Part shown: one piece after another, positions 1 through 64,000 of the stretch | Numbering within the stretch: the first letter of the stretch is position 1 | How the letters are laid out: the number at the start of each line of letters is the position of its first letter | Origin: Patescibacteria group bacterium | GTDB taxonomy: Bacteria; Patescibacteriota; Minisyncoccia; JACQLN01 | DNA length: 64,000 nucleotides | Direction of reading: 5' to 3' | NCBI GenBank assembly: GCA_038065095.1 | Contig: JBBTRR010000004.1 | Coordinates: 15,998 to 79,997, forward strand | Translations under genes and position numbers: made by a program | Notes under the pieces: model-generated | Told to the model about the DNA's origin: nothing | Databases searched by the model: none | What the model saw: only the letters and a program-made list of their open reading frames with translations

Positions 1-2590
1 CATTGTCGCCACCTTTTACCCCAAGAGTTTTTCTGCTTTCAACATTTTCATCCCTGCTTCCCGCTACGGTTTCTTTTGTAGGAAGGAACTCGCCAATAGC
101 ATCAGTTATTTCGCTTTGGTGTGTGCTAATTTTGCCTTCGCGTTCTGTTAATTCAGAGTCTATTTTGTCAACGTTAAAAGGTTTGCTTGTAGTTACTCCC
201 TCTGTAATAGTTGTTATGGTTAAAGATTCAGCCGTGGCCGTGCCTATACTTTTAACTTCTTGTAAGAAGTCGATAGACGGCATTTTACTGATTAAATCTA
301 AAACCCTGTCTATGTTCATCTTATTTATGTCCGATTTTTCTTCTATACCAAATGTTTCTTTTAATTCGTCAAAATGTGAGGTTAGTGTATTTTTTAGCGA
401 TGCCTCTACTAAAATAAGGGTTTTATCAATGATTTCTACCTTTGTTTTAGCTTTGGCCTTTTCGTCAGGCGGTGTTTGATCACTATCTCTTATTTTTTCT
501 AAATTTATTTTCCAAGTATTTCTTGCGTTTCTTTGGCTGTCCATCGCAGTTTTTCTTAAATCCGTCAATTCTGCTTCGTTTTCTGTTTGATCGCGCAATT
601 CTACATAGTTTTGGAGTGCTCCCAAAGCGCCTGTTTCTCGGGCGGCGCTATCGTAATCGGTTAACAAAGAATCGTATTGACTAATCACGGGCAATACAGA
701 ATTCATATATTCCATGTCATCGCCGTCACCCTCAATGTCGTTTTGAAAAGTTGCTAAAAGTTTTTTAGCGTTGTCTATCAATCCAGTGTAGGAGTTAGCT
801 ATGTTAAGGTACAAATTTTTGTTTGATCCCGCTCTGGTTAAAGCTAAAGAAAGATACTCTTTTTTCCATGTTGTAGGTGTGGTTTCTACCAATCCATCAT
901 TTTCTTCGCCTGGGGATCGTGTGAATAATAGTTGGTAGTATATATTTACTGTGTTTGTTACTTTAACAATCTTACCCTCTTTGTCGGTGAATGGCATATC
1001 TTCTTTTTTGGGATGTTCAAAGAATCTAACGTCGCTTATTTTTGAACTACAACTGTTGCGAAGTTGATCGCTTTCCGCCGAGTTAAAACTTTTTAGAGTT
1101 TGAATTATACTATCCCATTTGGAAGCGGTAACTTCGTTTAAAGCTTGATTAGCTAGGTAAGGGCCGGGGTTTTTAGATTCATCGTTAAGCTTTGCTCTTT
1201 CGTATTGAAGGTCAATGATATCATCTGCATCGTTTAGACCTCCGGTAGTTTTAAAATTGAAACCTTCTAATTTTTGTTTAAAAGTGCCTATGGTATTTTC
1301 GCCACGGGTTAATGAGCTTAATTGAGTGGATAATTTTTGGACGTTATTTTGAAAAGATAAAACTCGGTTAAGAAGATCGCTGGAAACCGGGCTTTCAGCG
1401 CCTATTACGGGCGGTAGTATCGCAGCTTGACCGTAGTAACCTGCGCCACCAGCTTTGGTAGCTTGGGTATAAGAGCCTGGCCCACTATTCATTTTAGACA
1501 GACCAGTTCTGGCTGCCCTGTTTACAGCTGCGTCTATTACTGCGTTGACTATCTCCCCAAGTTCTTTTGCGTTTATTAATGGGTCTAGCGATAATTTTTC
1601 TAAACCACCGCCAACCCAATCGCCCACAATACTGCCTGGGGTTATTGTTTCTTCTTCGGAACAGGTAGCTCCTATAGGTATGCCTACTTTGGGATCATAA
1701 TCTTGTATTCTGGATTCTCCTGTGGGGGTAAGACGTACGGAAGGTATGTTTACGTCGGTTATCGGAACTCCATCTATGGACTCACCAAAAATTAATGGCC
1801 AATCATAATTACCATCAGCATCTATGGCTAATAATTTGTTACCAAGATCAACCTCGTGTACGCCACCATACGGAGTGTCTTCAGAAAAAAATATTTTATA
1901 AAATGGAATTTCTATTTTGGTGCATTTTTTTGAGTCCAAGAATCCTTTGCCCGCCGTTATTTTTGCTATGGCTGTGTTTCCAGCTAAAGCTGCTTCCGCG
2001 CCTATAAGTTGCGTAGAAGCTAAGTATGTTCCAGGTAGTGTGTTTCTTGTTTCGTGCAGTTTTAACCAAGCTGTCCAGCCACCATCTTCAAAGTTGTTGG
2101 CGAATGCTTCCATATTTTTTTTGACGTCCGTCCAATTGCAACGCAACTGTTCTTCTTGTAATAATTTGGTTCTGTTTACCAGAAATTGAACATTGGCTTT
2201 AAATGGGGAACAAATATCAGAGCCTTGTTCGAGAAAAAATTTATCTATGGTTGATATCGTTGCAAATTTAATTTCATTTTTAATAAACTTTTTAGGATTT
2301 GTTATAAATCTTGGCTTACCGTTGCCCTGTACCCAATTAACTAAATCGTTTTGAATTTGGATAAGGTATCTTTTTTTTAGAGTTTGAAAAGCGAGATCGC
2401 CCCACTTGCCGTATTTCTTTTTAAAGTCCTCGGCTTTTTTAGCGAGGTCTTTTAGCTTTATATTGAAAGTTACTCCGCCGAATTGAGCTTGAGTTTCTTT
2501 GGGTTGGACAGGGTAAACAAAAGCAAAAATAAAAGACAAAATTATTCCAGTAGAAACGATGGCTACTTTTATATTAGTTGGCTTGTTCAT
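1..2590 (-). CDS. Large secreted hypothetical protein (>860 aa, partial; C-terminus outside the window)
   Basis: Hand translation from ATG at 2590-2588 reads MNKPTNIKVAIVSTGIILSFIFAFVYPVQP... (signal peptide) with no in-frame stop down to position 1. It overlaps the next gene by ATGA. It is absent from the ORF track, presumably because no stop codon lies in the window. The antisense plus-strand small ORFs are spurious. Confidence 0.55.
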   Translation of the reverse strand, partial: MNKPTNIKVAIVSTGIILSFIFAFVYPVQPKETQAQFGGVTFNIKLKDLAKKAEDFKKKYGKWGDLAFQTLKKRYLIQIQNDLVNWVQGNGKPRFITNPKKFIKNEIKFATISTIDKFFLEQGSDICSPFKANVQFLVNRTKLLQEEQLRCNWTDVKKNMEAFANNFEDGGWTAWLKLHETRNTLPGTYLASTQLIGAEAALAGNTAIAKITAGKGFLDSKKCTKIEIPFYKIFFSEDTPYGGVHEVDLGNKLLAIDADGNYDWPLIFGESIDGVPITDVNIPSVRLTPTGESRIQDYDPKVGIPIGATCSEEETITPGSIVGDWVGGGLEKLSLDPLINAKELGEIVNAVIDAAVNRAARTGLSKMNSGPGSYTQATKAGGAGYYGQAAILPPVIGAESPVSSDLLNRVLSFQNNVQKLSTQLSSLTRGENTIGTFKQKLEGFNFKTTGGLNDADDIIDLQYERAKLNDESKNPGPYLANQALNEVTASKWDSIIQTLKSFNSAESDQLRNSCSSKISDVRFFEHPKKEDMPFTDKEGKIVKVTNTVNIYYQLLFTRSPGEENDGLVETTPTTWKKEYLSLALTRAGSNKNLYLNIANSYTGLIDNAKKLLATFQNDIEGDGDDMEYMNSVLPVISQYDSLLTDYDSAARETGALGALQNYVELRDQTENEAELTDLRKTAMDSQRNARNTWKINLEKIRDSDQTPPDEKAKAKTKVEIIDKTLILVEASLKNTLTSHFDELKETFGIEEKSDINKMNIDRVLDLISKMPSIDFLQEVKSIGTATAESLTITTITEGVTTSKPFNVDKIDSELTEREGKISTHQSEITDAIGEFLPTKETVAGSRDENVESRKTLGVKGGDN

Positions 2591-3375
2591 TTTTGCGTGG
2601 CCGAAGTTTTGGCATAATCATTTAAAGTTTGTTGCCAAAAATAAGTTACACTATCCATTTGATTCAAAGTCATAAGTGATTTTAGTGGATCTTCCAAATC
2701 ACCCTTCATAACTTCTACTATTTTTTTTGCGCTAATAACGCTGATCATAAGATTTTTATGAAGATTTAAATATTTAGGTGGAATTTCTATTTCCGACAAG
2801 TTTCTAAAAGAATCCCCAAGGGTATTGGAATAAGAATTTAATTTATTTTGAACTCCCTCGTCGCTCAGTTTTTCCAAATCTATTTCTAAAATATTTGTCA
2901 TAGCTGTTAATATTTTTTCTGTTTCTTTTTTTGTTGAGTCAAAATATTTTTTACGGTTAGCTGATGAATCATTGGAAGTTTTAAGAACAGATGTTGGTAT
3001 TATAGGGAATAAGTTTATTTCGTTAGATTTAAAATATGGCATAACAGTTTCCACTAAAAAATCGGAGCTTTGAACTTTTTGAGCCGAAACACTTGTTAGC
3101 CCAGCCGTATCAATAACTGTACTTAGAAATTCATCTGTTAAATTTTTATCTTCTGGAGCAACGTAGGCGTTTTGATTTTCTTTTTCTTGCTCGTTAAGCT
3201 TTAAAAGCTCGCCTAAAAGTTCATCGCTGGTTTTGCCAGCCGATAATGGAGTAGAAGCTTCATCTACACCATAACTAACAGTTGTTTTTAAAACCAAGTA
3301 AGCGCCACCAAAAATACCTAGCAAGAAAACCAAAACCAAGCCAAACCAAAAGTATTTTCTGGGGTGATTAGTCAT
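2587..3375 (-). CDS. Membrane-anchored hypothetical protein (N-terminal TM)
   Basis: 262-aa ORF with N-terminal hydrophobic helix FWFGLVLVFLLGIFGGAYLVL. Translationally coupled (ATGA) to the downstream large secreted ORF. Confidence 0.5.
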   Translation of the reverse strand: MTNHPRKYFWFGLVLVFLLGIFGGAYLVLKTTVSYGVDEASTPLSAGKTSDELLGELLKLNEQEKENQNAYVAPEDKNLTDEFLSTVIDTAGLTSVSAQKVQSSDFLVETVMPYFKSNEINLFPIIPTSVLKTSNDSSANRKKYFDSTKKETEKILTAMTNILEIDLEKLSDEGVQNKLNSYSNTLGDSFRNLSEIEIPPKYLNLHKNLMISVISAKKIVEVMKGDLEDPLKSLMTLNQMDSVTYFWQQTLNDYAKTSATQK

Positions 3376-3585
3376 TAGGTAAATTTTAACACTATTGACG
3401 GGTTTTTACGTCGTCGAATATATCAATGTTTTCCACAGAAAAATGGCAAAAACATTACTAAACTATTATAAGAAATGTCTAATTTAAAATGATTAAAAAT
3501 TCTTCAAGGCTAAACCTTGGGGATTCTTAAGGTTTAGCCTTAGGTTTAAGATTTTTATCATTAGACCTTGATTAGATATTTGAGC

Positions 3586-4488
3586 TTAGGCATTTGTCAT
3601 TATTTTTTCATATAATGCCTTAAGTGTTTTGATATCTAGGTTCTGGGCTCTAATTTTTTTATCAAATTTAAGTTCGTTAAAGATGTTTTCTAGTTCATCG
3701 GGTTTAGCCGAATTTGTTTTTTTAAGGTTGTTAAAAAGTGTCTGCCGAGGCTGTTTAAATGCTTTTCTTAGAAATTCTATAAATTCGCTAAATTCATTGC
3801 CCTTAAATTCATTATCTTTAGTTCCAACTCTAAACGTGTCATGAGCATACGATCGTAAGCTCGGGACACATAAGTAAGGAGTCAGCCTGATTATCACAGA
3901 GTCTACTTTTGGTTGGGGCCAGAAGTTTTCTTTGCCTACTTTAAACAGAATTTCGGTTTCAGCCATAAATTGTATTAACGAAGAAAGATAGTTCGCCTTT
4001 GGTGGCTGGGCCGTAATCCGCTCGCCCACCTCTTTTTGAACCATAAGTATCAATTCCGAAGGCTTATTAGTGGAAAGCAGGAATTTTTGGATCAGTTTGC
4101 CCGTTAAATAGTAAGGAATATTGGCAATTATCCGATACGGAGATTTGAGAATTTTTTCGTCAAATTTTAAAATATCCCCCTCAATAATTTTTAATTTGCT
4201 TGCCCCGAGCTTGGTCGAGGGGTAATTTTGAGATTTTAATTTCAACAATTCGGTCAAATTATCATCTTTCTCTATCGCTATTATATTTGCTCCAGCTTCC
4301 AATAACGCCATAGTCAGATTTCCTGTGCCTGGTCCAACTTCTAAAATATTCTCACCACTTTTAATTTTAGCTTCTATAATTATGCGTTTTATTATTTCTT
4401 CGGAAACTAAAAAATTTTGACCAAAATGCTTTATTGGTTGTAAGTTTTTTTGTTTTAATTTGGATTTAGTTTCTTTAACTAGTTTCAT
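3586..4488 (-). CDS. rsmA: 16S rRNA (adenine1518/1519-N6)-dimethyltransferase RsmA/KsgA
   Basis: FGQNFL motif, SAM-binding EVGPGTGNLT and VDS..IRL motif typical of KsgA. Contains an in-frame 39-bp palindromic repeat (see 3833-3872). Confidence 0.85.
   Translation of the reverse strand: MKLVKETKSKLKQKNLQPIKHFGQNFLVSEEIIKRIIIEAKIKSGENILEVGPGTGNLTMALLEAGANIIAIEKDDNLTELLKLKSQNYPSTKLGASKLKIIEGDILKFDEKILKSPYRIIANIPYYLTGKLIQKFLLSTNKPSELILMVQKEVGERITAQPPKANYLSSLIQFMAETEILFKVGKENFWPQPKVDSVIIRLTPYLCVPSLRSYAHDTFRVGTKDNEFKGNEFSEFIEFLRKAFKQPRQTLFNNLKKTNSAKPDELENIFNELKFDKKIRAQNLDIKTLKALYEKIMTNA
3833..3872. repeat. 39-bp nested palindromic element inside the rsmA coding region
   Basis: On the coding strand it reads gtgtcccgagcttacgatcgtatgctcatgacacgtt (encodes CVPSLRSYAHDT). 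The first 24 nt are identical to the hairpin at 42974-43013 downstream of trpS. Confidence 0.6.
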
Positions 4489-4500
4489 ATTTTAAATAGT

Positions 4501-4612
4501 CTGGATATAAAAAATCAAAGTGTAAAATGAAAAATGGCAGATCAAGATTTAAAAATTATTTTTCTATCTTTAATATGTCATTTTTATATTTAATTTTTAA
4601 TGTTTTATATCT
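4501..4612. repeat. AT-rich palindromic intergenic repeat, copy 1
   Basis: About 80% identical over about 100 bp to 33181-33300 (aaagtgYaaaatgaMaaat ... atatgtcatttt.atattt.atttttaatgttt.atat). Internally inverted-repeated. Confidence 0.5.
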
Positions 4613-6518
4613 CCAATATTTCCTCTCCCATTTCGTATTCTTCAAACTCCACCAACCTTACTGGTATATCACCCAAAAAACGCGAAGGCAAGGCGGGTTC
4701 ACTTTTACCATAAATAGTTCTGCGGCGAGTAAATACAAAATAAGTCTTTTCTTTGGCCCGGGTTATGCCAACATAGGCGAGTCGTCTTTCCTCTTCCATT
4801 TGGGCAGGTTCAAACATACTTCGGGAATGTGGCAGTAAGCCTTCTTCGGCGCCAATAATAAACACTATAGGAAATTCTAAGCCTTTGGCCGAATGAAGTG
4901 TCATTAAGTTTAATGTGCCGTTTTCTTCGGAGATATCGTCGGCCGAAGTGGTTAGAGTTATTTCTTCTAAAAAAGAATAAAGCCCTTCTTGTGGTTCTAA
5001 CGAATCAAATTTAGTGGCTACTGTGGTAAGTTCTAAAATATTTTCCCAACGAGCCGCGCCTTCTTCGGTGCCATCTAAACAATAATTTTTATAATTTATT
5101 TTTTCTAGTAAAGATTTTATTAGTTCGGAAACCTTTTTATTCTCGGATTCTTTTTTAATTTCGTTAATTAAACTTAAAAAGTTTTCAAACTTAGTGTGTT
5201 TAAAATCAAAAATATTTTCGGTAAAAAGCACTTGGCTTAATGTGGTCTTACCAATACCGCGCGGTGGCACATTAACAATTCTTTTTAAACTAATAGAATC
5301 TTTTTGGTTTTGAATAAATCTTAAATAAGCAATAATATCTTTAACTTCACGGCGTTCGTAAAATTTTATGGCGCCTACCATTCGGTACGGCCAACCTGCC
5401 CTAATAATGGCCTCTTCTATGGCGCGCGATTGCGCATTGGTGCGGTAAAGAATAACAAAATCGTTAAGATCTCGGGCTATTTCTGGTTTGGCTCTTAATA
5501 TTTTTTTAATTTCTTCGGTTACAAAAAAACCTTCCTCCATTTCGTTGGCGGTTTGAACTATCTTAATTTTTTCGCCTGCGCCACGCTCGGTCCATAATTT
5601 TTTTTCTGTTTTAAAAACATTTTTGGCAATAACCGCATGAGCCGCGTCTAAAACATTTTGGGAGCTTCTATAATTTTCTTCTAAAAATATTATTTTTGTG
5701 CCAGAGTAATCTTTTTCAAAGTTAAGCATGTTTCTAAAATCGGAACCGCGAAAAAGATAAATTGATTGCCAATCGTCGCCCACCACACAAATATTTTTAT
5801 GTTTTTCGGCCAGCATTTTTAACAAGGTATATTGAACATGGTTGGTGTCTTGGTATTCGTCTACCAAAATATATTTAAATTTATTTTGATATTTGGCTAA
5901 TACTTCTGGATTATTTTTAAAAACTTTAACCAAAAGAAAAAGTAAATCATCAAAATCTAAAGCATTAGCTTCTTTTAATTTACTTTCATATTTTTCGAAA
6001 ACTTTAGCTATTATTTTTTCTCTAAAGCTACCAGCCCTTTCTGAATAAATCGTGGCATCAACCAACTCATTTTTTTGACGTGATATTGTTGAATATATTC
6101 CAGTGGCTTTAAATTGATCTGAATCTAGGCCAAGCTCGGCAATAATTTCTTTTAATAAAGAAATTACGTCGCTGACATCGTATATAACAAAATTTTTGCC
6201 GTAACCTATATTATGTATTTCGTGCCTCAAAAGCCTGGCGGCAAAAGAATGAAACGTGCCCAAAAAAACAGACATATTTTTGTCGGCGCCTAAAAGATTT
6301 TGAACACGATTTTTCATTTCGCCGGCAGCCTTATTGGTAAAAGTTAAAGCTAGAATATTTTCGGGAGCAATTCCTTGTTCTATTAAATAAGCAATTCTGT
6401 GTGTAAGAGCTTTTGTTTTTCCGCTTCCTGCACCAGCAATTATTAAAACTGGACCATTTATAGTGGTTACCGCTTCTTGTTGTTCTTTATTTAAATTTTT
6501 TAAGATGTCGGACATCAC
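4605..6518 (-). CDS. pcrA: UvrD/PcrA-family ATP-dependent DNA helicase
   Basis: Walker A GAGSGKT, LALTFTNKAAGEM and VDEYQDTN motifs of superfamily-1 UvrD/Rep helicases. Confidence 0.85.
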   Translation of the reverse strand: MMSDILKNLNKEQQEAVTTINGPVLIIAGAGSGKTKALTHRIAYLIEQGIAPENILALTFTNKAAGEMKNRVQNLLGADKNMSVFLGTFHSFAARLLRHEIHNIGYGKNFVIYDVSDVISLLKEIIAELGLDSDQFKATGIYSTISRQKNELVDATIYSERAGSFREKIIAKVFEKYESKLKEANALDFDDLLFLLVKVFKNNPEVLAKYQNKFKYILVDEYQDTNHVQYTLLKMLAEKHKNICVVGDDWQSIYLFRGSDFRNMLNFEKDYSGTKIIFLEENYRSSQNVLDAAHAVIAKNVFKTEKKLWTERGAGEKIKIVQTANEMEEGFFVTEEIKKILRAKPEIARDLNDFVILYRTNAQSRAIEEAIIRAGWPYRMVGAIKFYERREVKDIIAYLRFIQNQKDSISLKRIVNVPPRGIGKTTLSQVLFTENIFDFKHTKFENFLSLINEIKKESENKKVSELIKSLLEKINYKNYCLDGTEEGAARWENILELTTVATKFDSLEPQEGLYSFLEEITLTTSADDISEENGTLNLMTLHSAKGLEFPIVFIIGAEEGLLPHSRSMFEPAQMEEERRLAYVGITRAKEKTYFVFTRRRTIYGKSEPALPSRFLGDIPVRLVEFEEYEMGEEILEI

Positions 6519-6540
6519 AAAATTATAGCAGATTATTAAT

Positions 6541-6725
6541 TTTCAATTATCAATTCACAATTATCAATGAATTTTCAAGGTCTTAATTTTCAAACCCATT
6601 TGATAATTGAATCATTGTTTGACCCCCGTAGTCTTGCCGTGCCACTCCATAGCCTTTGGCGAAGGGCGGGCGAAGTGGGAGAGTTTGATTGAAAATTGAA
6701 CATTGTAAATTGAAAATTTGAATCA
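6541..6725. repeat. Composite palindromic intergenic element, copy 1, with nested GC-rich insert
   Basis: Left arm caattatcaatgaattttcaa and right arm tgaaaattgaacattgtaaattgaaaattt are identical to the copy at 31785-31872. They flank a about 60-bp GC-rich insert (6634-6694) whose reverse complement matches the tRNA-Pro 5' leader at 58185-58225. Confidence 0.55.
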
Positions 6726-6965
6726 ACTGGATCTGTGGACTACCTGATTGACCCAATGTCTCAAAAAAGCTATCATTTACCTATAACCTTGCCTTGCAGG
6801 GTTTTGTGCTTAAATAAGCTTTCTAAGCCAATATTCAGCTATTTTGGGGCTAGAGTAATTATCTAGCCAGATTAGTTTAGTAGAGGTCAATATCCGATTA
6901 GTATTTGGTATAAAATTTTATCTTTTTACGAAAACATTCTCGCTTCTTTAAAGAGTAAGCGAGTT

Positions 6966-8084
6966 TTGTTCTTAAGCTTTTCATTATCTAGAAAACTGAT
7001 ATACACATCAGTTTTTTTGTTTGTCCTATCTTTTGGATCAATTTTATTTTTTTCTGGTAATAATTCTGCTAGTTTAGATTCGGATAATAAGAGTATAGTA
7101 GAAGAAATAGATACTGGGGATGAAAGTTTTTTAAAAAAGATAATACCTCAAGAATCTCCGGTAACCTCGGCTATTTTATTTGCTGGTAATTTAGAAAGTA
7201 GAATTAGCGGAGTATTTCGTGGAACAAATTCAAATGGGGTTTTGGGTGGTCCAGAGGATAGTGCGAGTAATTTAGAAACAGCCGGCAATGCTTTAGTAGC
7301 ACAGGGTTCGATATTGGCTATAATTCCAGCAAACACAGATAGTTTTGTATCAGACGGAAACATATTTACCTACGAAATTGAAACTGGAGACAGTTTGGAA
7401 TCAATCGCTAACGATTTTGGTGTTTCAGTTGATACATTACTTAGCGCTAATAACTTACCCAAAGGAACTAAACTAAAAGTTGGCGATAAACTTTCAGTTT
7501 TACCGGTTGATGGTGTTAGACACACTATAAAATCTGGAGACACTATTAAATCTATCGCTATTAAATATAATGCCGATGAAGTTAGAATAATTGCTTTTAA
7601 TGATTTACCCGACGATGGCAAAATTGTTACAGGACAAATTTTAACAATTCCTGGTGGCGAATACCACGTACCAATAAGTATAAGGTATGCGCCGTCTCAA
7701 AATCCATCTGCCGAAAGTTTGCCGATTATTACAGGTTACTATGGTCGTCCATCTAATGGGCGAATAACATTTGGTTTACACAGGTTCAACGCTGTAGATA
7801 TTGGTGGACACGAATGGTGCAATACCCCTCTCTACGCTTCAGCCGCAGGCATTATTATTACTGCCGATGCTCAAGGTTGGAATGGTGGTTATGGTAAATA
7901 TATAAAAATTTCGCACGATAATGGCACTATTACTTTGTATGCCCACGCTTCGCAACTTTTAGTAAGCGAGGGCCAGAGTGTTAAAAAAAGCCAAACCATA
8001 GCTTTGATGGGTTCTACCGGCAATACTACCGGTTGCCATGTTCACTTTGAAGTCCGTGGCGCTAAAAACCCTTTCGCGAACTAG
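6966..8084 (+). CDS. LysM-domain M23 family metallopeptidase (cell-wall hydrolase)
   Basis: N-terminal TM/signal, two LysM repeats (GDSLESIANDFGVSVDTL; GDTIKSIAIKYNADE), C-terminal M23 core with HxH (GCHVHFEV). Confidence 0.8.
   Translation: MFLSFSLSRKLIYTSVFLFVLSFGSILFFSGNNSASLDSDNKSIVEEIDTGDESFLKKIIPQESPVTSAILFAGNLESRISGVFRGTNSNGVLGGPEDSASNLETAGNALVAQGSILAIIPANTDSFVSDGNIFTYEIETGDSLESIANDFGVSVDTLLSANNLPKGTKLKVGDKLSVLPVDGVRHTIKSGDTIKSIAIKYNADEVRIIAFNDLPDDGKIVTGQILTIPGGEYHVPISIRYAPSQNPSAESLPIITGYYGRPSNGRITFGLHRFNAVDIGGHEWCNTPLYASAAGIIITADAQGWNGGYGKYIKISHDNGTITLYAHASQLLVSEGQSVKKSQTIALMGSTGNTTGCHVHFEVRGAKNPFAN
8054..8084. repeat. 31-bp direct repeat, left copy (3' end of the M23 gene)
   Basis: tccgtggcgctaaaaaccctttcgcgaacta is identical to 8742-8772; the two copies bracket the higBA-like cassette. 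Confidence 0.7.
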
Positions 8085-8115
8085 TTTGTAAAATATATTT
8101 ATTGAACAAACATAA

Positions 8116-8430
8116 ATGGAGGTTAAAATTTTTGACGATAATTTAGAAAAGTTCATAAAATCGCTGGAAAAACCAACTATAGCCAAAGTGCTGCGCATAA
8201 TTGATCTCTTGGAACTTTTTGGAAATAAATTGAATATGCCCCACAGCAAAAAAGTAGCTGTTCATCTTTTTGAATTAAGGGTAAGAGGCATTCAAGATGT
8301 GAGAATTTTATATGCTTTTAATAAAGGAGAAGTAGTATTACTCCACGGCTTTATAAAAAAGAGCAGTCGTATTCCTAAAAAAGAAATAGATATTGCCTTG
8401 AGTAAGTTGAATCGCTTGACTCGTGTATAA
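8116..8430 (+). CDS. higB: HigB-like toxin (Gp49/DUF891-type RelE/ParE superfamily)
   Basis: 104 aa; ...HLFELRVRGIQDVRILYAFNKGEVVLLHGFIKKSSRIPKKEIDIA is typical of the phage Gp49-like toxin family. Followed by an XRE antitoxin. Confidence 0.7.
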   Translation: MEVKIFDDNLEKFIKSLEKPTIAKVLRIIDLLELFGNKLNMPHSKKVAVHLFELRVRGIQDVRILYAFNKGEVVLLHGFIKKSSRIPKKEIDIALSKLNRLTRV

Positions 8431-8451
8431 CGTATAAGTTATAGTGGAATT

Positions 8452-8730
8452 ATGAAAAAATACTCTGTATTAAAAAAACAACTTCTTAAAGATAAAATTG
8501 TAAAAAAGGTCTACGATGATTTAGGGTCGGAATTTAAGGTTATAGCTCTGTTCATTAAAAAGCGGTTAGAAAAAGGTTTAACTCAACAGGAACTAGCCCG
8601 TCGGATTGGCACTAAACAATCGGCTATTGCCCGCTTTGAATCTGGCACTTATAATCCCACTATAGATTTTTTAAATAAAGTTGCCTTAGGCTTAAACACT
8701 CGCATTAAGATTTCAATAGATTTTAAATAA
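8452..8730 (+). CDS. higA: XRE-family HTH antitoxin (HigA-like)
   Basis: 92 aa; HTH LTQQELARRIGTKQSAIARFESG immediately downstream of the toxin gene (HigBA order). Confidence 0.7.
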   Translation: MKKYSVLKKQLLKDKIVKKVYDDLGSEFKVIALFIKKRLEKGLTQQELARRIGTKQSAIARFESGTYNPTIDFLNKVALGLNTRIKISIDFK

Positions 8731-8741
8731 ATATCTTTGTA

Positions 8742-8772
8742 ATCCGTGGCGCTAAAAACCCTTTCGCGAACT
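8742..8772. repeat. 31-bp direct repeat, right copy
   Basis: Identical to 8054-8084. Here it is preceded by taa and followed by aataa, consistent with being the ancestral 3' end of the M23 gene. Confidence 0.7.
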
Positions 8773-8786
8773 AAATAAATTTAATT

Positions 8787-8826
8787 AAAAAAACCGCCCC
8801 GATCCTATATCGGGGCGGTTTTTTGT
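8787..8826. terminator. Bidirectional Rho-independent terminator
   Basis: aaaaaaaccgccccgatcctatatcggggcggtttttt: GC stem flanked by an A-tract and a T-tract between convergent genes. Confidence 0.6.
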
Positions 8827-9087
8827 TTACCGATACAAATGGCTGTGACTATTAACAGCTACAAAAATAGCCACGTCTTTTGTATCTTGTTTATATATAG
8901 CTCTTAAATCGCCGCTTATGTTTATGCTTCTATAGCTAGCATATTTACCCTCAAGAGGGTGATTATTTAGAATGGGGTTAAATATGTCTAAAAGAAAAAT
9001 CGTCAATCTTTCTTTTAGCTTAGATTGCTCGTTCGCTTTTAGTTTCTGAAATTGCTTTTCAAAGTTTCTATGAAAACGAATAATCAT
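8827..9087 (-). CDS. RelE/YafQ-family mRNA interferase toxin
   Basis: 86 aa; ...HPLEGKYASYRSINISGDLRAIYKQDTKDVAIFVAVNSHSHLY is the RelE/YafQ C-terminal signature. 4-bp overlap with the upstream antitoxin. Confidence 0.7.
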   Translation of the reverse strand: MIIRFHRNFEKQFQKLKANEQSKLKERLTIFLLDIFNPILNNHPLEGKYASYRSINISGDLRAIYKQDTKDVAIFVAVNSHSHLYR

Positions 9088-9362
9088 AAAGTATTAAGAT
9101 ACTTTATGGCTTTGTCGGCCGAATCAAAAGATGGCGACAAATTCTTTTTTGTTTGAATGTCTTTTTCTATGCCACCTAAAAGACGCTCAAATTCAGGCGT
9201 CATTTGAGGAATACTAGAGAAATAAACTTCACGACTGCGAATGAAGTTTCTTAAAGCCGCGTTTATTACATCGCTTAAAGATAAGCCTAAATCCTTAGCT
9301 AGTTTCTGAACCGTATTTTTTATTTCTTTTTCGGTTTTAATGTTTATTATAGTTTTTGACAT
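9084..9362 (-). CDS. RelB/DinJ-family antitoxin
   Basis: 92 aa, RHH-like N-terminus (LSDVINAALRNFI), immediately upstream of and overlapping the toxin gene. Confidence 0.65.
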   Translation of the reverse strand: MSKTIINIKTEKEIKNTVQKLAKDLGLSLSDVINAALRNFIRSREVYFSSIPQMTPEFERLLGGIEKDIQTKKNLSPSFDSADKAIKYLNTL

Positions 9363-9402
9363 ATAACTAAAGTATATACAACAGTTAGGTATGAGTCAAT
9401 CT

Positions 9403-10920
9403 TTAATTTTGCGGTCTATATTGCAACGCTTCGTTAATATGATCGGGCGCAATATTTTCCGATGCTGAAAGATCAGCAATAGTGCGGGCGAGTTTTAAAA
9501 CTCGGTGGTAACCGCGGGCCGAAAGATTATATTTATAAACCGCGGTTTTAATAAGTTCTTGGCATTTTTCGTCTAGCCGGCAAAATAGTTTTATATCTTT
9601 TAACCGCATTTCGCTATTAGTAGCAAAGCCAAAATTTTTAAATCTTTCACGTTGGATTTTTCTGGCACTTTCCACCCGTTCTCTAATCTTATTTGATGCT
9701 TCGGCTACACTTTCCGAGGCTAATTTTTCGTATTGTACTCTGGGCACCTCCACGTGAAGGTCTATCCTGTCTAAAAGAGGTCCAGAGATTTTTCTTTTAT
9801 ATTTTTGAACTTGAAAAGGTGTGCAAACACATTCTTTTTGTGGGTCGTTTAAAAAACCACAAGGGCAGGGGTTCATAGTGGCGGTTAAAATAAATTTAGC
9901 GGGGAAAGTTAAACTACCTTTTACACGCGAAACTGTAACAGTGCCGTCTTCTAAGGGTTGGCGCAAACTTTCTAAAACATCGCGGTTAAATTCGGGAAAT
10001 TCGTCTAAAAATAAAACACCTCGGTGCGATAAAGTTATTTCACCTGGTTTAGGCACACTGCCCCCGCCAACTAAGGCCGCGGCCGAAGACGTATGATGTG
10101 GCGATCTAAATGGCCGTGTTCTTATTAACGGTTCTTTGTGGCTGATTAAACCAGCTACCGAAAAAATTCTAGTGCTCTCTAAAATTTCTTCTTTTTCCAT
10201 AGCAGGTAATATAGAAATTAAAGCTCGAGCTAGCAATGTTTTGCCGGATCCCGGGGGCCCGCTCATTAGTATGTTGTGATTTCCTGCCGCAGTAACTTCT
10301 AGGGCGCGCTTGGCAAAATCTTGGTCTTTAATATAGGCAAAATCGTGTTCGTATTCTTGCTTAATTGGCGCGAGAATAACTGGTTCTATGGGTTTTATTA
10401 TTTTTCTTTTAGAAAAATGTTCGCAGGCTTCGGCTAGGTTTTTTAGTGGAAAAATATCTATACCATCAACTAGTCCAGCTTCCTTAGCGTTTTCTTCGGG
10501 TACATAAAGTTCTTTTGTGCCAAATGTTCTTGCCATAATAGCAATTGGCATAACACCAAAAACAGGTCTAATAGAACCGTCTAATGCGAGTTCGCCTATG
10601 AATATTTTACCTTCGGGGTCAAAATTAATCTGCCTAGAAACTAAAAGATAAGCCAAGGCTATCGGGAGGTCATATTTTGGGCCTTCTTTTTTTAGATCAG
10701 CTGGAGCCAAATTAACAATTACTCGCTTATTAGATTGATTTGGTGGAATTAAACCCGTATTTTTTATAGCAGCCGAAACCCTATCTTTAGCTTCTTCTAT
10801 GGCTTTATCTGGTAAGCCTACAATATTAAAAACATGTAGACCTCGGGCAAGGTCTACCTCAACTTCTACAGGTTGAGCATCTAAGCCAACCAAAGCCGCA
10901 GAATATATTTTACTAGGCAC
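9403..10920 (-). CDS. comM: YifB/ComM family Mg-chelatase-like AAA+ ATPase
   Basis: N-terminal Lon-like domain; Walker [15 protein letters not shown]; C-terminal Mg-chelatase ChlI-like region. Confidence 0.85.
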   Translation of the reverse strand: MPSKIYSAALVGLDAQPVEVEVDLARGLHVFNIVGLPDKAIEEAKDRVSAAIKNTGLIPPNQSNKRVIVNLAPADLKKEGPKYDLPIALAYLLVSRQINFDPEGKIFIGELALDGSIRPVFGVMPIAIMARTFGTKELYVPEENAKEAGLVDGIDIFPLKNLAEACEHFSKRKIIKPIEPVILAPIKQEYEHDFAYIKDQDFAKRALEVTAAGNHNILMSGPPGSGKTLLARALISILPAMEKEEILESTRIFSVAGLISHKEPLIRTRPFRSPHHTSSAAALVGGGSVPKPGEITLSHRGVLFLDEFPEFNRDVLESLRQPLEDGTVTVSRVKGSLTFPAKFILTATMNPCPCGFLNDPQKECVCTPFQVQKYKRKISGPLLDRIDLHVEVPRVQYEKLASESVAEASNKIRERVESARKIQRERFKNFGFATNSEMRLKDIKLFCRLDEKCQELIKTAVYKYNLSARGYHRVLKLARTIADLSASENIAPDHINEALQYRPQN

Positions 10921-11024
10921 ACATATATATCAAATATCAAAGATTAAAAATCAAAGTTATAATTCAAATTTTAAATTTTTATTTTTGATATGTAATTTTG
11001 ATATTTTGTTTTTAATTTTTGATT

Positions 11025-11378
11025 TTAATTAGTATGTTGGGTGCAGTTTCTGGCCGAAGGATTTGCACGTAAGCGTTCTATATCTATTGCTGTTCCGCAT
11101 TTTTCACATATACCAAAAGTATTATTTTTAATTTTATCTAAAGAATCGTTAATATCTCGCAACCTTGTTTCTAGGCTGTGTTCCATTGGTAAACGAGTGA
11201 TATATTCTGTTACCTCTTGAGAATTTTCATCCCAACCATCGCCTAAGTTTTCATAGGTGGTATCCCAATCGCCTTTTATATTTTTGTCGGGGTGAGCAAA
11301 AGAAGTTAGCTCCTCGGTTAAGGCTTTTCTCTCTTTTTCTAAAAGTAATCCCAGTTCTTTTATTAATTCTTGATTCAT
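11025..11378 (-). CDS. DksA/TraR-family C4 zinc-finger protein
   Basis: C-terminal CEKCGTAIDIERLRANPSARNCTQH (CxxC-x17-CxxH/C). Confidence 0.65.
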   Translation of the reverse strand: MNQELIKELGLLLEKERKALTEELTSFAHPDKNIKGDWDTTYENLGDGWDENSQEVTEYITRLPMEHSLETRLRDINDSLDKIKNNTFGICEKCGTAIDIERLRANPSARNCTQHTN

Positions 11379-11582
11379 TTACTCATTATATTTTATTAGT
11401 TTGAATAAGAAAAGCCTAGTAACGTACATTCGTATGCGTTACTAGGCAAAGCTCCGTAAGTTCAACTAGCTTGAGTTACTGGGGGCTGATTTGCCATGTT
11501 TTATATATTGTGCTTATATATACAAACATCAGACACGGATTGAACCTTACAAAATAACCCCCTATAACAAGGAGTTTGTAGC

Positions 11583-12476
11583 ATGAAACGAGCTGCTTTG
11601 ATCGCCTTTTTGGCGATTTTCACAGTTTTACCTAGGTTGTCTTTTGCCTTTGTAACTAGAGGAGATACCGTCTATTTTGATGGTTACAGTAGTTGGGCTT
11701 ATACATACAAAGACAATGCTGGGAGTGATAATCATTTGACTCTCAATAGGCTTTGGCTGAATAGCTATAAAGATATCAATCTTCCTTATGAAGTTGGTCG
11801 TTCTTATATTTTAATGGCCGCATCTTTGGAAGATAAGGTTGTAAAGATTCAAGAGTCCAGCTTAAATTGGGCTGTAGCCTTTGGTCCAGTTAACAAAGTA
11901 ACTATTGGCCGATTTGCTCCACCATTTGCGGAAGAGTGGCTGAAAGATCCTGACCAACTGAACTTGGTTAGGTATTCGTCAATTTTTGATCAGTTAGTCT
12001 ATCGAGATGATGGCGCGCAAATTGATTTATCAAAAAAAAGATTGCGTGTATCGTTCGCATCTTTTTTAGGTGAACGTAGTGGTGGAGTTGTGCGTGAACA
12101 GAAAGACGGCAAAGCCCACTTGTATTCAAAGGCAGTTTTTATTCTGCCCGGGAGCATTGAGTTTTCTGGTAGTTACAGATGGAGCCGTACTCGGAATAAT
12201 CTTTGGGCGGCTTCTGGGAAATGGCAGAAAAGTAATTTCAGAAGCGTCTCCTTTGAGGTAGTTGGTTTTGGAAAAGATATTCAGTGGTTTGCTAATTACG
12301 GCCAAAAAATCGCAACTCACTTTTTAGTTACCGCGAGATACGAAGATTTAAAGTATCAGTCGAACAGAACTATTCTTGGGGTTAGGTTTTATACGAGGCA
12401 TATTGATATAAAAACTTCTACAGTATTTTCTGATCCACCTGTTTGGATTTCATCAGAAGTGTTGTTTCGATTCTAG
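11583..12476 (+). CDS. Secreted hypothetical protein (signal peptide, beta-rich)
   Basis: N-terminal signal MKRAALIAFLAIFTVLPRLSFA; alternating hydrophobic pattern; ends ...VLFRF. Confidence 0.5.
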   Translation: MKRAALIAFLAIFTVLPRLSFAFVTRGDTVYFDGYSSWAYTYKDNAGSDNHLTLNRLWLNSYKDINLPYEVGRSYILMAASLEDKVVKIQESSLNWAVAFGPVNKVTIGRFAPPFAEEWLKDPDQLNLVRYSSIFDQLVYRDDGAQIDLSKKRLRVSFASFLGERSGGVVREQKDGKAHLYSKAVFILPGSIEFSGSYRWSRTRNNLWAASGKWQKSNFRSVSFEVVGFGKDIQWFANYGQKIATHFLVTARYEDLKYQSNRTILGVRFYTRHIDIKTSTVFSDPPVWISSEVLFRF

Positions 12477-12479
12477 ATT

Positions 12480-13255
12480 TTGTTCCAAAAATAAGTCCGT
12501 GTTCCATAGCGAACGCGGATTTTTTATTGTTTATTTATGAGCGTAGCGAATAACTATAAACAATAACCCCGCCCCAAACCAAGCATTAAAAAGTTTAGTG
12601 CAAGTTGAGAGCCGAAGGCGTATCGCTAATAAACAAATTAAGTGAGCATAGTCGATTGGGTTTGATGCGGGGTATGATAAACAATAAAAAAACCTGCTCT
12701 GGATCGAGCAGGTTGTGCATCGCAACTTTTTTGTTGCAGTGCTAGAAAATAAGCACCCTGTGTTTCCCAATTTATTTTTTTATAAAGAACTAACAATAAC
12801 TGAAAAATTATACTAACAGAAACATTTGCATGTTCCGTTTTCTAGGCTCGGAACAACGTTGTTCTCCGATTGTTATCGGAGAGGATATGTTGGAGTCGGT
12901 TCAATCAACCAACTATTTATATTTGGGTCGGAACCGACCCAACAAGCTCCCGCAATTTTTTTGTTGCGAGAAAAAATTTCTAAGGTATCCCAATTTAAAT
13001 ACGGAAGCCTTAGAGTTCTAGCCAACTCATCCCATGTAGGGAATTAAAAGAACAATGTAGCACCAACATTAACCAGTTGGCACCGATAAATAAAAACAAT
13101 TGAACCAGTTAGAACTAACTTAATCTTCGCACCACACTGCATAAAAGTAAATACAACAGAATCCCAAAATGATGTCTAGGAGTGTCAACAAGTTAATCGT
13201 GCGATGGTTGCTCGGATTTTTGAAGGTATTTTTTTAAAAAGCTTGCAAAGAACAG
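12480..13255. other. ORF-poor structured region between convergent genes (candidate ncRNA)
   Basis: About 780 bp without a credible ORF. Multiple hairpins, including two similar gcaa-T7-gttgc hairpins (tcgcaacttttttgttgcag; ccgcaatttttttgttgcgag), ttgggtcggaaccgacccaa and ctccgattgttatcggag. Confidence 0.25.
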
Positions 13256-13981
13256 TCAATTTTCCACAGAGTCATTTTCATCATTTTTAAATTGTGATCT
13301 TTGCGTGGCTTTAAAATAGTTAGATATTGGAAAGTGGTAGGCTATTAAATTTGGAGTAATTTCAAAATCAAATGTTAAAGAATTTTTGTTTAAAACTTTT
13401 TTTTCAAATTTGTTTTTTAAATAATGAGTTTGAATTTTATAAGAAATTTTTTCTAAAAAATTTGCGAGATTTATTTTTTCTAAAACTTTTTCCAAAAAAG
13501 TTTTAAGCCAAATTTTTTTATTATCATATTTAACTAAAAAACTTTTTTCGTTTTCAAAATCAGTTTCATAAAAGTTTTTTAGCCAATAATTTTCACTCCA
13601 GAAATTTTTTATTTCACTTTCGTTGCCCCAAACAGGTTTTAAGTTTTTATAAAAACTTGCGCCAATTAAATCTTGGTGTGGTAGTAATGGCGAAGAGTTA
13701 GATAAAAAAATATTAAAACAAAATCTATTTTTTATTTTTTTCTTTGATCTTCTTTTGCCAAAAATAAAAGTTGCAAGTTCTAAAAAGAGTCTGTTTAACC
13801 AGACTCTTTTTTCCTCCGAAATTATTATTAAATCAATGTCGCTTTCAGGTTTAGGATTACCTACGGCGGTGGAGCCTGCTAAAAAAATTGCGCGAGTGTA
13901 AGGGCAGTTTATTAGTATTGGCAAAAATTTTTTTAGCAGAGATATTTTATAATCAATTTCTTTTTTAAAGCTAAGAAACAT
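13256..13981 (-). CDS. Nucleotidyltransferase-domain protein (Pol-beta superfamily)
   Basis: IFLAGSTAVGNPKPESDIDLIII matches the GS...DxD minimal NTase motif. Confidence 0.55.
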   Translation of the reverse strand: MFLSFKKEIDYKISLLKKFLPILINCPYTRAIFLAGSTAVGNPKPESDIDLIIISEEKRVWLNRLFLELATFIFGKRRSKKKIKNRFCFNIFLSNSSPLLPHQDLIGASFYKNLKPVWGNESEIKNFWSENYWLKNFYETDFENEKSFLVKYDNKKIWLKTFLEKVLEKINLANFLEKISYKIQTHYLKNKFEKKVLNKNSLTFDFEITPNLIAYHFPISNYFKATQRSQFKNDENDSVEN

Positions 13982-13982
13982 T

Positions 13983-15440
13983 TTATGGATTTGTAATTAT
14001 GACCGAATCAATTGCTTTTAATATAGCACTCTTAGAAGTGGTTATTATTAGAACATCGTCTATTAAAGTATATTCCACTGTAATTGTATTTATGGGTAAG
14101 TTTTTATAATGAATAGTTTGGTTTTGGTAAGTTCCTGTTTGGAAAGTCGGGCTAGCTGCTACACCTACTTTAGATAGCACTAAAGGTTTAAGATCGGTAA
14201 CCATTGTTTTTTCCCAAGCCTTAAGTGGTGCAGAAATTTTTGTGGAATCTAAAACTTTTATAGCCATACCTAATCTTGGTCCGTAACAAGAAGTAGGAGA
14301 ATTTTTTATTTTGGCACATTCGGTTTTATCGAAAGCTTTATTGCCACCGAAGGCGAATACATCAAATTCACTTGAAAGTTCTTTTTTAACTGAAATAGGA
14401 ATTTTTATCTTTAATACCTTCATTATTTCATCTAAAGTGGTTATTTCGGTGACTGAAGATTCATTTGTGGTAGTGTCGGTTACACTTTTTTGGACAATTA
14501 ATTTTGCAAGTATATTGTCTCCAACTAGTTCATTATTTATTTTTATTATGTTGGCAACATCTACGATTTGTGTATTTGGGTCATAAGAAAGCAAGCCAGT
14601 AGCAATAGGCTCTGTTGGAATTTGAACTTCTGGAGTTGCAGGTGCTTGTTCTATAGGTAACAATGGTTGCAATTCTTGAGGTGGAGGTAAAATATCTTGC
14701 GTGGTTGCTTGTTCTGAAGCTGGTGTTTGACGCAAAAAGAACCACCATATTTCTCCGGCCACAAAAGATAAAATTAAAACCGATATAACTCCAATCAAAA
14801 CCAATTTACCCCTGCCACCTTTTCTGGAAGGAAAAGAAGATACACCACCTTGTTTCGATGGTATTGGTGGTAAAGGCGGAAGATTTGGTCTAAATGTTGG
14901 CAGTGGAGGTAATGGTGGTAGTTTTGGTGGTTGCTGTTGTTGCTGCTGTATGGGTGGTTGAGTTAAAGGCCTTGGAGGAGGCATGGGAGTAGGAGATGGT
15001 CGAGATGGCATTGTAGTAGGCTCCATTGGTAATCCCAGAGGAGGAGCTTGGCGTTGTTGTTGATAATTTTCTGGTGGCATTATAGGTTTTTTAATTGGAG
15101 TTTCAAATGGTTGAGGTTTACTAGGAGAAAGTGGTGGGGGTGAAACTAGTGGTTTTGAATATTGGTGATTTATATTTTCTTCTCTGCTTACTTCTAGTTT
15201 TTTGCTTTCTGGTATCGGAAGGCCTCGTTTTATTGTGCCTATGTCTGGAAAAGAAGGTTTAATTTGGGGTTGGCTAATATTTGAAGGGGCTAGGGTTATT
15301 TCTGAATGCAAAGACCCCGAACCCTTTTTAAGGGCTTCAATATCGCCAGCCATAGTTCTTATTTTATAGGCCAGAGAGTTTTTTGGTTCTTGGGTTGTAG
15401 AAGAAGGAGGCACGGATAAAATTAAAAAATCAAAAATCAA
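13983..15440 (-). CDS. Proline-rich membrane protein, hypothetical
   Basis: 485 aa; long P/Q-rich low-complexity region, single TM (LVLIGVISVLILSFVAGEIWWFFL), C-terminal about 200-aa domain. Confidence 0.5.
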   Translation of the reverse strand: MIFDFLILSVPPSSTTQEPKNSLAYKIRTMAGDIEALKKGSGSLHSEITLAPSNISQPQIKPSFPDIGTIKRGLPIPESKKLEVSREENINHQYSKPLVSPPPLSPSKPQPFETPIKKPIMPPENYQQQRQAPPLGLPMEPTTMPSRPSPTPMPPPRPLTQPPIQQQQQQPPKLPPLPPLPTFRPNLPPLPPIPSKQGGVSSFPSRKGGRGKLVLIGVISVLILSFVAGEIWWFFLRQTPASEQATTQDILPPPQELQPLLPIEQAPATPEVQIPTEPIATGLLSYDPNTQIVDVANIIKINNELVGDNILAKLIVQKSVTDTTTNESSVTEITTLDEIMKVLKIKIPISVKKELSSEFDVFAFGGNKAFDKTECAKIKNSPTSCYGPRLGMAIKVLDSTKISAPLKAWEKTMVTDLKPLVLSKVGVAASPTFQTGTYQNQTIHYKNLPINTITVEYTLIDDVLIITTSKSAILKAIDSVIITNP

Positions 15441-15519
15441 ATCTTAAAAGTTTGGTATCCGCCCAAGACGGTTTTTCTATAACTTTTTAATTTTGACTTG
15501 TAATTTTTCCTTTTAAATT

Positions 15520-17628
15520 TTAATTTTTAACTTGTTTTTGTGCGTCTTTAAGTGAAAGATTTATTCTGCCTTCGGTGTCTATATTTTTTACTACAACAGG
15601 GACTACGTCTCCTACATTTACAATATCCTCTACTCTATTTACGCGAAATGGTGCTAGTTCAGAAATATGGATCAAGCCCTGTTGACCAGGCAGTATTTCG
15701 GCAAATGCGCCAAAATCTAATATTTTTACTATTTTACCTTGGAACATTTCTCCTTGAACAATTTCGCGTGTAAGACTGTCTATCCATTCTTTGGCCTTTT
15801 GGACCGATTCTTCATTGTTAGAAGTTATAAAGATAGTGCCATCATCGTCTATATCTATTGTAACACCAGTTTCATCTGTTATCTGGTGAATAGTTTTCCC
15901 GCCCACGCCAATAACATCTCTAATTTTAGCAGGATTTATTTTTAAAGTTAATATTTTTGGTGCATAAGGCGACATTTTCTTTCTTGGTTCGGGAATAATT
16001 TTTAGCATGGCTTCAAGAATTTCTAATCTAGCTTTTTTAGCTTGAACCAAGGCTTGTGAAAGTATTTTAGAGGTTAAACCCGATATTTTTACATCCAGCT
16101 GCAAAACATTAACACCTTCTTTTGTACCAGCTATTTTAAAATCCATATCGCCATAATGATCTTCTGCTCCTTGTAAATCTGTAACAACGACAAACTTTTT
16201 TTCTGGATTGGTTTCGTCTTCAATAAATAAACCCATAGCTATGCCAGCTACTGGTTTTTTAATTTTTACACCTGCGTCCATTAAAGCCAGAGTCGAACCG
16301 CAAGTAGCCGCCATAGAAGTGGAGCCATTAGAAGAAAGAATTTCTGTTACAACCCTAATTGTATAGGGGAAATCTCCTTTGGTAGGAAGTACAGGTTCTA
16401 GCGCGCTTTCAGCTAGCGCACCGTGACCTATTTCTCTTCGGCCTGGGTTGCCAGTTTTACCGGTTTCTCCCGAAGAAAATGGAGGAAAGTTATAATGGTG
16501 GATATAACGTTTATTACCCTCAAATTCCATTGTTTCAATAGATTGTTCCATGCCCGGAGCGCCTAGTGTGGCAACGCACAAGGCTTGGGTTTGGCCTCTT
16601 TGGAAAATAGCCGAACCATGGGTGCGTGGCAGCACGCCAACTTCAATACTAAGTTCGCGGATTTCTTCTATTTTTCTGCCATCTACGCGTTTGTTTTTTT
16701 CTAAAATATTTTTATGAATTATTTCATTCATTTCTTCTTCAAAAAGAATGTTGGCTTCGGCTATATTTTTAGGAGTTTTTTTATCTTCGGCCATACTTAG
16801 AAAAAACTCTTTTTTAATTTCTTCGGTAGCTTCCATATCGCCCTTAGAGATAACTTCTTCTAAGCGTTTACCAACAAAACTTTTTATTTCTTTTCTTAAG
16901 GCTTCATCTGCAGAAGGCACAGAGACCAATAATGGCTTATGACCAAGAGTTTCAACTATACTTTTTTGGAAGCTTATTAATTTTTGTGTTTCTTTTTGGG
17001 CGATTTCAAAAGCCGAAATTAAATCTTCCTCGGTTACTTCGTTGGAACGGCACTCTATCATATTTACTAACTTTTCTGGGCCGGAAATAACTAAATCCAA
17101 ATCACTTTTAGCACGCTGGGCATAATTTGGGTTTACTATTATTTTTTTATTTTCATCTCGCCCTACCCTTACGGTCCCTACTGGGCCATTCCAAGGAATA
17201 CCAGAAATTAATATGGCAGTGGATCCTGCAATTATGGCAGGTATATCTGCATCATTTTCTCCATCAAAAGATAAAACAGTTACAATAAGCTGAACCTCGT
17301 TTCTTAATCTGTGGTTAAACAGAGGGCGTAAGGTTCTATCTATTAAACGAGCGGTTAGAACAGCTTCATCTGTGGCTTTGCCTTCTCTTTTTACCCAACG
17401 AGAAGCTTTAATTTTACCTGCAGCATAATATCTTTCTTCAAAATCTACGCTAAGTGGAAAGTAATCTATGCCGGTTCGTTCGTTTTTAGACATAACTACT
17501 GTGGCTAATACCACGGTTTCACCATAAGTTACTGTTACAGCGCCGTTGGCTTGCATGGCCAAATGACCTGTTTCCACCACCAATTTTTTTGAACCTATTT
17601 CAGTTTCAAATATTTTTTTATTATTCAC
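15520..17628 (-). CDS. pnp: Polyribonucleotide nucleotidyltransferase (PNPase)
   Basis: 702 aa; two RNase PH domains, KH and C-terminal S1 domain. Downstream of rpsO as in the canonical operon. Confidence 0.92.
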   Translation of the reverse strand: MNNKKIFETEIGSKKLVVETGHLAMQANGAVTVTYGETVVLATVVMSKNERTGIDYFPLSVDFEERYYAAGKIKASRWVKREGKATDEAVLTARLIDRTLRPLFNHRLRNEVQLIVTVLSFDGENDADIPAIIAGSTAILISGIPWNGPVGTVRVGRDENKKIIVNPNYAQRAKSDLDLVISGPEKLVNMIECRSNEVTEEDLISAFEIAQKETQKLISFQKSIVETLGHKPLLVSVPSADEALRKEIKSFVGKRLEEVISKGDMEATEEIKKEFFLSMAEDKKTPKNIAEANILFEEEMNEIIHKNILEKNKRVDGRKIEEIRELSIEVGVLPRTHGSAIFQRGQTQALCVATLGAPGMEQSIETMEFEGNKRYIHHYNFPPFSSGETGKTGNPGRREIGHGALAESALEPVLPTKGDFPYTIRVVTEILSSNGSTSMAATCGSTLALMDAGVKIKKPVAGIAMGLFIEDETNPEKKFVVVTDLQGAEDHYGDMDFKIAGTKEGVNVLQLDVKISGLTSKILSQALVQAKKARLEILEAMLKIIPEPRKKMSPYAPKILTLKINPAKIRDVIGVGGKTIHQITDETGVTIDIDDDGTIFITSNNEESVQKAKEWIDSLTREIVQGEMFQGKIVKILDFGAFAEILPGQQGLIHISELAPFRVNRVEDIVNVGDVVPVVVKNIDTEGRINLSLKDAQKQVKN

Positions 17629-17730
17629 TTATATTGTCGGCCGACAATACAACCAAGGCTCGAATGTATCCTTATACTTCCCCTGCAAAGAAACATAAGG
17701 ATAAACTCGCTTTCCGATTGTTCGTCGGCT

Positions 17731-18249
17731 TTATTGTTTATTATTTTTTCCTAGTAAGTACTGTTCATTAACTCCTAAATTAACAAAAATATCGGCTGAT
17801 TCTATAAGTTTAGCCGAAGCCGTTCTTTCAAAAGCCATAACCTCAACTTGAAGTCCACGGTTAAATTTTAAATATTCAACCAATGGAACAAAGTCGCCAT
17901 CTCCTGTTACCAAAACAACAGCATCTAACTGGGCCGATAATCTTACAGCATCAATAGCCATACCCACATCCCAGTCGCCTTTTTTCATGCCACCAGGAAA
18001 AATCTGAAGGTCTTTAACCCTCATTTCTATGCCTAATTTATTTAGAGCTTCAAAAAAAGACTTTTCTTCTCCAGATTCTGTCTTTATAACATAGGCCATA
18101 ACTCTAACAAGCTTCCTTCCAGACATAGCCATTCTAAGGACTTCTTTAAAGTTAACTCTACTATTATGTATATGCTTTGCAGAGTGATACAAATTTTGGA
18201 CGTCTATAAAGACACCTACTCTTTGTTCTTTATGTTTTATAGCAGACAT
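17731..18249 (-). CDS. NYN/LabA-like (PIN-like) domain protein
   Basis: VGVFIDVQNLYHS ... VLVTGDGDFVPLVEYL is typical of NYN (DUF88) domains. Confidence 0.7.
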   Translation of the reverse strand: MSAIKHKEQRVGVFIDVQNLYHSAKHIHNSRVNFKEVLRMAMSGRKLVRVMAYVIKTESGEEKSFFEALNKLGIEMRVKDLQIFPGGMKKGDWDVGMAIDAVRLSAQLDAVVLVTGDGDFVPLVEYLKFNRGLQVEVMAFERTASAKLIESADIFVNLGVNEQYLLGKNNKQ

Positions 18250-18361
18250 TTAGTTTATAGTTTATGGTTATTGGTTTTAGTTGATTAGTCTCAGGTTTTT
18301 AGTTTTACCGTATAACTACAAACTAAAAACCAGAACTTAAAACCAAGAACTAAAAACAGTC

Positions 18362-18628
18362 TTATTTCTTTAACCCTAGTTTCTTTATTAAGGAGTTATA
18401 TTTTTTCTCGTCGTTTTTGGATAAGTAATTCAAAAGAGACTTTCTGTGAGAAACCATCTTAAGAAGACCTCTGCGGGAGTGATTATCCTTAGGATTTTTC
18501 TTGAGATGCAAAGCCAGTCGTTCTATTTCTTCTGTAATAACGGCAACCTGAACACTGGCTGAGCCAGTATCCTTTTCGTGGTCTTGATAAGACTTGATTA
18601 TTTTGTCTTTTTGTTTTGTTGTAAGCAT
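18362..18628 (-). CDS. rpsO: 30S ribosomal protein S15
   Basis: 88 aa; [50 protein letters not shown] matches the S15 consensus. Confidence 0.92.
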
Positions 18629-18891
18629 AAAAACATTAGTCGGAACAGTATTAATTGTTCCAATTAGGTGCTTAATTTATTTCCCTAATATTAACAGCCA
18701 TTATTCTTTTTGGCAAATGCCCAGCATTCTATCGCTAAAACACATATTATTTAAGCTATTCTTTACAAATATACGATATTTAATTGTTACAGCATTAACG
18801 TCTTTTTTGTACTCGTTTAAGGGTTACCATAACGCAGATATTAAGAATTATGGTTAATATAAAAAATAAAAAAACTAATCATAAACCATCC

Positions 18892-18927
18892 ATCCTCATA
18901 ATCACGCTCGAGCGTGATTATGAGGAT
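18892..18927. repeat. CTCGAG-centred perfect palindrome, copy 1
   Basis: atcctcataatcacgctcgagcgtgattatgaggat, 18-bp perfect arms; downstream of the YraN-like gene. Confidence 0.6.
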
Positions 18928-18966
18928 AGTACAGTACAGATGATAATCAGGAATATATTTTAAATA

Positions 18967-19461
18967 TTAGTATATGGCTGACTCAATATGTTTTATTTTT
19001 GCCTTTTTTGAAACTGAATCTATTTCAATTAAAACCGCGTCTATTTGCCAATCAGTATCTTGATCTATATTTTTTTCCGAAATATACAACTGGCATGTTC
19101 TAATAAGCTTTTTTTGTTTAAAATAGGTTAGATTATCTTCTGGTTTTAACCCAAATACATTTTTTAACGTTTTTACTTCAACAAATATTAATTTTTTATT
19201 GTTTGTTCCGTATGGATTATTTAAATTTTTGTCGTGTAAGTTTTTTTTATGCAGAGTATTTAAAACTTTGTTAGTTAATTTGTTCCATATAGAACCATTG
19301 TTATATTTTTTAAAACAAATTATATCTATTTCACCCCATTTTCTTCTAAAATTTCTTTCTATTATTTTATAACCTTTATCTTTTAGATATCTACACGCAA
19401 TATCTTCGCCAATTTTACCTACCTTAAGATGCTGTGGAGAATTAGGTTCTATGTGGAACAT
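18967..19461 (-). CDS. YraN/UPF0102-family PD-(D/E)xK endonuclease-like protein with internal insertion
   Basis: GEDIACRYLKDKGYKIIERNFRRKWGEIDIICF ... LIFVEVKT ... DAVLIEID matches UPF0102. An about 40-aa insert (KYNNGSIWNKLTNKVLNTLHKKNLHDKNLNNPYGTNNKK) lies between the two motifs. Confidence 0.6.
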   Translation of the reverse strand: MFHIEPNSPQHLKVGKIGEDIACRYLKDKGYKIIERNFRRKWGEIDIICFKKYNNGSIWNKLTNKVLNTLHKKNLHDKNLNNPYGTNNKKLIFVEVKTLKNVFGLKPEDNLTYFKQKKLIRTCQLYISEKNIDQDTDWQIDAVLIEIDSVSKKAKIKHIESAIY

Positions 19462-19521
19462 AAAATAGAGTGTAGAATTAGATATATAGTTAAATGATTA
19501 CTTTTGATTGTTTCAAACTTT

Positions 19522-19553
19522 TCTCATTTTGTCGCTCGAGCGAAAAGATGAGA
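19522..19553. repeat. CTCGAG-centred palindrome, copy 2 (divergent promoter region)
   Basis: tctcattttgtcgctcgagcgaaaagatgaga, between the divergently transcribed YraN-like and PaaX-like genes. Confidence 0.6.
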
Positions 19554-19653
19554 TTGATGTGAAAAAAGAGAAAAGGAGAAGAGACGAGACAAAATATAAA
19601 AAATTAGAGAAATTAGAGATGGATAAGTTTATATAATTTACAAGTTTGAATAA

Positions 19654-20220
19654 ATGGATAAAAATAGTTTTAATAAATTAGGTCCAACTAAAAAGAAAAT
19701 AATATTATTGCTTGCTGGGGGAGTAGGGCTTTCTTTGGCAGGCACGCCCAAGAAATATTTTGGTGTTATTAAAAGTGTAGCAGATGAATGGAATAAAATT
19801 AATGAGACGTCTCTTAAGCGGGCTATAAAGTCGCTTTATGAATCAAAATTGATAGAGGCTAGGGAACATGAAAATGGTTCTATGACTGTAGTTCTTTCGG
19901 AAAACGGCCGTAAAAAGGCCTTAACTTATAATATGGATACTATGGCCATTAAAAAACCCGCCATTTGGGATGGTAAATGGCGAATGGTTATGTTTGATAT
20001 TCCTAATAAAAGAAAAAAGGAAAGAGATGTATTGAGAAATATGCTAAAACAACTTGGGTTTATAAAATATCAAGAAAGCGCCTTTATTTTGCCTTACGAA
20101 TGCAAAAACGAGGTAGATTATGTGGTTGAATTCTTTAACCTCCGCCCGCACGTTAGGTTTTTAGAAATAAGTAAATTTGATGATGACTTAGCTTTAAAAA
20201 ACAGATTTGGGTTGGTTTAG
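19654..20220 (+). CDS. PaaX-like winged-helix regulator
   Basis: N-terminal wHTH-like region; C-terminal WDGKWRMVMFDIPNKRKKERDVLRNMLKQLGFIKYQESAFILPY resembles the PaaX C-terminal domain. Confidence 0.45.
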   Translation: MDKNSFNKLGPTKKKIILLLAGGVGLSLAGTPKKYFGVIKSVADEWNKINETSLKRAIKSLYESKLIEAREHENGSMTVVLSENGRKKALTYNMDTMAIKKPAIWDGKWRMVMFDIPNKRKKERDVLRNMLKQLGFIKYQESAFILPYECKNEVDYVVEFFNLRPHVRFLEISKFDDDLALKNRFGLV

Positions 20221-20239
20221 TGGTCTAGGTTTTAACTAA

Positions 20240-20271
20240 TCTCATTTACTCGCTCGAGCGAGAAGATGAGA
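20240..20271. repeat. CTCGAG-centred palindrome, copy 3
   Basis: tctcatttactcgctcgagcgagaagatgaga downstream of the PaaX-like gene, followed by a second terminator hairpin acctccgaagggttacccttcggaggt. Confidence 0.6.
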
Positions 20272-20351
20272 AGGGTATTAAAAATTATTTAAAACCTCCG
20301 AAGGGTTACCCTTCGGAGGTTGATGAGATTAATGGTTGAAATGAATATTTT

Positions 20352-20864
20352 TTACCAATCAGTATTCTCTAGAACTGTTTTAGCCAATGAAACAACTCTG
20401 CTGTCTTTATAATTTGGTTCAACTTTTTTTAGTAGTTTCTCTATAAGTTCTCTCCAATTACGCCTTCTTTGTGGGTCAGGACGCATATTTTCATCGTACA
20501 TTGTAGCTGTTTTATCAACTAATTTTAGTAATTGAACCAAAGAAGATTTTTTATCTATATCTATTTCTTCTTCCCATGTTTCGTGAGTCATTTCTTGAAC
20601 TATCTTGGCGACTTCTGGCTCCACCCACTCTGGAAGTTTTAGGCTCGTATCCTCAAGGACGTCGTGTAGCAAAAGAGCTTGGTAACCAATGCGACGCTCT
20701 TCGTACGGTATACGAGTATCGTTTAATAAAACCATTGCGCACCAAATTGGATGAACAACAAAAGGAACTTTACCGTCCTGTCTAAAATCTTTTTTTATAC
20801 AATGTTCTTGGTGTGCACTGTAAACAAAGTCTAAAAGCTTTTTAAATTCTTTTGGTTGTATCAT
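20352..20864 (-). CDS. HD-domain phosphohydrolase
   Basis: FVVHPIWCAMVLL ... ALLLHDVLEDT contains H...HD...D metal-binding residues. Confidence 0.65.
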   Translation of the reverse strand: MIQPKEFKKLLDFVYSAHQEHCIKKDFRQDGKVPFVVHPIWCAMVLLNDTRIPYEERRIGYQALLLHDVLEDTSLKLPEWVEPEVAKIVQEMTHETWEEEIDIDKKSSLVQLLKLVDKTATMYDENMRPDPQRRRNWRELIEKLLKKVEPNYKDSRVVSLAKTVLENTDW

Positions 20865-20874
20865 GTAAAATATT

Positions 20875-21366
20875 TTAAAGAATGACTTCTTTGAAACGTT
20901 CTAGTATTTTTTGAGGGTCAGAAACCTTTATTAACTCCAAAGCACCTTGCAAATCCCATAACCTTTTTTGGCCTCTTTCTGGGTGACGAAAAGTCGCACT
21001 GAGTTTTCTTAGTAACATGTCCTCAGCGGTCATAACATTAATAGTTTTATCACCTACTTCTTTTTCTGTTGAGTTATACTTTTTTAGAGTTGTGGGATCA
21101 AGAATAAGATCTAAAATTGTTTCTTCTTTTTTTAGTGTAACAATTAGTACAGTTTTCTTCAATTGATTTCTATTTATCTCCACCCAGCCATTATTGATAA
21201 AGTGTTTTAACCACGAATTTAGCTGTATTTCGTTGTCTAAGGTAACATCAAAGTCGTCTGAATAGGGAAAATTAGGAACGTGTAAGCTCAAGCCATAACT
21301 TCCTATAACAACGTAGTCTTTTTGGGTGGAAATAAAATCTATTATTTCTAAAAAGGTTATTTTCAT
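20875..21366 (-). CDS. Hypothetical protein, possible minimal nucleotidyltransferase fold
   Basis: VIGSYGLSLHVPNFPYSDDFDV loosely fits GS-x(n)-DxD. Adjacent to and co-directional with the HD-domain gene. Confidence 0.35.
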   Translation of the reverse strand: MKITFLEIIDFISTQKDYVVIGSYGLSLHVPNFPYSDDFDVTLDNEIQLNSWLKHFINNGWVEINRNQLKKTVLIVTLKKEETILDLILDPTTLKKYNSTEKEVGDKTINVMTAEDMLLRKLSATFRHPERGQKRLWDLQGALELIKVSDPQKILERFKEVIL

Positions 21367-21373
21367 ATATTTG

Positions 21374-21447
21374 TGGGCGTGCTAGGACTCGAACCTAGAA
21401 CCGCAGAGGTATAAGCTCTGTGCTCTAACCAATTGAGCTACACGCCC
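21374..21447 (-). tRNA. tRNA-Ile (anticodon UAU)
   Basis: Hand-folded: GGGCGTG-TA-GCTC-AATTGGTT-A-GAGC-A-CAGAG-CTTATAC-CTCTG-CGGTT-CTAGG-TTCGAGT-CCTAG-CACGCCC-A. Anticodon loop CU-UAU-AC, discriminator A73. Confidence 0.75.
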
Positions 21448-21547
21448 TACTTCGCTCCTTCGGAGCTATGTAGGGCAAGCCCCTACATATGAATTCACTT
21501 TAACTAAAAATCCCTCCTTATTCAAGGAGGGATTTTTTACTGTTCTT

Positions 21548-23401
21548 TTATGCTACTGATCCCGATATCCGCATACTTTTCATCAACTCTTCAAATTCGG
21601 TTTGTTCAATAGTTTCTTTTTCTATAAGCACAGAGGCGATTTTGTTTAAGGCGTTTCTTTTTTCTTTAACAATTTTCATAGCAGTCTTATAGGCTCTATC
21701 TATAAAGCTGGAAACTTCTTCGTCTATTCTTGTGGCCACACTTTCGGAATAATTTCTATTTTCGCCCATTTCTTTGCCCAAAAACACTAATTTTTCTCTT
21801 TCACCAAAAGTTACCGGACCCATTTTTTCCGACATACCATATTCGGTTACAATTCTTCGAGCTAAATCGGAAGCAGTTTTTAAGTCGGAATGTGGGCCAG
21901 TGGTAACATCGCCAAAGACTGTTTTTTCGGCAGCGTAGCCACCAAGTAACGTAGCCAGCTCGTCTATAAACTTGTTTTTAGAATAAAAATTTATTTCTTC
22001 TGTCGGCAATTTTAGTGTATAGCCTCCAGCTCGTCCGCGTGAAATTATAGAAATTTTATGAACGGCATCCGCATTAGAAAGGGAAGCGGCTACTAAGGCG
22101 TGGCCGGCTTCGTGGAAGGCTACAATTTCTTTTTCTTTGGCAGAATAAACCTTACTGCGTCTTTCGGGGCCCATCATAACTTTTTCTATGGATTCGGTAA
22201 GTTCGGTTTGGGTAATTTCTTTTTGATTTTTACGAGCTGCCGAAATAGCGCCTTCATTCATCAAGTTAGCCAAATCGGCACCACTAAAACCTGGGGTTCG
22301 TTCCGCAATCTTTCGTAAAACAACATTAGCAGACAAAGGTTTACCTTCGGAATGTATCTTTAAAATTTCCTCACGATTTTTAATATCTGGCTCGTCTATA
22401 ATTACGCGCCTGTCAAACCTGCCTGGGCGCAATAAAGCTGGGTCTAAAATATCTGGCCTATTAGTGGCGGCTATAACAATAACGTTGGTGTCTCTATCAA
22501 AACCATCCATTTCTACCAGTATTTGGTTTAAGGTTTGTTCGCGTTCGTCGTGGCCTCCACCCATACCCGAACCGCGGTGTCGGCCTACAGCGTCAATTTC
22601 GTCTATAAAAACAATGGCAGGTGCCTGTTTTTTGGCATTGCTAAATAAATCTCTAACCCTAGAAGCGCCAACACCCACAAACATTTCCACAAATTCTGAA
22701 CCAGAAATATGAAAAAAAGGCACGTTAGCTTCGCCAGCCACCGCACGGGCGAGCAAGGTTTTGCCTGTGCCAGGCGAGCCTATTAAAATTACACCCCTAG
22801 GAATTTTGGCGCCCATACCCAAAAACTTGGCTGGGCTTTTTAAAAATTCCACAACTTCTTTTAATTCTTCTTTAGCTTCATCGGCGCCGGCCACATTTTT
22901 AAAAGTTATTTTTTCTTTATTGGCATCAAATAACTTGGCTTTAGAAGCGCCAAAATTAAAGGCCTGCATTTGGCCGCCTTTGGCTTGGCGAAACATAAAG
23001 TAAAAGAAAAGTAAGATTAAAATAAACGGCAGTATTGTGGGTAAAATATTTATTAAAAAGTAACTTAAACCGCTCTCGGTTTTAACCTGAATATTTATTT
23101 TCTTTATATTATCGTCACTTATGCCTAAGTTTTTTAAACTTTCTAAAAATGAACCAGAGGCTTCTTTATAGGTAACTGCTTTAGACTCATCGGTTAGGGT
23201 AAGCTCAACTTTGTCTCCAGAGATTAGAGCGGTTTTAATCTCGCCCGATTTAGCTTTTAGGGCTAGATCGGAAAGGGAAATAACATTTTCTTTAGCAAAA
23301 AAACCACTGGCTCCTGAAAATAGGGATACCAAAACCATAAAAATTACCAAAGCAAAAAGTATATTTTTTAACACATCTTTCATAGAAATATAAAAAATCA
23401 A
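21548..23401 (-). CDS. ftsH: ATP-dependent zinc metalloprotease FtsH
   Basis: Two N-terminal TMs, AAA+ Walker [14 protein letters not shown], second region of homology, zinc site HEAGHAL. Confidence 0.93.
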
Positions 23402-23496
23402 ATATCAAACATAAAAAATCTTGAATTAGTTTTTTATATTTTATTTTTGATACTTAATTTAAAACTTGTTAAGTCTAACACATTGAATATAAGATG

Positions 23497-24648
23497 TCAA
23501 CTCTGGATAGAGTTTTCAGTGTTTTCGCTGGTTTTAAACTCAAAAGCTGGTTGTAAGGCTAGTTTGTATTCTTTTGGTTCCAAGGTGGAAACCTTAAAAG
23601 GATAGGTTTTTCCTATCTCCATAGCAGCCGCCATATCTTTGTAGGTTTTAAATTCTGAAATATGAGCTAAGCCTTGAATTTCTGAATCTAGCTTAACGAA
23701 AGCACCAAAAGGGTTAAATTTAACAACTGTACCCTCAACCACATCCCCCTTTTTATATTTGTTTTCAACTTCATTCCAAGGATTTGGCTTTAAAGCTTTT
23801 AAGGAGAGGGATATTTTGTCGCCTTCAACAGAAATAACCTTGGCTTCCATTTTATCGCCTATTTTTAAAACGTCGCTAGGTTTTTCTACCAATTGCCAGC
23901 CTATTTCCGAAATATGTATTAAGCCCTCAATACCATTAAATGTAACAAAAGCTCCAAAATCAACTAAACCAGATATTTCTCCTTCCACAACATCACCTAG
24001 GTTATAGCCAGAAAGTTTAGCCTCCATTTCTTTAGATATTTTAGCTTTTTCTGAAAGTATGATCTTTTGGTTTCTTTGATCAAAGTCTATAACTTTAACT
24101 AAAATTGTTTGGCCAACAAATTTCTTAAGTATTTTTAATATTTCTTCTTTGTCTCCGCCTTCAACGTGGGGATAATTTTGGCTGGAAAGCTGAGAAACTG
24201 GCAAAAAAGCAGCGAGTCCTTCTACTTGGGCGGTTAAGCCTCCACGGTTAGCTCCGGTTATTTTAGCTTCTATAACTTCGCCACTATTTTTAAGATTCCT
24301 TATAACATCCCAAGATTGGTCCATGGTAGCTTGTATCAAAGACACTTCTACTAACCCATCTTTATTTTCTATTTCGGTTATTTTAACGTTTAAAACATCA
24401 TCTTTTTTAAGATCTTGGAAACTAGTGTTAAAAGATTCCATATCACTTTTATAGAGAACACCAGTTCTAAAGCCGGTTAAATCTAAATATATTCTATTTC
24501 GGCCTTTGTCTATGACTAGGCCTTGTAAGGTATCGCCCACCTTAGGTACTACAATATTTATGTTTTTTTCCAGAAGTAAGTCCTTCATGGATTGAACCTC
24601 TTTTGGAGAGGCTGTGGAGACGGAGGTGTTTGTTTCGTTAGTATTCAT
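23497..24648 (-). CDS. rpsA: 30S ribosomal protein S1 (four S1 domains)
   Basis: 383 aa with repeated S1 OB-fold motifs (GDVVEGEISGLVDFGAFVTF..., GDVVEGTVVKFNPFGAFVKL...). Confidence 0.85.
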   Translation of the reverse strand: MNTNETNTSVSTASPKEVQSMKDLLLEKNINIVVPKVGDTLQGLVIDKGRNRIYLDLTGFRTGVLYKSDMESFNTSFQDLKKDDVLNVKITEIENKDGLVEVSLIQATMDQSWDVIRNLKNSGEVIEAKITGANRGGLTAQVEGLAAFLPVSQLSSQNYPHVEGGDKEEILKILKKFVGQTILVKVIDFDQRNQKIILSEKAKISKEMEAKLSGYNLGDVVEGEISGLVDFGAFVTFNGIEGLIHISEIGWQLVEKPSDVLKIGDKMEAKVISVEGDKISLSLKALKPNPWNEVENKYKKGDVVEGTVVKFNPFGAFVKLDSEIQGLAHISEFKTYKDMAAAMEIGKTYPFKVSTLEPKEYKLALQPAFEFKTSENTENSIQS

Positions 24649-24690
24649 ATTTTGTGTAGAAACTATAACAGAATAGGCTAACTACATCAA

Positions 24691-24740
24691 CCCCGTTAGA
24701 GACAGAGGGTCGCTACGAGTCCTCGCGGTCTCTAACGGGG
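24691..24740. promoter_or_regulatory. 13-bp inverted repeat hairpin upstream of rpsA
   Basis: ccccgttagagac-(24 nt)-gtctctaacgggg in the rpsA 5' region, at the boundary of the GC-elevated TA island. Confidence 0.35.
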
Positions 24741-24782
24741 TCAAGTTTTGAGAAGAAAGATAGATATGGTAATATATTTTTT

Positions 24783-25004
24783 ATGAATGGGACTATAATC
24801 AAAAATAAAGAAGTAACGCCTTTGGGTATTAGTAAAATTCGCCGATTGTTTAGTGTTGGGTCAGAAATCACCGAACTAGCAGAGGAGGTTTTAGAAGAAT
24901 TAGGGGAATATAAACAAGAGTTTATGTTAGGATTGGAGAAGTCTGTTAAAGAGTTCAAAAGCGGAAAGCTTAAAAAGATTAAGTCGTTAAAGGACCTTAG
25001 ATAG
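24783..25004 (+). CDS. Putative type II antitoxin (partner of downstream RelE-like toxin)
   Basis: 73 aa, charged helical C-terminus, immediately upstream of a RelE/ParE toxin gene. Confidence 0.45.
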   Translation: MNGTIIKNKEVTPLGISKIRRLFSVGSEITELAEEVLEELGEYKQEFMLGLEKSVKEFKSGKLKKIKSLKDLR

Positions 25005-25020
25005 GTTCTTTTTTGATTAT

Positions 25021-25284
25021 ATGAGGAATATTTTTATAACCCCACAATTTAAAAAAGATTTATCTGAAGTTTATAAAAATATTTTTGTTAAGGCTGATAC
25101 AGTTTTATTTATATTAAAGTTAAATCCAATAGATTTTTCGCTTAAACCTAAAAAATTAAAAATTGGTAAAAATTTATGGCGGGTCAGGGTCGGCACTCAT
25201 CGTTTAGTTTATTCATTCAATAAGGATTCTTTAATACTTTTGAGAATTCGCCACCGCAAAGATGTTTACAGAGGTCTAAAATAA
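25021..25284 (+). CDS. RelE/ParE-family toxin
   Basis: 87 aa; ...KLKIGKNLWRVRVGTHRLVYSFNKDSLILLRIRHRKDVYRG is typical of RelE/StbE. Confidence 0.7.
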   Translation: MRNIFITPQFKKDLSEVYKNIFVKADTVLFILKLNPIDFSLKPKKLKIGKNLWRVRVGTHRLVYSFNKDSLILLRIRHRKDVYRGLK

Positions 25285-25288
25285 AAAT

Positions 25289-25313
25289 TCCCCCGACGCT
25301 TAGCGTCGGGGGA
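25289..25313. terminator. GC hairpin terminator (cccccgacgc family, copy 1)
   Basis: aaaaa-tcccccgacgcttagcgtcggggga between convergent genes. Confidence 0.6.
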
Positions 25314-25334
25314 TAGTGTGAATACGGCTTGGAT

Positions 25335-25769
25335 TTAATGACCTTCTAAAAATTTTAGAATATAATCAATGTATTTATGATAATCCCTTAAGCAATCATT
25401 AATAGAAGCATATACTTTTTCGTAATCTATTTTATCGTATTCATGCACTAAAAGATTTCTAGTGCCGATGCTTTTGGCGATTTCTTGGGCAAACTCTTTA
25501 GGGTAGATGTCTAAATCCGAAAGCCTTAAAAATGTTTCTCGGTAATCTTTAGGAGGCATGGTGTTTGCGGTGGCAAGTTCGGCAATAAGGTGTTCGTTGA
25601 TGTCTATAGCCCGCGAGATTGTTCGTTCCAAGAGCCGTTCTACCGTAGCTTGTTTTAAAAAATCTCCCACAATTTCTTCAATGGAAAAATTAGATAATTG
25701 AGCGAGTTTGCTCAAATCATCCTGAATAAGAGATATTTTTCTCTGAATTAAATCTTTTTTAAACATCAA
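25335..25769 (-). CDS. HEPN-domain toxin (DUF86-like)
   Basis: 144 aa; GTRNLLVHEYDKIDYEKVY contains the Rx4-6H HEPN motif. Downstream of an MNT gene (MNT-HEPN order). Confidence 0.7.
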   Translation of the reverse strand: MMFKKDLIQRKISLIQDDLSKLAQLSNFSIEEIVGDFLKQATVERLLERTISRAIDINEHLIAELATANTMPPKDYRETFLRLSDLDIYPKEFAQEIAKSIGTRNLLVHEYDKIDYEKVYASINDCLRDYHKYIDYILKFLEGH

Positions 25770-25770
25770 A

Positions 25771-26193
25771 TTATATAGCTAGAGCCTCTTGCCTCTTTTT
25801 TATAATTAACGATTCCAAATCACGTAATGACTGGCTGTCTATATAGTCTTTGAAAGCGAAGATACGATAGTCTTGGTAAGAAGTTTCATCACCGTAAAGC
25901 AAGATTCCGTTTTGGGTGGCTTCATAACGTAAAAGTATATTAGCTGGCGACAAATCTACCAGATCTATTTTTCTAAAGCCCGATGACAAAGCGTCCGGTA
26001 GTTCGCTACTGATGTTTAAGAAGGATTTATAATCAAGTAAACTATGGTTTTTCCGCAAAACCGCTATGTCTATGTCGCTGGAATCCTTCATTAAACCAGA
26101 AGCCGCACTACCAAAAACCACCACAAACTTCAGGTTGTAGTTTTGGGCGATTTTTTCCACTTGCAGTTTGCTATCCTTTATATTCAACATCAT
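25771..26193 (-). CDS. MNT-type minimal nucleotidyltransferase (HEPN/MNT antitoxin)
   Basis: VVVFGSAASGLMKDSSDIDIAVL matches the GS-x9-DxD NTase motif; 1-bp spacing to the HEPN gene. Confidence 0.75.
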   Translation of the reverse strand: MMLNIKDSKLQVEKIAQNYNLKFVVVFGSAASGLMKDSSDIDIAVLRKNHSLLDYKSFLNISSELPDALSSGFRKIDLVDLSPANILLRYEATQNGILLYGDETSYQDYRIFAFKDYIDSQSLRDLESLIIKKRQEALAI

Positions 26194-26238
26194 GGCATTA
26201 TCTTAACTAAATTTACAGAATAAAAAAAGCCCCGACGC

Positions 26239-26261
26239 AATGCGTCGGGGGTAAGATAAAA
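26239..26261. terminator. GC hairpin terminator (cccccgacgc family, copy 2)
   Basis: aaaaaaa-gccccgacgcaatgcgtcggggg. Confidence 0.6.
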
Positions 26262-26263
26262 TT

Positions 26264-26803
26264 CTATTTTTGCAATCTTAGGCTACTCGGTAGCTCTATT
26301 AGTCCCTGCCCTTTTCTTTCTGGCCATTTTGGACCAGCCTCTCTTTCCTTCTTGGCATTTTTACGGTCGCGGAATTTTTGGGCGAGCCAGAAAAATGGCC
26401 AGCTGACCACTTTAATTCCCGCGCTGTCTCCGCCGTCTACCACAATCGGTTTGCCGAACCAGAGGCCGACGAGGGTTGTGAGAAATCCGACAATGGCATA
26501 GGAAGTAAAACATGCCCTATTAAGGTAGGATGTTAAATCTAAGAGGTCTTGATACATACTTTCCTTGATGACCAACAAAGTAGATGTCGCATCTGCTACA
26601 AATAACAGCATTATGCCTATGATTGTGCCAAATAAGACAGCAGGTACATTCGATCTCTCGGATTTTTCATAGCGTATCTTAGCAGTCAAAATCGCTGACA
26701 GTGTTAAAGTGGCGGAGCAGACTAGCCAAATGAACACGTTGCTTGGTATGGCGGGATGGTAATAGGACAAAGTCCATCTGTCATTGGCTAACGACGACCA
26801 CAA
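26264..26803 (-). CDS. Small multi-TM membrane protein, hypothetical (inside TA island)
   Basis: 179 aa with three to four hydrophobic helices; locally GC-elevated sequence; bounded by GC hairpins. Confidence 0.45.
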   Translation of the reverse strand: MWSSLANDRWTLSYYHPAIPSNVFIWLVCSATLTLSAILTAKIRYEKSERSNVPAVLFGTIIGIMLLFVADATSTLLVIKESMYQDLLDLTSYLNRACFTSYAIVGFLTTLVGLWFGKPIVVDGGDSAGIKVVSWPFFWLAQKFRDRKNAKKEREAGPKWPERKGQGLIELPSSLRLQK

Positions 26804-26967
26804 AGTCTGGCCGAGATCGACAAGGATGAACGAGAAGCCAAGCTAACTTTTTCATAGGATTCTCCTACGTTTAGAGTTTTAGAAAGTGCTAATATTAATT
26901 CTAGCCATTTAGATAATATATTGTCAATAGTGAGAAAAAAGGATGGGTGTGGTAAAGTTTTACCAAT

Positions 26968-27222
26968 ATGGAAACTTACACTTATCGTATTATTATAGAG
27001 TCCGATGAAAATGGCACTTTTCACGGCTATGTGCCAGCTTTGCGGGGTTGTCATACTTGGGGCAAGACCCTGGCAGCTACTAGGGAAAATATCAAGGACG
27101 CTATAGATGTTTATTTGCGTAGCTTGAGGGCTGACGGCGAGATTATACCGCAAGACAACGGCATTGAAATTTTAGAGACTGTTAAAATTTCTCCAATAAA
27201 AAAATCTCCAATCTATGCCTAA
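26968..27222 (+). CDS. hicB: HicB-family antitoxin (UPF0150)
   Basis: 84 aa; YRIIIESDENGTFHGYVPALRGCHTWGKTLAATRENIKDAI is typical of HicB/UPF0150. Confidence 0.7.
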   Translation: METYTYRIIIESDENGTFHGYVPALRGCHTWGKTLAATRENIKDAIDVYLRSLRADGEIIPQDNGIEILETVKISPIKKSPIYA

Positions 27223-27445
27223 GTTGCCGGTTATCAGACATCAGCAACTCATCCGAGTTTTAAAGAAACTTGGTTTTTTTGAACACCCCGAGCGTGGCAG
27301 TTCTCATTTAGTTTTTAAAAATTCCGATGGAAGAGTAACTACTGTAGCGCGTCATTCTGGCGATTTTCCGCGAGGTACTCTGCGGAGTATTCTCCACGAT
27401 ATTAGAATTTCTCCAGAAGAATTTATAAAATTGCTCAAAAAATAA
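27215..27445 (+). CDS. hicA: HicA-family toxin
   Basis: 76 aa; ...GSSHLVFKNSDGRVTTVARHSGDFPRGTLRSILHDIRIS matches the HicA/YcfA consensus. Overlaps hicB by 8 bp. Confidence 0.7.
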   Translation: MPKLPVIRHQQLIRVLKKLGFFEHPERGSSHLVFKNSDGRVTTVARHSGDFPRGTLRSILHDIRISPEEFIKLLKK

Positions 27446-27448
27446 AAT

Positions 27449-27472
27449 CCCCGACGCGTGGCGTCTGGGGGT
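27449..27472. terminator. GC hairpin terminator (cccccgacgc family, copy 3)
   Basis: aaaa-tccccgacgcgtggcgtctggggg-tgtttatttttat. Confidence 0.6.
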
Positions 27473-27579
27473 GTTTATTTTTATCAGGGTTTAGCCTTGT
27501 AAATTTGGTGTCAAGATAGCAGTTTGGGCATTGAATCAACAAAAAATGTGTGTTAAATTTATACGGTATTTAATTCCCA

Positions 27580-28179
27580 ATGAACATTTTTTGGTACGGA
27601 AAAAACTCTGTGGGTATTGATAGCGGCGAAAATTCGCTTGTGGCGAGTCCTTTGGATTTGGAAAAAGAATTAAAACCTGCCTCGTCGGCAGGCAAGTCGG
27701 CTAGGGGTGCTGATGTGGTTTTGGCATCTAAAGAAGGCGAGGCAGATAGAAATATAAAAACTAATTCTTTTTTAATAAATAACCCGGGCGAATACGATGT
27801 TAAAGGGTTTTTTGTTATGGGCTTTGGAGGTTTTGGCGAAAATATGGCTTATACAATAGAAACAGAGGGAGCAAGAGTTTGTCATTTATCTGGGTTAGAT
27901 AAAGAATTAACAGATGGGCAAATAGAAAGCCTTTCCGATATAGATATTTTGTTAATAGATATAGGTATCACTGAAGATTCTAATGAAATTGCTAGCAAAA
28001 TAGTTAATCAGATAGAACCAAGAATAGTTATTCCGATAGGTTATAATCCAGAAAAGAAAGCCTCGGTATTTTTTAAAGAAATGGGCGCTTCCGAAGTTGA
28101 ACCGCAGAACAAATTGAATATAAAGAAGAAAGATTTACCACAGGAAGAAACGAAGATGGTAGTGTTGAATGTGTCGTAG
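27580..28179 (+). CDS. Hypothetical protein (weak MBL-fold-like pattern)
   Basis: 199 aa. Pattern of short beta strands and DID/LLID motifs reminiscent of UPF0173/MBL-like hydrolases, but the His motifs are not evident. Confidence 0.3.
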   Translation: MNIFWYGKNSVGIDSGENSLVASPLDLEKELKPASSAGKSARGADVVLASKEGEADRNIKTNSFLINNPGEYDVKGFFVMGFGGFGENMAYTIETEGARVCHLSGLDKELTDGQIESLSDIDILLIDIGITEDSNEIASKIVNQIEPRIVIPIGYNPEKKASVFFKEMGASEVEPQNKLNIKKKDLPQEETKMVVLNVS

Positions 28180-28286
28180 CTTATGCCAATATACGAATTT
28201 ATGCGAATGATACGAATGGAACAACGAATTTTATGATATTTGGTTAGTTATTAGTATAATTCGTATTCATTTGTAGATTTGCATAT

Positions 28287-28634
28287 ATGAGTTTATATAA
28301 TTTCGTTTACAATCTTCAAAGAAAAAATAATAAAACCAAAAAAAGGATTTTGATAGGGCTTTTGGTTGCCTCCTTTATAGTGTTGATGTTTTTTTGGGTC
28401 TTGATGTTTAAAAATCAATTACAAAAAATAGATTTATCACAAAAATCTGGGGCGACTAAATTATTGGGTGATGAAGAAAAAATTGTAAGCCCCTTAGCCG
28501 CATTGATCCAAGGTTTTAAAAGTTTAAAAGGTAGTGCGAGTAAAAAAATTAATGAATACGGAAATACGGTTTCAAATAACAAAGATATAGAATCGCAAAA
28601 AGTAAGAACAGTATACGAATTACCAGTAGAATAG
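28287..28634 (+). CDS. Small membrane protein, hypothetical
   Basis: 115 aa, single TM ([21 protein letters not shown]), upstream of gyrA. Confidence 0.4.
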
Positions 28635-28639
28635 AAAAA

Positions 28640-31156
28640 ATGGAATCAAAAAAAGAAGCCTCCTCGCAAAATGCGGGCGAGCCTCGCCAAGGGCGGGGAA
28701 CAAACGTAGAACAAAATATTCAAGCACGTGAAATAACTCACGAAATGCAAGACGCTTATTTGGATTACGCTATGAGCGTTATAGTTTCGCGTGCTTTGCC
28801 AGATGTTCGAGATGGCTTAAAACCGGTGCATCGCAGAATTCTTTATTCAATGCACGAAAATGGTTTGCGTCACAGCGCTAAGTATAGAAAATGCGCTACG
28901 GTGGTTGGAGACGTTATTGGTAAATATCACCCGCATGGGGATGCGGCCATTTACGATGCCTTGGCACGTATGGCGCAAGATTTTTCTTTGCGTTACCCAC
29001 TAGTAGATGGGCAGGGAAATTTTGGTTCTATAGATGGTGATGCGCCTGCGGCTTATCGTTACACGGAATGTCGTATGGAGACTGTAGCCGAAGAAATGCT
29101 TACAGATATAGACAAAGAAACTGTAGATTGGAGGGAAACTTATGATGGTAGTAGGGAAGAACCTTCTGTTTTACCAGCTAGGGTTCCAAATATTTTACTT
29201 AACGGTTCTGTTGGTATTGCTGTTGGTATGGCTACCAATATTCCACCACATAATTTGGTGGAAGTTGTAGACGCTTTATTACATTTAACCGATAATCCAA
29301 AATCCACCAGCGAGGATTTAATGCAATTTGTAAAAGGCCCCGATTTTCCTACCGGCGGCGCAATTTATGGCAAGAAAGATATTATTCAGGCTTATGCTAC
29401 GGGTCGCGGGCCTATGGTTGTTCGCGGTATTGCCGATGTTATAGAAGGCAAAGGTTCAAAAGGTTTTCAAATAATCATTAGAGAAATACCATACCAAGTT
29501 AACAAAGCCACAATGTTGGAACATTTGGCCGATTTGGTAAAAGAAAAGAAAATTGAAGGTATAAAAGATATTCGCGATGAATCCGACAAAGATGGCATTA
29601 GAATAATGATAGAATTGCGAGGCGATGCTTACCCTCAAAAAGTTTTAAATAAACTTTATAAATTAACTGATCTTCAAAAAACTTTTCACTTAAATATGCT
29701 GGCTTTGGTTGATGGAATTCAGCCACAAGTTTTGTCTTTAAAATCGGTTTTAGAACATTATTTGGCGCATAGAAAAGTTATTGTTGAACGCCGAACCAGA
29801 TACGATCTTAAAAAAGCCGAGGAAAGAAAGCATATTTTAGAAGGCTTATCCAAAGCACTCGACCATATTGATGAAGTTATAAATACCATTAGAAAATCGG
29901 AAACCCGCGAAGATGCTCACGCTAATTTAATTAAAAAGTTTAAGCTTTCCGAAGTTCAATCAACGGCCATTTTAGAAATGCGTTTGCAAACTTTGGCAGG
30001 GCTTGAAAGAAAGAAAATAGAAGATGAGCTCGCCGAGAAAATAAAATTGATTACGTATTTAAATAGTATTTTGGATGACGCCAAAAAACTATTGGGAGTT
30101 ATTAAGGCAGAATTTAAAGAAGTTAGAGAAAAATATCCAAGCGAACGCCGCACTAAAATTTTTGTAAACCCAATTGGCGAATTTAGCGAGGAAGATTTAA
30201 TTCCCGACGAAGAAGTTATTATAACTATAAGTCGTGATGGTTTTATTAAGCGTTTGCCACCTGGCACTTATCGCACGCAAAAGCGTGGTGGTTCGGGTAA
30301 AATTGGAGCGGCTGTGGCCGAAGAAGACTTTATTCAACATTTGGTTGTGGCCAATACCCACAATAGTGTTTTGTTATTTACCTCTACGGGAAAGGTTTTT
30401 CTTTCTAAAGTTCACGAAATTCCGGTAGCCACCAGAACTTCTAAGGGTAGGGCCTTGGTTAATTTCTTGGAAATAAATCAAGAAGAATTAATTACCGCAA
30501 TTGTTCCTGTTAAATTTGATATTAAAAAATCTAAAACACAAGAAAATATTGGTAAGTTTTTAGTAATGATAACTCGTAGTGGTATAATTAAGAAAACAGA
30601 AGTTTCCGATTTTGCCAATGTAAGACGTTCTGGTTTAATCGCCATTAAACTTCATAAAGGTGACGAGCTTAATTGGGTTAAACTAACTTCGGGTAAGGAT
30701 GAAATAATTTTGGTAACGCAAAAAGGTCAAGCTATAAGATTTTCCGAAAATGATGTTCGTGATATGGGCCGAAATGCCAGTGGAGTTAACGCTATGAGGT
30801 TAAAAAGTGGAGATTTAATAGCTGGAGCCGATATAATAAGTTCGCTTAAAAAAGATGGAGAAATGCTAGTAGTGCTTTCCAAGGGTTATGCCAAAAGAAC
30901 ACCAATTAAATTCTATAAGAGACAAAAACGAGCGGGTTCAGGCATAAAAACTGCTAAAGTTACCGCAAAAACGGGCGAAATAGTTTCTGCTAAAATACTT
31001 GATCCAGAAGAAGAAGATTTAATAGTTATTTCTAAAAAAGGGCAGTTAATCCGAACCCCTATAAAGCATATTTCTGTATTAGGACGCGCCACGCAAGGCG
31101 TAAGGGTGATGAAGTTAAAAGATGGCGATCAGATAGGCTCTACAACAACGTTATAA
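28640..31156 (+). CDS. gyrA: DNA gyrase subunit A
   Basis: 838 aa; [30 protein letters not shown] and the catalytic Tyr region; C-terminal beta-pinwheel repeats. Confidence 0.95.
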
Positions 31157-31222
31157 TAGCTTTTAGGTGGATTAGCTTCATTAGCTTTCAGCAAAACTAA
31201 TTAAGCTAAAAGCTAAAAGCTA

Positions 31223-31777
31223 ATGAAGCTAAAAATGATTCCCCAAGGAGGATTTTTAAATCCAGACTCTATAATTTCTAGTTTAAATATTAAATCAGGC
31301 TATAAAGTTGCCGATTTTGGTTCTGGTTCTGGTTTTTTTGCTTTGCTTATTGCGGCGATTGTTGGTTCGGACGGTTCGGTTACGGCTATAGATGTTTTGC
31401 AAGGTAAACTGGATACTTTAAAGTCTGCGGCGCAAGCTCGGGGGCTTTTTAACATAAGCTATGTCAGAGGCGATTTAGAAGTTTTTGGTAGTTCTAAACT
31501 TAACGATTTAAGCCAAGATATGGCTCTTTTAACAAATATTTTGTTCCAATCACAAAAAAAGTTGGATATTCTTAAAGAAGCACACAGAGTTTTAAAAGTA
31601 GGCGGAGAGTTAGTTATAGTAGATTGGGATCCAACCTCTATGTTTGGTTCTAAAGAAACTGGTTGGAAGTTTTCTAAAGAGGAGTGCCAGCAGATAGCTT
31701 CTGGAATTGGTTTTAATTTTGATAGAGAAATTACTGCAACTAATGATCATTGGGGATTAGTGTTTAAGAAAACATAA
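31223..31777 (+). CDS. Class I SAM-dependent methyltransferase
   Basis: VADFGSGSGFFALLIA glycine-rich SAM-binding motif I. Confidence 0.65.
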   Translation: MKLKMIPQGGFLNPDSIISSLNIKSGYKVADFGSGSGFFALLIAAIVGSDGSVTAIDVLQGKLDTLKSAAQARGLFNISYVRGDLEVFGSSKLNDLSQDMALLTNILFQSQKKLDILKEAHRVLKVGGELVIVDWDPTSMFGSKETGWKFSKEECQQIASGIGFNFDREITATNDHWGLVFKKT

Positions 31778-31784
31778 TTATCAA

Positions 31785-31872
31785 TTCTCAATTTTGCAAT
31801 TATCAATGAATTTTCAATGATTCAATTATAAAATCCGTTTGAAAATTGAACATTGTAAATTGAAAATTTTAA
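31785..31872. repeat. Palindromic intergenic element, copy 2 (compact form)
   Basis: Arms identical to 6563-6583 and 6688-6717, with only a about 23-bp centre. A third partial arm lies at 33317-33347. Confidence 0.55.
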
Positions 31873-31873
31873 A

Positions 31874-33154
31874 GTGCGTTACAAACTAATCATTTTCATA
31901 ACTGTAGGGGTTCTGGTGCTTTTAGCGGTTTCGGCTTTTTTGTTTGGTAAAAAACCAGGTTCTGGCGATAAAGTTGCTTTGGAATTTTGGGGTACGGATC
32001 CGGCTAGTTACTGGACAGGCATAATTTCTGCTTATCAAACCGCTAATCCAAACGTTACAATTAAATATGTTCAAAAAAATGTTTCTTCTTATGAAAAAGA
32101 TTTTGTAAATTCTTTAGCTTCAGCTTCTGGTCCAGACATTATCACTATAAATAATACTTGGTTAAATAAACACATAAATAAATTATCGCCAATGCCGGGT
32201 TCGTTAATGACTCCGCAGATGTTCCGTGATGCTTTTGCCGATGTTGCTATAAATGATTTGGTTGTAGCTAATAAAATTTATGCCATACCTTTTTATATAG
32301 ATACTATCGGTCTTTACTATAATAAAGCGCTTTTTAATAATGCCGGCATAGTTAATCCACCAAAAACTTGGGACGAATTTAATAGTGATGTAAAACAGTT
32401 AACTCAAAAAGATAGTTCAGGCGATTTTGTAAGATCTGGCGTAGCCTTAGGCACAGTTTCTAATGTTAATTATGCGAGCGATATACTTACGCTTTTAATG
32501 CTTCAAACAGGCGCGCCAATGTTAAGTAGCGATGGTAAAAAAGCCACTTTTGACGCCACTATTAAATCTTTTAACCCAGGTGAATCCGCTTTAAACTTTT
32601 ACACCAGTTTTGCTATAAGTTCCAAACCAGTTTACACGTGGAATGCTAGAATGCCCCAAGCTTTAGAGGCTTTTAAAACAGGAAAGACTGCTATGTATTT
32701 GGGTTATGCTCAAGATTTAAAAGAAATAGCCACAACTGTTAACAATCTTGGTGTGGCGCCTGCGCCTCAAATTAAAGATTCACAAAAAGATGCTTCATAT
32801 TTAGATATTAATTTTGCTTCTTACCAAGCTGGTGCGGTAACTGGAGCCAGTACCAAGAAAGATGCAGCTTGGAACTTTTTGTTTTTTGTTTCAACCAAAA
32901 ACGCAGAGGGTAGTTATATTAATGTTTCGCATTTACCGCCAGCGAGGAAAGATCTGATTTCGTATACTGCTTCGGATCCAGCCTTAAATATTTTTGCTAA
33001 ACAAATTTTAACCGCTTCCAGTTGGGCTCAACCGGACGATGTGGAAGTTAGTATAATTTTTAATAGGATGATAAATTCTGTGGCGTTAAGCCAAACACCT
33101 GCCAAAGAAGCTTTGAAAGAAGCAGTTGCCGAGGTAAATAACCTGCTAAGATAA
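31874..33154 (+). CDS. Extracellular solute-binding protein (ABC transporter family 1-like), orphan
   Basis: 426 aa with N-terminal TM anchor; overall resemblance to sugar-binding SBPs. No adjacent permease or ATPase genes. Confidence 0.5.
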   Translation: MRYKLIIFITVGVLVLLAVSAFLFGKKPGSGDKVALEFWGTDPASYWTGIISAYQTANPNVTIKYVQKNVSSYEKDFVNSLASASGPDIITINNTWLNKHINKLSPMPGSLMTPQMFRDAFADVAINDLVVANKIYAIPFYIDTIGLYYNKALFNNAGIVNPPKTWDEFNSDVKQLTQKDSSGDFVRSGVALGTVSNVNYASDILTLLMLQTGAPMLSSDGKKATFDATIKSFNPGESALNFYTSFAISSKPVYTWNARMPQALEAFKTGKTAMYLGYAQDLKEIATTVNNLGVAPAPQIKDSQKDASYLDINFASYQAGAVTGASTKKDAAWNFLFFVSTKNAEGSYINVSHLPPARKDLISYTASDPALNIFAKQILTASSWAQPDDVEVSIIFNRMINSVALSQTPAKEALKEAVAEVNNLLR

Positions 33155-33180
33155 TTTTCAATGGCCGATTTACTAAAATA

Positions 33181-33300
33181 AAAAATTAAAATGTAAAGTG
33201 CAAAATGACAAATCAAAATTTAAAGTTGAATTCAAGAGACAAAAAGTTATTTTTATTTTTTATATGTCATTTTAATATTTGATTTTTAATGTTTAATATT
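33181..33300. repeat. AT-rich palindromic intergenic repeat, copy 2
   Basis: Matches 4501-4612. Confidence 0.5.
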
Positions 33301-33306
33301 ACTTAG

Positions 33307-34437
33307 ATGAAAATTGTAAATTGTAAATTGAAAATTATTAAAGCAATTGGATTATTAGCAATTGTTTTGTTGTTGGTCACTGTAATTTCTCCTCCTGCTT
33401 ATGCCGCCAATTGCGGTGCTTCAGTTGACAACCCAGCGACCCCAGAAAATGATACACAACCATGCGTAGGAGGTTTGGTTCCCTGCACGGGTATAAACTG
33501 TTCTCTGTGTGATCTTTTTGCTTTAGCCCAAAATATTTTTAACTTTGTGGTATGGACGCTGGTGCCTATAATTGGCACGGGTATGATTTTATGGAGCGGT
33601 TTTACCATTTTAACCGCAGGCGAAAAGCCAGATCAAGTTAAAAAAGGTAGGAAAATGATAACCGCTACACTAATTGGCATAGCCATAGTTTATTCTTCTT
33701 ACATCATGGCTTCGTTTGTGGTTAAGTTTTTGGCTGGTAATGGCACAGCCAGTTCTAGCTTTAAAAATGGCCAATTTGATATTCAATGTACTAGCGAAGC
33801 AATCCGTGATGTTACAGGTAAATATCTTAAAAACGGTAGTTATACATTTGATATAAAAGATGAAATTTTATTAGCCGAAGAAGAACCAGCTCCAGAAGTT
33901 GTATCTGGACAAGAGGAAGCTTTTGATTTGGGCAAAACAGAAGGTGTTATTTTGAATATTAAAACAAAACCAGGCGTGAATTTAGACGGTGTGGATTCAC
34001 AGGTTATTAATCAATTATCAGCAGCAGTGATAGATGTTAGAACAAACGCAGCAGGCAATCCAAACTTTATCTTACAAGATTTAAAGGTTGCATCCGGTTT
34101 TAGAGATTTAGGAGAACAATTGGATCTTGTTGCTCAAAATTGTAAAGATCCAGATGCGGTTAAATGTGATCCAAAGTCTTCAAAGTATCCTATTACGTGT
34201 ATTCCTAAAGATACGGATCAAAATGGAAGCGTGGATGGCAAAAATTGCCGCCATACCACCGGTAAGGCTTTAGATGTTTGGGGTTATAATAAAAGCGGTG
34301 CTAAGTGTTGCCAAAATGAAGTTATACAAGTTATGAAAAGAAATGGTTTTTGTGTTTACAAAGAAATTTGGCATTTTGAACTTAAATCAAATTTAGAAAA
34401 AGATAAAAACAGGTTAAATGTTTTTACTTGTAACTAA
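33307..34437 (+). CDS. Fusion protein: TrbC/VirB2-like two-TM module fused to C-terminal M15-family peptidoglycan peptidase
   Basis: N-terminal 150 aa parallel the two downstream small paralogs (signal, Cys motif, two TMs with charged loop GEKPDQVKKGRKM). The C-terminal domain has the M15 motifs ASGFRD (SxxR), RHTTGKALDVWGY (HxxGxAxD) and EIWHFE (ExWH). Confidence 0.6.
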   Translation: MKIVNCKLKIIKAIGLLAIVLLLVTVISPPAYAANCGASVDNPATPENDTQPCVGGLVPCTGINCSLCDLFALAQNIFNFVVWTLVPIIGTGMILWSGFTILTAGEKPDQVKKGRKMITATLIGIAIVYSSYIMASFVVKFLAGNGTASSSFKNGQFDIQCTSEAIRDVTGKYLKNGSYTFDIKDEILLAEEEPAPEVVSGQEEAFDLGKTEGVILNIKTKPGVNLDGVDSQVINQLSAAVIDVRTNAAGNPNFILQDLKVASGFRDLGEQLDLVAQNCKDPDAVKCDPKSSKYPITCIPKDTDQNGSVDGKNCRHTTGKALDVWGYNKSGAKCCQNEVIQVMKRNGFCVYKEIWHFELKSNLEKDKNRLNVFTCN

Positions 34438-34786
34438 TTATAAAAAAATGAAAAAAATTGTTTATTTTCTATCTTTATTAATTTTACCCTTAATAACATT
34501 AGCTCAAACTCCACCGTCCTGTGATGGTGTTATATGTAATCCCCTAGGAGATGATGCCACTATAACGGTTTTGATTGATAGAATTATAAACTTTCTTCTC
34601 TACTTAGCCGCGCCTATAGCTGTTTTAATGACGGTTTATGCTGGGTTTTTGTTTATTACTAGAGGTGATAAGCCAGAAGAGATTAAAAAAGCGAGCAAAA
34701 TGCTTCTTTATATTGTTATTGGTGTTATTGTGCTTATACTTTCAAAATCTGTTGTAGGTTTTGTAAATAGTTTTTTGACTCCTTAA
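34418..34786 (+). CDS. TrbC/VirB2-like small two-TM protein (paralog 2)
   Basis: 122 aa: signal peptide, SCDGVICNP, TM1 IINFLLYLAAPIAVLMTVYAGFLFI, loop TRGDKPEEIKKASKM, TM2. Confidence 0.5.
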   Translation: MFLLVTNYKKMKKIVYFLSLLILPLITLAQTPPSCDGVICNPLGDDATITVLIDRIINFLLYLAAPIAVLMTVYAGFLFITRGDKPEEIKKASKMLLYIVIGVIVLILSKSVVGFVNSFLTP

Positions 34787-34886
34787 ATATATCCACAGCT
34801 TGTTTGTTTTGTATTATTACTATGTGATAGAATGATGTTATAAAGTCGTTTTTGTTTTAATTTAAAAACTCTCTAAAATTTAAAAA

Positions 34887-35261
34887 ATGTTTAAAAGTAT
34901 AAATTTGAATAAGTTGATCTCGGTAGGTTTGCTCTCGTTTTTTTTATTCGCTCTTAGTTTTATGGCTGTTAATGCTGCTGAAGTAACAGGAGATCTACAA
35001 CCGGAAATAGTAGGTGTAGAAAGCTTTACTAAAGAACGCCTAACAAGTACGGTGACGATTGTAGTTAACTACATTATTGGCATAGTTGCTATAGTAGCCG
35101 TGGTTATGATTGTCTGGGCAGGTTATTTGTACATTACGGCTGGTATGGACGAAAAGAACGTTGAAAAAGCCAAAAAGATGCTTTTATACGGTATTATCGG
35201 TATTGTCGTAGTTATACTTTCTTACTCAATAGTTAGTTTTGCAACAAGTTTCTTAGGATAA
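34887..35261 (+). CDS. TrbC/VirB2-like small two-TM protein (paralog 3)
   Basis: 124 aa with the same topology; loop TAGMDEKNVEKAKKM; conserved KML(L)Y after the loop. Confidence 0.5.
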   Translation: MFKSINLNKLISVGLLSFFLFALSFMAVNAAEVTGDLQPEIVGVESFTKERLTSTVTIVVNYIIGIVAIVAVVMIVWAGYLYITAGMDEKNVEKAKKMLLYGIIGIVVVILSYSIVSFATSFLG

Positions 35262-35406
35262 TGTTATTAGGTATTATTTTTTTCTAAATAAGATATTTAA
35301 AAAACACTCCGATTTTTGTCGGAGTGTTTTAGTTTATCCCGTTAGAAGCTCTGTTGCCTTCTTTAAAGGTGTGGATTTGAGTTTTTAAAAATGTTACAAT
35401 TTAGAT

Positions 35407-35718
35407 ATGGAAGAGACAACCCTGTCGTCAAAAACTGAGCGATTGCCAGAGTTTTTTAGGCCACTTTTTTGGTCGTATAATTTTGATTATATTGATCCCG
35501 ATAAAGACATAAAAACAATAGTTTTGAATGTGATAAATTATGGGTATTGGAAACACTGGCATTGGTTGGTTTATCATTACGGCATAGATGTCATTAGAAA
35601 TATTTTGACCCATTTTTTGTCAACGGAACTTAGGCCGCCAGCGGAAAAACTAGCGAGGGTTGTATTCAATTTAAAATCTCTTAACAATGCATCTCGAAGC
35701 ACTAACCAAGACAGGTAG
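35407..35718 (+). CDS. Hypothetical small protein overlapping the AbiEii gene (possible cognate antitoxin)
   Basis: 103 aa; overlaps the downstream NTase toxin gene by 32 nt in a different frame (typical TA coupling). No recognisable domain. Confidence 0.3.
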   Translation: MEETTLSSKTERLPEFFRPLFWSYNFDYIDPDKDIKTIVLNVINYGYWKHWHWLVYHYGIDVIRNILTHFLSTELRPPAEKLARVVFNLKSLNNASRSTNQDR

Positions 35719-36307
35719 GGAAATTTTTCCAATTCTCAAGAATTTTTCGGAATTCTATTTAGCTGGCGGCACGGCTTTGGCTTTGCAATTAGGTCATCGC
35801 GTTTCGGCTGATTTTGATTTATTTAGCGGGATTGATATTCCGGCAGAATTACTGCCACTGGTTCAAAAGACTTTTGATAAAAAGACTTTTCAAATCAGCG
35901 TCAATAACAGAGAGGAACTGACAGTATTTATAAATGGCGTTAAGATTACTTTTTTGAATTATCCATTTCCAGTTTTAGAAGATACAACTGAATATGAAGG
36001 TTTAAAAATGTTAGGCGTTTCCGAAATAGCCACAACCAAAGCTTATACTATCGGGCGCCGAGGCTCGTTTAAAGATTATGTTGATTTATATTTTGCAGTT
36101 AAGGAAAAAATTATTGGTTTGGACGGAATTATTAAACAGGCTGATAAAAAATATGGGGGATATTTTAACGGTCGTCTGTTTTTAGAACAGTTGGTTTATT
36201 TAAATGATATTGAGGATACAGAGATTATTTTTCTAAAAGAAACAGTGGATAAAAATAATCTAGAGGAGTTTTTTGTGGCAGAAATTAAAAAGATCAAATT
36301 TGATTGA
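35687..36307 (+). CDS. AbiEii/AbiGii-family nucleotidyltransferase toxin (DUF1814)
   Basis: FYLAGGTALALQLGHRVSADFDLF and KDYVDLYF motifs are characteristic of AbiEii. Confidence 0.65.
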   Translation: MHLEALTKTGREIFPILKNFSEFYLAGGTALALQLGHRVSADFDLFSGIDIPAELLPLVQKTFDKKTFQISVNNREELTVFINGVKITFLNYPFPVLEDTTEYEGLKMLGVSEIATTKAYTIGRRGSFKDYVDLYFAVKEKIIGLDGIIKQADKKYGGYFNGRLFLEQLVYLNDIEDTEIIFLKETVDKNNLEEFFVAEIKKIKFD

Positions 36308-36447
36308 GTTTCTGAAAAAATAATATCCTCCCATTTCGGGAGGATATTTTGTTTCTTGTTCTGCTAGAAGTAAGTTGTTCCTAGATGGCTAAAGTGTGTT
36401 TTCGGCAGGACGGACTTCTAACGGGATACAGGAGGCATAAATTTATC

Positions 36448-37299
36448 TCATTCGTTGTTTACAGGAGTAAATACTACCAAGCCGAGTTGGCTACGAACAC
36501 GGAATTTTTTTAAAGATGGGTAGTTAAAATCTTGACTCGAATATGCCGTTATATATTCATTTGAACCTTCTCGCTTAAAATGCGCCCAACCTTTAAAAAC
36601 TACATTATAATTCCCATATAAAGTAATTAATTCGGAAAAATCTTTATCATTACCGTAAACAAATATTGTTTCTTCTCTGCTATATTTTTTATCTTGGTAA
36701 GTGGAATATGTGTGATTGAAGCTGTTTAAGACAAAACCAACAGGGTTAGGATCAAAAAGAGAAAGAGAAGTGTAAGTCATTGTCCCCATAACTATCAGAG
36801 TATAAAGCTTCGGCGGAATCCAACTGCCCCATAAAAATATACCTATAACTAGAGCCATACCGCATATTAACAATTTAGGCACAGCTCCTGGGTTATTTTC
36901 TATGGGCATTTCTATTGTGTAGAGAAAAACCAGTATAGATACAAATAAAGCTGTTAGCATTCCTCTTACATAGCTACTGCCGGCAATGGCGGGATTGATG
37001 GTTTCGCCTTTTAGCATACCAATTACTATGCCAAGTGGTGAGCCTAAAAATGCTAAAGCTACACCTAAAATAAAGCATAAACCTACGCCAATGTAGGCAA
37101 ACCACGGCCAGCCGGTTAGGGCTTTGAGTATAATTGAAGCGAATATAATCAAGAACCAAATAGCTACACCTTTGGCCAGTGCCTTAAGATATGCCGGCGC
37201 CGAAGATTTTACTTTTTGATAAGTTTTTTCGGCGCCGTATATGGCGATATCAAACATCAGTTCAACTGTTTTGCCTAAAGATTCACCAGTTGTGGCCAT
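36448..37299 (-). CDS. Polytopic membrane protein, hypothetical
   Basis: 283 aa with about 6 TM helices and a C-terminal soluble about 100-aa domain; 14-nt overlap with the upstream gene. Confidence 0.5.
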   Translation of the reverse strand: MATTGESLGKTVELMFDIAIYGAEKTYQKVKSSAPAYLKALAKGVAIWFLIIFASIILKALTGWPWFAYIGVGLCFILGVALAFLGSPLGIVIGMLKGETINPAIAGSSYVRGMLTALFVSILVFLYTIEMPIENNPGAVPKLLICGMALVIGIFLWGSWIPPKLYTLIVMGTMTYTSLSLFDPNPVGFVLNSFNHTYSTYQDKKYSREETIFVYGNDKDFSELITLYGNYNVVFKGWAHFKREGSNEYITAYSSQDFNYPSLKKFRVRSQLGLVVFTPVNNE

Positions 37300-37311
37300 A
37301 TTAAGCCTCCT

Positions 37312-37806
37312 TTATGGTGAGCTTGTTGAACCAGCAGGTTTTAGTTTGTCTCGGATTTCTTGCAGTTTCTTATTAAAACTTTCCAGCACAGGAGATGCTG
37401 ATTCTACTTTAGGATAAGCCAATTCCATAATTTGGTTAAACAGAGTTATTTCTCCTTTTATTTTCTCAAATTCTTTTTGCGGGTCTTCGGCGCTTCTTAG
37501 ACGTTCTAGTATTTGGGCTAAAAAATTCTGAAGCAGATCTTGTTTAGTAGTGTTACTTTTTGTTTGTGCTAAAACCGTAGAAAGAAAACCCGAAAAATCG
37601 CCTAGTTTTTTTACAACCACCGAAGATGTGTTAGAAAATTTTTCGGCGTGGGTTTCTACTATTCCTCGTAACACGCCCGAAATATATTCGGCTAAGTTGG
37701 AACGTAATAAACTTCCTTCGGGAATTTTTTCTGCTAATTCTTGTATCCGCTTTATTGAAGCAGGATCAAACAGCCCAGCCATTCCAGCTATCCACCTTTT
37801 GTCCAT
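37312..37806 (-). CDS. Helical soluble hypothetical protein
   Basis: 164 aa, no TM, charged and helical; co-transcribed with 36448..37299. Confidence 0.45.
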   Translation of the reverse strand: MDKRWIAGMAGLFDPASIKRIQELAEKIPEGSLLRSNLAEYISGVLRGIVETHAEKFSNTSSVVVKKLGDFSGFLSTVLAQTKSNTTKQDLLQNFLAQILERLRSAEDPQKEFEKIKGEITLFNQIMELAYPKVESASPVLESFNKKLQEIRDKLKPAGSTSSP

Positions 37807-37933
37807 TTATAATGCCTCCTAATTTTTAAGGAACATAAAGAACTATTTGATTAGATTATAGAATGATTTTACTTTAGAAGCGAGAAGGTAATATTTCCAG
37901 AAGGACATTCCTTCTGGAAAGAAGCCAAAAAAA

Positions 37934-37958
37934 CTCCCCCGACGCAAGGTCGGGGGAG
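37934..37958. terminator. GC hairpin terminator (cccccgacgc family, copy 4)
   Basis: aaaaaaa-ctcccccgacgcaaggtcgggggag directly downstream of 37983..39185. Confidence 0.6.
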
Positions 37959-37982
37959 GGTTAGGGTACAAATTAAAGAGCT

Positions 37983-39185
37983 TCATTGTTCGGAGATTGT
38001 TATGGTTCCAGTGCCGGCTACACCGCGCACTATGAACCACCTTACTTCGCCAGCTCGGCGAAATTCCATAGAATGTGGGTAGCTCACTTGAGCTCCCCAC
38101 GATTCTATGTAGGTGATCAAGCCAGAACTGGTAGTGCCGTCGTTACGGTTAATGATTCTATCGCCCGTAGAAAGCATAACTTCATACTTTCCTGGCATAT
38201 CCCATTTAACGTTGTAATCTGGACTCCATGGGATTTTTTTGGACCAGTGAACTGGGTCCAAATTTACCGTGATTTTTTGAGCGAGGCCTTCCACCTTAGG
38301 CTCCGGCTTGTTGTAGTGTCCACGTCGTTCCGGCGAAGGATTTAAACTCTCCTTTCTTTTTTGGACTTCGTGAACACTAGCCACCAATTGTTGATGGGCA
38401 TCTACATCGGCTTGGAACCCGCCGTGATAGTAGTAGCTTGCAAACTGGTTTAGCGCTAGAAGCAAGCCGATCACGATAATAAGCACGATCGCGATCACTC
38501 TTAATTTTTTTACCGCGGCGGCAATAATTATCAGGATGATAACCGCAATAGCTATCGTCCAAAATAATTTTTCACCGCTAAGGCCGCTAAGGTTGTTCAT
38601 ATCGGGCACGTTTGGCAGTTTATCACCAATCACACCGGCCAAACTAAAACCGCCGGTATCGGAGATAAACTCTTTGTTCTTCTCGCGCCAAGATATGTTT
38701 TTTTGAATCTTATTTCTGATAACATCTTGGCGTTTTTGATATGCCGAGAAATCGCCTGTCCGAATGTATTCGGATTCAGAGTTTTTAAGCTCTTGGCTGA
38801 CTTCTTCACCAAGTTTATCTTCTATACGATCGGAGCTTTCTTTCAGGGCGGCTATTTGGGCCAGTCCAGAAGGATGTAGATATTCTCCGAGGCGCATATC
38901 TTCGCGTAAACTTCTTTTTCCAAGTTCTGGACGAACGTAAGGGCTTCCGCTTAAAAAACTATCAAGCGCTGTCGGCCCAAAACGTATGGCTAGCCAAACG
39001 ATAAAAAAGAAACTCACCCATTTGTTTACTGGCGCGGGAATCTTCTGGATAAGAACAAAGAGAAAAATTATTCCCGCGATCGCAAGACACATCCAGAAAG
39101 TCATAAGCCCCACTTGCCAAAAGACAAATGAGATCGCTATAACTATCCAGAAGATTGTCCAGTTCCATGTAATGTTCATAGCCAC
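37983..39185 (-). CDS. Membrane protein with GC-rich C-terminal beta domain, hypothetical
   Basis: 400 aa with 3-4 TMs. The C-terminal about 150 aa are encoded by 55-60% GC DNA in an otherwise about 30-35% GC genome. Confidence 0.5.
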   Translation of the reverse strand: MAMNITWNWTIFWIVIAISFVFWQVGLMTFWMCLAIAGIIFLFVLIQKIPAPVNKWVSFFFIVWLAIRFGPTALDSFLSGSPYVRPELGKRSLREDMRLGEYLHPSGLAQIAALKESSDRIEDKLGEEVSQELKNSESEYIRTGDFSAYQKRQDVIRNKIQKNISWREKNKEFISDTGGFSLAGVIGDKLPNVPDMNNLSGLSGEKLFWTIAIAVIILIIIAAAVKKLRVIAIVLIIVIGLLLALNQFASYYYHGGFQADVDAHQQLVASVHEVQKRKESLNPSPERRGHYNKPEPKVEGLAQKITVNLDPVHWSKKIPWSPDYNVKWDMPGKYEVMLSTGDRIINRNDGTTSSGLITYIESWGAQVSYPHSMEFRRAGEVRWFIVRGVAGTGTITISEQ

Positions 39186-40120
39186 CTCCGGAAGAATTTA
39201 GCAATGGTTATTTCCTCAAGGAAAAACTTAAACGCTTTTCCTATGGAACTCATAACGCTGTGTTTACCTCCGCCTCCACTTGTTGGATTTGGACTCGCGC
39301 TGGAAGCAGTATGTCCTTTAAAAGCTTTACTGATAGCTGATCCAGCTTCTTCTTTAAACGAGATGATGGTATAGATTAAAAGGATTGGTATTGCCACTAT
39401 GGACAATAGCCACAACCACCAAGACAAAGTGCTTGCTGTTTTTTTAAACCAGCTAGATTTTGTTTTGGCGATTTCTTTTTTTCCTGCCAGCTCTTGATCT
39501 GTTTTGAACTGACCACGCTCGGCAAGGTTTTTTCTTTTCTCTGCCGTATCGGCTTTTCTTGTTTCTGCCGATGCAGAGATGCTGGTAGGAAATAGTGGTT
39601 TGTTTGGGCCGATACCGATCGCAAAAATGTTGAATATCATCCAAAAAATCCAGACCACCCAAAACGTTTTTGCGCGGAAATTATTTTGGTTATCGTTTTT
39701 TGTGGTGAATCTCACCCAAAACCAGTGAACTGGTTTGAGAAAGGGATTCATATCGCTCGGTGCCGCAGGATAACTTATTGGCGGTTTCTTGGGCGGAGGT
39801 AATGGCTCCAGATTAAATTCTTCTTGCTTTTCTGGAGTGTGAATCTCCAACTTTCCTGGCACAGCATTAAAGGTGCAAACACCTTTGGAATCAGTCTGCT
39901 CTGTTTTCTGGCTACCGTTCTGTATAAAGATGAAGGAGACTCCCGCTTCCGGCTTACCGGCTTTGTGAGCCGATGCCACAATCACCCAATTGCCATCTGT
40001 TTTTTGGGAACGAGATAGAAATATTTTTATGGGTGGTTGCGGTGGCGGTTGTGGTACAGGTCTTGGTCCTGTGGGTCTTGGGCTTCCAGATCCTCCGTGC
40101 GTTGGTCCTCTTTTAGCCAT
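39176..40120 (-). CDS. Pro-rich membrane protein with Ig/CarboxypepD_reg-like domain, hypothetical
   Basis: 314 aa; N-terminal PxP-rich region, beta-sandwich-like segment (GNWVIVASAHKAGKPEAGVSFIFIQNG...GVCTFNAVPGKLEI), two TMs; GC-elevated; 10-nt overlap with the downstream gene. Confidence 0.5.
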   Translation of the reverse strand: MAKRGPTHGGSGSPRPTGPRPVPQPPPQPPIKIFLSRSQKTDGNWVIVASAHKAGKPEAGVSFIFIQNGSQKTEQTDSKGVCTFNAVPGKLEIHTPEKQEEFNLEPLPPPKKPPISYPAAPSDMNPFLKPVHWFWVRFTTKNDNQNNFRAKTFWVVWIFWMIFNIFAIGIGPNKPLFPTSISASAETRKADTAEKRKNLAERGQFKTDQELAGKKEIAKTKSSWFKKTASTLSWWLWLLSIVAIPILLIYTIISFKEEAGSAISKAFKGHTASSASPNPTSGGGGKHSVMSSIGKAFKFFLEEITIAKFFRRWL

Positions 40121-40383
40121 TAAGGTGTCTCCTTTTAGTGTTTTTACTGCGTAAGTTTTTAAGTTACTAACCGTTTTCTGTGTGTTTATATACTATACTA
40201 AAGTAACTCAAAAGTCAAGTTTAAAACTAGGCTCATAAGATGCTTAAGATAAGAGGTGATTTTTTACTGTTTTTACTGTAATATTTCTTTTATGCCCTAG
40301 TGGTGAAATTGTCCCGAAAAATACAGGGTGCAGCGTGACAATATTTTTCGAGGATCCCGTTTTCCTGCGAGTGGTGTGTTTAA

Positions 40384-40645
40384 GGGCGAGTGGATTAAAA
40401 GCAAATGTTTTTGCTTTTAATGGCCAACTACATTAATTAATATGATTTATAGGTTGGCCTTGGAGAAATTGGCAGAATTATTCTACACAAAGTGCTGGGG
40501 TGGCGAAATTGGTAGACGCACTAGCCTTAGGAGTTAGCGGGGCAACCCATGGGAGTTCGAGTCTCCCCCCCAGCACTTTGTGTAGAATACCGCAAGGATT
40601 AATCGTGACAACGTCACGATTAATGGTTCAAATCCCACCTCGCCC
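40384..40645. repeat. About 260-bp multi-level inverted-repeat structure enclosing tRNA-Leu
   Basis: Outer IR GGGCGAGtGG / CCaCCTCGCCC. Two perfect palindromes, attaaaagcaaatgtttttgcttttaat (40394-40421) and attaatcgtgacaacgtcacgattaat (40598-40624). Inner 13-bp IR ttctacacaaagt / actttgtgtagaa directly abuts the tRNA acceptor ends. Confidence 0.5.
40494..40575 (+). tRNA. tRNA-Leu (anticodon UAG), class II with long variable arm
   Basis: GCTGGGG-TG-GCG-AAATTGGTAGA-CGC-A-CTAGC-CTTAGGA-GTTAG-CGGGGCAACCCATG-GGGAG-TTCGAGT-CTCCC-CCCCAGC-A. Confidence 0.85.
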
Positions 40646-40731
40646 ACATTCAGCTTGTGTTATTTGGAAATAGTGTTAATATGTTTAAGCAACGTCGAAT
40701 GTTACAAGTAAAAATAGTTTAAAATAGTCAT

Positions 40732-40938
40732 ATGACAGGACCAAAAACAGGAACAATCAAAACCCTTAGAGAAGGATTTGGATTCATATCTCGCGAAGGC
40801 GTAGATAAGGATCTTTTCTTTCATGCTAAAGATCTTGATGGACTTACGTTTGATGAACTTAAAGTTGGAGACAATCTTTCTTTTGATGTTGAAGAAACTG
40901 AAAAAGGAACAGCCGCCAAAAAAGTATCTCGTTCGTAA
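40732..40938 (+). CDS. cspA: Cold-shock protein (CspA family)
   Basis: 68 aa; GTIKTLREGFGFISREG (RNP1-like KGFGFI motif). Confidence 0.9.
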   Translation: MTGPKTGTIKTLREGFGFISREGVDKDLFFHAKDLDGLTFDELKVGDNLSFDVEETEKGTAAKKVSRS

Positions 40939-40985
40939 TCTTTTAAGAAATACTTTTAAAAAGTATTTCTATATAGATAATAAAA

Positions 40986-41010
40986 TTCCCCCGACACTAG
41001 GTCGGGGGAA
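40986..41010. terminator. GC hairpin terminator (cccccgacgc family, copy 5), bidirectional
   Basis: aaaa-ttcccccgacactaggtcgggggaa-tttt between convergent cspA and the 3D-domain gene. Confidence 0.6.
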
Positions 41011-41016
41011 TTTTAT

Positions 41017-41559
41017 TCAGAGTGAATAGTCTTCTATAACTTCAATTTGCAGTTTTTTTCGGCCGAAAGTTTTGGCTTCTTGTTTGGTAGGAAACCAAAT
41101 GTCTACTTTCTCGGTGTGGCGTCTGGCCATACGGTCTTCTACTACGAATATTTTATTTCCAAACATTTCTGGTATTCTAATTTTGGTGCCCATCGGCAAA
41201 AAGTTAGCAGCAACTATACCGTCGCGTACTTTTTTACCAGAAGCAGTTATAAAAGGAGTGCTGTCTGTTTCATCTATACTAGACGAGTAAGCGGTTACAA
41301 AAGTTTCGTATACCTTAATCACACCTATTAAAGGTTGGCCAGAAGTTATTAGAGCTATACCGTTTATAGTAGCAAGGTCGTTATTTTCTTTTTCGTAGTC
41401 GGCTAAGACTATGGGAGAAATTTTATTCTTAAGCCAAGAACTTATACTGTCTGTGTTTATATCAATTAAGCCTGCGTGTGCATAAGCAGGCACAGAAGAC
41501 ATTAAGATTATGGCTATAATTAGCCTTAAAATAAACGCTTTTTTTATAATGTTTTTCAT
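41017..41559 (-). CDS. 3D-domain protein (YuiC/MltA-like cell-wall binding)
   Basis: Signal peptide; C-terminal TFVTAYS...DGIVAANFLPMGTKIRIPE...VVEDRMARRHTEKVDIW fits the 3D domain. Confidence 0.65.
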   Translation of the reverse strand: MKNIIKKAFILRLIIAIILMSSVPAYAHAGLIDINTDSISSWLKNKISPIVLADYEKENNDLATINGIALITSGQPLIGVIKVYETFVTAYSSSIDETDSTPFITASGKKVRDGIVAANFLPMGTKIRIPEMFGNKIFVVEDRMARRHTEKVDIWFPTKQEAKTFGRKKLQIEVIEDYSL

Positions 41560-41809
41560 AGTTTGGGGATTAACCCTGCGCTGTGTTTAGTGTAATCCCT
41601 CGCTTAAAAGCTCGGGATTATTGCTTATAGCTACTCGCCAAAGGCTCGCAGATAAGCAATAAAAAACCGCGTCGAGACGCGATATGTTGCAATATTAGCA
41701 TATTATTATTAACTTGTCAATAGCTACTATAATATGCTATATTTACGCTAGGAAGGTAGCAGTAAATAGATAGTTAGTAAATAGCCACTAGAAGTTAGGG
41801 TAAAAGAAT

Positions 41810-41881
41810 GCCTCTGTAGTGAAATGGATATCACGCGACGCTTCGGACGTCGTATTCCGGGTTCAAGTCCTGGCGGAGGCA
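41810..41881 (+). tRNA. tRNA-Arg (anticodon UCG)
   Basis: GCCTCTG-TA-GTGA-AATGGATA-TCAC-G-CGACG-CTTCGGA-CGTCG-TATT-CCGGG-TTCAAGT-CCTGG-CGGAGGC-A. Confidence 0.85.
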
Positions 41882-41922
41882 CATATGAGATAAAAATTTA
41901 AATATCAAATATCAAAAATATT

Positions 41923-42936
41923 ATGAAACGTATACTTACAGGCGATCGGCCTACAGGCAAGCTCCATTTGGGGCATTATGTAGGCACACTAAAAAATCGT
42001 ATAGCGTTACAAAACGAATACGAGACTTTTATTATTCTTGCCGATTTACATACGCTTACTACAAAACCGGAAAAAGAAAATATCCAAAAATTAAACGAAA
42101 ACATTCGCCAGTTGATGTTAGATTACTTAGCTTGCGGATTAGATCCCAAAAAAGTTATTTTTTATAGGCAATCGCAAGTTCCAGAAGTCGCCTATCTTTC
42201 TTTGCTATTTTCAATGCTAGTTACAACTTCTCGCTTAGAAAGATTACCAACCTTAAAAGACGTAATGCGAGATTTAAAAATAGATAATGCTTCTTTGGGT
42301 TTATTATCTTACCCTGTTTTACAATCAGCCGATATTTTAATGGTGCGTGCAAATCTTGTACCTGTTGGAAAGGATCAAGAATCGCATATAGAACTTACGC
42401 GCGAAATTGCAAATAAATTTAATAAAATGTATCCCTCGACTGCACTCGGGACAGGCGGGGAAGTTTTTCCAGAGCCCGAAGCTTTAATTGGCAATGAAGC
42501 TATAACTTTAATTGGAACAGATGGCAAAGCCAAAATGTCTAAGTCGCTTGGCAATTGCATTTATCTTTCCGATAGCGCCGAAGAAGTTAAAAAGAAAGTT
42601 ATGGGTATGTATACCGACCCTAATCGCGTACATGGTAATGAACCCGGCCAAGTGGAAGGTAATCCAGTTTTTATTTACCACGATCTTTTTAATACCAATA
42701 AAGATGAAGTTGCCGATCTTAAAGAACGCTATCAAAAAGGCACGGTTAAAGATGTAGAAGTTAAAGAAAAATTAGCTATAGCGATAAACAACTTTTTAGA
42801 ACCTATTAGAACCAAGCGAACCGAGTTTGAAAATAAGCCAGAACTTATAGATCAAATACTTTTAGATGGCACCGCTCGCGCCCGTGCCGAAGCCCAAGAA
42901 ACTTTGAAGTTGGTTAAAGAGGCCATGGGGTTTTAA
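41923..42936 (+). CDS. trpS: Tryptophan--tRNA ligase
   Basis: HIGH-type TGKLHLGH and KMSKS motifs; overall class Ic TrpRS pattern. Confidence 0.9.
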   Translation: MKRILTGDRPTGKLHLGHYVGTLKNRIALQNEYETFIILADLHTLTTKPEKENIQKLNENIRQLMLDYLACGLDPKKVIFYRQSQVPEVAYLSLLFSMLVTTSRLERLPTLKDVMRDLKIDNASLGLLSYPVLQSADILMVRANLVPVGKDQESHIELTREIANKFNKMYPSTALGTGGEVFPEPEALIGNEAITLIGTDGKAKMSKSLGNCIYLSDSAEEVKKKVMGMYTDPNRVHGNEPGQVEGNPVFIYHDLFNTNKDEVADLKERYQKGTVKDVEVKEKLAIAINNFLEPIRTKRTEFENKPELIDQILLDGTARARAEAQETLKLVKEAMGF

Positions 42937-42973
42937 TAAACAAAAATTTAAAAATAAAATATCAAAAATATAA

Positions 42974-43013
42974 AACGTGTCCCGAGCTTACGATCGTAGA
43001 TTCGGGACACGTT
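42974..43013. terminator. Long nested palindromic hairpin downstream of trpS (repeat family shared with the rsmA insert)
   Basis: aacgtgtcccgagcttacgatcgtagattcgggacacgtt, a 12-bp outer stem plus inner tacgatcgta palindrome, followed by tttaatt. Confidence 0.6.
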
Positions 43014-43314
43014 TTAATTAGATAAACATTTAATCTCGATAATAATAGAATAACAGAGTTTTAGACATTTTTTTAATTTAAATGTTTTTTGATGTGGATT
43101 AAAATATAAGTATCTTTTTGGATAATAAAGTAAAAGCATATATGCCTATCCATGCGAGCTTGCCAGATGCCTGTAGTCTTGCTGTATTTTTTAGCGCGCA
43201 AAGATGGTTAATTTATATTTCTTAACAAAAAACAGGCTTGTTTATAAAACTTTCGCCGGATTTATTTTGGGAAATTTCTAAGTTCCTTTTTAAACTTGGG
43301 CGGATAAAACAGTT

Positions 43315-43524
43315 TCATTTTTCCAAAGATTTTTTTAATTCTTTGATTGAACTAAACGGTCCAATTATTTTTCCTTGTTTTATTTCTTTGAGCGCCACCA
43401 GTAGTTTTTTGTCTAAATCATTTTTTTTATTTTTAGCAAACACAAACTCCTCGTATTCTTTACGAGGTATTATCACTAATTCTTCTCCCTTAGTTACCGA
43501 TTTATTAATAATTACTACTGTCAT
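43315..43524 (-). CDS. Small hypothetical protein (antitoxin-like, orphan)
   Basis: 69 aa; ELVIIPRKEYEEF resembles Phd/AbrB-type antitoxin cores. Lies 37 bp downstream of the recombinase gene with no toxin partner. Confidence 0.3.
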   Translation of the reverse strand: MTVVIINKSVTKGEELVIIPRKEYEEFVFAKNKKNDLDKKLLVALKEIKQGKIIGPFSSIKELKKSLEK

Positions 43525-43560
43525 GGTATTAAATTATCATCATTGTAGTCAAAGTTTGGA

Positions 43561-44466
43561 TTATTCTTTTCTTCTGCGTGCGTGGAAGGCTTTGTGAATT
43601 TCTTTTAAGCCTGTGTCTGTAACGTGGGTGTATATTTGAGTTGTGGTTATATTGGCATGTCCCAGCATGGCTTGAACCGAACGTATATCGGCACCATTGC
43701 GTAATAAATCAGTTGCGAAAGAATGGCGCAATGTATGCGGGTGAATATCTTTTACAATTCCGGCTTTGGTTGCATAGTGTTTAACAATTCTTTGAACGGT
43801 TCTAGGTGTAATTCTTAAATCTTTATTCGCTTTTTGTTTTTTATCACTTATTCTTCTAGCGAATAGTGCTTCACTCATATCTTCTCTTTTAGCAATATAG
43901 TTTTCTAAAGAACGCCTGGCGGGTTCAGAAAGAAAAACCACGCGAATTTTATCGCCTTTACCGCGTACTGCAAACTCGCCACGTTTTAAATTAACTGATT
44001 CTTTATTTAACGAACAAAGTTCGGAAACACGTAATCCCGTAGAAAACAAAAGTTCTAATAAGGCTTTGTCGCGTAAGTTTTTAACAGAATTACCATTAGC
44101 AGAATCCAACAAGCGCTCTATTTCTTCGTTTTCTAAAAAGTCTATGTGCCTATCGCCAATTTTTCCCAATTCTATTTTGTCGGCGGTTAAAGTTTTTACA
44201 TCGCGTTTGGCTAAGTATTTTAAAAAATTACGTAAAGCAATTAAATGGTAGGCTTGTGTAATTTTTTTTAATGGGGGAGTTATTCGGTTTAGATGTAATC
44301 TATAGTTTCTAACTACATCGTTGGAAATACTAGAAGGTGAATTAATTTTGGCGTAATCAAAAAAGCGTCTTAGATAACGATCGTAATTTTCTATCGTTTT
44401 TATTGAACGGTTTTTTTCTATTTCTAAATAATTTAAATAATCGGTGAATAAAGATTTTATAGTCAT
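43561..44466 (-). CDS. xerC: Tyrosine site-specific recombinase (XerC/XerD family)
   Basis: C-terminal HTLRHSFATDLLRNGADIRSVQAMLGHANITTTQIYTHV contains the R..H..R..Y catalytic residues. Confidence 0.85.
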   Translation of the reverse strand: MTIKSLFTDYLNYLEIEKNRSIKTIENYDRYLRRFFDYAKINSPSSISNDVVRNYRLHLNRITPPLKKITQAYHLIALRNFLKYLAKRDVKTLTADKIELGKIGDRHIDFLENEEIERLLDSANGNSVKNLRDKALLELLFSTGLRVSELCSLNKESVNLKRGEFAVRGKGDKIRVVFLSEPARRSLENYIAKREDMSEALFARRISDKKQKANKDLRITPRTVQRIVKHYATKAGIVKDIHPHTLRHSFATDLLRNGADIRSVQAMLGHANITTTQIYTHVTDTGLKEIHKAFHARRRKE

Positions 44467-44599
44467 GTTTAATTTATTATATCAGATATTATGCGACCCT
44501 CGGCTGTGTTTGACACGACCTTTTACCCGTGTATAATATAGGTATTACTGTGAAGTTTGATTAAGGACCGTTACGAAGCGGGCCTTATTTTTTTAAGGG

Positions 44600-44700
44600 C
44601 TTTACCCAATAAACAGAGCGAAGTGAATGTTTATTGGCTGTAAAACCTTACCCCGCCATGGCGGGGTGCTCAATTTAATAGCTATTCGCTTCACTCATAG
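44600..44700. repeat. Palindrome-containing intergenic repeat, copy 1 (upstream of nusA)
   Basis: gagcgaagtgaat ... ccccgccatggcgggg ... tgctcaatttaatagctattcgcttcactc; the terminal portion is shared with 60085-60215. Confidence 0.4.
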
Positions 44701-44734
44701 TTCGATTAACTCACTATAAATAAATAAAACTTGC

Positions 44735-46060
44735 ATGATTGATTTAAAACAATTTATTTCGGCTATAGACCAAATTGCCGAGGAAAAGGGTATTCCTAGG
44801 GAAAAAGTCATGGAAACCATAGAAATGGCCATGGCTGCCGCCTATAAAAAGGATTATGGCGAAAAAGGTCAAAATATAAGGGTAGTGTTAGATCCTAAAA
44901 CTGGAACTGCTAAGTTTTTTCAGGTTCTTTTGGCTGTGGATGAAAGTATGATTTTTTCGGAAGAAGAAATTGCTAAAATGGAAGCTGATCGAGCCGAAAG
45001 GGAGGCTAAATTGAAAGGAGAAACAGTTGAAAAATCAGAACAAACTTCAACGGGTGAATCCTCCTTCGCTAAAGCTATGGAGGACGAGGATGATGAGATA
45101 GTATCAGGCGTGACGCAGGATAAAAAATTCCGTTTTAATCCAAAACGCCATGTTTTAATTGATGAAGCTAAAAAAACCAAGTCTGACATTGAACTTGGTG
45201 GAGAGCTTCTGATTCCATTAGATACTAAAGAAGACTACGGTCGTATTGCTGCTCAAACAGCTAAGCAGGTTATTATTCAGCGTATTCGTGAAGCCGAAAG
45301 GGAGGTCGTTTACGCAACCTTTAAAGAAAAAGAAGGCGATATTCTTTCGGCTACTGTTCAAAGGGTTGAACGTGGCACGGTTTACTTAGATATTGGAAAA
45401 ACAACAGGGTCTTTGTTTCCAGAAGAACAAATTCCACAAGAAAGGTATCGTATTGGCCAGCGTTTAAGAGTTTATGTGGTTAGAGTAGAAAAGGATCATC
45501 GTGGTCCGGCTATTATACTTTCACGTAAGCATCCTAAGATTATTGCCAAACTTTTCGAACTAGAAGTTCCAGAAATCGCCACAGGTGTAGTAGAAATTAA
45601 AGCTATTGCTCGTGAAGCTGGTTCTAGAAGCAAAGTCGCGGTTTATTCTAGTGATCCCGGAATTGATCCGGTAGGATCTTGTGTTGGACAAAGAGGTATT
45701 AGGGTCAGCGCTGTTATTAGTGAGCTTGGTGGAGAAAATATAGATATTGTAGCTTGGTCCAACGATGAATCTAAACTAATAGCGAGCGCACTTTCTCCTG
45801 CTAAAGTTTTAAATGTTGATTTAAATGAGGTTCATCATATAGCCACTGTAGATGTAAGCGAGGATCAACTTTCTTTGGCTATTGGTAAGAGGGGGCAAAA
45901 TGTTAGATTAGCTGCCGAACTTACGGGTTGGAAAATAGATGTTAAGGGAACTGCGCCTATTATTAAAGAGGAAGCAAAAACAGAATCGGAAAATGAAGAA
46001 ACGGTAGTAACTGAATTAAGTGAAGTGATTAGTGAAGAAAAATTAAAAGAAAATATCTAA
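44735..46060 (+). CDS. nusA: Transcription termination/antitermination factor NusA
   Basis: N-terminal NusA domain, S1 and two KH regions (GQRGIRVSAVISELGGENIDI...; IGKRGQNVRLAAELTGWKIDV); acidic insertion. Confidence 0.9.
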   Translation: MIDLKQFISAIDQIAEEKGIPREKVMETIEMAMAAAYKKDYGEKGQNIRVVLDPKTGTAKFFQVLLAVDESMIFSEEEIAKMEADRAEREAKLKGETVEKSEQTSTGESSFAKAMEDEDDEIVSGVTQDKKFRFNPKRHVLIDEAKKTKSDIELGGELLIPLDTKEDYGRIAAQTAKQVIIQRIREAEREVVYATFKEKEGDILSATVQRVERGTVYLDIGKTTGSLFPEEQIPQERYRIGQRLRVYVVRVEKDHRGPAIILSRKHPKIIAKLFELEVPEIATGVVEIKAIAREAGSRSKVAVYSSDPGIDPVGSCVGQRGIRVSAVISELGGENIDIVAWSNDESKLIASALSPAKVLNVDLNEVHHIATVDVSEDQLSLAIGKRGQNVRLAAELTGWKIDVKGTAPIIKEEAKTESENEETVVTELSEVISEEKLKENI

Positions 46061-46180
46061 TACCCAATTACTAATATCTAATCAATTTCTAATGTTTAAA
46101 TGCCCAATTTTAGAACTTAGTCATTAGACATTTGCGTTTGATTAGAAATTAGATATTAGAAATTAAAATTTTTTAAAAAA

Positions 46181-48157
46181 ATGTCCATATCACAAATATT
46201 TATTGTAGTATCGGGTTTGGTAGGAATTATTTATGGAACGCTTCTTATTGTTTCGGTTTTAAAAAAACCAGAAGGTCCAGAGGAACAAAAAAGTATTTCT
46301 CAAGCTATACGCGAAGGTGCTAATGCTTACTTAAAACGTCAGTATAAAACAATATCTATAATCGCAATTTTGTTGGCAGTTGGAATTTATTTTGCTTTAG
46401 ATCTAACTACGGCAATTGGGTTTTTGATTGGCGGATTTTTTTCTGCCTTAGCAGGATACATTGGTATGAGCGTAGCTGTTAGATCAAATGTTCGTGTGGC
46501 TGAAGCTGCCAAAACCGGTTTAAGACAGGCTTTTTCTTTAGCTTTTAATGGCGGAGCTGTTACGGGATTTTTTGTTTGCGCTTTAGCTTTACTTTCGGTA
46601 TCGGGATTTTATTTTATTACAGGTAATTTAAACGCTCTTATCGGATTAGGTTTTGGTGGTAGTTTAATTTCTATTTTTGCTCGTTTGGGTGGAGGCATAT
46701 TTACCAAGGGCGCTGATGTTGGTGCAGATTTAGTTGGAAAAATTGAAGCTGGAATTCCGGAAGACGATCCTAGAAACCCAGCAGTTATTGCCGATAACGT
46801 TGGTGATAATGTGGGGGACTGTGCTGGTATGGCGGCTGATCTTTTCGAAACCTATGTAGTTACAATGGTAGGCACAATGTTGCTCGGTGCTTTCGTGGCT
46901 CCATCATTTATAATTTTACCTTTAGTAATTGGAGCTATGGCTATTTTGGGAAGCATTGTTGGTTCTTGGTTTGTGAGATTGTCTGGCGAAGCAATTATGG
47001 CTGCCCTTTATAAAGGCTTACTAGCTTCGGCTGTTATAACTTTGGCTGCACTTTGGTTTATTATTCCAAAAGTTATAAATACAGAAAACAATATTAATTT
47101 GTTTTGGTCGGCGCTTGTTGGTGTAGTTGTTACTTTCTTGATGGTTTTAGTTACCGATTATTATACTTCTAAAAATTATAGGCCGGTAAAATCTATTGCC
47201 CACTCTTCTCAGTCTGGACATGGTACAAATATAATTACAGGGCTTGCTGTTTCTTTGGAAAGCACGGCGTTGCCAGTTATTATTATTTCCGCTGGAGTTT
47301 TATTTTCTTTTCAACTTTTTGGAATTTATGGCGTAGCAATTGCGGCTTCAAGCATGCTTTCAATGGCCGCAATAATTGTAGCTATAGATTCTTTTGGACC
47401 TATTACAGATAATGCTGGTGGTATTGCTGAAATGGCGGGGTTAGATGAATCTGTGCGTAAACACACTGATGCTTTAGATGCTGTTGGTAATACTACAAAA
47501 GCCATAACCAAAGGCTATGCTATTGCTTCGGCCGGCCTCGCCGCCTTAACTTTATTTGTGGTTTATGTGGCTGAAATAGAAAAATTTGGTTTAAGATTTG
47601 GTTTTCAATTGGTAAATCCAATTGTTCTCATCGGTTTATTTTTGGGCGCAATGTTGCCTTACATATTTGCTTCTTTTTCTATTAGGGCTGTAGGTGAAGC
47701 TGCTTCCAAGGTTGTTATGGAGGTTCGCCGTCAGTTTAAGGAAATGCCAGGTATTATGGAACGAACTGTAAAACCAGATTATGCCAAAGCGGTAGATATT
47801 GTTACTATTGCGGCTCAAAAGGGAATGATAATTCCAGCTTTGATTCCAATATTTGTACCAATTTTGGTAGGTTGGTTTTTAGGTTTAGAAGCCTTAGGGG
47901 GTGTTATTGTTGGTTCGTTAATTTCTGGTTTATTTATGGCTATTTCTATGACCTCAGGCGGTGCCGCTTGGGATAATGCAAAAAAATATATTGAAGACGG
48001 GCATTATGGCGGTAAAAAATCGTTTGCGCATCAAGCTGCAGTTACAGGCGACACTGTAGGTGATCCTTACAAAGATACGGCTGGTCCTGCCATTAACCCA
48101 ATGATTAAAATTGTTAACATTGTGGCGTTGTTGATAGTGGGTTTGTTAGTGAAGTAG
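46181..48157 (+). CDS. hppA: Membrane-bound proton/sodium-translocating pyrophosphatase
   Basis: 658 aa polytopic; [55 protein letters not shown] is the V-PPase signature. Confidence 0.93.
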
Positions 48158-48167
48158 TTTTTTACAC

Positions 48168-48245
48168 ATCACTCCTCACAGACGATATGGAGCCTCTTTA
48201 TTTATATAAATTGTCTTCTCCATAATGCTGTTCGGAGTGATGTGT
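48168..48245. repeat. Terminator-loop palindromic insert element, copy 1
   Basis: CACTCC-tca-[cagacgatatggagcctctttatt...ttgtcttctccataatgctg]-tt-CGGAGTG. The outer stem equals the plain terminators at 35306-35335 and 57565-57598. Confidence 0.6.
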
Positions 48246-48258
48246 ATGTAAATAAATA

Positions 48259-49524
48259 ATGAAATTAGAATCAAAAGATTTACCAAAGTCTCAATTAGAG
48301 TTAGCTATAACTTTATCATCTGACGAGTTGGAAAAATATTTAGACGCAAGTGTGCGTGAACTTTCTCGTCATAATCCCATAAAGGGTTTTAGACCTGGTT
48401 TTGCTTCACGTGATGTTGTGGTTCGCGAATTAGGCAAAGAAAAAGTGGAACATGTTGCCTTTGACATTGCTGTTCGTGAAAAACTAACAGAAGTTATTAA
48501 CGAAAAAAAGATAAGTTTTGTGGGCGAACCTAAAGTTTCCAAAGTTTTACCTAAAGATGGCGGTATTGAATTTAGCGCTGTGCTTTCGGTTGTGCCACAA
48601 ATTGATCCAGGTGAATATAAAAAAATAAAAATATCTTTAGATGAAGTTAAAGTTGAAGAAAAAGAAATTGCAGAAGTTTTGGAAGATATAAGAAAATCTC
48701 GAACCCAAAATTTTAATGTTGATCGTGCTGCCGATAAAGGCGATAGAGTGGAAATTGATTTCTTGGTTAAAAAAGAAGGGGTGCTTGTTGATGGCGGAGA
48801 ATCTAAACAGCATCCTTTAGTTTTAGGTGAAGGACATTTTATAGAAGGTTTTGAAGACAATATTGTTGGTTTAAAAGAAGGCGAAACTAAGAATTTTTCT
48901 TTAACTGCTCCAGTAAATTATCACAATAAAGATATGGCGGGTAAAAAGATAGATTTTGAGGTTAAAATGAATTTGGTTCAGGCAAGAAAATTACCAGAGC
49001 TTACCGATGAGTTTGTAAAGTCTTTAGGTAAGTTTGCTTCGTTAGAAGATTTGAAATCTAATATTATTGAAGGTATTAAAATTGAAAAGAAAGCTAAAGC
49101 AGAAGAAAAACGCAGAGCTAAAATTGTAGAAGAATTAGTTAAAAATATTAAAGTAGAATTACCTCAAGAGCTTATAGAAATGGAATTTGAAAAAATGACG
49201 GCGGAACTAGCCGATTCATTAAGGCAGATGAATTTAACGCTAGAAAATTATTTAAATCATATTAGTAAAACTCCAGAAGAATTAAAAAAGGATTGGGAAC
49301 CTCAAGCTGAAAAAAGAGTTAAAGCAGCGCTAGTATTAAAAGAAATTTCTAAAAGAGAAAATGTGGAGGTTGCAGAAGCTGAAATAGAAGAAAAGTTAAC
49401 AGCTATGATGCGCCAAGCTCCGCCGCTCGCGCCTAATCAAAATCTTGATTTGACAGCATTAAGAGGGTATGTTAAAAACATAATACGAAACGAGAAAGTA
49501 TTTAAGGTTTTAGAAAACCAGTAA
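48259..49524 (+). CDS. tig: Trigger factor
   Basis: 421 aa; N-terminal ribosome-binding domain with GFRPG motif; central PPIase-like and C-terminal arms. Confidence 0.85.
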   Translation: MKLESKDLPKSQLELAITLSSDELEKYLDASVRELSRHNPIKGFRPGFASRDVVVRELGKEKVEHVAFDIAVREKLTEVINEKKISFVGEPKVSKVLPKDGGIEFSAVLSVVPQIDPGEYKKIKISLDEVKVEEKEIAEVLEDIRKSRTQNFNVDRAADKGDRVEIDFLVKKEGVLVDGGESKQHPLVLGEGHFIEGFEDNIVGLKEGETKNFSLTAPVNYHNKDMAGKKIDFEVKMNLVQARKLPELTDEFVKSLGKFASLEDLKSNIIEGIKIEKKAKAEEKRRAKIVEELVKNIKVELPQELIEMEFEKMTAELADSLRQMNLTLENYLNHISKTPEELKKDWEPQAEKRVKAALVLKEISKRENVEVAEAEIEEKLTAMMRQAPPLAPNQNLDLTALRGYVKNIIRNEKVFKVLENQ

Positions 49525-49546
49525 ATCAAGTGGTTTATAAGCAGAA

Positions 49547-49635
49547 CATTCCTCGCAGACGATATATGAATCTTGCCTAAGCAAGATTCATCGTCAACTG
49601 ATTTAGGTTTTCTCCATAATGCTACTCGGAGTGTT
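49547..49635. repeat. Terminator-loop palindromic insert element, copy 2 (variant core)
   Basis: cattcctcgcagacgatat-[atgaatcttgcctaagcaagattcat]-...ctccataatgctactcggagtg; overlaps the over-extended ORF-track start of clpP. Confidence 0.55.
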
Positions 49636-49656
49636 TTGATTACAATACATAAAACC

Positions 49657-50241
49657 ATGAATTTAATTCCAACAGTTATAGAAAAAACTTCGTATGGCGA
49701 AAGGGCTTACGATATATACTCGCGATTACTTAAAGAAAGAATCGTGTTTTTGGGTGGTTCCATAAACGATGCAGTTGCCAACACTGTAATTGCTCAACTT
49801 TTGTTTTTAGAAAGCCAAGATCCTAAAAAAGAGATCAAACTTTATATAAATAGCCCAGGTGGTTCTGTTACCGCAGGACTGGCTGTTTACGATACAATAC
49901 AGTTAATTAAAAGCGATGTTTCTACTATTTGTGTGGGTATAGCGGCTTCAATGGGCGCAGTTTTGCTGGCTGGTGGTAAAAAGGGTAGAAGATTTTCTTT
50001 GCCAAATAGCGAAGTTATGATTCACCAAGTTATGGGCGGGGTAGAAGGCCAAGCTGTAGAAATAGAAATTTCTGCTCGGCATATAATTAAAGTTAAGGAC
50101 AGGTTAAATAAAATTTTGGCTAAGCATAGTGGCAAGAGCCTAAAAGATATAGAAAAAGATACAGATAGAGACCATTTTATGTCTGCAGAAGAAGCCAAGG
50201 CTTATGGAATTGTGGATGAAATAATTTCGGCTAAAAAATAA
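49657..50241 (+). CDS. clpP: ATP-dependent Clp protease proteolytic subunit
   Basis: [32 protein letters not shown]...; catalytic Ser (GIAASMG), His and Asp contexts. The ORF-track start at 49573 lies inside the upstream repeat, so ATG at 49657 is preferred. Confidence 0.9.
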
Positions 50242-50292
50242 AAGAAGCAGGCAAAACTGCAAAAAAGAACGGTTGATAGCCGTTCTTTTTCA

Positions 50293-51879
50293 TTATTTAT
50301 ATAATATTGGGAGTAGGCTTTTGCCATCCATATCGCTAGGCGCATTGATTTGCATTAGGTCTAGAACAGTAGCCGCCACATCTTGCAGTATACCTTTTAC
50401 ACCAGTTTTTTCTTCTCGTAATTCTTTTATTTTCTCTGATGTTTTTTCTTTTTTTAATTGATTCGTCACTAAATACAGTGGCACGGGGTTTATGGTGTGT
50501 TCGGTATTTATTTCTCCGCTAAGAGTATTTATTTTGAGTTCAGCGTTGCCATGATCGGCAGTTATTATTAAAGTTCCGTTAACTTCTAAAACAGCGTCCA
50601 TTATTTTTTTTACAGCCAAATCAATTGATTCAACTGATTTTATTGTTGCGGATAAATCGCCAGTGTGCCCAACCATATCAGCATTGGCTAAATTAGCTAA
50701 AAGAAAATCGTATTTTGCAGATTTTATAGCGCTAGTCAAACCCTCGGCTATTTCAAAAGCTTTCATCTTCGGAACATCGCTAAAATGTGTGGCGGTTGCA
50801 GATTTTATAAGCTGTCTTTCTTCACCTTCGAACGCGCTTTCTTGCCCGCCGTTAAAAAAATAAGTTACATGCGCATATTTTTCTGTTTCGGCAATTTTAA
50901 ATTGTTTTTTGCCGTTTTCTGAAAGTATTTGAGAAAGTGTATACTTTAGTTCGAGGGGGGGGAATATAACCTCTGCAGGTAAACCTTTTTCGTAGGGGGT
51001 TAACATTGCATAGAAATTATTTTTTGTTTCTTTGTGCGAAAATTCTTTAAATTTTGGCTCAGCTATAGCTTTTACAAGTTCGCGGGCTCTGTCTTCTCTA
51101 AAATTAAAAAATATAACAACATCACCGTCTTTTACTGTACCTAGTGGTTCATTTTTTTCATCTACTAAGACAATAGGTTCTAAATAATTATCGTTTATAT
51201 TTTTGGCATATTGGTTTTTTATTGATTGAATAAAATCTTGGGTTTTTTCGCCTTGGCCTTCTATTACTAGACGATAAGCTTTTTCTATTCTATCCCAGTG
51301 GGCATCTCTATCCATACTGTAAAATCTGCCAATACAACTTGCGATTTTACCTTTACCGAGCCAGTTTAATCTTTCAATTAAATTTTGTATAAGTGTCGCC
51401 GCCTCTTTAGGTGGGCTGTCTTGGCCATCGGTTGAAAGATGCAACCAGATTTCTTTTACATTTTCGTTTTTAGCCATTTCAACAAGTGCATATAAGTGGT
51501 CTATATAAGAATGCACCGAACCCGAACCAACCAAACCAACTAAGTGCCAAGCGGAATTATTTTCTTTGGCATGTGCGATCGCTTTTTTTAAAACTGGATT
51601 TTGAAAAAAACTTCCATTTTGAATAGCAAAAGTTATGCGGGTTAAGGGTTGTTGCCAGATTTGGCCTGTACCCATAGCAGTGTGACCCACTTCGGAATTT
51701 CCAGCTTCACCCCACGGCAAACCCACTGGTACACCCGAAGCCTGCAACAAAACAAAAGGATAGTTTTTTTCTATAAAATCTAAGTTTGGTTTATTGGCTT
51801 GAGTTATGGCGTTACCCTTACTTTCTTCGCCTACACCATAGCCATCTAAAATTAGTAGAACAACAGGTCTCATTACCAT
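50293..51879 (-). CDS. gpmI: 2,3-bisphosphoglycerate-independent phosphoglycerate mutase
   Basis: 528 aa; N-terminal VVLLILDGYGVG, metal-binding ITADHGNAE and DGRD-like motifs of iPGM. Confidence 0.9.
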   Translation of the reverse strand: MVMRPVVLLILDGYGVGEESKGNAITQANKPNLDFIEKNYPFVLLQASGVPVGLPWGEAGNSEVGHTAMGTGQIWQQPLTRITFAIQNGSFFQNPVLKKAIAHAKENNSAWHLVGLVGSGSVHSYIDHLYALVEMAKNENVKEIWLHLSTDGQDSPPKEAATLIQNLIERLNWLGKGKIASCIGRFYSMDRDAHWDRIEKAYRLVIEGQGEKTQDFIQSIKNQYAKNINDNYLEPIVLVDEKNEPLGTVKDGDVVIFFNFREDRARELVKAIAEPKFKEFSHKETKNNFYAMLTPYEKGLPAEVIFPPLELKYTLSQILSENGKKQFKIAETEKYAHVTYFFNGGQESAFEGEERQLIKSATATHFSDVPKMKAFEIAEGLTSAIKSAKYDFLLANLANADMVGHTGDLSATIKSVESIDLAVKKIMDAVLEVNGTLIITADHGNAELKINTLSGEINTEHTINPVPLYLVTNQLKKEKTSEKIKELREEKTGVKGILQDVAATVLDLMQINAPSDMDGKSLLPILYK

Positions 51880-51972
51880 ATTATACTTGAGACTAGATTT
51901 TACTGCTCTATTGACACTTTCTTAAAAATTATTGTATCTTAGAGTTAAATGGTTCTTTAACAAAAAAGGAGA

Positions 51973-53184
51973 ATGGTAATGTTAGCAAAGGAACTTTTAG
52001 TTCGAGAAGAAGAGCCTCTAATTACTACTGAAGAGCAAATTTCTTTCAGTCAGGAGAAAGAAGAGGTTGAAATAGATTTAGCTAAAAAAGCCAAGGAAAT
52101 TTTAGGTTATACACCTCTTATTTTGGAGCAAGAAAGAAAAATACGAAAGAATAAAGAAGCCAAAGATCGTTTTCTTTTCAGGACAGCTATATTTATGGCT
52201 GGTATACAACCTTTCAAGTTGAAATCAGTAGTGGATTATAAGGAAGCTGCAGTTAGGGAGAAACTTGATTTTCGTGGCCAGATGGTAGAAAAGGTTTACA
52301 AAGGATCTATATATTTGTGGGGAGCATTAGTAGTTGTCGGAGTGGTTTTATTTTTAGCCTATGCGACTGCAGATAAAATTGCCGAAGATACCTCGTCTTA
52401 TTCGGTATTTCAAGATACAGAAACAGGGCGTGGTTTAGGATTTAGAATTGCGTGGGAGATGATAGGAATATTTCCAAGATCAACGGAAATTATCATCACT
52501 CCAACCGAACAAGAAATAGAGAGTTGGATCCGACGACAGATTCTGGATGAAAATCTGCGTGGTAGTCAAGTTCAAAAAAGATTGAGAGAAATGGCTGAAC
52601 AGCATTTTCTAAAATCCAGCTTGAGCATAGGTGATCCTCGAGTGATTCGTAACTTTGTATTACGTTTTGCTTTACCTATTTTTCTGGTGGTTGTGCTGGT
52701 CAAATTATTTTTTGACAGGCGTTTACGAGAGCATCTTCCCACTAGAAGAGTTTTTTGGAAGTTGATACCAATTAAGGACTATGATCAGCCAGTTCCAGAA
52801 TCTGTTTTACAAACAGCGGTCAAAATTGGGGAACGTAATCCAGAACTAGAATTCTTTGTTGATAATCTGATGGAAAAGAAATTGCCCCAACGTTTCTGGG
52901 TGCACACTTTAGTTTTAGTTCCAGTGTTGACGTTGGTTATGTATTACGCTGGTACTAGGTTGTCAGAAATGCTTTGGATGTATCTTGCTTCGATAGCTAT
53001 GTCTGGAACTGCTATAGCCATTGCCAATGCAGCAACTATGGTTGCACCGATTGTAGTGGACCCGTTCTTGGTTGTGAGGCATAAGGATTATCCTAATGTG
53101 CCAGAAGAATACTATGTTTATGTTTGGGATGAACCAAAGTTTGAAAGGCAAACCAACACAAGAGGGAGCGCGCATCTTAACTAG
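51973..53184 (+). CDS. Membrane protein, hypothetical
   Basis: 403 aa with about 4 TM helices and no recognisable domain. Confidence 0.45.
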   Translation: MVMLAKELLVREEEPLITTEEQISFSQEKEEVEIDLAKKAKEILGYTPLILEQERKIRKNKEAKDRFLFRTAIFMAGIQPFKLKSVVDYKEAAVREKLDFRGQMVEKVYKGSIYLWGALVVVGVVLFLAYATADKIAEDTSSYSVFQDTETGRGLGFRIAWEMIGIFPRSTEIIITPTEQEIESWIRRQILDENLRGSQVQKRLREMAEQHFLKSSLSIGDPRVIRNFVLRFALPIFLVVVLVKLFFDRRLREHLPTRRVFWKLIPIKDYDQPVPESVLQTAVKIGERNPELEFFVDNLMEKKLPQRFWVHTLVLVPVLTLVMYYAGTRLSEMLWMYLASIAMSGTAIAIANAATMVAPIVVDPFLVVRHKDYPNVPEEYYVYVWDEPKFERQTNTRGSAHLN

Positions 53185-53263
53185 AAGGTAATGTTCAAAA
53201 AGTTATTTTATTCTACTAAACCCCACTAAACAGTGGGGTTTTTGTTACTTAAACACACAGTTA

Positions 53264-53587
53264 TTGACAAACTACGGGGTGATATGCTATGATGTAAACA
53301 TCAGAAAAAAGGGTAGTTCCTTCTTAATGTCCTATATGGACGATAGGGTCGTTATGAAATATCTAGTTGGATTCTGGATGTTCGTGGTCGGCTATTATGG
53401 TTTTTTGAACATTCTACTTCAGGAGACCTACAAGTCGCCTGTCGGGTCAGCCTCTCCGTATTACACTGTACCTGGCGTACACACAGATACGTCGGATATG
53501 ACCTTGATAGTGGGGGGAACACTCTTTATTCTGTTCATGATGTGGTTGAACAGAAAGAGGGAGACCCGCTATCCGTTCCAAAACTGA
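53264..53587 (+). CDS. Small two-TM protein, hypothetical
   Basis: 107 aa; two hydrophobic helices. Confidence 0.3.
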   Translation: MTNYGVICYDVNIRKKGSSFLMSYMDDRVVMKYLVGFWMFVVGYYGFLNILLQETYKSPVGSASPYYTVPGVHTDTSDMTLIVGGTLFILFMMWLNRKRETRYPFQN

Positions 53588-53655
53588 AGATTGAGTCTGG
53601 AAGACTTGAATCTTCTTGACCCCTTGAATATTGAAATTTGTTCAGGGGGTCTTTT

Positions 53656-53913
53656 TTATCTGTAAATATCTTTACGATGATCTATGTCAAAAAAGATGGC
53701 GGTATCGGTTGTGTGGAAATAAAAAAGCACCCGATAATTTCGGGTGATGCGAAAAGAGAAAACATGCTTTAAGGTTTTATTCTTTTTTATATGAAGACGA
53801 GGACTTCGCCAGTCGGTTAAAAAGAAATCCTCTTGAATCTGATAAAGCCGTTGAATTGCTTGGGGTAATTTCTTGAAAGCGCGTTTAAAATCGTCAGTTT
53901 GAATTATTCTCAT
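53656..53913 (-). CDS. RelE/ParE-family toxin
   Basis: 85 aa; ...HVFSFRITRNYRVLFYFHTTDTAIFFDIDHRKDIY. Confidence 0.65.
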   Translation of the reverse strand: MRIIQTDDFKRAFKKLPQAIQRLYQIQEDFFLTDWRSPRLHIKKNKTLKHVFSFRITRNYRVLFYFHTTDTAIFFDIDHRKDIYR

Positions 53914-54107
53914 GCCGATAATGGCGGGTACAGCTTTGAGGCTTTTTTATAAGAATTTTTGATTCTAGTAGGATGAGCATAATCTTTTAAATCTTCTTGT
54001 GGAAAATCAGAAGTCATTTTTTGAATAACATCAAAACGCTCGGCCTTTTCCACGAGCTCTTGGTATCTTTCTTTGGTTAAGGTTATCTTACCATTCATAG
54101 TATACAC
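53910..54107 (-). CDS. Putative antitoxin partner of RelE-like toxin
   Basis: 65 aa immediately upstream with 4-bp overlap to the toxin gene. Confidence 0.45.
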   Translation of the reverse strand: MYTMNGKITLTKERYQELVEKAERFDVIQKMTSDFPQEDLKDYAHPTRIKNSYKKASKLYPPLSA

Positions 54108-54174
54108 TTTAGCTAAAATGTCTGTATTTGTAAAATAATTTGCCAGTAGGTAGTAAAATTGATATCATTTCGGT

Positions 54175-54450
54175 ATGAGAAAAAGGACTAAAATACAATC
54201 ACAATATTATGTAACTTATGAACGCGATGGCAAAAAAGGTTATGTGGCTTCGGCGCCAGCCATCACTGGTTGCGTTGTTTATGGAAAAACGCTTGAGGAA
54301 GCTCACCAGAACATAAGTTCGGCCATTAAAGAATGTTTGGAAGTGATTCATCAGTTTAACAAAGATACTCCTAAAGAAACTATGGAGCCAAAAGAAGTAC
54401 GCAAATTTTCCTTCGTTAAAGTTAGACAGCGTGAATATGCTAAAACTTAA
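54175..54450 (+). CDS. hicB: HicB-family antitoxin (UPF0150)
   Basis: YYVTYERDGKKGYVASAPAITGCVVYGKTLEEAHQNISSAI parallels the HicB copy at 26968. Confidence 0.65.
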   Translation: MRKRTKIQSQYYVTYERDGKKGYVASAPAITGCVVYGKTLEEAHQNISSAIKECLEVIHQFNKDTPKETMEPKEVRKFSFVKVRQREYAKT

Positions 54451-54658
54451 ACCAATCGGTTATGGTGAGTTTGCAAGAAAACTGATTCGCGCTGGCTATA
54501 TGCCTATTAGAAAATCTAAACACACTATCTATTTTCATTCCGTAAAAAATATAACTATACCTTTTCCTCATAAACATGCTCACGACATACCTACTGGCCT
54601 GTTAAATAAACTTATCAAAGAAATGGGTTTATCGCGCGAGGATTTTGGGCGACTTTAG
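54431..54658 (+). CDS. hicA: HicA-family toxin
   Basis: 75 aa; ...KHTIYFHSVKNITIPFPHKHAHDIPTGLLNKLIKEMGLSREDF (HicA/YcfA pattern). Overlaps hicB. Confidence 0.65.
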   Translation: MNMLKLKPIGYGEFARKLIRAGYMPIRKSKHTIYFHSVKNITIPFPHKHAHDIPTGLLNKLIKEMGLSREDFGRL

Positions 54659-54805
54659 AAATTTTATTTTACTCTCGTTGATGTTTAGTATCAACTCACC
54701 CCGATTTTAAATCTGGGCTTTACACAGTAGCAACTGTTTTGGGCACACACATATGGCGGATTGATTAATTTGTCAGTTTTATAATGCTGGGTTATACTAC
54801 TTTCA

Positions 54806-55030
54806 ATGATAAGGATAAGCTATAGCAAGCATTCTTTAGATAGATTAAGAAAAAGAGGTATATCTAAAAATCTTGTTCACGAGGCTATAGAGAAAGGACA
54901 AGAAAGGAAGTTGCAATTAAATCTGGGAACTGTTAAATGTGTTTATGCTAAGAGTGGCAAAAAGTTAGTGGTTATTTATCTTCAGAACAAAGAGAATTTT
55001 AAAATTGTAACTGCTTACTACCAAGATTAA
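54806..55030 (+). CDS. DUF4258-family putative toxin
   Basis: 74 aa; ISYSKHSLDRLRKRGISKNLVHEAIEKG...KLVVIYLQ...KIVTAYY matches the DUF4258 consensus. Confidence 0.6.
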   Translation: MIRISYSKHSLDRLRKRGISKNLVHEAIEKGQERKLQLNLGTVKCVYAKSGKKLVVIYLQNKENFKIVTAYYQD

Positions 55031-55045
55031 AAGTAATATATAAAT

Positions 55046-55267
55046 ATGAAAATAAAATACGACAAAGAAGTGGATGTTTTATATATAGAACTTAAGAAAA
55101 GCCGGGTATATAAAACCGTGGAAACTCGGGACAGTTTTTTAATTGATTTTGATAAAGAAGGTCAAGTTATAGGTTTTGAAATATTGGGTTATTCTAAAAC
55201 GGTGCCTAAAGTGGACGAAAGATTTTCAGTGTATGCTGGGCAAAGCAGGATCAAAATTCCTGTATAG
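55046..55267 (+). CDS. DUF2283-family putative antitoxin
   Basis: 73 aa; MKIKYDKEVDVLYIELKK... is the canonical DUF2283 N-terminus; paired with DUF4258. Confidence 0.6.
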   Translation: MKIKYDKEVDVLYIELKKSRVYKTVETRDSFLIDFDKEGQVIGFEILGYSKTVPKVDERFSVYAGQSRIKIPV

Positions 55268-55518
55268 AATTATTTTTGTCGGGCATTGGGTTGTTGAGTA
55301 TATACATATCATTTTAACCTTGGGGTGTGAACCACAACAAGGTATTTACTTTTTTGCCTTATAAGTGTTAAGTTTAATTTGGTATTAATTTAAGATTTAG
55401 AGTTTGTTGGAGGTATACTTTGGGCCAAAAGGTACGAAAAGGTGGCACAAAGCATTAATATTTTACGTTTTTAAAATGTTTTTACAGGTTTTAAACCATC
55501 CGATAACTTACACACAAA

Positions 55519-57048
55519 ATGTTTTCATTGGGAATATTACCCCAACTAGTTTTGGTTGCGGCCATTGGCTTGGGGATAGGTTACTTTATACGCCAACAGA
55601 TAGCTCAAAGAAGGGCTGGTAGTTTGGAGGCGCGCCTCGCTAAAATGGTTGAAAAAGCCAAAGCCGAGGTAAAGGAAAAAGAAGATGAGGCCAAAGGAAA
55701 AGCGAGAGAAATTATAAACGAAGCCAAAGAAGAAACAGCTCGTAGGCAATCTCAACTTACCAAAATAGAAGATCTCTTACTTAAAAGAGAAGAGGGTTTA
55801 GAAAAAAAAATACAGGAAACAGAACGAAAAATAGAAGTTCTGGAGGGAGAGCGTGTTCAGGTTTCAAAAACCAAAGAAGTAGTAGAAGAAATAAGAAAAA
55901 AGGAAATATTAGAATTAGAAAGAATTTCTAATCTAAATCAAGAAAAAGCTAAGGCAGAACTTTTTAATCAACTAGAAAAAACTTACAGCGAAGATCTTTT
56001 AAGGCAAATTCATCGTTTACAAAACGAAAACAGAACTGAACTTGATAAAAAAACTCAAGATATTTTGGTTTCTTCGTTACAACGATATGCAGGTTCGGTG
56101 GTTTCCGAAGTAACAACTACTTATGTTAAGTTGCCCTCGGAAGAACTTAAGGGAAAAATAATTGGCAAAGAAGGTAGAAATATTAAGGCTTTAGAAAGAT
56201 TAACTGGTGTAGAAATTGTGGTAGATGAAACTCCGGATTCTGTTATGATTTCTGGTTTTGACCCGGTACGCAGGCAAATTGCTAAAACTGCTCTGGAAGA
56301 TTTAATAAAAGATGGACGCATTCAACCAGCAAAAATAGAAGAAGCTGTAGCTACTGCCCGTGAAAAGGTTAACGAAAAAGCTAAAGAAGCGGGAGAAGCC
56401 GCAGTTTTTGATCTAGGTTTAACGGGAATAGATCCAAGATTAATACAGCTTTTGGGTAGATTAAAGTTTAGAACTTCTTTTGGGCAAAATGTTTTAGATC
56501 ACTCGGTAGAGGCGTCTCATATAGCCGGGATGTTAGCAGTAGAACTTGGTGTTAATGTGCGTGTGGCTAAAATGGGAACGCTTTTTCATGATGTTGGAAA
56601 AGCTATAGACCACGAGGTTCAGGGTTCGCATGTAGATATTGGCCGAAGAATTTTACAAAAGTTTGGTGTAGATGAAAATGTTGTAAAAGCTATGCAGGCT
56701 CATCATGGTGAATATCCTTATGAAACTCCGGAAAGTATTATTGTTCAGGTAGCGGAATCAATTTCTGCAGCTCGCCCTGGCGCTCGCAAAGATTCTGTAG
56801 AAATTTATCTTAAACGTTTAGAAGATATTGAAAGAATCACCAACAGTTTTGAAGGTATTGAAAAGTCTTACGCCATACAATCAGGCCGAGAGGTTAGGGT
56901 GTTTGTAATGCCAGATAAAATTGATGATTTTGGTATGCATAAACTAGCCAAAGATATGGCGGCTAAGATTCAGGAGGAGCTTAGGTATCCTGGAGAAATT
57001 AAAATAACCGTTATTAGAGAAAATAGGGCGGTGGAATATGCAAAATAG
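55519..57048 (+). CDS. rny: Ribonuclease Y
   Basis: N-terminal TM, coiled-coil, KH domain (IIGKEGRNIKALERLTGVEIVVD) and HD domain (FHDVGKAIDHEVQGSHVDIG). Confidence 0.9.
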   Translation: MFSLGILPQLVLVAAIGLGIGYFIRQQIAQRRAGSLEARLAKMVEKAKAEVKEKEDEAKGKAREIINEAKEETARRQSQLTKIEDLLLKREEGLEKKIQETERKIEVLEGERVQVSKTKEVVEEIRKKEILELERISNLNQEKAKAELFNQLEKTYSEDLLRQIHRLQNENRTELDKKTQDILVSSLQRYAGSVVSEVTTTYVKLPSEELKGKIIGKEGRNIKALERLTGVEIVVDETPDSVMISGFDPVRRQIAKTALEDLIKDGRIQPAKIEEAVATAREKVNEKAKEAGEAAVFDLGLTGIDPRLIQLLGRLKFRTSFGQNVLDHSVEASHIAGMLAVELGVNVRVAKMGTLFHDVGKAIDHEVQGSHVDIGRRILQKFGVDENVVKAMQAHHGEYPYETPESIIVQVAESISAARPGARKDSVEIYLKRLEDIERITNSFEGIEKSYAIQSGREVRVFVMPDKIDDFGMHKLAKDMAAKIQEELRYPGEIKITVIRENRAVEYAK

Positions 57049-57064
57049 ATTATGTTACAAAAAA

Positions 57065-57133
57065 TCACCCCTCGCAGACGATATGGAGCCTCTTTATTAT
57101 ATTCTGGTCTTCTCCATAATGCTGCTTGGGGTG
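57065..57133. repeat. Terminator-loop palindromic insert element, copy 3
   Basis: tcacccctcgcagacgatatggagcctctttattatattctggtcttctccataatgctgcttggggtga downstream of rny. Confidence 0.6.
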
Positions 57134-57270
57134 ATTTTTTTATTTTTATTTTTCCACAACGAAAGATGAGGTTTATTGCGGAAAAATTGAAGGTCGGGTA
57201 TTATGGAGATAGTAAAGATGCGACTTTTTGGAAAGGTCGAATAAAAAGCGTAGTAATTGCTTAAAAAATA

Positions 57271-57543
57271 ATGACAAAAAATCAATTCGTGGCAGCAGTA
57301 GCCACCAAGACAGGCAAGGCCAAGTCAGAAACAGCAGAAATGGTAGATGCTATTTTTGATACTATTACACAGACTATGATTAAGGGGGACAATGCAAACA
57401 TTTCTGGTTTTGGAGTTTTTAGAGTTTCCGATAGAAAAGCTCGTGAAGGCATTAATCCAAGAACTGGTGAAAAAATTCAAATTGCAGCTAAAAAGGCTCC
57501 TAAATTTAGAGCCGGTAAGACCTTGAAAGAAGCTGTAAAATAG
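57271..57543 (+). CDS. hup: DNA-binding protein HU
   Basis: 90 aa; ISGFGVFRVSDRKAREGINPRTGEKIQIAAKKAPKFRAGKTLKEAV matches the HU/IHF consensus. Confidence 0.93.
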   Translation: MTKNQFVAAVATKTGKAKSETAEMVDAIFDTITQTMIKGDNANISGFGVFRVSDRKAREGINPRTGEKIQIAAKKAPKFRAGKTLKEAVK

Positions 57544-57597
57544 TATTTCTTATAACTTAAAAAATCACTCCGATCTATTCGGGGTGGTTTTAGTTTG

Positions 57598-57744
57598 GAG
57601 TGGGTAAGGGGAATCGGTCACAGATAATGCCTCACTGTCGCTCGGTATTTCTGCGACCCCAGCTCATCGCAATTTTTTTATAAAAATTGACGATTCCGCT
57701 TTTCGATTCCCCACGTGGGCAAATAAATTTGCCCACTTTACCCG
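57598..57744. repeat. tRNA-Gly-associated miniature element with conserved core (copy A)
   Basis: Begins with gagtgggtaaggggaatcg, a 19-bp copy (1 mismatch) of the 3' end of tRNA-Gly at 57786-57804. A conserved core gtcaca...tcgcgaccccagctcatcRcaatttt...aaaattgaYgattccgctttt is shared with 57963-58048. It then carries the inverted copy cgattcccc and a hairpin gtgggcaaataaatttgcccac. Confidence 0.55.
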
Positions 57745-57789
57745 ATAACAAAAACAGAACCTAAAGAGTAGGTTCTGTTTTTGTTATTG

Positions 57790-57860
57790 AGCGGGTAAGG
57801 GGAATCGAACCCCTAGCAACAGCTTGGAAAGCTGTGGTATTACCACTATACGATACCCGC
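57790..57860 (-). tRNA. tRNA-Gly (anticodon UCC)
   Basis: GCGGGTA-TC-GTAT-AGTGGTA-ATAC-C-ACAGC-TTTCCAA-GCTGT-TGCT-AGGGG-TTCGATT-CCCCT-TACCCGC-T, with discriminator U73 as in bacterial tRNA-Gly. Confidence 0.85.
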
Positions 57861-57945
57861 CTACGCTCGCTGCGAGCTATGGCGGGCAAGCCCGCCAATG
57901 GTTAGCGAAGTTTCTTTTAAATTTATTCCTTCGTTTGACTTGGTC

Positions 57946-58050
57946 GGGGCCGCCGAGAATCGGTCACAACTCTCGCCTCGTCGTCACTCGGCTCGGTCGC
58001 GACCCCAGCTCATCACAATTTTCTGCTGAAAATTGATGATTCCGCTTTTT
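57946..58050. repeat. tRNA-Pro-associated miniature element with conserved core (copy B)
   Basis: Begins with ggggccgccgagaatcg, a direct repeat of the tRNA-Pro 3' end cggggcgccgagaatcg at 58108-58124, then the same about 70-bp core as copy A. Confidence 0.55.
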
Positions 58051-58106
58051 TCTTCTCGACACACGACAATAAATCGTCGTGCTGCTCCCTCCTTCACTTC
58101 GTTCAG

Positions 58107-58177
58107 TCGGGGCGCCGAGAATCGAACTCGGCCTACCTGTTCCCAAAACAGGCGTACTACCAATATACGACGCCCCG
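58107..58177 (-). tRNA. tRNA-Pro (anticodon UGG)
   Basis: CGGGGCG-TC-GTAT-ATTGGTA-GTAC-G-CCTGT-TTTGGGA-ACAGG-TAGG-CCGAG-TTCGATT-CTCGG-CGCCCCG-A. Confidence 0.85.
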
Positions 58178-58316
58178 CCTTCGCCCACCCTTCGCCAAAG
58201 GCTACGGAGTGGCAAGTAATGCTACGGCGGGCAAGCCCGCTTAAGCACTCAAGCTACTAACATCTACTCTATCAAATAGCCCAAATTTAAGAAAGGTGTT
58301 GTATAATTAAAAGATA

Positions 58317-60080
58317 ATGACCCTCGATTTAGAAAAATTTAAAAAATTCTTAATAGATTCAAATTTAGTTTCGGCCAAGAACTTAGAATTAGCCGAAGCC
58401 GAAGAAAAAGAAACTGGTCGCAGGCTGGACGATGTTTTGCTAAGGCGAAATTTTGTTTCCGAAGAAATGATGGTTAAAGCTAAGGCCTATGTTTTAGGAA
58501 TTCCCTTTGTGGATTTAACAAATCAAAAAGTTGAACCAGAAATTTTAAAAATAATTCCCGAACCAATTGCTCGTAACAGTAACATTGTGGCTTTTCGCAA
58601 AACAGGAGCTGATCTTGAAGTGGCCATGCTTGATCCTAACGATTTACAAACCATAGATTTTATAAAGAAAAAAGCCAGTCTTAATATTTTACCTAGATTA
58701 ACTTCGCGCCAATCTTTAGAAGCTGTTTTAAGGCAGTATCAACGTAGTTTAGAGGATGAATTTAGCAATATTATAAAAGCTGAATCTTCAGCTGTGCTTA
58801 AAGTTGTAGAGTTAGCTTCAAAAGATGGCAAAATAAAATCTGATGCCGAATTACAACGTGTGGCCGAAGAATTACCTGTTGTAAAAATTGTGGATACGCT
58901 AATACGTCATGCTATTTTAGAAAATGCTTCCGATATCCACATAGAGCCCGAAGAAAAAGATATAGTGGTACGTTATCGCATTGATGGTGTATTAAAAGAT
59001 GTAATGACTCTGCCTCAAGCTGTGCACGATGGCATTGTGGCTCGTATTAAAGTTTTATCTAATTTAAAATTAGATGAACATAGACTGCCTCAAGATGGTC
59101 GTTTTAAAATAGAAGGAGATGGTTTTAAGGTTTCTTTTCGTGTTTCTATTTTGCCAGTTTACGATGGCGAAAAAATTGTGATGCGTCTTTTGCAGGAAGA
59201 CGCACAAGGTTTTACGTTAGAAAGTTTGGGTTATAGGGGTAAGGCTTTAGAAATTTTACACCGCGCCATTAAACGTCCAACTGGTTTAATTTTATCTACC
59301 GGTCCCACCGGTTCAGGAAAAACCACTTCGCTTTATACAATTTTGGATATTTTAAATACTCCAGAAGTTAATATTTCAACCATAGAAGACCCAATAGAAT
59401 ATAGAATACCGCGTGTTAATCAAACGCAAGTTAAACCCGAAATTGGTTTTACTTTTGCTCAAGGTTTACGCACGTTGGTTCGCCAAGATCCCGACATTGT
59501 TATGGTAGGAGAAATACGTGATAGTGAAACAGCTGCTTTGGCTATTAATGCTTCGCTCACGGGGCATTTGGTTGTTTCTACTTTACATACCAATTCTGCG
59601 GCTGGTGCTGTACCTAGATTAATTGATATGAAAGTAGAACCGTTTTTAATTTCATCTACGATGACGGCTATTATAGCTCAAAGATTAGTAAGATGCCTTT
59701 CACCAGACAGCCGAACTAAATATAGTCTTACAAAAACAGAGATAGAGTCGCTAGGTAAGGAAATAGATTCAGAAAAAGTTTTAAAAACACTTAAAGCCGA
59801 AAAAGCTATTGGGCCAAAAGATACATGGGAATCAATAAGTTTTTATAGACCTAAAGAAACCGAGACCGCTCCAACGGGCTATAAAGGTAGAATTGGAATT
59901 TTTGAAGTTTTGGATATTACACCAAAAATTAAAGAACTTATTGTGGCTTCGGCAACTTCGGACGATATTCAAAAAGTGGCCGAAGAAGAGGGCATGATAA
60001 CTATGTTGGAAGACGGTTTTATAAAAGCAGTTCAAGGTATAACCAGTATAGAAGAAATTTTAAGAGCTTCAAGGGAATAA
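58317..60080 (+). CDS. pilB: Type IV pilus assembly ATPase PilB/GspE family
   Basis: 587 aa; N-terminal GSPII_E domain, Walker A LSTGPTGSGKTTSLYT, Asp and His boxes, tetracysteine-like region. Confidence 0.9.
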   Translation: MTLDLEKFKKFLIDSNLVSAKNLELAEAEEKETGRRLDDVLLRRNFVSEEMMVKAKAYVLGIPFVDLTNQKVEPEILKIIPEPIARNSNIVAFRKTGADLEVAMLDPNDLQTIDFIKKKASLNILPRLTSRQSLEAVLRQYQRSLEDEFSNIIKAESSAVLKVVELASKDGKIKSDAELQRVAEELPVVKIVDTLIRHAILENASDIHIEPEEKDIVVRYRIDGVLKDVMTLPQAVHDGIVARIKVLSNLKLDEHRLPQDGRFKIEGDGFKVSFRVSILPVYDGEKIVMRLLQEDAQGFTLESLGYRGKALEILHRAIKRPTGLILSTGPTGSGKTTSLYTILDILNTPEVNISTIEDPIEYRIPRVNQTQVKPEIGFTFAQGLRTLVRQDPDIVMVGEIRDSETAALAINASLTGHLVVSTLHTNSAAGAVPRLIDMKVEPFLISSTMTAIIAQRLVRCLSPDSRTKYSLTKTEIESLGKEIDSEKVLKTLKAEKAIGPKDTWESISFYRPKETETAPTGYKGRIGIFEVLDITPKIKELIVASATSDDIQKVAEEEGMITMLEDGFIKAVQGITSIEEILRASRE

Positions 60081-60084
60081 GGGC

Positions 60085-60215
60085 TTTGTTCGCGAGCGGA
60101 GCGAGCGATAACAAAACCTTATGGTGAGTGTAGCGAATCCATTACATTAAAGTAATTCTTCGATTATACTCAGGATGCTCAAATTTAATAATTAATCGCT
60201 TCGCTCTTAAATAAA
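60085..60215. repeat. Palindrome-containing intergenic repeat, copy 2 (upstream of pilC)
   Basis: gagcgagcgataa ... gctcaaatttaataattaatcgcttcgctc; terminal portion shared with 44600-44700. Confidence 0.4.
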
Positions 60216-60221
60216 TTTGGC

Positions 60222-61469
60222 ATGGAATACGAATATAAAGCTGTTTCTAAAGACGGCAAAAAAACTGAAGGTGTAAAAATGGCCGATAGCCAAATATCTT
60301 TGGCGCGCAGTTTAAGGGAAGACGGAATGTTTTTAATTTCTGCTAGGGAAAAAGGGGTTAATGGTCCTTTGCCTGAAAGCGTATCAATTTTAAAGAAAGA
60401 TGTTTTTAATTCTTTAGAGTTTTTATTTAAGTATGTTAGTTTGCAAGAAAAAGTTATTTTTGCCCGCCATTTAGGCTTGATGATACGAGCTGGTTTTTCT
60501 TTAAATAAAGCGCTAGATACTTTATCTCGGCAAACAAAAAATAAATATTTTTCACAAGCGCTCAAGAATATAAGTGGCAGAGTAGCTTCGGGCGAAACTT
60601 TTAGCCAAGCGATTTCTTATTATCCTAATATTTTTCCAGATCTTTTTGTGAGTATGGCTAAAGTGGGTGAGGCTTCGGGTAAATTAGAAAGCACTTTAAA
60701 GTTGGTTATGATGCATTTGCGTCGTGAGTATATGCTTAAGCGAAAAATACACGGAGCTTTGGTTTACCCAAGTATAATAGTGGTAGCCATGTTGGGCGTG
60801 GGTGCTGTTATGATGACATTTGTTTTGCCGCAATTGGCCAGCACATTTGCAGAACTTAATGTACCTTTACCTATAAGTACGCAGATAATTTTTGGCATTT
60901 CTAACTTTATGAGCCAGTATTGGTATTTTTTAATTTTAATTCTGGTTGTAGTTAGTTATTCTCTTTATTTCTTTTTTCGAAAAACAAAGTTAGGCAAGAA
61001 AGCGATAAATCTATTTTTATTAAAAACACCAATTTTTTCCGATATTACTAAAAAAATAAATTCAGCTAGATTTGCTAGAACTCTCAGTTCTTTGCTTTTA
61101 GGCGGAATACCATTAGTAGAGGCTATACGTATTACTAGTGATTCACTGACAAATTATTTTTATAAAAAAATTATTGCTGAAACTATGGTTGAAATTGAAA
61201 AAGGAAAAAACTTATCTTCTTTGTTAATAAAATATCCTAATATGTTTCCACCCGTAGTTACCGAGATGATAGCTGTAGGCGAGGAAACAGGCTCGCTCGC
61301 TGATATTTTAAAAGAATTAGCGCATTTTTTTGAATCGGAAGTATCTATAGCTACTAAAAGTATGTCTTCTGTAATTGAGCCGGTGATAATGATTTTAATG
61401 GGTATAGCTGTGGGAATTTTTGCCTTGTCTGTAATACAACCTATTTATTCGATAGGAGCAGGTCTGTAA
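60222..61469 (+). CDS. pilC: Type IV pilus inner-membrane platform protein PilC/GspF family
   Basis: 415 aa; two T2SSF repeats (..ARFARTLSSLLLGGIPLVEAI..; ..PVVTEMIAVGEETGSL..) and three TMs. Confidence 0.85.
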   Translation: MEYEYKAVSKDGKKTEGVKMADSQISLARSLREDGMFLISAREKGVNGPLPESVSILKKDVFNSLEFLFKYVSLQEKVIFARHLGLMIRAGFSLNKALDTLSRQTKNKYFSQALKNISGRVASGETFSQAISYYPNIFPDLFVSMAKVGEASGKLESTLKLVMMHLRREYMLKRKIHGALVYPSIIVVAMLGVGAVMMTFVLPQLASTFAELNVPLPISTQIIFGISNFMSQYWYFLILILVVVSYSLYFFFRKTKLGKKAINLFLLKTPIFSDITKKINSARFARTLSSLLLGGIPLVEAIRITSDSLTNYFYKKIIAETMVEIEKGKNLSSLLIKYPNMFPPVVTEMIAVGEETGSLADILKELAHFFESEVSIATKSMSSVIEPVIMILMGIAVGIFALSVIQPIYSIGAGL

Positions 61470-61634
61470 GTTAGATATTAGCTTTCTAGCTCCTTAGCTC
61501 CTTAGCTTTTTAGGTAAGATTTCCTAGGAAGTTAATATACTAGAAAGCTAAAAGATATTTATGAAAGGATTTACCTCGACACAAGAAAATGGCGTTGTCT
61601 CTACAGCATTTTTAGTAAAATAAAGTTAGTTAAT

Positions 61635-62561
61635 ATGAAAAAGAAATGGCTAAAGTTCTCTAATATCTTAAGGAGACAAAATGAAAATTCTTCGCCATTT
61701 TTCTGTGCGGGGTTTACATTAGTTGAACTTCTTGTGGTCATAGCTATCACCTCTATTTTACTGGCTGGTGGCGTAGTATCGTTAAGTAGTATAAGAACTT
61801 CAAGTAGTTTATCGGCTGGAGCCGATACCATCAGACTAACTTTAGAAAAATCTCGTCTCTCAGCCTTAGTTAAAGAAAATGAAACCGGCTATAGCGTGAA
61901 ATTAAATGAAAATAATATTGTTTTATTTAAAGGTATGTCTTACGACCTGAACAATTCTAGCAATAAAATTATTAACTTGCCTTCAAGCACAAAGATTACC
62001 AGTGTTAACTTGGGTAATGGTAACAGCATAGTCTCGTTTAGTAGTCTTACTGGTACAACTAGTCCAGGCACAATAGTATTATCGTCCACTATTGATCCTT
62101 CACATATTAGAACGATTTATTTAGATGGTTCTGGGCGTATTTATCATGCTTATACATCTGCTGGTGGAGGAGGAGGTGGCGGTTCTGGTGGTGATGGTCA
62201 GGTTACTGATAGTGGGCATCAAGAATTTAATTTGGGTTGGAGCATTCAAGACACATCAGAAATTAAATTTAAATTTCTAGATCCGCCAACGACCAAAATT
62301 TTTCTTATGCAGCCGCACTTAAATGGCAGTAAAACAGTTTTTAATTATGTTGGTTATTTTAATGAGGGCGGTGTAAATCAGAAGATAACAATGTATTCTA
62401 ATCAATTAGATCCCAATAACACTATTCTTTCTATAACTAGGGAACCCAAGGGTTCTGGGCCGACGTTAGAAATTTCCATAGACAATAATGTTATTGTGAC
62501 TTATTTTGCTGATGGTACAGTTTCGGTGGGTTCCAGTGGCGGAACAATGATAGCGCAGTAG
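61635..62561 (+). CDS. Type IV pilin-like protein with Gly-rich internal tract
   Basis: Prepilin leader plus N-methylation-site hydrophobic helix AGFTLVELLVVIAITSILLAGG; 308 aa; poly-Gly stretch AGGGGGGGSGGDG. Confidence 0.7.
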   Translation: MKKKWLKFSNILRRQNENSSPFFCAGFTLVELLVVIAITSILLAGGVVSLSSIRTSSSLSAGADTIRLTLEKSRLSALVKENETGYSVKLNENNIVLFKGMSYDLNNSSNKIINLPSSTKITSVNLGNGNSIVSFSSLTGTTSPGTIVLSSTIDPSHIRTIYLDGSGRIYHAYTSAGGGGGGGSGGDGQVTDSGHQEFNLGWSIQDTSEIKFKFLDPPTTKIFLMQPHLNGSKTVFNYVGYFNEGGVNQKITMYSNQLDPNNTILSITREPKGSGPTLEISIDNNVIVTYFADGTVSVGSSGGTMIAQ

Positions 62562-62678
62562 TTTTTCGATATAATGATAGTTGTTAGTTATAAGTTTCTG
62601 TTTTTAGTTTAAGTTTTAAGTTAAACTGGCAACTATAACTATTAACTATAACTAGAAATTAAGAACTATAAACTGATT

Positions 62679-63152
62679 ATGAATAATAAAGGTGTAAGTT
62701 TAATTGAAGCTGTGGTGGTGTTGGGTCTTCTTGCTACAGTTGTTTCGGGATTGGTTCAACTTAATTTATCTTTTTCTCGTAATATTTCTTCGGAGGGTTT
62801 AAGTGTCCGCGCCAATGCAATTGCTGTTGAAACAATGGAAGTGGTCAGGGTTTTAAGAGATCAGAATTGGAATAATTTAGGAAATTTAACACCAGAAATG
62901 CCATATTATTTATCTTTTTCTGAATCGGCGAAAGATTGGACAATTGAAAGTTCGGATACAGGTAAAATTCAAGGAATATTTTCTAGAAGTTTTTATGTTT
63001 ATCCCGTTTTGCGTGATGCAATTACAGGAAAAATATCTGCTTCGGATGGAAATAGTGATAGCAATACTTTAAAAGTTGAAGTTATGGTCGGTTGGAATGA
63101 TAGAGGTCGCGATAAAGATATAAAATTGACTACATATTTATCGAATTTTTAA
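62679..63152 (+). CDS. Prepilin-type N-terminal domain protein (minor pilin-like)
   Basis: MNNKGVSLIEAVVVLGLLATVVSGL class III signal-like N-terminus. Confidence 0.6.
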   Translation: MNNKGVSLIEAVVVLGLLATVVSGLVQLNLSFSRNISSEGLSVRANAIAVETMEVVRVLRDQNWNNLGNLTPEMPYYLSFSESAKDWTIESSDTGKIQGIFSRSFYVYPVLRDAITGKISASDGNSDSNTLKVEVMVGWNDRGRDKDIKLTTYLSNF

Positions 63153-63177
63153 TTTCCAAATCCTAATTTCTAAACAA

Positions 63178-63732
63178 ATGCCAAAACCCAAATTACAAAT
63201 AAATTCTAAAGAGGCTAAAAGCTGTATAGGGTTCACACTTATTGAAACTTTATTATATGTAGCAGTACTCGGTGTTTTGCTTGTAGTAATTTCCAATTTG
63301 ATTTTAGGCACGATAGGTAATTATAAAACTTCTAGTATTAGAGATGGATTAGCTTCTTCTGGGTATCAAGTTTTTGGATTTTTTTTTAGAGAAGTAAAAA
63401 ATGCTAATAGTGTTTACTTCTCAACCTCAAGTTTAGATAATGATTTTGGCACTTTGAGTTTAACAACTCCGTTTCAGCTGGGTAGTGGTTTGGTCGGTCA
63501 GACCACCTTTTATCTTTCAGGTGGCAGAATTATGCTTAGTCGTGAAGGTGAAACTCCGCTGGTTTTGACCCCAGATGATATTGAAATAATTAAATTTAAA
63601 TTTATTAGAATAACTCCCAAAGCTGGTTTAGAAGGTATACGTTTTTATTTGGATCTTAAAAGCAAAATTAAACCAGAAGAAACTTTTTCTTTAACCACTT
63701 TTACTATGCTCCGTGGCGGCTATATTCAATGA
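63178..63732 (+). CDS. Prepilin-type N-terminal domain protein (minor pilin-like)
   Basis: ...AKSCIGFTLIETLLYVAVLGVLLVVISNL; G-FTLIE motif. Confidence 0.6.
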   Translation: MPKPKLQINSKEAKSCIGFTLIETLLYVAVLGVLLVVISNLILGTIGNYKTSSIRDGLASSGYQVFGFFFREVKNANSVYFSTSSLDNDFGTLSLTTPFQLGSGLVGQTTFYLSGGRIMLSREGETPLVLTPDDIEIIKFKFIRITPKAGLEGIRFYLDLKSKIKPEETFSLTTFTMLRGGYIQ

Positions 63733-63742
63733 TCTTTCTTTA

Positions 63743-64000
63743 TGGCAAATAAACTAAAAACTAAAAACTTAAAACTAAAAACTGAAGGTGGCTACGCCGC
63801 AATGTTTTCTTTTTTGATTATGATAATTGTTTTAGGGTCTTTGGTGTCGGTTTTTACAATTTTGGTTTTGAAAGGTATTTTTTTGGCTAGAACCAGTGTG
63901 GCAGAATTTAAAAATATTTACGCTATTGAGGGTTTTATTGAGGACACATTAAAACGTACCCGTGATACAAGTTTAGCTGACACAGATGATGGAGAGGTTC
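63743..64000 (+). CDS. Hypothetical membrane protein in pilus cluster (partial, runs off window)
   Basis: Hand translation MANKLKTKNLKLKTEGGYAAMFSFLIMIIVLGSLVSVFTILVL... with no stop before the window end. N-terminal hydrophobic helix but no canonical G/FxxxE site. Confidence 0.35.

Follow-up and report, generated by a model that had tools for sequence, protein, structure and literature searches.

A low-copy palindromic repeat carried in frame within rsmA and downstream of trpS, probably from an old family of Patescibacteria

RESULTS

Two copies of one palindrome in a 64-kb window

The window, which is the whole stretch of 64,000 nucleotides that was analysed, contains two copies of a palindromic element, one inside a gene and one between genes. 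The first lies in rsmA/ksgA, encoding the 16S rRNA adenine dimethyltransferase (3586..4488, minus strand; Pfam RrnaAD, E 2.8e-46), whose 300-aa product has solved KsgA/RsmA structures as its closest PDB sequence matches and is 100% identical to a protein annotated as RsmA in a Patescibacteria MAG. The in-frame copy is a near-palindrome (3833..3872, minus strand) that scores 59.4 bits with the family covariance model; its coding strand at 3872..3835 reads TGTGTCCCGAGCTTACGATCGTATGCTCATGACACGTT and is translated as CVPSLRSYAHDT (C-V-P-S-L-R-S-Y-A-H-D-T), with the central CGA|TCG encoding Arg-Ser. As the initial annotation had stated, these residues come directly past a KVDSxxIRL-type motif, KVDSVIIRLTPYL being immediately N-terminal to them, while the palindrome that it gave as 39 nt was quoted as a string of 38 nt. 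The copy shows partial decay (three mismatches, one of them T.T) and has a predicted RNA folding energy of -17.9 kcal/mol (z -4.5); it is the most decayed among the intact rsmA copies, and no T run follows it within rsmA. In an AlphaFold2 model of the window RsmA (mean pLDDT 86.5), the sole low-confidence segment is formed by residues 208-225, which correspond to the insert (pLDDT <50), and this segment is modelled as a disordered interdomain linker.

The second copy (42974..43013, with no strand assigned) is a palindrome, AACGTGTCCCGAGCTTACGATCGTAGATTCGGGACACGTT, that scores 56.5 bits with the same model and starts 38 nt past the stop codon of a trpS-like gene for a class I Trp/Tyr tRNA synthetase (41923..42936, plus strand; Pfam tRNA-synt_1b, E 7.8e-78). 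It has a stable stem (predicted RNA fold -27.9 kcal/mol, z -8.3), with TAAAA before it and GTTTTAATT after it, and is flanked by A and T runs (TAAAACGTG...CACGTTTTA, 42970-43017). This layout of A run, stem and T run resembles that of the window's ordinary bidirectional terminators; the copy is absent from the calls of a consensus terminator scan. From its position, its shape and the flanking A and T runs, we infer a putative terminator role for it.

The next gene that we describe here, noted as context only, encodes a XerC/D-type tyrosine recombinase (43561..44466, minus strand; Pfam Phage_integrase and Phage_int_SAM_1). It is convergent with trpS, and its 3′ end lies ~550 nt from the intergenic copy. 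Using tblastn, no Xer homolog was found near any other copy of the element. No GC-skew switch was found near 43 kb of the window. An origin-proximal, parS-like site was also considered: genes switch strand near 27 kb, with gyrA nearby, and neither dnaA nor parB was found among the 10 ORFs tested. The tetramer GATC occurs in the window at 0.83 of its expectation, and CGATCG was observed nine times when 3.7 occurrences are expected, and hence is not avoided; these counts are uninformative as to an avoidance of restriction sites.

The two copies share an uninterrupted 22 nt, GTGTCCCGAGCTTACGATCGTA. When this 22-mer was searched on both strands of the window with up to three mismatches, there were exactly two sites, and none of 100 dinucleotide-preserving shuffles gave a match; the chance expectation for the shared 22-mer is 0. 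The decamer TACGATCGTA is found in the window at these two sites only. An unfiltered covariance-model search of the 64 kb found no third copy, its next best match being a generic terminator hairpin (25.7 bits). A candidate further copy at 40979-41017 was rejected as an ordinary terminator that has only CCCGA/TCGGG in common with the element. The original proposal of an in-frame palindrome in rsmA held in common with the hairpin after trpS is thus borne out by the exact 22-mer, the shuffles and the covariance model; the identity that it described as the first 24 nt is uninterrupted over 22 nt, with a match at 23 of the first 24 positions. An origin by chance or assembly artefact was rejected, as no shuffle matched and the element recurs in independent assemblies. 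The inner arms of the trpS copy are chimeric, the left one being GAGCT (the rsmA type) and the right one GATTC (the type of copy L083a), which together with the 22-nt identity to the rsmA copy suggests that there may have been exchange between copies.

The in-frame copy as an insertion within the RsmA family

When aligned with Thermus and Bacillus KsgA, which are shorter, the window RsmA has 15-23 extra residues between its methyltransferase and C-terminal domains. Of 65 orthologs examined, ~14 among the closest, at 57-68% identity, have x-S-[LIM]-R-S-[YQH]-[AS]-[HR]-x at this position, a few have decayed versions, and all others are gapped, including close sisters of carriers. The alignment with orthologs that the initial annotation had called for therefore identifies these residues as an insertion with respect to the family. 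For example, P0003 carries the element and its sisters P0005, P0008, P0009 and P0011 are without it, as is P0019, the sister of the carrier P0013. In a quick neighbour-joining tree of RsmA orthologs, the carriers form two clades, and therefore several losses, several gains, or both are needed.

A direct comparison of a filled site (L009) with an empty allele (L015) shows that 33 nt, essentially the palindrome, are replaced by 6 nt; no target-site duplication is visible on comparing these two sites. In L008, rsmA contains one more copy, which is decayed (STSQRSPAHAK), lies in the part for the C-terminal domain and is present in no other ortholog. Considered with the DNA comparisons below, the ortholog alignments show the rsmA copy to be an old insertion common to a clade, gained in an ancestor of that clade, lost again from several lineages and kept palindromic since.

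The palindrome is conserved at the level of DNA

We compared the rsmA DNA of 11 orthologs; ten have an intact peptide, and that of L022/P0014 is decayed. The initial annotation had named homologous residues without a DNA palindrome as the finding that would count against its proposal, and the orthologs with these residues instead keep the palindrome through compensatory changes. In 10 of 10 DNAs with an intact copy, a palindrome is centred on CGATCG and its arms differ yet remain complementary; the decayed L022/P0014 copy is a partial palindrome only. The arms are ACGTCTCACGAGC...GCTCGTGAGACGT in L017 and L019 and TTTAGCATGAGC...GCTCATGCTAAA in L009, while the copies of L011 and L020 are a perfect 36-mer, TGTATACCGAGCCTGCGATCGCAGGCTCGGTATACA, and a perfect 38-mer, ACATACAGCGAGCATGCGATCGCATGCTCGCTGTATGT, respectively. 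Across a 25-sequence alignment of the element, 89.8% of cells are paired (20-44% in slid controls) and both-sided changes occur in 12 of 18 pairs, with a covariation score that was reached by none of 500 shuffles.

The choice of codons follows the same pattern. Among identical residues that have four or more codons, pairwise comparisons agree on the codon in 93% of cases within the element and in 35% of cases outside it; taking all residues with at least two codons, the contrast in codon identity between inside and outside has a Fisher P-value of 5e-43. The codons AGC, CGA and TCG are used in all nine of nine lineages. The flanking genes are ~75-85% identical among these genomes and, therefore, the contrast is one between the element and its own gene. 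Together, the pairing and codon counts indicate that it is the DNA rather than the peptide that is conserved in the rsmA element. In addition, G.U pairs are scarce (9 one-sided versus 71 two-sided changes) and, where coding copies are mismatched, the sense strand has C.A, so that we lean towards a symmetry that would be kept at the level of the DNA rather than of the mRNA.

An unrelated membrane-protein gene carries the element in the same frame

In L074, a perfect copy of the element, RITSIRSYARDT, occupies a short loop flanked by hydrophobic segments in a membrane protein of 538 aa (family ~520 aa) for which no Pfam match was found. Variants of the peptide are present in the ten relatives closest to this protein. 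In P0126, P0131 and every more distant relative, a loop of two residues takes its place. Within this membrane-protein family, 38 of 40 mirrored residue pairs around the Arg-Ser are compatible with reverse-complement codons; shuffles average 11 such pairs and reach at most 22. From the peptide SIPRARSRSRYI of P0128, we predicted beforehand that the underlying DNA would be palindromic, and found TATACCGAGAGCGCGATCGCGCTCTCGGTATA, which is perfect over 32 nt and has a new inner stem.

Read in the rsmA frame, the canonical element gives AGC TTA CGA TCG TAA, ending in a stop codon. The coding copies are all altered at this stop, either to TAT (a T.T mismatch, Leu/Tyr) or to one of the re-paired combinations ATA/TAT, CTG/CAG, ATG/CAT and GCG/CGC. 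The three coding sites use one frame, with a codon boundary at the centre of the palindrome, i.e. the frame in which a stop has to be removed, and the coding copies form hydrophilic inserts of 12-13 residues in a loop or linker. These comparisons indicate that the element is in the same frame in rsmA and in an unrelated membrane-protein gene, and that it is kept palindromic by paired, mirror-image codon changes.

Distribution of the element between genes

The canonical form of the element is a perfect 36-40 bp palindrome, AACGTnTCnCGAGCT-TACGATCGTA-AGCTCGnGAnACGTT, with arms that vary by paired changes only and an invariant CGATCG centre, a conservation that among metagenome copies is partly imposed by the search, the metagenome pattern having fixed TACGATCGTA and CGA/TCG. 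A scan of one genome per species gave one real match, in another Minisyncoccia MAG (L001), where a perfect 40-mer whose arms are those of the window sits 7 nt past an RNase T-like gene. A metagenome scan with CGANNNTACGATCGTANNNTCG matched at least 116 loci, and without an unrelated abundant family, a GC-rich family and chance matches there are at least 15 copies in 14 CPR-like contigs, whose canonical form is a perfect palindrome (...CGAGCTTACGATCGTAAGCTCG...). The abundant and the GC-rich families share only the search-fixed decamer core with the element and were treated as separate. The question of copies beyond the two window loci, raised at the outset, is thereby answered: they are present in related Patescibacteria contigs, mostly 3′ of genes, and in frame in an unrelated gene family.

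Among the matches listed, 12 of the 13 classifiable intergenic copies lie just past the end of an ORF, several of them between convergent genes, and one metagenome copy lies between divergent genes. Two copies (L083b and L124) occupy an orthologous position after an MBL-fold gene, with arms that differ by one paired change. Three imperfect copies in L091 have the same imperfection and thereby show a copying of units. In ~280 kb of related loci, each fetched for one copy, there are ~3-4 additional copies, or ~1 extra copy per 70-90 kb. Arm types tend to be common within a genome, as in the window's two copies and in L017 and L025 (same assembly, same coverage). Because L083 and L008 each hold two arm types, a concerted evolution of the copies is only suggested by this tendency.

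The predicted hairpins of most copies are very stable (-25 to -32 kcal/mol, z -7 to -8), and the copies of L001, L083b and L085 have no T run after the upstream gene. A conserved CGATCG centre is not required for a terminator. At the gathering score, Rfam models matched only tRNAs in the window and nothing in 11 related loci; at the two window sites they gave generic hairpin matches far below threshold, and membership of a known RNA family was rejected. A viral origin was rejected after two scans of viral contigs gave unrelated or chance palindromes only, and blastn against phage and plasmid collections returned no match to the element. No Y1 transposase was found among ~30 ORFs run against Pfam, and no transposase or other enzyme linked to the element was found at the loci examined.

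DISCUSSION

Proposed origin and maintenance of the element

We consider it probable that the two window copies belong to a low-copy, old family of REP/RPE-like palindromic repeats in Patescibacteria (Parcubacteria/Minisyncoccia). The ortholog comparisons show a symmetry that has been kept over long divergence at fixed sites, which include two genes and at least one intergenic site, and copies that are occasionally gained and lost. Intergenic copies that are transcribed would fold into an 18-bp hairpin with a GAUC loop, ending or stabilising transcripts in both directions, a role that has been proposed for REPs. New copies would arise rarely, by copying or gene conversion, a route that we propose because of the second copy in the L008 rsmA gene and the 22-nt identity of the window copies. 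The palindromy itself could be preserved if one arm is converted on the other (template switching at the quasipalindrome), if the hairpin or cruciform is under selection, or if the two act together. Template-switch mutation is a documented route by which quasipalindromes and inverted repeats are perfected (PMC7202029), and arm-on-arm template switching would yield paired changes without intermediates. Such switching would leave the invariant unpaired centre unexplained, and the centre thus suggests a candidate factor that reads it.

The element could instead be a functional DNA site, in double-stranded, cruciform or hairpin form, that a host protein reads through the CGATCG centre and the symmetric arms and that is kept at fixed places, genes included, for being needed there; candidate readers would be structure-specific nucleases or recombinases, methyltransferases and proteins that organise the chromosome. 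Such a site would account for the CGATCG centre, which is invariant even outside the search pattern and is seen as Arg-Ser in 10 rsmA lineages and 10 membrane-protein orthologs, for a symmetry that seems to be one of DNA, with few G.U pairs and with sense-strand mismatches of the C.A kind, for the persistence of copies at orthologous positions in two genes and after the MBL-fold gene, and for a palindromy that is restored despite amino-acid changes. We nevertheless judge this reading to be plausible but clearly less likely than the repeat family: no candidate protein was found, the arms differ between lineages so that a reader must either co-evolve with them or recognise structure alone, sister lineages lose the rsmA copy with no replacement visible, and the placement 3′ of genes, the new copies and the duplicated imperfect copies look like the behaviour of a repeat family. 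We assign a clearly smaller probability to a cis-regulatory hairpin in the rsmA mRNA, acting as an RNase III site, an interdomain translational pause or an internal attenuator and selected in rsmA, with the trpS copy as a secondary duplicate. The same rsmA position is indeed kept with compensatory changes, and most lineages have a predicted hairpin of very high stability. However, an unrelated gene for a membrane protein and many intergenic sites maintain the element too, several close orthologs are without it, the window copy has decayed to -17.9 kcal/mol, and sense-strand mismatches are of the C.A and not the G.U kind, with no T run after the element in rsmA.

Alternatively, the element could be a dif- or att-like site of the neighbouring XerC/D-type recombinase, with its crossover in CGATCG and the chimeric trpS copy as the product of a half-site exchange. 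The proximity of the Xer-type gene, ~550 nt from the trpS copy, speaks for this idea, as do the trpS copy's joining of an rsmA-type left inner arm to a right inner arm of another type and the fact that single-recombinase dif sites are palindromic. It is nonetheless highly improbable, since no Xer homolog lies near the other copies and the adjacency occurs in the window only, several copies occur per contig, some of them in essential genes, when dif is single-copy, and the GC-skew switch is absent near 43 kb; moreover, the Xer arms of dif sites are 11 bp long, compared to 18-bp arms here. Selection on the peptide S-L-R-S-Y-A-H/R at the protein level, with the palindrome as an incidental outcome, has almost no probability left to it. 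The peptide does recur in many RsmA orthologs, but the same DNA is found at non-coding positions, synonymous codons are frozen (AGC, CGA and TCG in 9 of 9 lineages), residues change freely provided that the mirrored codons stay complementary, and the segment is modelled as disordered and is missing from close orthologs. Peptide-level selection is thus contradicted by the codon freezing, by the palindrome of P0128 and by the mirror-codon test.

We also offer a more speculative reading, in which we place little confidence. The palindrome might be more than tolerated selfish DNA, and the cells of this lineage might actively keep the site symmetric, with a factor that reads the CGATCG-centred hairpin or cruciform, for example a structure-specific nuclease, a recombinase, a methyltransferase or a replication or segregation protein, and either its action or conversion between the arms would force codon pairs to evolve as mirror images. 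If this were true, a constraint at the DNA level would write 'palindromic peptides' into essential proteins across many Patescibacteria lineages.

Translated short palindromic repeats are known from Rickettsia and a few other bacteria. No such repeat is described from the candidate phyla radiation, where genomes are small and considered poor in repeats. Kept at the same position of two unrelated genes in many lineages, with arms that change together, the element offers a natural system for asking what keeps a coding palindrome perfect, be it selection for a hairpin, a reader protein or conversion by template switching, and it illustrates how such repeats can add disordered loops to conserved enzymes. 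Model R1, with the core GAGCnTRCGATCGYAnGCTC, marks hairpins at 3′ ends and in-frame inserts that are left unflagged by the annotation pipelines used for Patescibacteria MAGs.

Comparison with known palindromic repeats

In the literature searched, we found neither a description of palindromic repeats in Patescibacteria nor the core decamer used in this sense. Ordinary intrinsic and bidirectional terminators are similar to the element in that a hairpin lies just past genes, some copies having A and T runs, but its stem is about twice as long, its centre is conserved across lineages, copies lie inside ORFs, and many have no relevant T run. SPRITE is a pneumococcal family of terminator-like repeats. 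HIP1 (GCGATCGC) is a cyanobacterial 8-mer with thousands of copies per genome in both coding and non-coding DNA; the element resembles it in its CGATCG/GATC-centred core, and the copies of L011, L020 and L139 read GCGATCGC, whereas the element is 36-40 bp long and low-copy. A chromosome has one dif site, of 28-30 bp, at its replication terminus and outside genes; here there are two copies in 64 kb, one of them in rsmA. A resemblance to CIRCE (TTAGCAC...GTGCTAA in one arm type) was rejected as coincidence, the spacing being off by 7 nt and the arms of other lineages being different.

REPs are mostly found downstream of ORFs, between genes that are convergent or point in the same direction, and some are intragenic, in frame and translated (PMC3733652). 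The element is like them in its size class of 20-40 bp, its potential to form hairpins and its position mainly downstream of ORFs (12 of 13 classifiable intergenic copies listed). Tagged REPs (the GTAG/CGTC superfamilies) have an unpaired tag, an 8-9 bp stem, a 4-5 nt loop and a short unpaired tail, and occur in tens to hundreds of copies, often as dimers; by contrast, the element has a stem of ~18 bp with paired, symmetric ends (AACGT...ACGTT), is low-copy and is mostly single. The CGTC in the arm type of L017 and L025 lies within the stem and is not an unpaired tag. In REPIN/RAYT systems, a single-copy RAYT (Y1 HUH transposase) is flanked by repeats, and there is no RAYT among the ~30 ORFs here.

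RPEs are palindromic, are inserted in frame in genes and have insertions that are common to related species (PMC10969869; PMC3733652). Like them, the element is a palindromic repeat found both in intergenic DNA and in frame in unrelated housekeeping genes, where it adds a tolerated peptide; its distribution is RPE-like, with in-frame copies at two sites in rsmA and in the membrane-protein family and intergenic copies at ~14 sites. RPE-1, unlike the element, is ~150 bp long with 44 copies in one genome, and there are ten RPE families (RPE-1 to RPE-10) of ~100-150 bp. The element is 36-40 bp, low-copy, of a single family, centred on CGATCG and found in Patescibacteria, and is thus set apart by its size, copy number and host. 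The analogy to RPEs drawn in the initial annotation stands as regards a palindrome that is both in frame and intergenic, and falls short in that the element is low-copy (2 per 64 kb) and its rsmA insertion is old and clade-shared. Overall, in the comparisons made here, the behaviour of the element matches that of RPEs and intragenic REPs, and its unusual part is the mirrored evolution of its codons.

Duplicated copies and local surroundings of the element

We found that the rsmA gene of the relative L008 carries a second, decayed copy of the CGATCG-centred palindrome (10736-10783), which reads GTTAGCACGAGTCAGCGATCGCCAGCTCATGCTAAA and encodes V-S-T-S-Q-R-S-P-A-H-A-K. The outer GCTAAA of this copy overlaps the residues A-K that empty orthologs already have, an overlap that hints at microhomology at its insertion site. 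On the metagenome contig L091 (29% GC), four copies lie inside 460 nt between two genes (3716-3757, 3778-3819, 4066-4107 and 4128-4175). One of the four is perfect, while the three imperfect copies have an identical imperfection (CACACCATCCTACGATCGTAGGTTAATGTG) in common.

On three AT-rich metagenome contigs, L054 (1-2294), L025 (1-1500) and L050, the element is located within ORF-free stretches of 54-67% GC that hold their own terminator-like and promoter-like sequences. These stretches look like unannotated structured RNAs; none had a match in Rfam at gathering thresholds. On contig L085, the palindrome begins right at the stop codon of a single 728-aa ORF (2497-4683) that joins an arginase-family domain to a deoxyhypusine synthase domain.

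Within the window, a XerC/D-type tyrosine recombinase gene (43561-44466, minus strand) is convergent with trpS, with some 550 nt between it and the intergenic copy of the palindrome, and no homologs of this recombinase were found beside any other copy of the element. Another family of palindromes in the window has CTCGAG at its centre; its copies TTCTCATTTTGTCGCTCGAGCGAAAAGATGAGA (19522-19553) and ATCTCATTTACTCGCTCGAGCGAGAAGATGAGAA (20239-20272) flank the ORF at 19654..20220(+), one copy on each side.

Gene order around rsmA

Comparing window positions 1-16000 with the relatives' loci L008, L009 and L015, we found that the order of uvrD/pcrA, rsmA, hypothetical genes and type IV secretion-like genes (TrbL, PrgI, TraC and VirB4-like) is kept, at a nucleotide identity of 75-85%. 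In many relatives, a 23S_rRNA_IVP gene (PF05635, four-helix-bundle/bAvd-like) is located immediately 3′ of rsmA (L011 11147-11539, L015 7613-7972, L017 1509-1862, L020 1441-1803 and L021 3361-3732), and it is present in relatives with and without the palindrome alike. The window lacks such a gene at this position.

A strand switch and a toxin-antitoxin pair

Genes in the window switch strand at 27150-27580, from minus below 27.2 kb to plus above 27.5 kb; the GC skew is steadily positive from this switch onward, and gyrA starts nearby at 28640. This region may be a replication origin, and neither dnaA nor parB was among the 10 ORFs tested around it. The adjoining HepT-like RNase and Pol-beta-type nucleotidyltransferase (MNT) genes at 25335-26193, on the minus strand, are a HepT/MNT toxin-antitoxin pair.

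Other repeats sharing the core

The TTACGATCGTAA core also occurs in a very abundant repeat family that is apparently unrelated to the CGATCG-centred element. This family was found at the metagenome loci L023, L024 and L026-L030 and at no fewer than about 80 more (samples Ga0056115, Ga0056116 and Ga0209568), where it is built from 39-nt tandem modules with nested palindromes (TTTTCGAAAAATCTTATGACGAATTTACGATCGTAAATTCGTCATAAGATTTTTCGAAAA) and TAACTGA heptamers. Finally, the 62% GC contig L041 carries CGAGTCTACGATCGTAGACTCG four times (at 1531, 7353, 9652 and 11371), each copy about 15 nt 5′ of an AAGGAG ribosome-binding site. This repeat looks like an operator tied to gene starts, possibly of phage origin.

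Follow-up and report, generated by a model that had tools for sequence, protein, structure and literature searches.

We read this locus, on balance, as a chromosomal HigB(Gp49)/HigA(XRE) cassette lodged at an M23 peptidase gene, with the coding end of that gene on one side and its original last 39 bases, together with their stop codon and terminator, on the other. A duplicate of the gene end would have come with the insertion, and the M23 gene therefore stays complete. As to how the cassette arrived, we lean toward a route in which no dedicated recombinase was involved and the host's own recombination brought the cassette in by way of a short stretch of homology to its target. Throughout, the window denotes the entire stretch of Patescibacteria DNA that was analyzed, 64,000 nucleotides in length.

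The host gene (positions 6966 to 8084, plus strand; stop TAG at 8082 to 8084) encodes a LysM-LysM-M23 peptidoglycan peptidase with Pfam matches to Peptidase_M23 (E = 6.6e-26) and LysM (E = 9.8e-23), and its orthologs in L009, L010, and L025 are 83% identical. Gene callers use an alternative start at 7017. A 32-nt leader runs from the M23 stop to the toxin start (8084 to 8115, plus strand) and includes a small palindrome, GTTTGT...ACAAAC, at 8084 to 8111. Since neither a terminator nor a convincing promoter is present in this leader, read-through from M23 into the cassette is likely. The toxin gene (8116 to 8430, plus strand) encodes a 104-aa Gp49/HigB-like protein of the RelE/ParE superfamily, which matches Pfam Gp49 (PF05973) at E = 1.2e-20 and 73.7 bits against a cutoff of 23.9 and has no NCBIfam match. 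It has 607 homologs at E <= 1e-10; those with a source name belong to Parcubacteria/Patescibacteria genomes and are called RelE/ParE toxins. The antitoxin gene (8452 to 8730, plus strand) encodes a 92-aa XRE-type helix-turn-helix protein (HTH_3, PF01381; E = 4.9e-14) whose NCBIfam matches lie under the curated cutoffs and point in the direction of HTH antitoxin or repressor families. The toxin superfamily and the XRE antitoxin directly downstream are those of a HigBA-type type II pair, for which we predict a toxin-antitoxin function from sequence. As in known HigB/HigA modules, the toxin comes first and the HTH antitoxin second (the reverse gene order), on the same strand, with sizes of 104 and 92 aa and a gap of 21 nt, and the Pfam matches of both proteins clear their cutoffs by a wide margin. 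The genes themselves are ordinary, but their setting is unusual, with a short leader lacking an evident promoter, a position at the 3' end of a housekeeping gene, and copies of a gene end as brackets. Both open reading frames are intact in every contig that covers them, except in the error-rich L021.

The brackets consist of an exact 31-mer, TCCGTGGCGCTAAAAACCCTTTCGCGAACTA, that is found in only two copies in the window, at 8053 to 8083 and at 8743 to 8773. A preliminary description of this DNA had reported identical 31-bp repeats; the repeats exist, but the coordinates given for them, 8054 to 8084 and 8742 to 8772, were one base off. Ungapped extension lengthens the match to 8045 to 8083 versus 8735 to 8773, where 37 of 39 positions are identical and both mismatches lie at the 5' edge. 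The left copy (plus strand) is part of the working M23 gene and encodes FEVRGAKNPFAN. The right, orphan copy (plus strand) begins 4 nt past the antitoxin stop and reads on into the native TAA (8772 to 8774). Only the HigB-like toxin and XRE antitoxin genes lie between the copies, in agreement with the earlier statement that the repeats flank exactly this pair. No third copy of the 31-mer occurs in the 64-kb window at up to 3 mismatches, and 100 shuffles gave 0 matches, with none expected by chance. The two copies in the window and their absence from the shuffles exclude a chance match as the source of the repeat, and likewise a common genomic motif, which had been raised beforehand as grounds for doubt. 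An operator-like role was also rejected, as no palindrome visible by eye is kept between lineages. Beyond the TAA stands a strong bidirectional intrinsic terminator hairpin with an A-tract, stem, and U-tract (8788 to 8824; -26.5 kcal/mol, z = -5.7), which is the stop-and-GC-hairpin context previously noted after the second copy. An equivalent hairpin occurs at the same place in L010, and we infer that the hairpin is the native M23 terminator, now ending an M23-higBA transcript. M23 and the cassette are thus most likely transcribed together, as far as the old terminator. Between 6400 and 9600, no known RNA element matches Rfam at the gathering score, and the weak matches only reflect the terminator.

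The empty site is preserved in a close relative. In L010, M23 ends in TAA-ATAAA, followed by the hairpin and then directly by ComM, and the context 3' of the right copy in the window, TAAATAAA, agrees with this arrangement. Virtual excision of 8084 to 8773 (690 bp) leaves a sequence that is colinear with that of L010, in the TAA-ATAAA context and the terminator as well; the 690-bp unit includes one repeat copy, while the cassette itself, 8084 to 8742, measures 659 bp. Because this removal reproduces the L010 site, we identify the right copy as the native end of the gene, displaced along with its stop and terminator. M23 also directly adjoins the ComM-like gene in the distant L011 and L012. This ComM/Mg-chelatase-like ATPase gene (9403 to 10920, minus strand; PF01078, E = 1.6e-91) is the conserved convergent neighbor that closes a variable gap, and it is 93 to 95% identical in L009 and L010. 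Direct repeats stand at both junctions of the cassette and a single copy at the empty site of relatives, as in an integrative element. By these comparisons, the cassette is an insertion relative to the ancestral state. The preliminary description had placed an insertion at the M23 3' end, had proposed that the duplication regenerates the M23 C terminus, and had suggested a search of relatives for the insert; the M23 end is indeed kept intact, and the insert is absent from L009 and L010 and present in other lineages.

Independent contigs and assemblies agree on this structure, contradicting an assembly artifact. The exact toxin is carried by 16 contigs, and in each of the six that extend beyond the antitoxin gene, the cassette stands between two copies; the contigs come from several Hainich groundwater samples, one of them from an independent low-coverage assembly. 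An empty-site junction in this population would read the M23 end joined directly to TAAATAAATTTAATT, and a circle junction would read the antitoxin stop, ATAT, CTTTGTAA, the 31-nt core, and then GTTTGTAAAAT. The same population yielded no empty-site variant, with 9 of 9 contigs that encode the identical M23 protein carrying the cassette, and no circular form was seen in it.

The insertion was initially described as recent, which would make the repeat a fresh scar in this genome. The 31-nt core is perfect and the close relatives L009 and L010 have no cassette, as expected of a recent event. However, the same junction occurs in at least three diverged lineages of Ca. Yanofskybacteria (L110, L024, and L028), which share the gene order and the start of the right copy even though M23 is only 64% and the toxin 75 to 76% identical, and the leaders cannot be aligned. 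In these three lineages, the right copy begins at the TTTG of the HFE motif, 3 to 9 nt past the antitoxin stop. The copies are exact over 38 to 41 nt in L024 and L028 and identical at 26 of 30 positions in L110, which also has in common with the window an odd GTAATC variant in the right copy. L025 likewise has M23 followed by higBA (M23 83%, toxin 85% identical), and in the source population every contig that reaches the site carries the cassette. A recent insertion is thus highly improbable, and the insertion is old, inherited or exchanged among Ca. Yanofskybacteria lineages. No related genome was found to hold the two copies around a diverged, non-toxin-antitoxin sequence. L026 and L109 have M23-higBA without any right copy, so the duplication was either lost in them or is not obligatory for insertion. 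Strict co-divergence of cassette and host was rejected, as L110 is a close host by ComM (89% identical) but its toxin is only 75% identical.

The two copies vary together. At 8 of 32 positions, the left copy of the window departs from that of L024, yet within each genome the two copies match exactly over 31 to 41 nt; this co-variation is documented in only three or four lineages. Between the window and L110, the right copies agree at 33 of 40 positions, compared with 62% at third codon positions (P = 0.005), and the leaders are not alignable at all. The orphan copy is therefore not neutral and changes at a slower rate than third codon positions. L024 and L028 have in common the M23 end, the antitoxin gene's 3' half, the right copy, and the DNA downstream of it; where the left copy ends, their identity drops to only ~75% and stays so until midway through the antitoxin gene. 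The left breakpoint of this one clear mosaic coincides with the end of the M23 copy, and the right breakpoint falls inside the antitoxin gene. Their sequences thus indicate an exchange of diverged cassette alleles, probably by homologous recombination.

Recombination between the two copies may have kept them alike since the insertion. Gene conversion could be the homogenizing process, or the cassette could have been precisely lost and re-inserted time and again within a population. Repeats of 31 to 48 nt are near the lower limit for RecA-dependent exchange, and long-continued gene conversion between copies this short is therefore an assumption. The same homology would allow precise loss of the cassette, leaving an empty site, and would let diverged cassette alleles in from relatives. 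Through toxin-antitoxin addiction, cells that lose the cassette would be at a disadvantage, which would help repeat-flanked cassettes to persist.

We surveyed related cassettes for similar brackets. Direct bracketing duplications of local sequence (>=28 bits) were present at 20 of 71 loci, not all of which are independent (L095 and L096 look like the same region), compared with 0 of 71 in an inverted-orientation control (P = 4e-7). Shifted positions yielded 2 of 55 and other single genes 6 of 152. The brackets range from 17 to 119 nt in length, and the duplicated pieces include the 3' ends of genes for an arginyl-tRNA synthetase, a PilB-type ATPase, and a TPR protein; in L029, L037, and L041, the duplicated piece is the 5' end of the downstream gene. 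The pieces are often ends of housekeeping genes. The cassette is co-oriented with the duplicated gene in 9 of 9 independent cases examined. Distances from gene to repeat vary between 1 and 119 nt upstream and between 0 and 105 nt downstream, and the repeat in L037 takes in the last 47 nt of the antitoxin gene itself.

Such brackets could also be true target-site duplications, made at an illegitimate insertion by the widely staggered cuts of a trans-acting transposase or by a template switch in replication that returned to the chromosome some tens of bases behind its point of exit, with later homologous recombination adding allele-like differences. The brackets are always local target sequence, of variable length and at many unrelated loci, and some copies are perfect and sharp ended (41/41 in L028 and 17/17 in L093), which would suit a duplication of this kind. 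Insertion sequences with long, variable direct repeats do exist, among them IS1634 and IS1549, and offer a parallel. The variable gene-to-repeat distances and the extent of the L037 repeat nevertheless argue against it, as do cassettes that have no conserved ends, no credible terminal inverted repeats, and no transposase nearby. The differences between copies are often synonymous, with five third-position changes and a retained stop in L032 and four of four synonymous changes in L041, and those in L091 are conservative, with the stop at the same codon. Given these differences and the stops retained in L032 and L091, two once-functional alleles fit better than a decaying fresh duplicate. We therefore regard a target-site duplication as unlikely. 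The window cassette itself does not have the terminal inverted repeats and transposase of a transposon or insertion sequence. The one candidate for terminal inverted repeats, a 16-nt AT-rich inverted match between 8091 to 8106 and 8723 to 8738, is at background level, being one of 16 such pairs in 771 nt, and there is no transposase near the cassette. The leaders of related cassettes are 16 to 45 nt long and mutually unalignable, and neither leaders nor tails are conserved.

The phages e14 and 21, which integrate into icd, and the islands found in tRNA genes enter a gene at its 3' end and carry a replacement for that end. The present cassette resembles them in its direct repeats, in a gene kept intact by a duplicated end, in the native end and terminator at the far junction, and in an identity core with diverged edges. 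The bounding repeats and the regenerated gene end, together with the occupation of the same site in several lineages, would suit a reading in which the repeat of 31 to 39 nt is an attachment site. The cassette would then be a miniature integrative element or what is left of a larger island, and its movement would depend on a tyrosine or serine recombinase with its gene elsewhere, perhaps Xer, as for dif-integrating elements. An Xer-type recombinase (301 aa; 43561 to 44466) is indeed encoded in the window, and in L031 a 24-nt repeat between successive cassettes resembles a one-site array. However, the cassette differs from such phages and islands in being only 659 bp long, in carrying no integrase, in having a repeat that varies by lineage and locus, and in the many genes that its relatives target. 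Site-specific integration, as first suggested, is not borne out, as the bracketed DNA is just the two cassette genes and no integrase or other recombinase is present in the cassette or among the genes called within 10 kb. The Xer-type protein, the only recombinase in the 64-kb window, is encoded 35 kb away, scores best as XerD, XerC, or XerA, and has an integron-integrase score far below the cutoff. The proposal of an attachment site also conflicts with the 8 of 32 differences between lineages and with related cassettes bracketed by duplicates of quite different genes. By eye, the repeat core shows no two-arm dyad of the dif type, and the fold of the repeat strand is not significant (z = -0.9). 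Neither the core nor a close relative of the toxin appears in IMG/VR viral contigs, and a phage origin was rejected on these grounds (IMG/VR contains no match to the 24-nt core, and the toxin's best viral relative reaches 42% identity). We judge movement through an attachment site to be quite improbable.

In the insertion by host recombination that we favor, incoming DNA with the cassette and a short M23-end patch would have joined the chromosomal gene end by a single crossover. The incoming DNA would have been circular or terminally redundant. Integration of this Campbell type is documented in Escherichia coli, where a single crossover with a circular molecule carrying a fragment of a gene end produces gene-end duplications of 109 to 950 bp (PMC3240628). 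The two situations share the partial duplication of a gene end that flanks the inserted DNA; they differ in that the homology here is much shorter, at 31 to 48 nt, and the donor circle is hypothetical.

A passage of PMC3787668 that cites Saunders and Snyder (2002) describes the minimal mobile elements of Neisseria as variable content between conserved genes, exchanged by transformation and homologous recombination. The M23-ComM gap is similar in that its content differs between close relatives, with nothing in L010, an unrelated 162-aa open reading frame in L009, higBA and yafQ/relB in the window, and both pairs plus a further 100-aa open reading frame in L110. L024 and L028 form one clear mosaic, which may reflect a comparable exchange by homologous recombination. 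In contrast to the cassette, where one homology arm travels with the insert, minimal mobile elements neither need nor are defined by a duplicated flanking gene end. Integron cassettes are comparably compact, nearly all open reading frame, without an evident promoter, and co-oriented with upstream transcription, and arrays are possible in both (L031). They differ in that the present locus has no attC-like fold (z = -0.9) and no integron integrase nearby, and its bracket is a copy of the neighboring gene rather than a cassette-specific palindrome.

The movement of chromosomal toxin-antitoxin modules is poorly explained, as they are called mobile while most have no recombinase. A comparative survey in the literature does not mention flanking repeats, and our full-text literature searches turned up no account of cassettes with duplicated gene ends as brackets. 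This locus, with the 20 bracketed relatives among 71, points to a testable route that combines short homology, host recombination, and addiction. A broader and doubtful reading, which we offer tentatively, is that the Patescibacteria cassettes of this toxin-antitoxin family form an integrase-free mobile class. Each would carry a homology patch from the end of a neighboring gene, and host recombination, probably after natural DNA uptake, would place it at the same gene end in relatives without damage to the gene. The addictive toxin would guard against the repeat-mediated deletion to which any other insert of this build would fall victim, and recombination between the copies would keep the patch matched to the host gene, so that the cassette could still leave and re-enter. 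The lineage is probably naturally competent. The locus is also a natural example of concerted evolution of a repeat of ~40 nt and an insertion hotspot between two conserved genes in an uncultivated lineage. Should the broader reading fail, it would remain a well-documented, ordinary old toxin-antitoxin insertion.

The second toxin-antitoxin pair in the gap is independent of the first and lies on the opposite strand (8827 to 9362, minus strand), where a DinJ/YafQ-like pair had been predicted. It comprises a YafQ/RelE-type toxin gene (8827 to 9087, minus strand; PF15738, E = 3.3e-9; TIGR02385, 40.6 bits, above the cutoff) and a RelB/DinJ-like antitoxin gene with a weak match (9084 to 9362, minus strand; TIGR02384, 31.9 bits, below the cutoff). 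L110 has this pair and L009 and L010 lack it; no repeat was seen on either side of 8827 to 9362.

Other toxin-antitoxin families gave three direct versus one inverted bracket in a small sample of only 19 usable pairs. Two contigs have ends that repeat. L034 has 119-nt ends that differ by one base, which makes a circle and a chromosomal repeat indistinguishable there; L105 was set aside as an unrelated GC-rich contig with a transposase and a toxin-antitoxin system. Another direct repeat in the window, at 19516 and 20234, was rejected as a second example of the bracket because it is something different, two palindromic hairpins that flank a PaaX-like gene.

Two exact copies of the 31-mer TCCGTGGCGCTAAAAACCCTTTCGCGAACTA are present in the 64-kb window, at 8053-8083 and 8743-8773, with no third copy at up to three mismatches and no match in 100 shuffled sequences. 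The direct 31-bp repeat claimed in the preliminary description is thereby borne out, with each copy shifted by one base. Ungapped extension lengthens the repeat to 39 positions (8045-8083 versus 8735-8773, 37/39 identical), and an edge match of at least 6/8 has a chance probability of about 0.01. A LysM-LysM-M23 peptidase gene (6966-8084, stop TAG) terminates with the left copy. The two copies enclose only two genes, one for a Gp49/HigB-like toxin (8116-8430) and one for an XRE-type antitoxin (8452-8730), here called the higBA cassette. The right, or orphan, copy begins 4 nt past the antitoxin stop and runs into TAA. Beyond it are a strong bidirectional terminator (8788-8824), a YafQ/RelE-type toxin with a weak RelB/DinJ-like antitoxin on the opposite strand (8827-9362), and a ComM-like ATPase gene. 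The cassette genes themselves are ordinary; the unusual part is their setting.

Sixteen contigs from Hainich groundwater metagenomes encode the identical toxin protein; one of them spans 384 kb and is identical to the window across the 5 kb compared. The cassette and both copies are present in all six contigs extending beyond the antitoxin gene, one low-coverage contig differing by one base in its right copy, and the cassette is present in 9/9 contigs with an identical M23 protein. An independent, error-rich assembly (L021) also covers both copies. The nearest genomes to the window are Ca. Yanofskybacteria.

The related contig L010 (M23 at 83%, ComM at 93%) has an empty site: its M23 gene ends in TAA-ATAAA, followed by a hairpin and the ComM stop, and the M23-ComM gap (7119-7165) contains no toxin-antitoxin genes. 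M23 adjoins ComM also in the distant contigs L011 and L012, and the empty state is therefore ancestral. When 8084-8773 is removed, the window is colinear with L010 across both the stop context and the terminator; the cassette is an insertion, and the right copy is the native M23 gene end. The L010 comparison thus agrees with the earlier proposal of an insertion at the M23 3' end. The insertion and the duplicated gene end stand; its recency and the involvement of dedicated integration machinery are not supported.

The convergent M23 and ComM genes flank an insertion hotspot. The YafQ/RelB-like pair (8827-9362) fits precisely into the space from the M23 terminator to the ComM stop codon, leaving only about 40 nt for its promoter, and has no flanking duplication. 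The M23-ComM gap holds an unrelated 162-aa open reading frame (ORF) in L009 and, in L110 (where the region compared is 781-1721), an additional unknown 100-aa ORF.

Comparison across lineages indicates that the insertion is not recent, as M23 is followed by higBA in several of them, with M23 down to 64% and the toxin down to 75%. The arrangement is found in L025 (M23 at 83%, toxin at 85%), in L110 (ComM at 89%, toxin at 75%), in L022, L024, and L028 (M23 at 64%, ComM at 81%, toxin at 76%), and in L109 and L026. The right copy is present in L024, L028, and L110, 3-9 nt past the antitoxin stop and with an identical starting point in each, the TTTG of the HFE motif; it is absent from L109 and L026. 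A GTAATC variant at its left edge is common to the window and L110.

The two copies change together. They are identical across 31 to 41 nt within each genome, and the left copies of the window and L024 differ at 8/32 positions. The window and L110 have unalignable leaders and third codon positions that are only 62% identical; despite this, their orphan copies match at 33/40 positions (P = 0.005), with differences that mostly look synonymous. The orphan copy is therefore not free to drift. Either the working copy overwrites it, or it was at intervals part of a working gene. L024 and L028 have a common M23 end, right copy, and downstream DNA and agree in the 3' half of the antitoxin gene, versus only about 75% identity from the left-copy end to the middle of the antitoxin gene. 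This is a recombination mosaic, one of whose breakpoints falls at the duplicated gene end, and it also explains why copy-copy identity often ends within the stop codon (window, TAG/TAA; L028 and L093, TAA/TAG).

We surveyed 80 metagenome loci with relatives of the window toxin. Of these, 10 had bracketing direct repeats of 17-54 nt in an exact-match screen, compared to 2/149 shifted positions and 0/154 grid positions over the window. A mismatch-tolerant test of 71 loci (at least 28 bits), with inverted orientation as the internal control, found direct repeats in 20/71 and inverted repeats in 0/71 (P = 4e-7); rates were 2/55 for shifted positions, 6/152 for other single genes, and 1/18 for distant viral homologs. 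The brackets are copies of local sequence, among them the 3' end of genes for a TPR protein (L032), a PilB-type ATPase (L033), and arginyl-tRNA synthetase (L093) or of a 157-aa ORF (L091), the 5' end of the downstream gene (L029, L037, and L041), or intergenic DNA. In 9/9 independent cases examined, cassette and duplicated gene have the same orientation. Copy-copy differences are often synonymous with the stop codon kept (L032, L041, and L091), suggesting two alleles that were both once functional. It is this excess of gene-end duplications across the family that merits further work.

The brackets also come in variants. L031 is a small cassette array, with the 24-nt AAAAATAGGGACGTGCACATTTTT before, between, and after (232-255, 950-973, and 1523-1546) higBA and a HicA/HicB-like pair, the latter identified by eye and on the other strand. 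In L034, a 119-nt direct repeat with one mismatch (1-119 and 1960-2078) forms both ends of the 2,078-nt contig and surrounds higBA and an AbiEii-type pair; this is a 1,959-bp circle or else two cassettes bracketed on a chromosome. The window has its own AbiEii-type toxin gene at 35687-36307 (35.7 kb). L098 carries an exact 31-nt direct repeat (2060-2090 and 3896-3926) directly past the focal antitoxin gene, enclosing an alpha/beta-hydrolase-like gene and a second, killer-type HigB/HigA-like pair, all identified by eye from translations. In L066, a lone DUF559 (Vsr-like endonuclease) gene lies within a perfect 52-nt direct repeat (2549-2600 and 3093-3144); it too is a small, selfish-looking gene bracketed in this way.

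The cassette is without dedicated machinery. Site-specific integration had been suggested, but only two genes lie between the copies, and the genes called within 10 kb include no integrase family. A scan of 20 further window ORFs (188-441 aa) found a single recombinase, a 301-aa Xer-type protein adjoining nusA (43561-44466). No credible terminal inverted repeats bound the cassette, the repeat strand does not fold, no Rfam family gives a match, and the focal family is absent from viral contigs at >42% identity. A recombinase acting in trans is unlikely to have moved the cassette, because the brackets have neither sequence nor length in common. We favor a patch-directed insertion that would have been mediated by host recombination, with subsequent homogenization of the copies and allele exchange. 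Experimentally, a single crossover between the chromosome and a circle carrying a gene-end fragment generates gene-end duplications of 109-950 bp (PMC3240628), and this Campbell-type product has exactly the structure of the window locus. Transformation can also make duplications when a repeat pairs with sister chromatids (PMC3784515), and PMC3787668 describes gap contents exchanged via recombination in conserved flanks as a minimal mobile element. It is possible that the founding events were instead true target-site duplications from staggered cuts or template switching.

Other repeats lie elsewhere in the window. The UvrD-M23 intergenic region (6519-6965) varies between strains of one population, with about 200 nt in the window versus an unrelated 162 nt in L002-L004 (L002, 7625-7786). 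The window version contains a GC-rich element, GCCACTCCATAGCCTTTGGCGAAGGGCGGGCGAAG, about 45 nt long and found again, inverted, at 58170-58214 adjoining tRNA-Pro; the AT-rich CAATTATCAA and ATTGTAAATTGAAAAT motifs that flank it recur at 31797-31872 and 33307-33340. The GC-rich element is possibly a small mobile or regulatory one. A 188-aa PaaX-like gene with a Cas2-like domain (19654-20220) lies between two related palindromic hairpins, TCTCATTT..CGCTCGAGCG..AGATGAGA (19516-19566 and 20234-20284, about 80% alike). An AT-rich intergenic motif family (ATCAAATATCAAA...), at about 4.5, 10.9, 15.4, 23.4, 33.2, 41.9, and 42.9 kb (4507-42974), probably marks promoter or terminator regions.

Follow-up and report, generated by a model that had tools for sequence, protein, structure and literature searches.

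The yraN-regulator locus

The locus under study lies in a window of 64 kb, by which we mean the whole stretch of DNA that was analyzed. It contains a yraN-like gene and, in divergent orientation, a gene coding for a short PaaX-like protein, called the regulator below. One palindrome is found between these two genes and one beyond the stop codon of each. The features are as follows:

18890-18929, no strand: palindrome 1, arms of 19 with one mismatch; 18892-18927 forms a perfect core of 36 bp
18897-18922, no strand: 26-bp consensus site of palindrome 1, CATAATCACGCTCGAGCGTGATTATG, between rpsO and the 3' end of yraN
18967-19461, minus strand: yraN-like gene (UPF0102, PD-(D/E)xK fold family), 164 aa; the insertion spans about residues 52-87
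19282-19295, no strand: 14-bp palindrome GTTCCATATAGAAC within the YraN insertion, encoding GSIWN
19446-19459, no strand: the 14-bp palindrome a second time, as GTTCTATGTGGAAC, across the yraN start codon (MFHIE)
19522-19553, no strand: palindrome 2, 14 of 16 pairs, 26-bp site at 19525-19550, in the 192-bp divergent intergenic region
19654-20220, plus strand: short PaaX-like gene, 188 aa, with an N-terminal winged helix, a C-terminal Cas2-like PaaX_M domain and no PaaX_C
20240-20271, no strand: palindrome 3, 14 of 16 pairs, 26-bp site at 20243-20268, 20 nt beyond the regulator stop codon
20293-20321, no strand: separate, classical bidirectional terminator hairpin with a 14-bp GC-rich stem, in the interval between the regulator gene and a convergent gene (20352-20864)

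The three palindromes share the form CAT-N6-GCTCGAGC-N6-ATG (18897-18922, 19525-19550 and 20243-20268) and are the sole such sites in the 64 kb; a search for CAY-N6-GCTCGAGC-N6-RTG returned the same three sites alone, even with two mismatches tolerated. The preliminary description of this DNA had reported three near-identical palindromes at these places, and this was borne out by three exact copies of CGCTCGAGCG in the window (18905, 19533, 20251), against a shuffle expectation of 0.26 and with none of 100 shuffles reaching three. A version of its formula with a 6-nt spacer gave no match, the spacer from CTCAT to CGCTCGAGCG being 5 nt. The further statement that nothing similar occurs elsewhere is correct for the CTCGAG sequence type, but two sister-type loop-less palindromes with a CGATCG centre (GAGCTTACGATCGTAAGCTC type) are present at 3836-3869 and 42971-43016, one of them within ksgA. 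The window holds no second PaaX_M gene that could account for them. The hexamer CTCGAG itself is not avoided (5 seen, 7 expected). Also, when 185,579 species genomes were scanned with the pattern TCAT-N5-CGCTCGAGCG-N5-ATGA, about 50 single matches came up, most of them in taxa that are unrelated and most in high-GC ones, the clear exceptions being two orthologous loci, L014 and L047. An Rfam scan of positions 18700-20500 (E up to 10) returned sub-threshold noise alone and no family.

Palindrome 1 lies 41 nt beyond the yraN stop codon, folds as single-stranded DNA with -17.1 kcal/mol (z -8.9) and was flagged as terminator-like on the yraN strand. From the dyad of palindrome 2 it is 76 nt to the ATG of yraN and 116 nt to that of the regulator. 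Palindrome 3 lies outside any promoter, as it faces a convergent gene, and it is not needed for termination since the locus has its own terminator at 20293-20321 (-15.2 kcal/mol, z -7.4).

The short PaaX-like protein

The regulator was first described as carrying a PaaX-C-like domain. The actual domain turned out to be PaaX_M (PF20803, E 5.6e-21, 74.9 bits against a cut-off of 24). PaaX_C, the C-terminal helical effector domain that binds phenylacetyl-CoA, gave no match in the regulator, whose chain stops about 15 residues past the Cas2-like domain. Neither did the Pfam model of the PaaX N-terminal domain match, and TIGR02277 scored 31 bits, far below its cut-off of 264. The cas2 model TIGR01573 gave 28.2 bits, above its cut-off of 24.5, and this is why public records label such proteins Cas2. 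The label is misleading, because a winged helix is fused to the domain and no cas1 or CRISPR genes are nearby. Among the called genes within 10 kb on either side, and at eight other loci, there was no cas1 and no other Cas domain; PADLOC returned partial Cas2 matches only and no defence system. The present annotation of the regulator family as 'Cas2' or 'PaaX' is a mis-annotation.

The AlphaFold2 model of the regulator (pLDDT 78) shows three helices and a beta hairpin at residues 11-81. Its best PDB matches with Foldseek were E. coli PaaX (8a39, E 1e-5, full length) and Rv0674; taken by part, the C-terminal half resembled Cas2 chains and the N-terminal half MarR-type winged-helix regulators. 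Domain and fold searches found no recombinase, HUH/Y1 transposase or serine resolvase/invertase in the regulator. The residues WDGKWR, D115 (in FDIP), Q140 and S142 are invariant in the family, which also has the motif QxS(V/A)F. A mutual-information analysis of protein residues against the type of palindrome centre was confounded by phylogeny; residue 37, which is G in the window clade and K/R in other homologues, is no more than a lead. The family comprises at least 631 clusters at 50% identity (E below 1e-30), and no short-form homologue was found in phage and plasmid collections. No paa genes lie beside the regulator, which has rpsO, pnp, ftsH, yraN and toxin-antitoxin genes as neighbours; other loci of the family show assorted housekeeping neighbours.

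The yraN gene and its insertion

The earlier assignment of the minus-strand gene to YraN/UPF0102, with an insertion of about 40-45 aa, was confirmed (UPF0102, E 1e-19). Pfam PF02021 matched with E 9.8e-20, 128 residues being spread over profile positions 1-80 of 80, and the NCBIfam YraN models matched in two stretches, residues 11-52 and 87-163. A weak NucS_C match was also seen. Only a subfamily with lengths of 146-188 aa has the insertion, whereas CPR YraN proteins at a greater distance measure 120-147 aa. The insertion is built from a palindrome of its own, the separate 14-bp GTTCYAYRTGGAAC. Only two matches to GTTCYAYRTRGAAC occur in the window, for 0.09 expected. In relatives, the 14-bp palindrome is present in 2-4 copies per yraN gene and in two reading frames, and a distant YraN gene without linked regulator (L141) also has a copy at or just upstream of its start codon.

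The preliminary description had counted insertion-bearing YraN orthologues without a linked regulator as evidence against its reading. For the insertion, such orthologues were found: YraN genes beside nusA carry one of the same type, with no regulator and no CTCGAG palindromes. The insertion is thus unrelated to the regulator. The linkage of yraN with the regulator is itself confined to one clade (regulator at least about 65% identical) and one distant locus, L082, so that a conserved two-gene module is not supported.

Palindromes across the PaaX_M family

We surveyed 82 homologous loci, with control genes taken from the same loci. A loop-less palindrome within 130 bp upstream was present for 37 of 78 PaaX_M homologues (47%) and 4 of 126 control genes (3%; Fisher p 1e-14), and one within 130 bp downstream for 45 of 78 homologues (58%) and 15 of 150 controls (10%; Fisher p 3e-14). 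Both sides were occupied in 27 of 74 homologues against 2 of 121 controls (Fisher p 3e-11). The density of palindromes was 3-4 per kb within 100 bp of the gene and 0.2-0.3 per kb farther off. Three loci fetched independently (L138-L140) had both flanking copies in all cases, and no further cognate copies in their 10-kb flanks on either side. The palindromes accompany PaaX_M homologues with or without yraN, about 75 of the loci being without it.

The upstream and downstream copies of one locus share on average 20.5 of the 24 central bp. The most frequent centres were ACGATCGT (20), GCTATAGC (10), GCTCGAGC (7) and GCGATCGC (7). Centres are conserved in the family (RCGATCGY, GCTATAGC, GCTCGAGC) and the arms differ from locus to locus; where the centre is asymmetric, both relative orientations were found. 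In the half-site profile, G at +3 is invariant and T at +1 reaches 0.80, with a second block at about +9 to +13. In the window clade, RTG at +11 to +13 is kept in nearly all sites despite divergent arms, and is missing from 2 of the 4 sites of L143. As the palindromes were picked by symmetry, the figures for symmetry within a site are biased upwards, and on account of this ascertainment bias the comparison of symmetry within and between sites was set aside as evidence. The longest palindromes of the family reach 56-60 bp. In L047, the three sites have three distinct arm sequences, every one of them still palindromic, a pattern that looks like selection for symmetry itself.

Mismatches within the palindromes showed no strand bias (G/T 20, A/C 15, other 30). 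The lack of an excess of G/T over A/C favours a feature acting at the level of DNA and leaves a sense-strand RNA hairpin unsupported. The downstream palindrome was also considered as an operator of the next gene, and this was rejected since in 14 of 23 loci that gene is convergent.

The best promoter hexamers overlap the dyad ±13 in 17 of 24 loci. Two classes of promoters were distinguished: in the first the dyad lies 47-50 nt before the ATG and the -35 begins at +10 to +14, and in the second the dyad is only 27-28 nt ahead of the ATG and the -10 is found at +14. In both classes the -10 ends 6-11 nt ahead of the ATG, and the promoters with an upstream copy on the -35 or the -10 are apparently leaderless. 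An example is the L122 type, in which TTGACA-N17-TAGAAT overlaps a palindrome arm. An upstream copy over a predicted -35 or -10 is the layout of an autorepressor. The window clade, with its dyad 116-121 nt from the regulator ATG, is outside the tight overlap geometry of the other loci. In the window region, the promoter scan found matches no more frequent than in shuffles, and promoter assignments at this locus are therefore weak.

Conservation and inversion among relatives

Throughout the clade of the window, the sites or their remnants hold the same three positions. A site occupies the position of palindrome 1 in each of the 9 clade relatives whose sequence extends that far; eight have it intact (L014, L047, L055, L056, L057, L135, L136, L137), and in L145 it is degenerate. 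Its centre is CTGGAG in L056 and L145. Orthologues of palindrome 2 were found in L014, L047, L057, L135, L137 and L143 (L145 has kept a degenerate remnant), and orthologues of palindrome 3 in L014, L047, L057, L137 and L143. Palindrome 2 is missing from L055, L056 and L136, which retain palindrome 1 alone. The loci of L137 and L143 (6.6-13 kb) contain 3-4 copies and no others.

The preliminary description had also suggested that the palindromes might be the terminal repeats of a small inserted unit. This was not substantiated, as the synteny pnp-NYN-rpsO-yraN-regulator...ftsH is vertically conserved in the clade over a range of 65-100% identity; the palindromes nevertheless bound inverted segments. 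Compared with the window, L057, L143 and L144 have the segment between palindromes 1 and 2, with yraN, in inverted orientation, that of rpsO and of the regulator being unchanged. Likewise, L109 and L122 differ in the orientation of the entire palindrome-regulator-palindrome unit, which is inverted in place amid conserved neighbours, and on one side the homology extends right up to the palindrome. Judging from these sequence comparisons, palindrome-bounded segments were inverted in place twice among the relatives. The inversions were seen between species, and 13 contigs with an identical protein show one arrangement only. Homologues 70-80% identical often have nothing in common outside the gene. 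A gene-bearing segment between aspS and mraZ is present in L138 and absent from L139; its reading as a clean cassette insertion was rejected because the boundaries are off the palindromes.

Proposed function of the palindromes

On balance, the palindromes are probably operators of a truncated PaaX-type autoregulator, which in the clade of the window would have come to enclose yraN as well. The earlier proposal of operators for an autoregulated dimer is thus retained as the best-supported reading, with evidence drawn mainly from the regulator family, and without the conserved yraN/regulator module that it included. From the sequence and positions of the sites, the family statistics, the fold and the inversions, we infer binding, repression and looping in the following way. 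The 188-aa protein is a PaaX relative reduced to the winged helix and the Cas2-like dimer domain, without the effector-binding C-terminal domain. In PaaX, the Cas2-like domain forms a dimer. The protein may bind as a symmetric dimer or as a dimer of dimers that reads two blocks per half-site, the GC-rich centre at +1 to +4 from the dyad and a WTG block at +11 to +13, one helical turn off. The resulting predicted site of 26 bp is CAW-N6-RCKM-KMGY-N6-WTG with the dyad between the two central blocks, here CAT-N6-GCTC-GAGC-N6-ATG.

Binding to the upstream site, over the gene's own -35/-10, would repress its own transcription, and the second, near-identical site past the stop codon could serve as an auxiliary operator, through looping or as a roadblock. 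In some loci this downstream site is also terminator-like. In the lineage of the window, the set would have expanded to three sites, with yraN enclosed too, and palindrome 2, being upstream of both divergent genes, would likely co-regulate yraN with the regulator. The absence of further sites in the 64 kb and in the flanks of L138-L140 suggests a protein that regulates little beyond itself, and yraN in the clade. Each palindrome is its own inverted repeat, and two copies can recombine, so that enclosed segments are flipped in place. Long arms may moreover stay symmetrical beyond the contacts of the protein because the four of them recombine and undergo gene conversion with one another. Several points speak against the operator reading: an autorepressor has no obvious need for downstream copies away from promoters, many palindromes far exceed the contact length that should be expected of one dimer, and an invariant Cas2-type aspartate is not needed by a plain repressor. 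On the same side stand the arms of L047 with their hint of selection for symmetry, the small number of sites, the distance of the dyad from the regulator ATG in the window clade together with the promoter scan at this locus, and the retention of palindrome 1 alone in L055, L056 and L136.

Alternative explanations

The inversions could also be taken as the activity of the unit itself. Palindrome, gene and palindrome would then form a self-contained invertible or mobile cassette whose winged-helix Cas2-like protein binds, cuts or recombines its flanks, perhaps recognizing the palindromes as extruded cruciforms and cutting through the retained Cas2-type acidic residue. We consider this unlikely, and hold the same doubt about its broader form, in which such CPR proteins and their palindromes would be an unrecognised DNA-rearranging unit, with a Cas2-derived nuclease that a winged helix directs to perfect palindromes, possibly in cruciform shape, and that nicks or recombines them so as to invert or move the enclosed gene, and with yraN captured as a second cassette. 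The flipped yraN segment (L057, L143, L144), the regulator unit flipped in place (L109 and L122), the segment present in L138 and missing in L139, the frequent lack of common flanks at 70-80% identity, the invariance of D115, QxS(V/A)F and WDGKWR, the asymmetric centres in both relative orientations and the lack of targets beyond the gene's own flanks (in the 64 kb and in the flanks of L138-L140) would all fit. However, the protein has no known recombinase or HUH/transposase fold or motif, no identical multi-copy elements were found, synteny is conserved in the clade over 65-100% identity, and the 13 contigs with identical protein have a single arrangement. Ordinary recombination between 30-bp inverted repeats can account for the two inversions, the L138/L139 breakpoints are not at palindromes, and the phage and plasmid collections are without homologues. 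It is equally improbable, in our opinion, that the palindromes are structural hairpins which the PaaX-like protein does not read, that is, bidirectional terminators, insulators or RNA stability elements around a dosage-sensitive gene, alike within a locus through duplication and gene conversion. The terminator-like character of palindrome 1 on the yraN strand, the succession of A-tract, GC-rich stem and T-tract in several palindromes (for example L122 and the downstream copies of L138 and L140), the stability of the stems as single strands and the arms that are free to vary while complementarity is kept agree with such a role. But palindrome 3 is followed by a separate classical terminator, no Rfam family matched, the sense strand has no bias of G-U over A-C, and the distances at which the upstream copies overlap promoter hexamers are fixed. 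Terminators do not require the loop-less centres conserved across a family 43-100% identical, and the other hairpins of the same loci are mostly different, with loops of 3-4 nt and GC-rich stems.

That the sites are substrates or recognition sites of the YraN nuclease (PD-(D/E)xK), for instance as cruciforms, with the regulator as a mere neighbour, appears very unlikely. Palindrome 1, which adjoins yraN, is the most persistent in the clade, and the fold of YraN is related to junction-resolving nucleases, a kinship to which the weak NucS_C match may be added; yet the palindromes follow the PaaX_M gene in the roughly 75 loci lacking yraN, and such palindromes are missing where a YraN gene of this subfamily has no regulator beside it. 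A generic dispersed REP-like repeat, as envisaged in the preliminary description, or a chance occurrence is hardly credible. The two loop-less palindromes with CGATCG centre, one inside ksgA, are the only hint in that direction, whereas three sites at a single locus in 64 kb compare with 0.2-0.3 expected, the genome scan gave single, mostly unrelated matches and no dispersed copies, bar the orthologous L014 and L047, and the loci of L137 and L143 have their 3-4 copies and no others.

Comparison with known systems and significance

The closest known relative is PaaX, a repressor in E. coli and Pseudomonas that responds to phenylacetyl-CoA. It shares the winged helix, PaaX_M and WDGKW, and no other structure matches better over the full length. 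The present family keeps the Cas2-type aspartate of FDIP, which E. coli PaaX seems to have lost at that position. The regulator lacks the PaaX_C effector domain, and thus has no known ligand switch, and no paa genes are nearby. The inverted repeat bound by E. coli PaaX, TGATTC-N27-GAATCA, has its halves far apart, and the protein represses the promoter of its own gene by keeping RNA polymerase away (PMC9493321), whereas the putative operators reported here are uninterrupted palindromes around a conserved GC-rich centre and flank the gene on either side. Like Cas2, the regulator has a ferredoxin-like fold in which strand 1 ends with the aspartate and strand 2 carries the QxSVF motif, but it has a fused N-terminal winged helix and no cas1 or CRISPR genes around.

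A lone gene with its own cognate palindromes on both sides also recalls the REP/RAYT systems, in which tens to hundreds of palindrome copies are dispersed; here there is no HUH/Y1 domain, and the palindromes are undispersed, all three of those in the 64 kb being local. In Hin/Gin, imperfectly palindromic hix/gix sites of 26 bp flank a segment of about 1 kb with the gene of an invertase of about 190 aa. The present loci, where two palindromic sites of about 26 bp enclose the gene of a DNA-binding protein of some 190 aa and enclosed segments are inverted in relatives, are comparable in size and layout, but the regulator has no serine-recombinase domain and the inversion was seen between species only. 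Finally, a palindromic operator over the own promoter, for tight self-repression of a possibly harmful product, is a trait of toxin-antitoxin systems and of restriction-modification C proteins, whose operators are short and upstream only. The regulator differs as a single fused protein with sites on both sides, any toxicity of which would be hypothetical.

To our knowledge, CPR/Patescibacteria have tiny genomes with few recognisable regulators, and their gene control is almost unknown. A search of the literature on PaaX, Cas2-like proteins, CPR and palindromes found nothing on this regulator family, and the flanking of its own gene by matching palindromes in many CPR relatives is new to the literature. 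Our data connect a protein family of considerable size with a DNA site that is precise and can be predicted, and this predicted protein-DNA pair is directly testable. They also correct a misleading 'Cas2' or 'PaaX' annotation, bring to light apparently leaderless promoters with a fixed geometry of putative operators, and document the palindromes as hot spots of in-place inversion. If the retained Cas2-type active-site residue is functional, the family could reveal roles of Cas2-like domains outside CRISPR.

Palindromes at the yraN-regulator locus

The window (36% GC) belongs to a 384-kb contig recovered from Hainich groundwater (0.1 µm fraction), and the CPR/Patescibacteria assignment is supported by both its gene content and all homologues. 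The local features are the following:

pnp, (-), first in the local order
NYN gene, (-), between pnp and rpsO
18362-18628, (-), rpsO
18890-18929, palindrome 1, with a perfect 36-bp core
18967-19461, (-), yraN-like gene
19282-19295 and 19446-19459, copies of GTTCYAYRTGGAAC inside yraN
19522-19553, palindrome 2
19654-20220, (+), PaaX-like regulator gene
20240-20271, palindrome 3
20293-20321, strong hairpin separate from the palindromes, the obvious terminator after the PaaX-like gene
two convergent small genes and then ftsH, after the PaaX-like gene

The three palindromes of the preliminary description are real: CGCTCGAGCG is present in three copies in 64 kb against 0.26 expected, and a search for CAY-N6-GCTCGAGC-N6-RTG with up to two mismatches returned these sites as the sole matches in 64 kb. 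No CTCGAG depletion was found in the window. The statement that nothing similar occurs elsewhere holds for this full pattern, but not for loop-less palindromes of a GTGTCCCGAGCTTACGATCGTAAGCTCGGGACAC-like sister type, at 3836-3869, inside ksgA/rsmA (3586-4488, -), and at 42971-43016, downstream of trpS. The first falls in frame in the linker between the KsgA domains, a stretch that exceeds its Bacillus or Thermus counterparts by 13-23 aa. The two are similar to the palindromes flanking a different PaaX_M gene (locus L059), and a second paralogue with its gene beyond the window may use them as sites.

From the dyad of palindrome 2 it is 116 nt to the regulator ATG and 76 nt to that of yraN; a promoter scan of the window locus gave no convincing promoter. 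Palindrome 3 is dispensable for termination, since the hairpin at 20293-20321 is separate and strong.

Other repeats were observed in the window. A 24-bp palindrome, TTATATTGTCGGCCGACAATACAA (17629-17652), directly precedes the start codon of pnp; it is kept at the same position in the relative L014 and may serve PNPase as a leader hairpin or an autoregulatory one. Downstream of ftsH, at a distance of a few kb, lies a toxin-antitoxin-type cluster (ParE, HepT/MNT, HicB/HicA; about 25000-27450, derived from the gene calls of locus L001 with an offset of 9653), with GC-rich, similar terminator hairpins at 25289-25313 and 26228-26252. TAGCT-rich inverted repeats (TTAGCTTCATTAGCTTTCAGC and similar) are found far apart, at 31157-31232 and 61478-61551.

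The two proteins

The regulator consists of an N-terminal winged helix followed by PF20803 (PaaX_M), the Cas2-like central domain of PaaX, after which the protein ends; the domain had been described as PaaX-C-like, which is thus corrected. Its AlphaFold2 model (pLDDT 78) has E. coli PaaX (8a39) as best full-length match, the C-terminal half resembling Cas2 chains and the N-terminal half MarR-type regulators. Among the elements invariant in 38 diverse homologues are WDGKWR, the Cas2-type aspartate in FDIP and QxS(V/A)F. A profile search gave 631 clusters (50% identity, E < 1e-30), mostly of 180-200 aa. In a separate homologue search, all named matches belong to Patescibacteria and are frequently annotated "Cas2".

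The yraN-like product aligns with UPF0102 over the full domain, interrupted by about 40-45 aa, in agreement with the insertion first described. The insertion contains the 14-bp palindrome GTTCYAYRTGGAAC, and another copy overlaps the start codon; the window has these two matches and no more, against 0.09 expected. Relatives carry 2-4 such copies per yraN gene, read in two frames (S-x-W-N or V-L/P-R-G-T), so that it is the nucleotide sequence that is conserved, and among 140 fetched loci the motif is confined to these yraN genes. More distant genes of the same YraN subfamily adjoin nusA, have neither regulator nor CTCGAG palindromes, and contain as many as four copies (L141, 3984-4230; L142, 4133-4194); in L141 the three internal copies follow each other at 39 nt and code VPRGT, VPRGT and VLRGT. 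Therefore, the insertion is a subfamily trait made of a repeated DNA element rather than part of any YraN-regulator module.

Relatives and inversions

In nine clade loci, with regulators 65-90% identical to that of the window, the rpsO-yraN-regulator...ftsH synteny is maintained and palindromes occupy the same three positions, some being degenerate or lost. Most loci share the centre GCTCGAGC (GCTGGAGC or GCTGCAGC in L056 and L145), and nearly all sites have RTG at +11 to +13 from the dyad. Other arm positions vary between genomes, usually in concert within one genome (TCTCAT... in the window vs GCGCATATTCAT... in L137); in L047 the arms are of three types, every one still palindromic. Downstream of the regulator gene, L057 (2259-2290) and L145 (3823-3852) carry GCGATCGC-centred palindromes (e.g., TCCCCGAGCATGCGATCGCATGCTCGGGGA). 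Their relationship to the CGATCG-type pair of the window suggests that a second family of palindromes moves among the clade genomes.

In L057, L143 and L144, the yraN segment bounded by palindromes 1 and 2 has the opposite orientation to that in the window, with rpsO and regulator orientation unchanged. Between L109 and L122 (regulators 78% identical, GCGATCGC-type sites), the gene and its two palindromes have flipped in place as one unit, with conserved neighbours on either side, and homology reaches right up to the palindrome on one side. These inversions reveal the sites as recombinogenic, and sequence exchange between any of the four equivalent arms is a possible mechanism by which the arms evolve in concert and symmetrically.

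Flanking palindromes across the family

We surveyed 80 metagenome loci with homologues 43-77% identical, counting loop-less palindromes within 130 bp of the gene, with other genes of the same loci as controls. An upstream palindrome was present at 37/78 PaaX_M homologues against 4/126 controls (Fisher p = 1e-14), a downstream one at 45/78 against 15/150 (p = 3e-14), and both at 27/74 against 2/121 (p = 3e-11). A laxer search added 13 loci, and three loci fetched later all had both copies. The two copies of one locus share on average 20.5 of 24 central bp. Centres are ACGATCGT, GCTATAGC, GCTCGAGC, GCGATCGC and single-step hybrids thereof; in the half-site, G at +3 is invariant and a less marked block covers roughly +9 to +13, and the longest arms (28 nt) give sites of 56-60 bp. 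At L138, three genes lie between aspS and mraZ: a zinc-ribbon ORF, a PaaX_M gene accompanied by both of its palindromes, and a 199-aa ORF; this segment is absent from L139, whose PaaX_M gene is located elsewhere.

Upstream sites fall into two classes, with the dyad 47-50 nt before the ATG and a -35-like hexamer beginning at +10 to +14 (most clearly TTGACA-N17-TAGAAT in L122), or with the dyad 27-28 nt before the ATG and TATAAT at +14. For either class, 6-11 nt separate the end of the -10 from the ATG. This spacing, without a Shine-Dalgarno in L122, L087, L134, L065, L107, L111, L125 and L124, suggests that these PaaX_M genes give leaderless mRNAs. Downstream copies were also considered as promoter elements of the next gene, which was rejected, this gene being convergent in 14 of 23 loci.

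Interpretation

The simplest explanation, which we consider probable, is that the palindromes are predicted operators of a truncated PaaX-type autoregulator, the site set having been extended in the clade to enclose yraN. The upstream layout is that of a repressor whose binding would occlude the promoter of its own gene, in the way described for E. coli PaaX at Px (PMC9493321). Autoregulation as initially proposed is thus favoured by family-wide sites at promoter hexamers, but a plain autorepressor does not readily account for the downstream copy, perfect arms of such length, the lack of further targets found or the retained Cas2-type aspartate. At the window locus, the distance of palindrome 2 from both start codons and the scan without a convincing promoter also speak against it. 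A linked YraN-regulator module is not general, as yraN lies nearby only in the close clade and L082 among the survey loci.

The inversions could be accounted for by a cassette, invertible or mobile, on which the Cas2-like domain acts; however, ordinary recombination is enough for them because the two palindrome copies are inverted repeats of each other, and we regard the cassette as unlikely. Hairpin insulators or terminators independent of the protein are similarly doubtful: mismatches (20 G/T, 15 A/C, 30 other) show no sense-strand G-U preference and the palindrome region has no Rfam match, so that a DNA-level element is favoured over an RNA one. That the palindromes are YraN substrates seems very improbable, and a generic repeat or chance is hardly credible; cognate copies are restricted to gene flanks within the ±3 to 10 kb examined, apart from occasional extra local copies.

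Literature searches returned nothing on the short PaaX-like family or its palindromes. A PaaX-type repressor with its operator is already known as a kind; the new element is the flanking-palindrome layout across the family.
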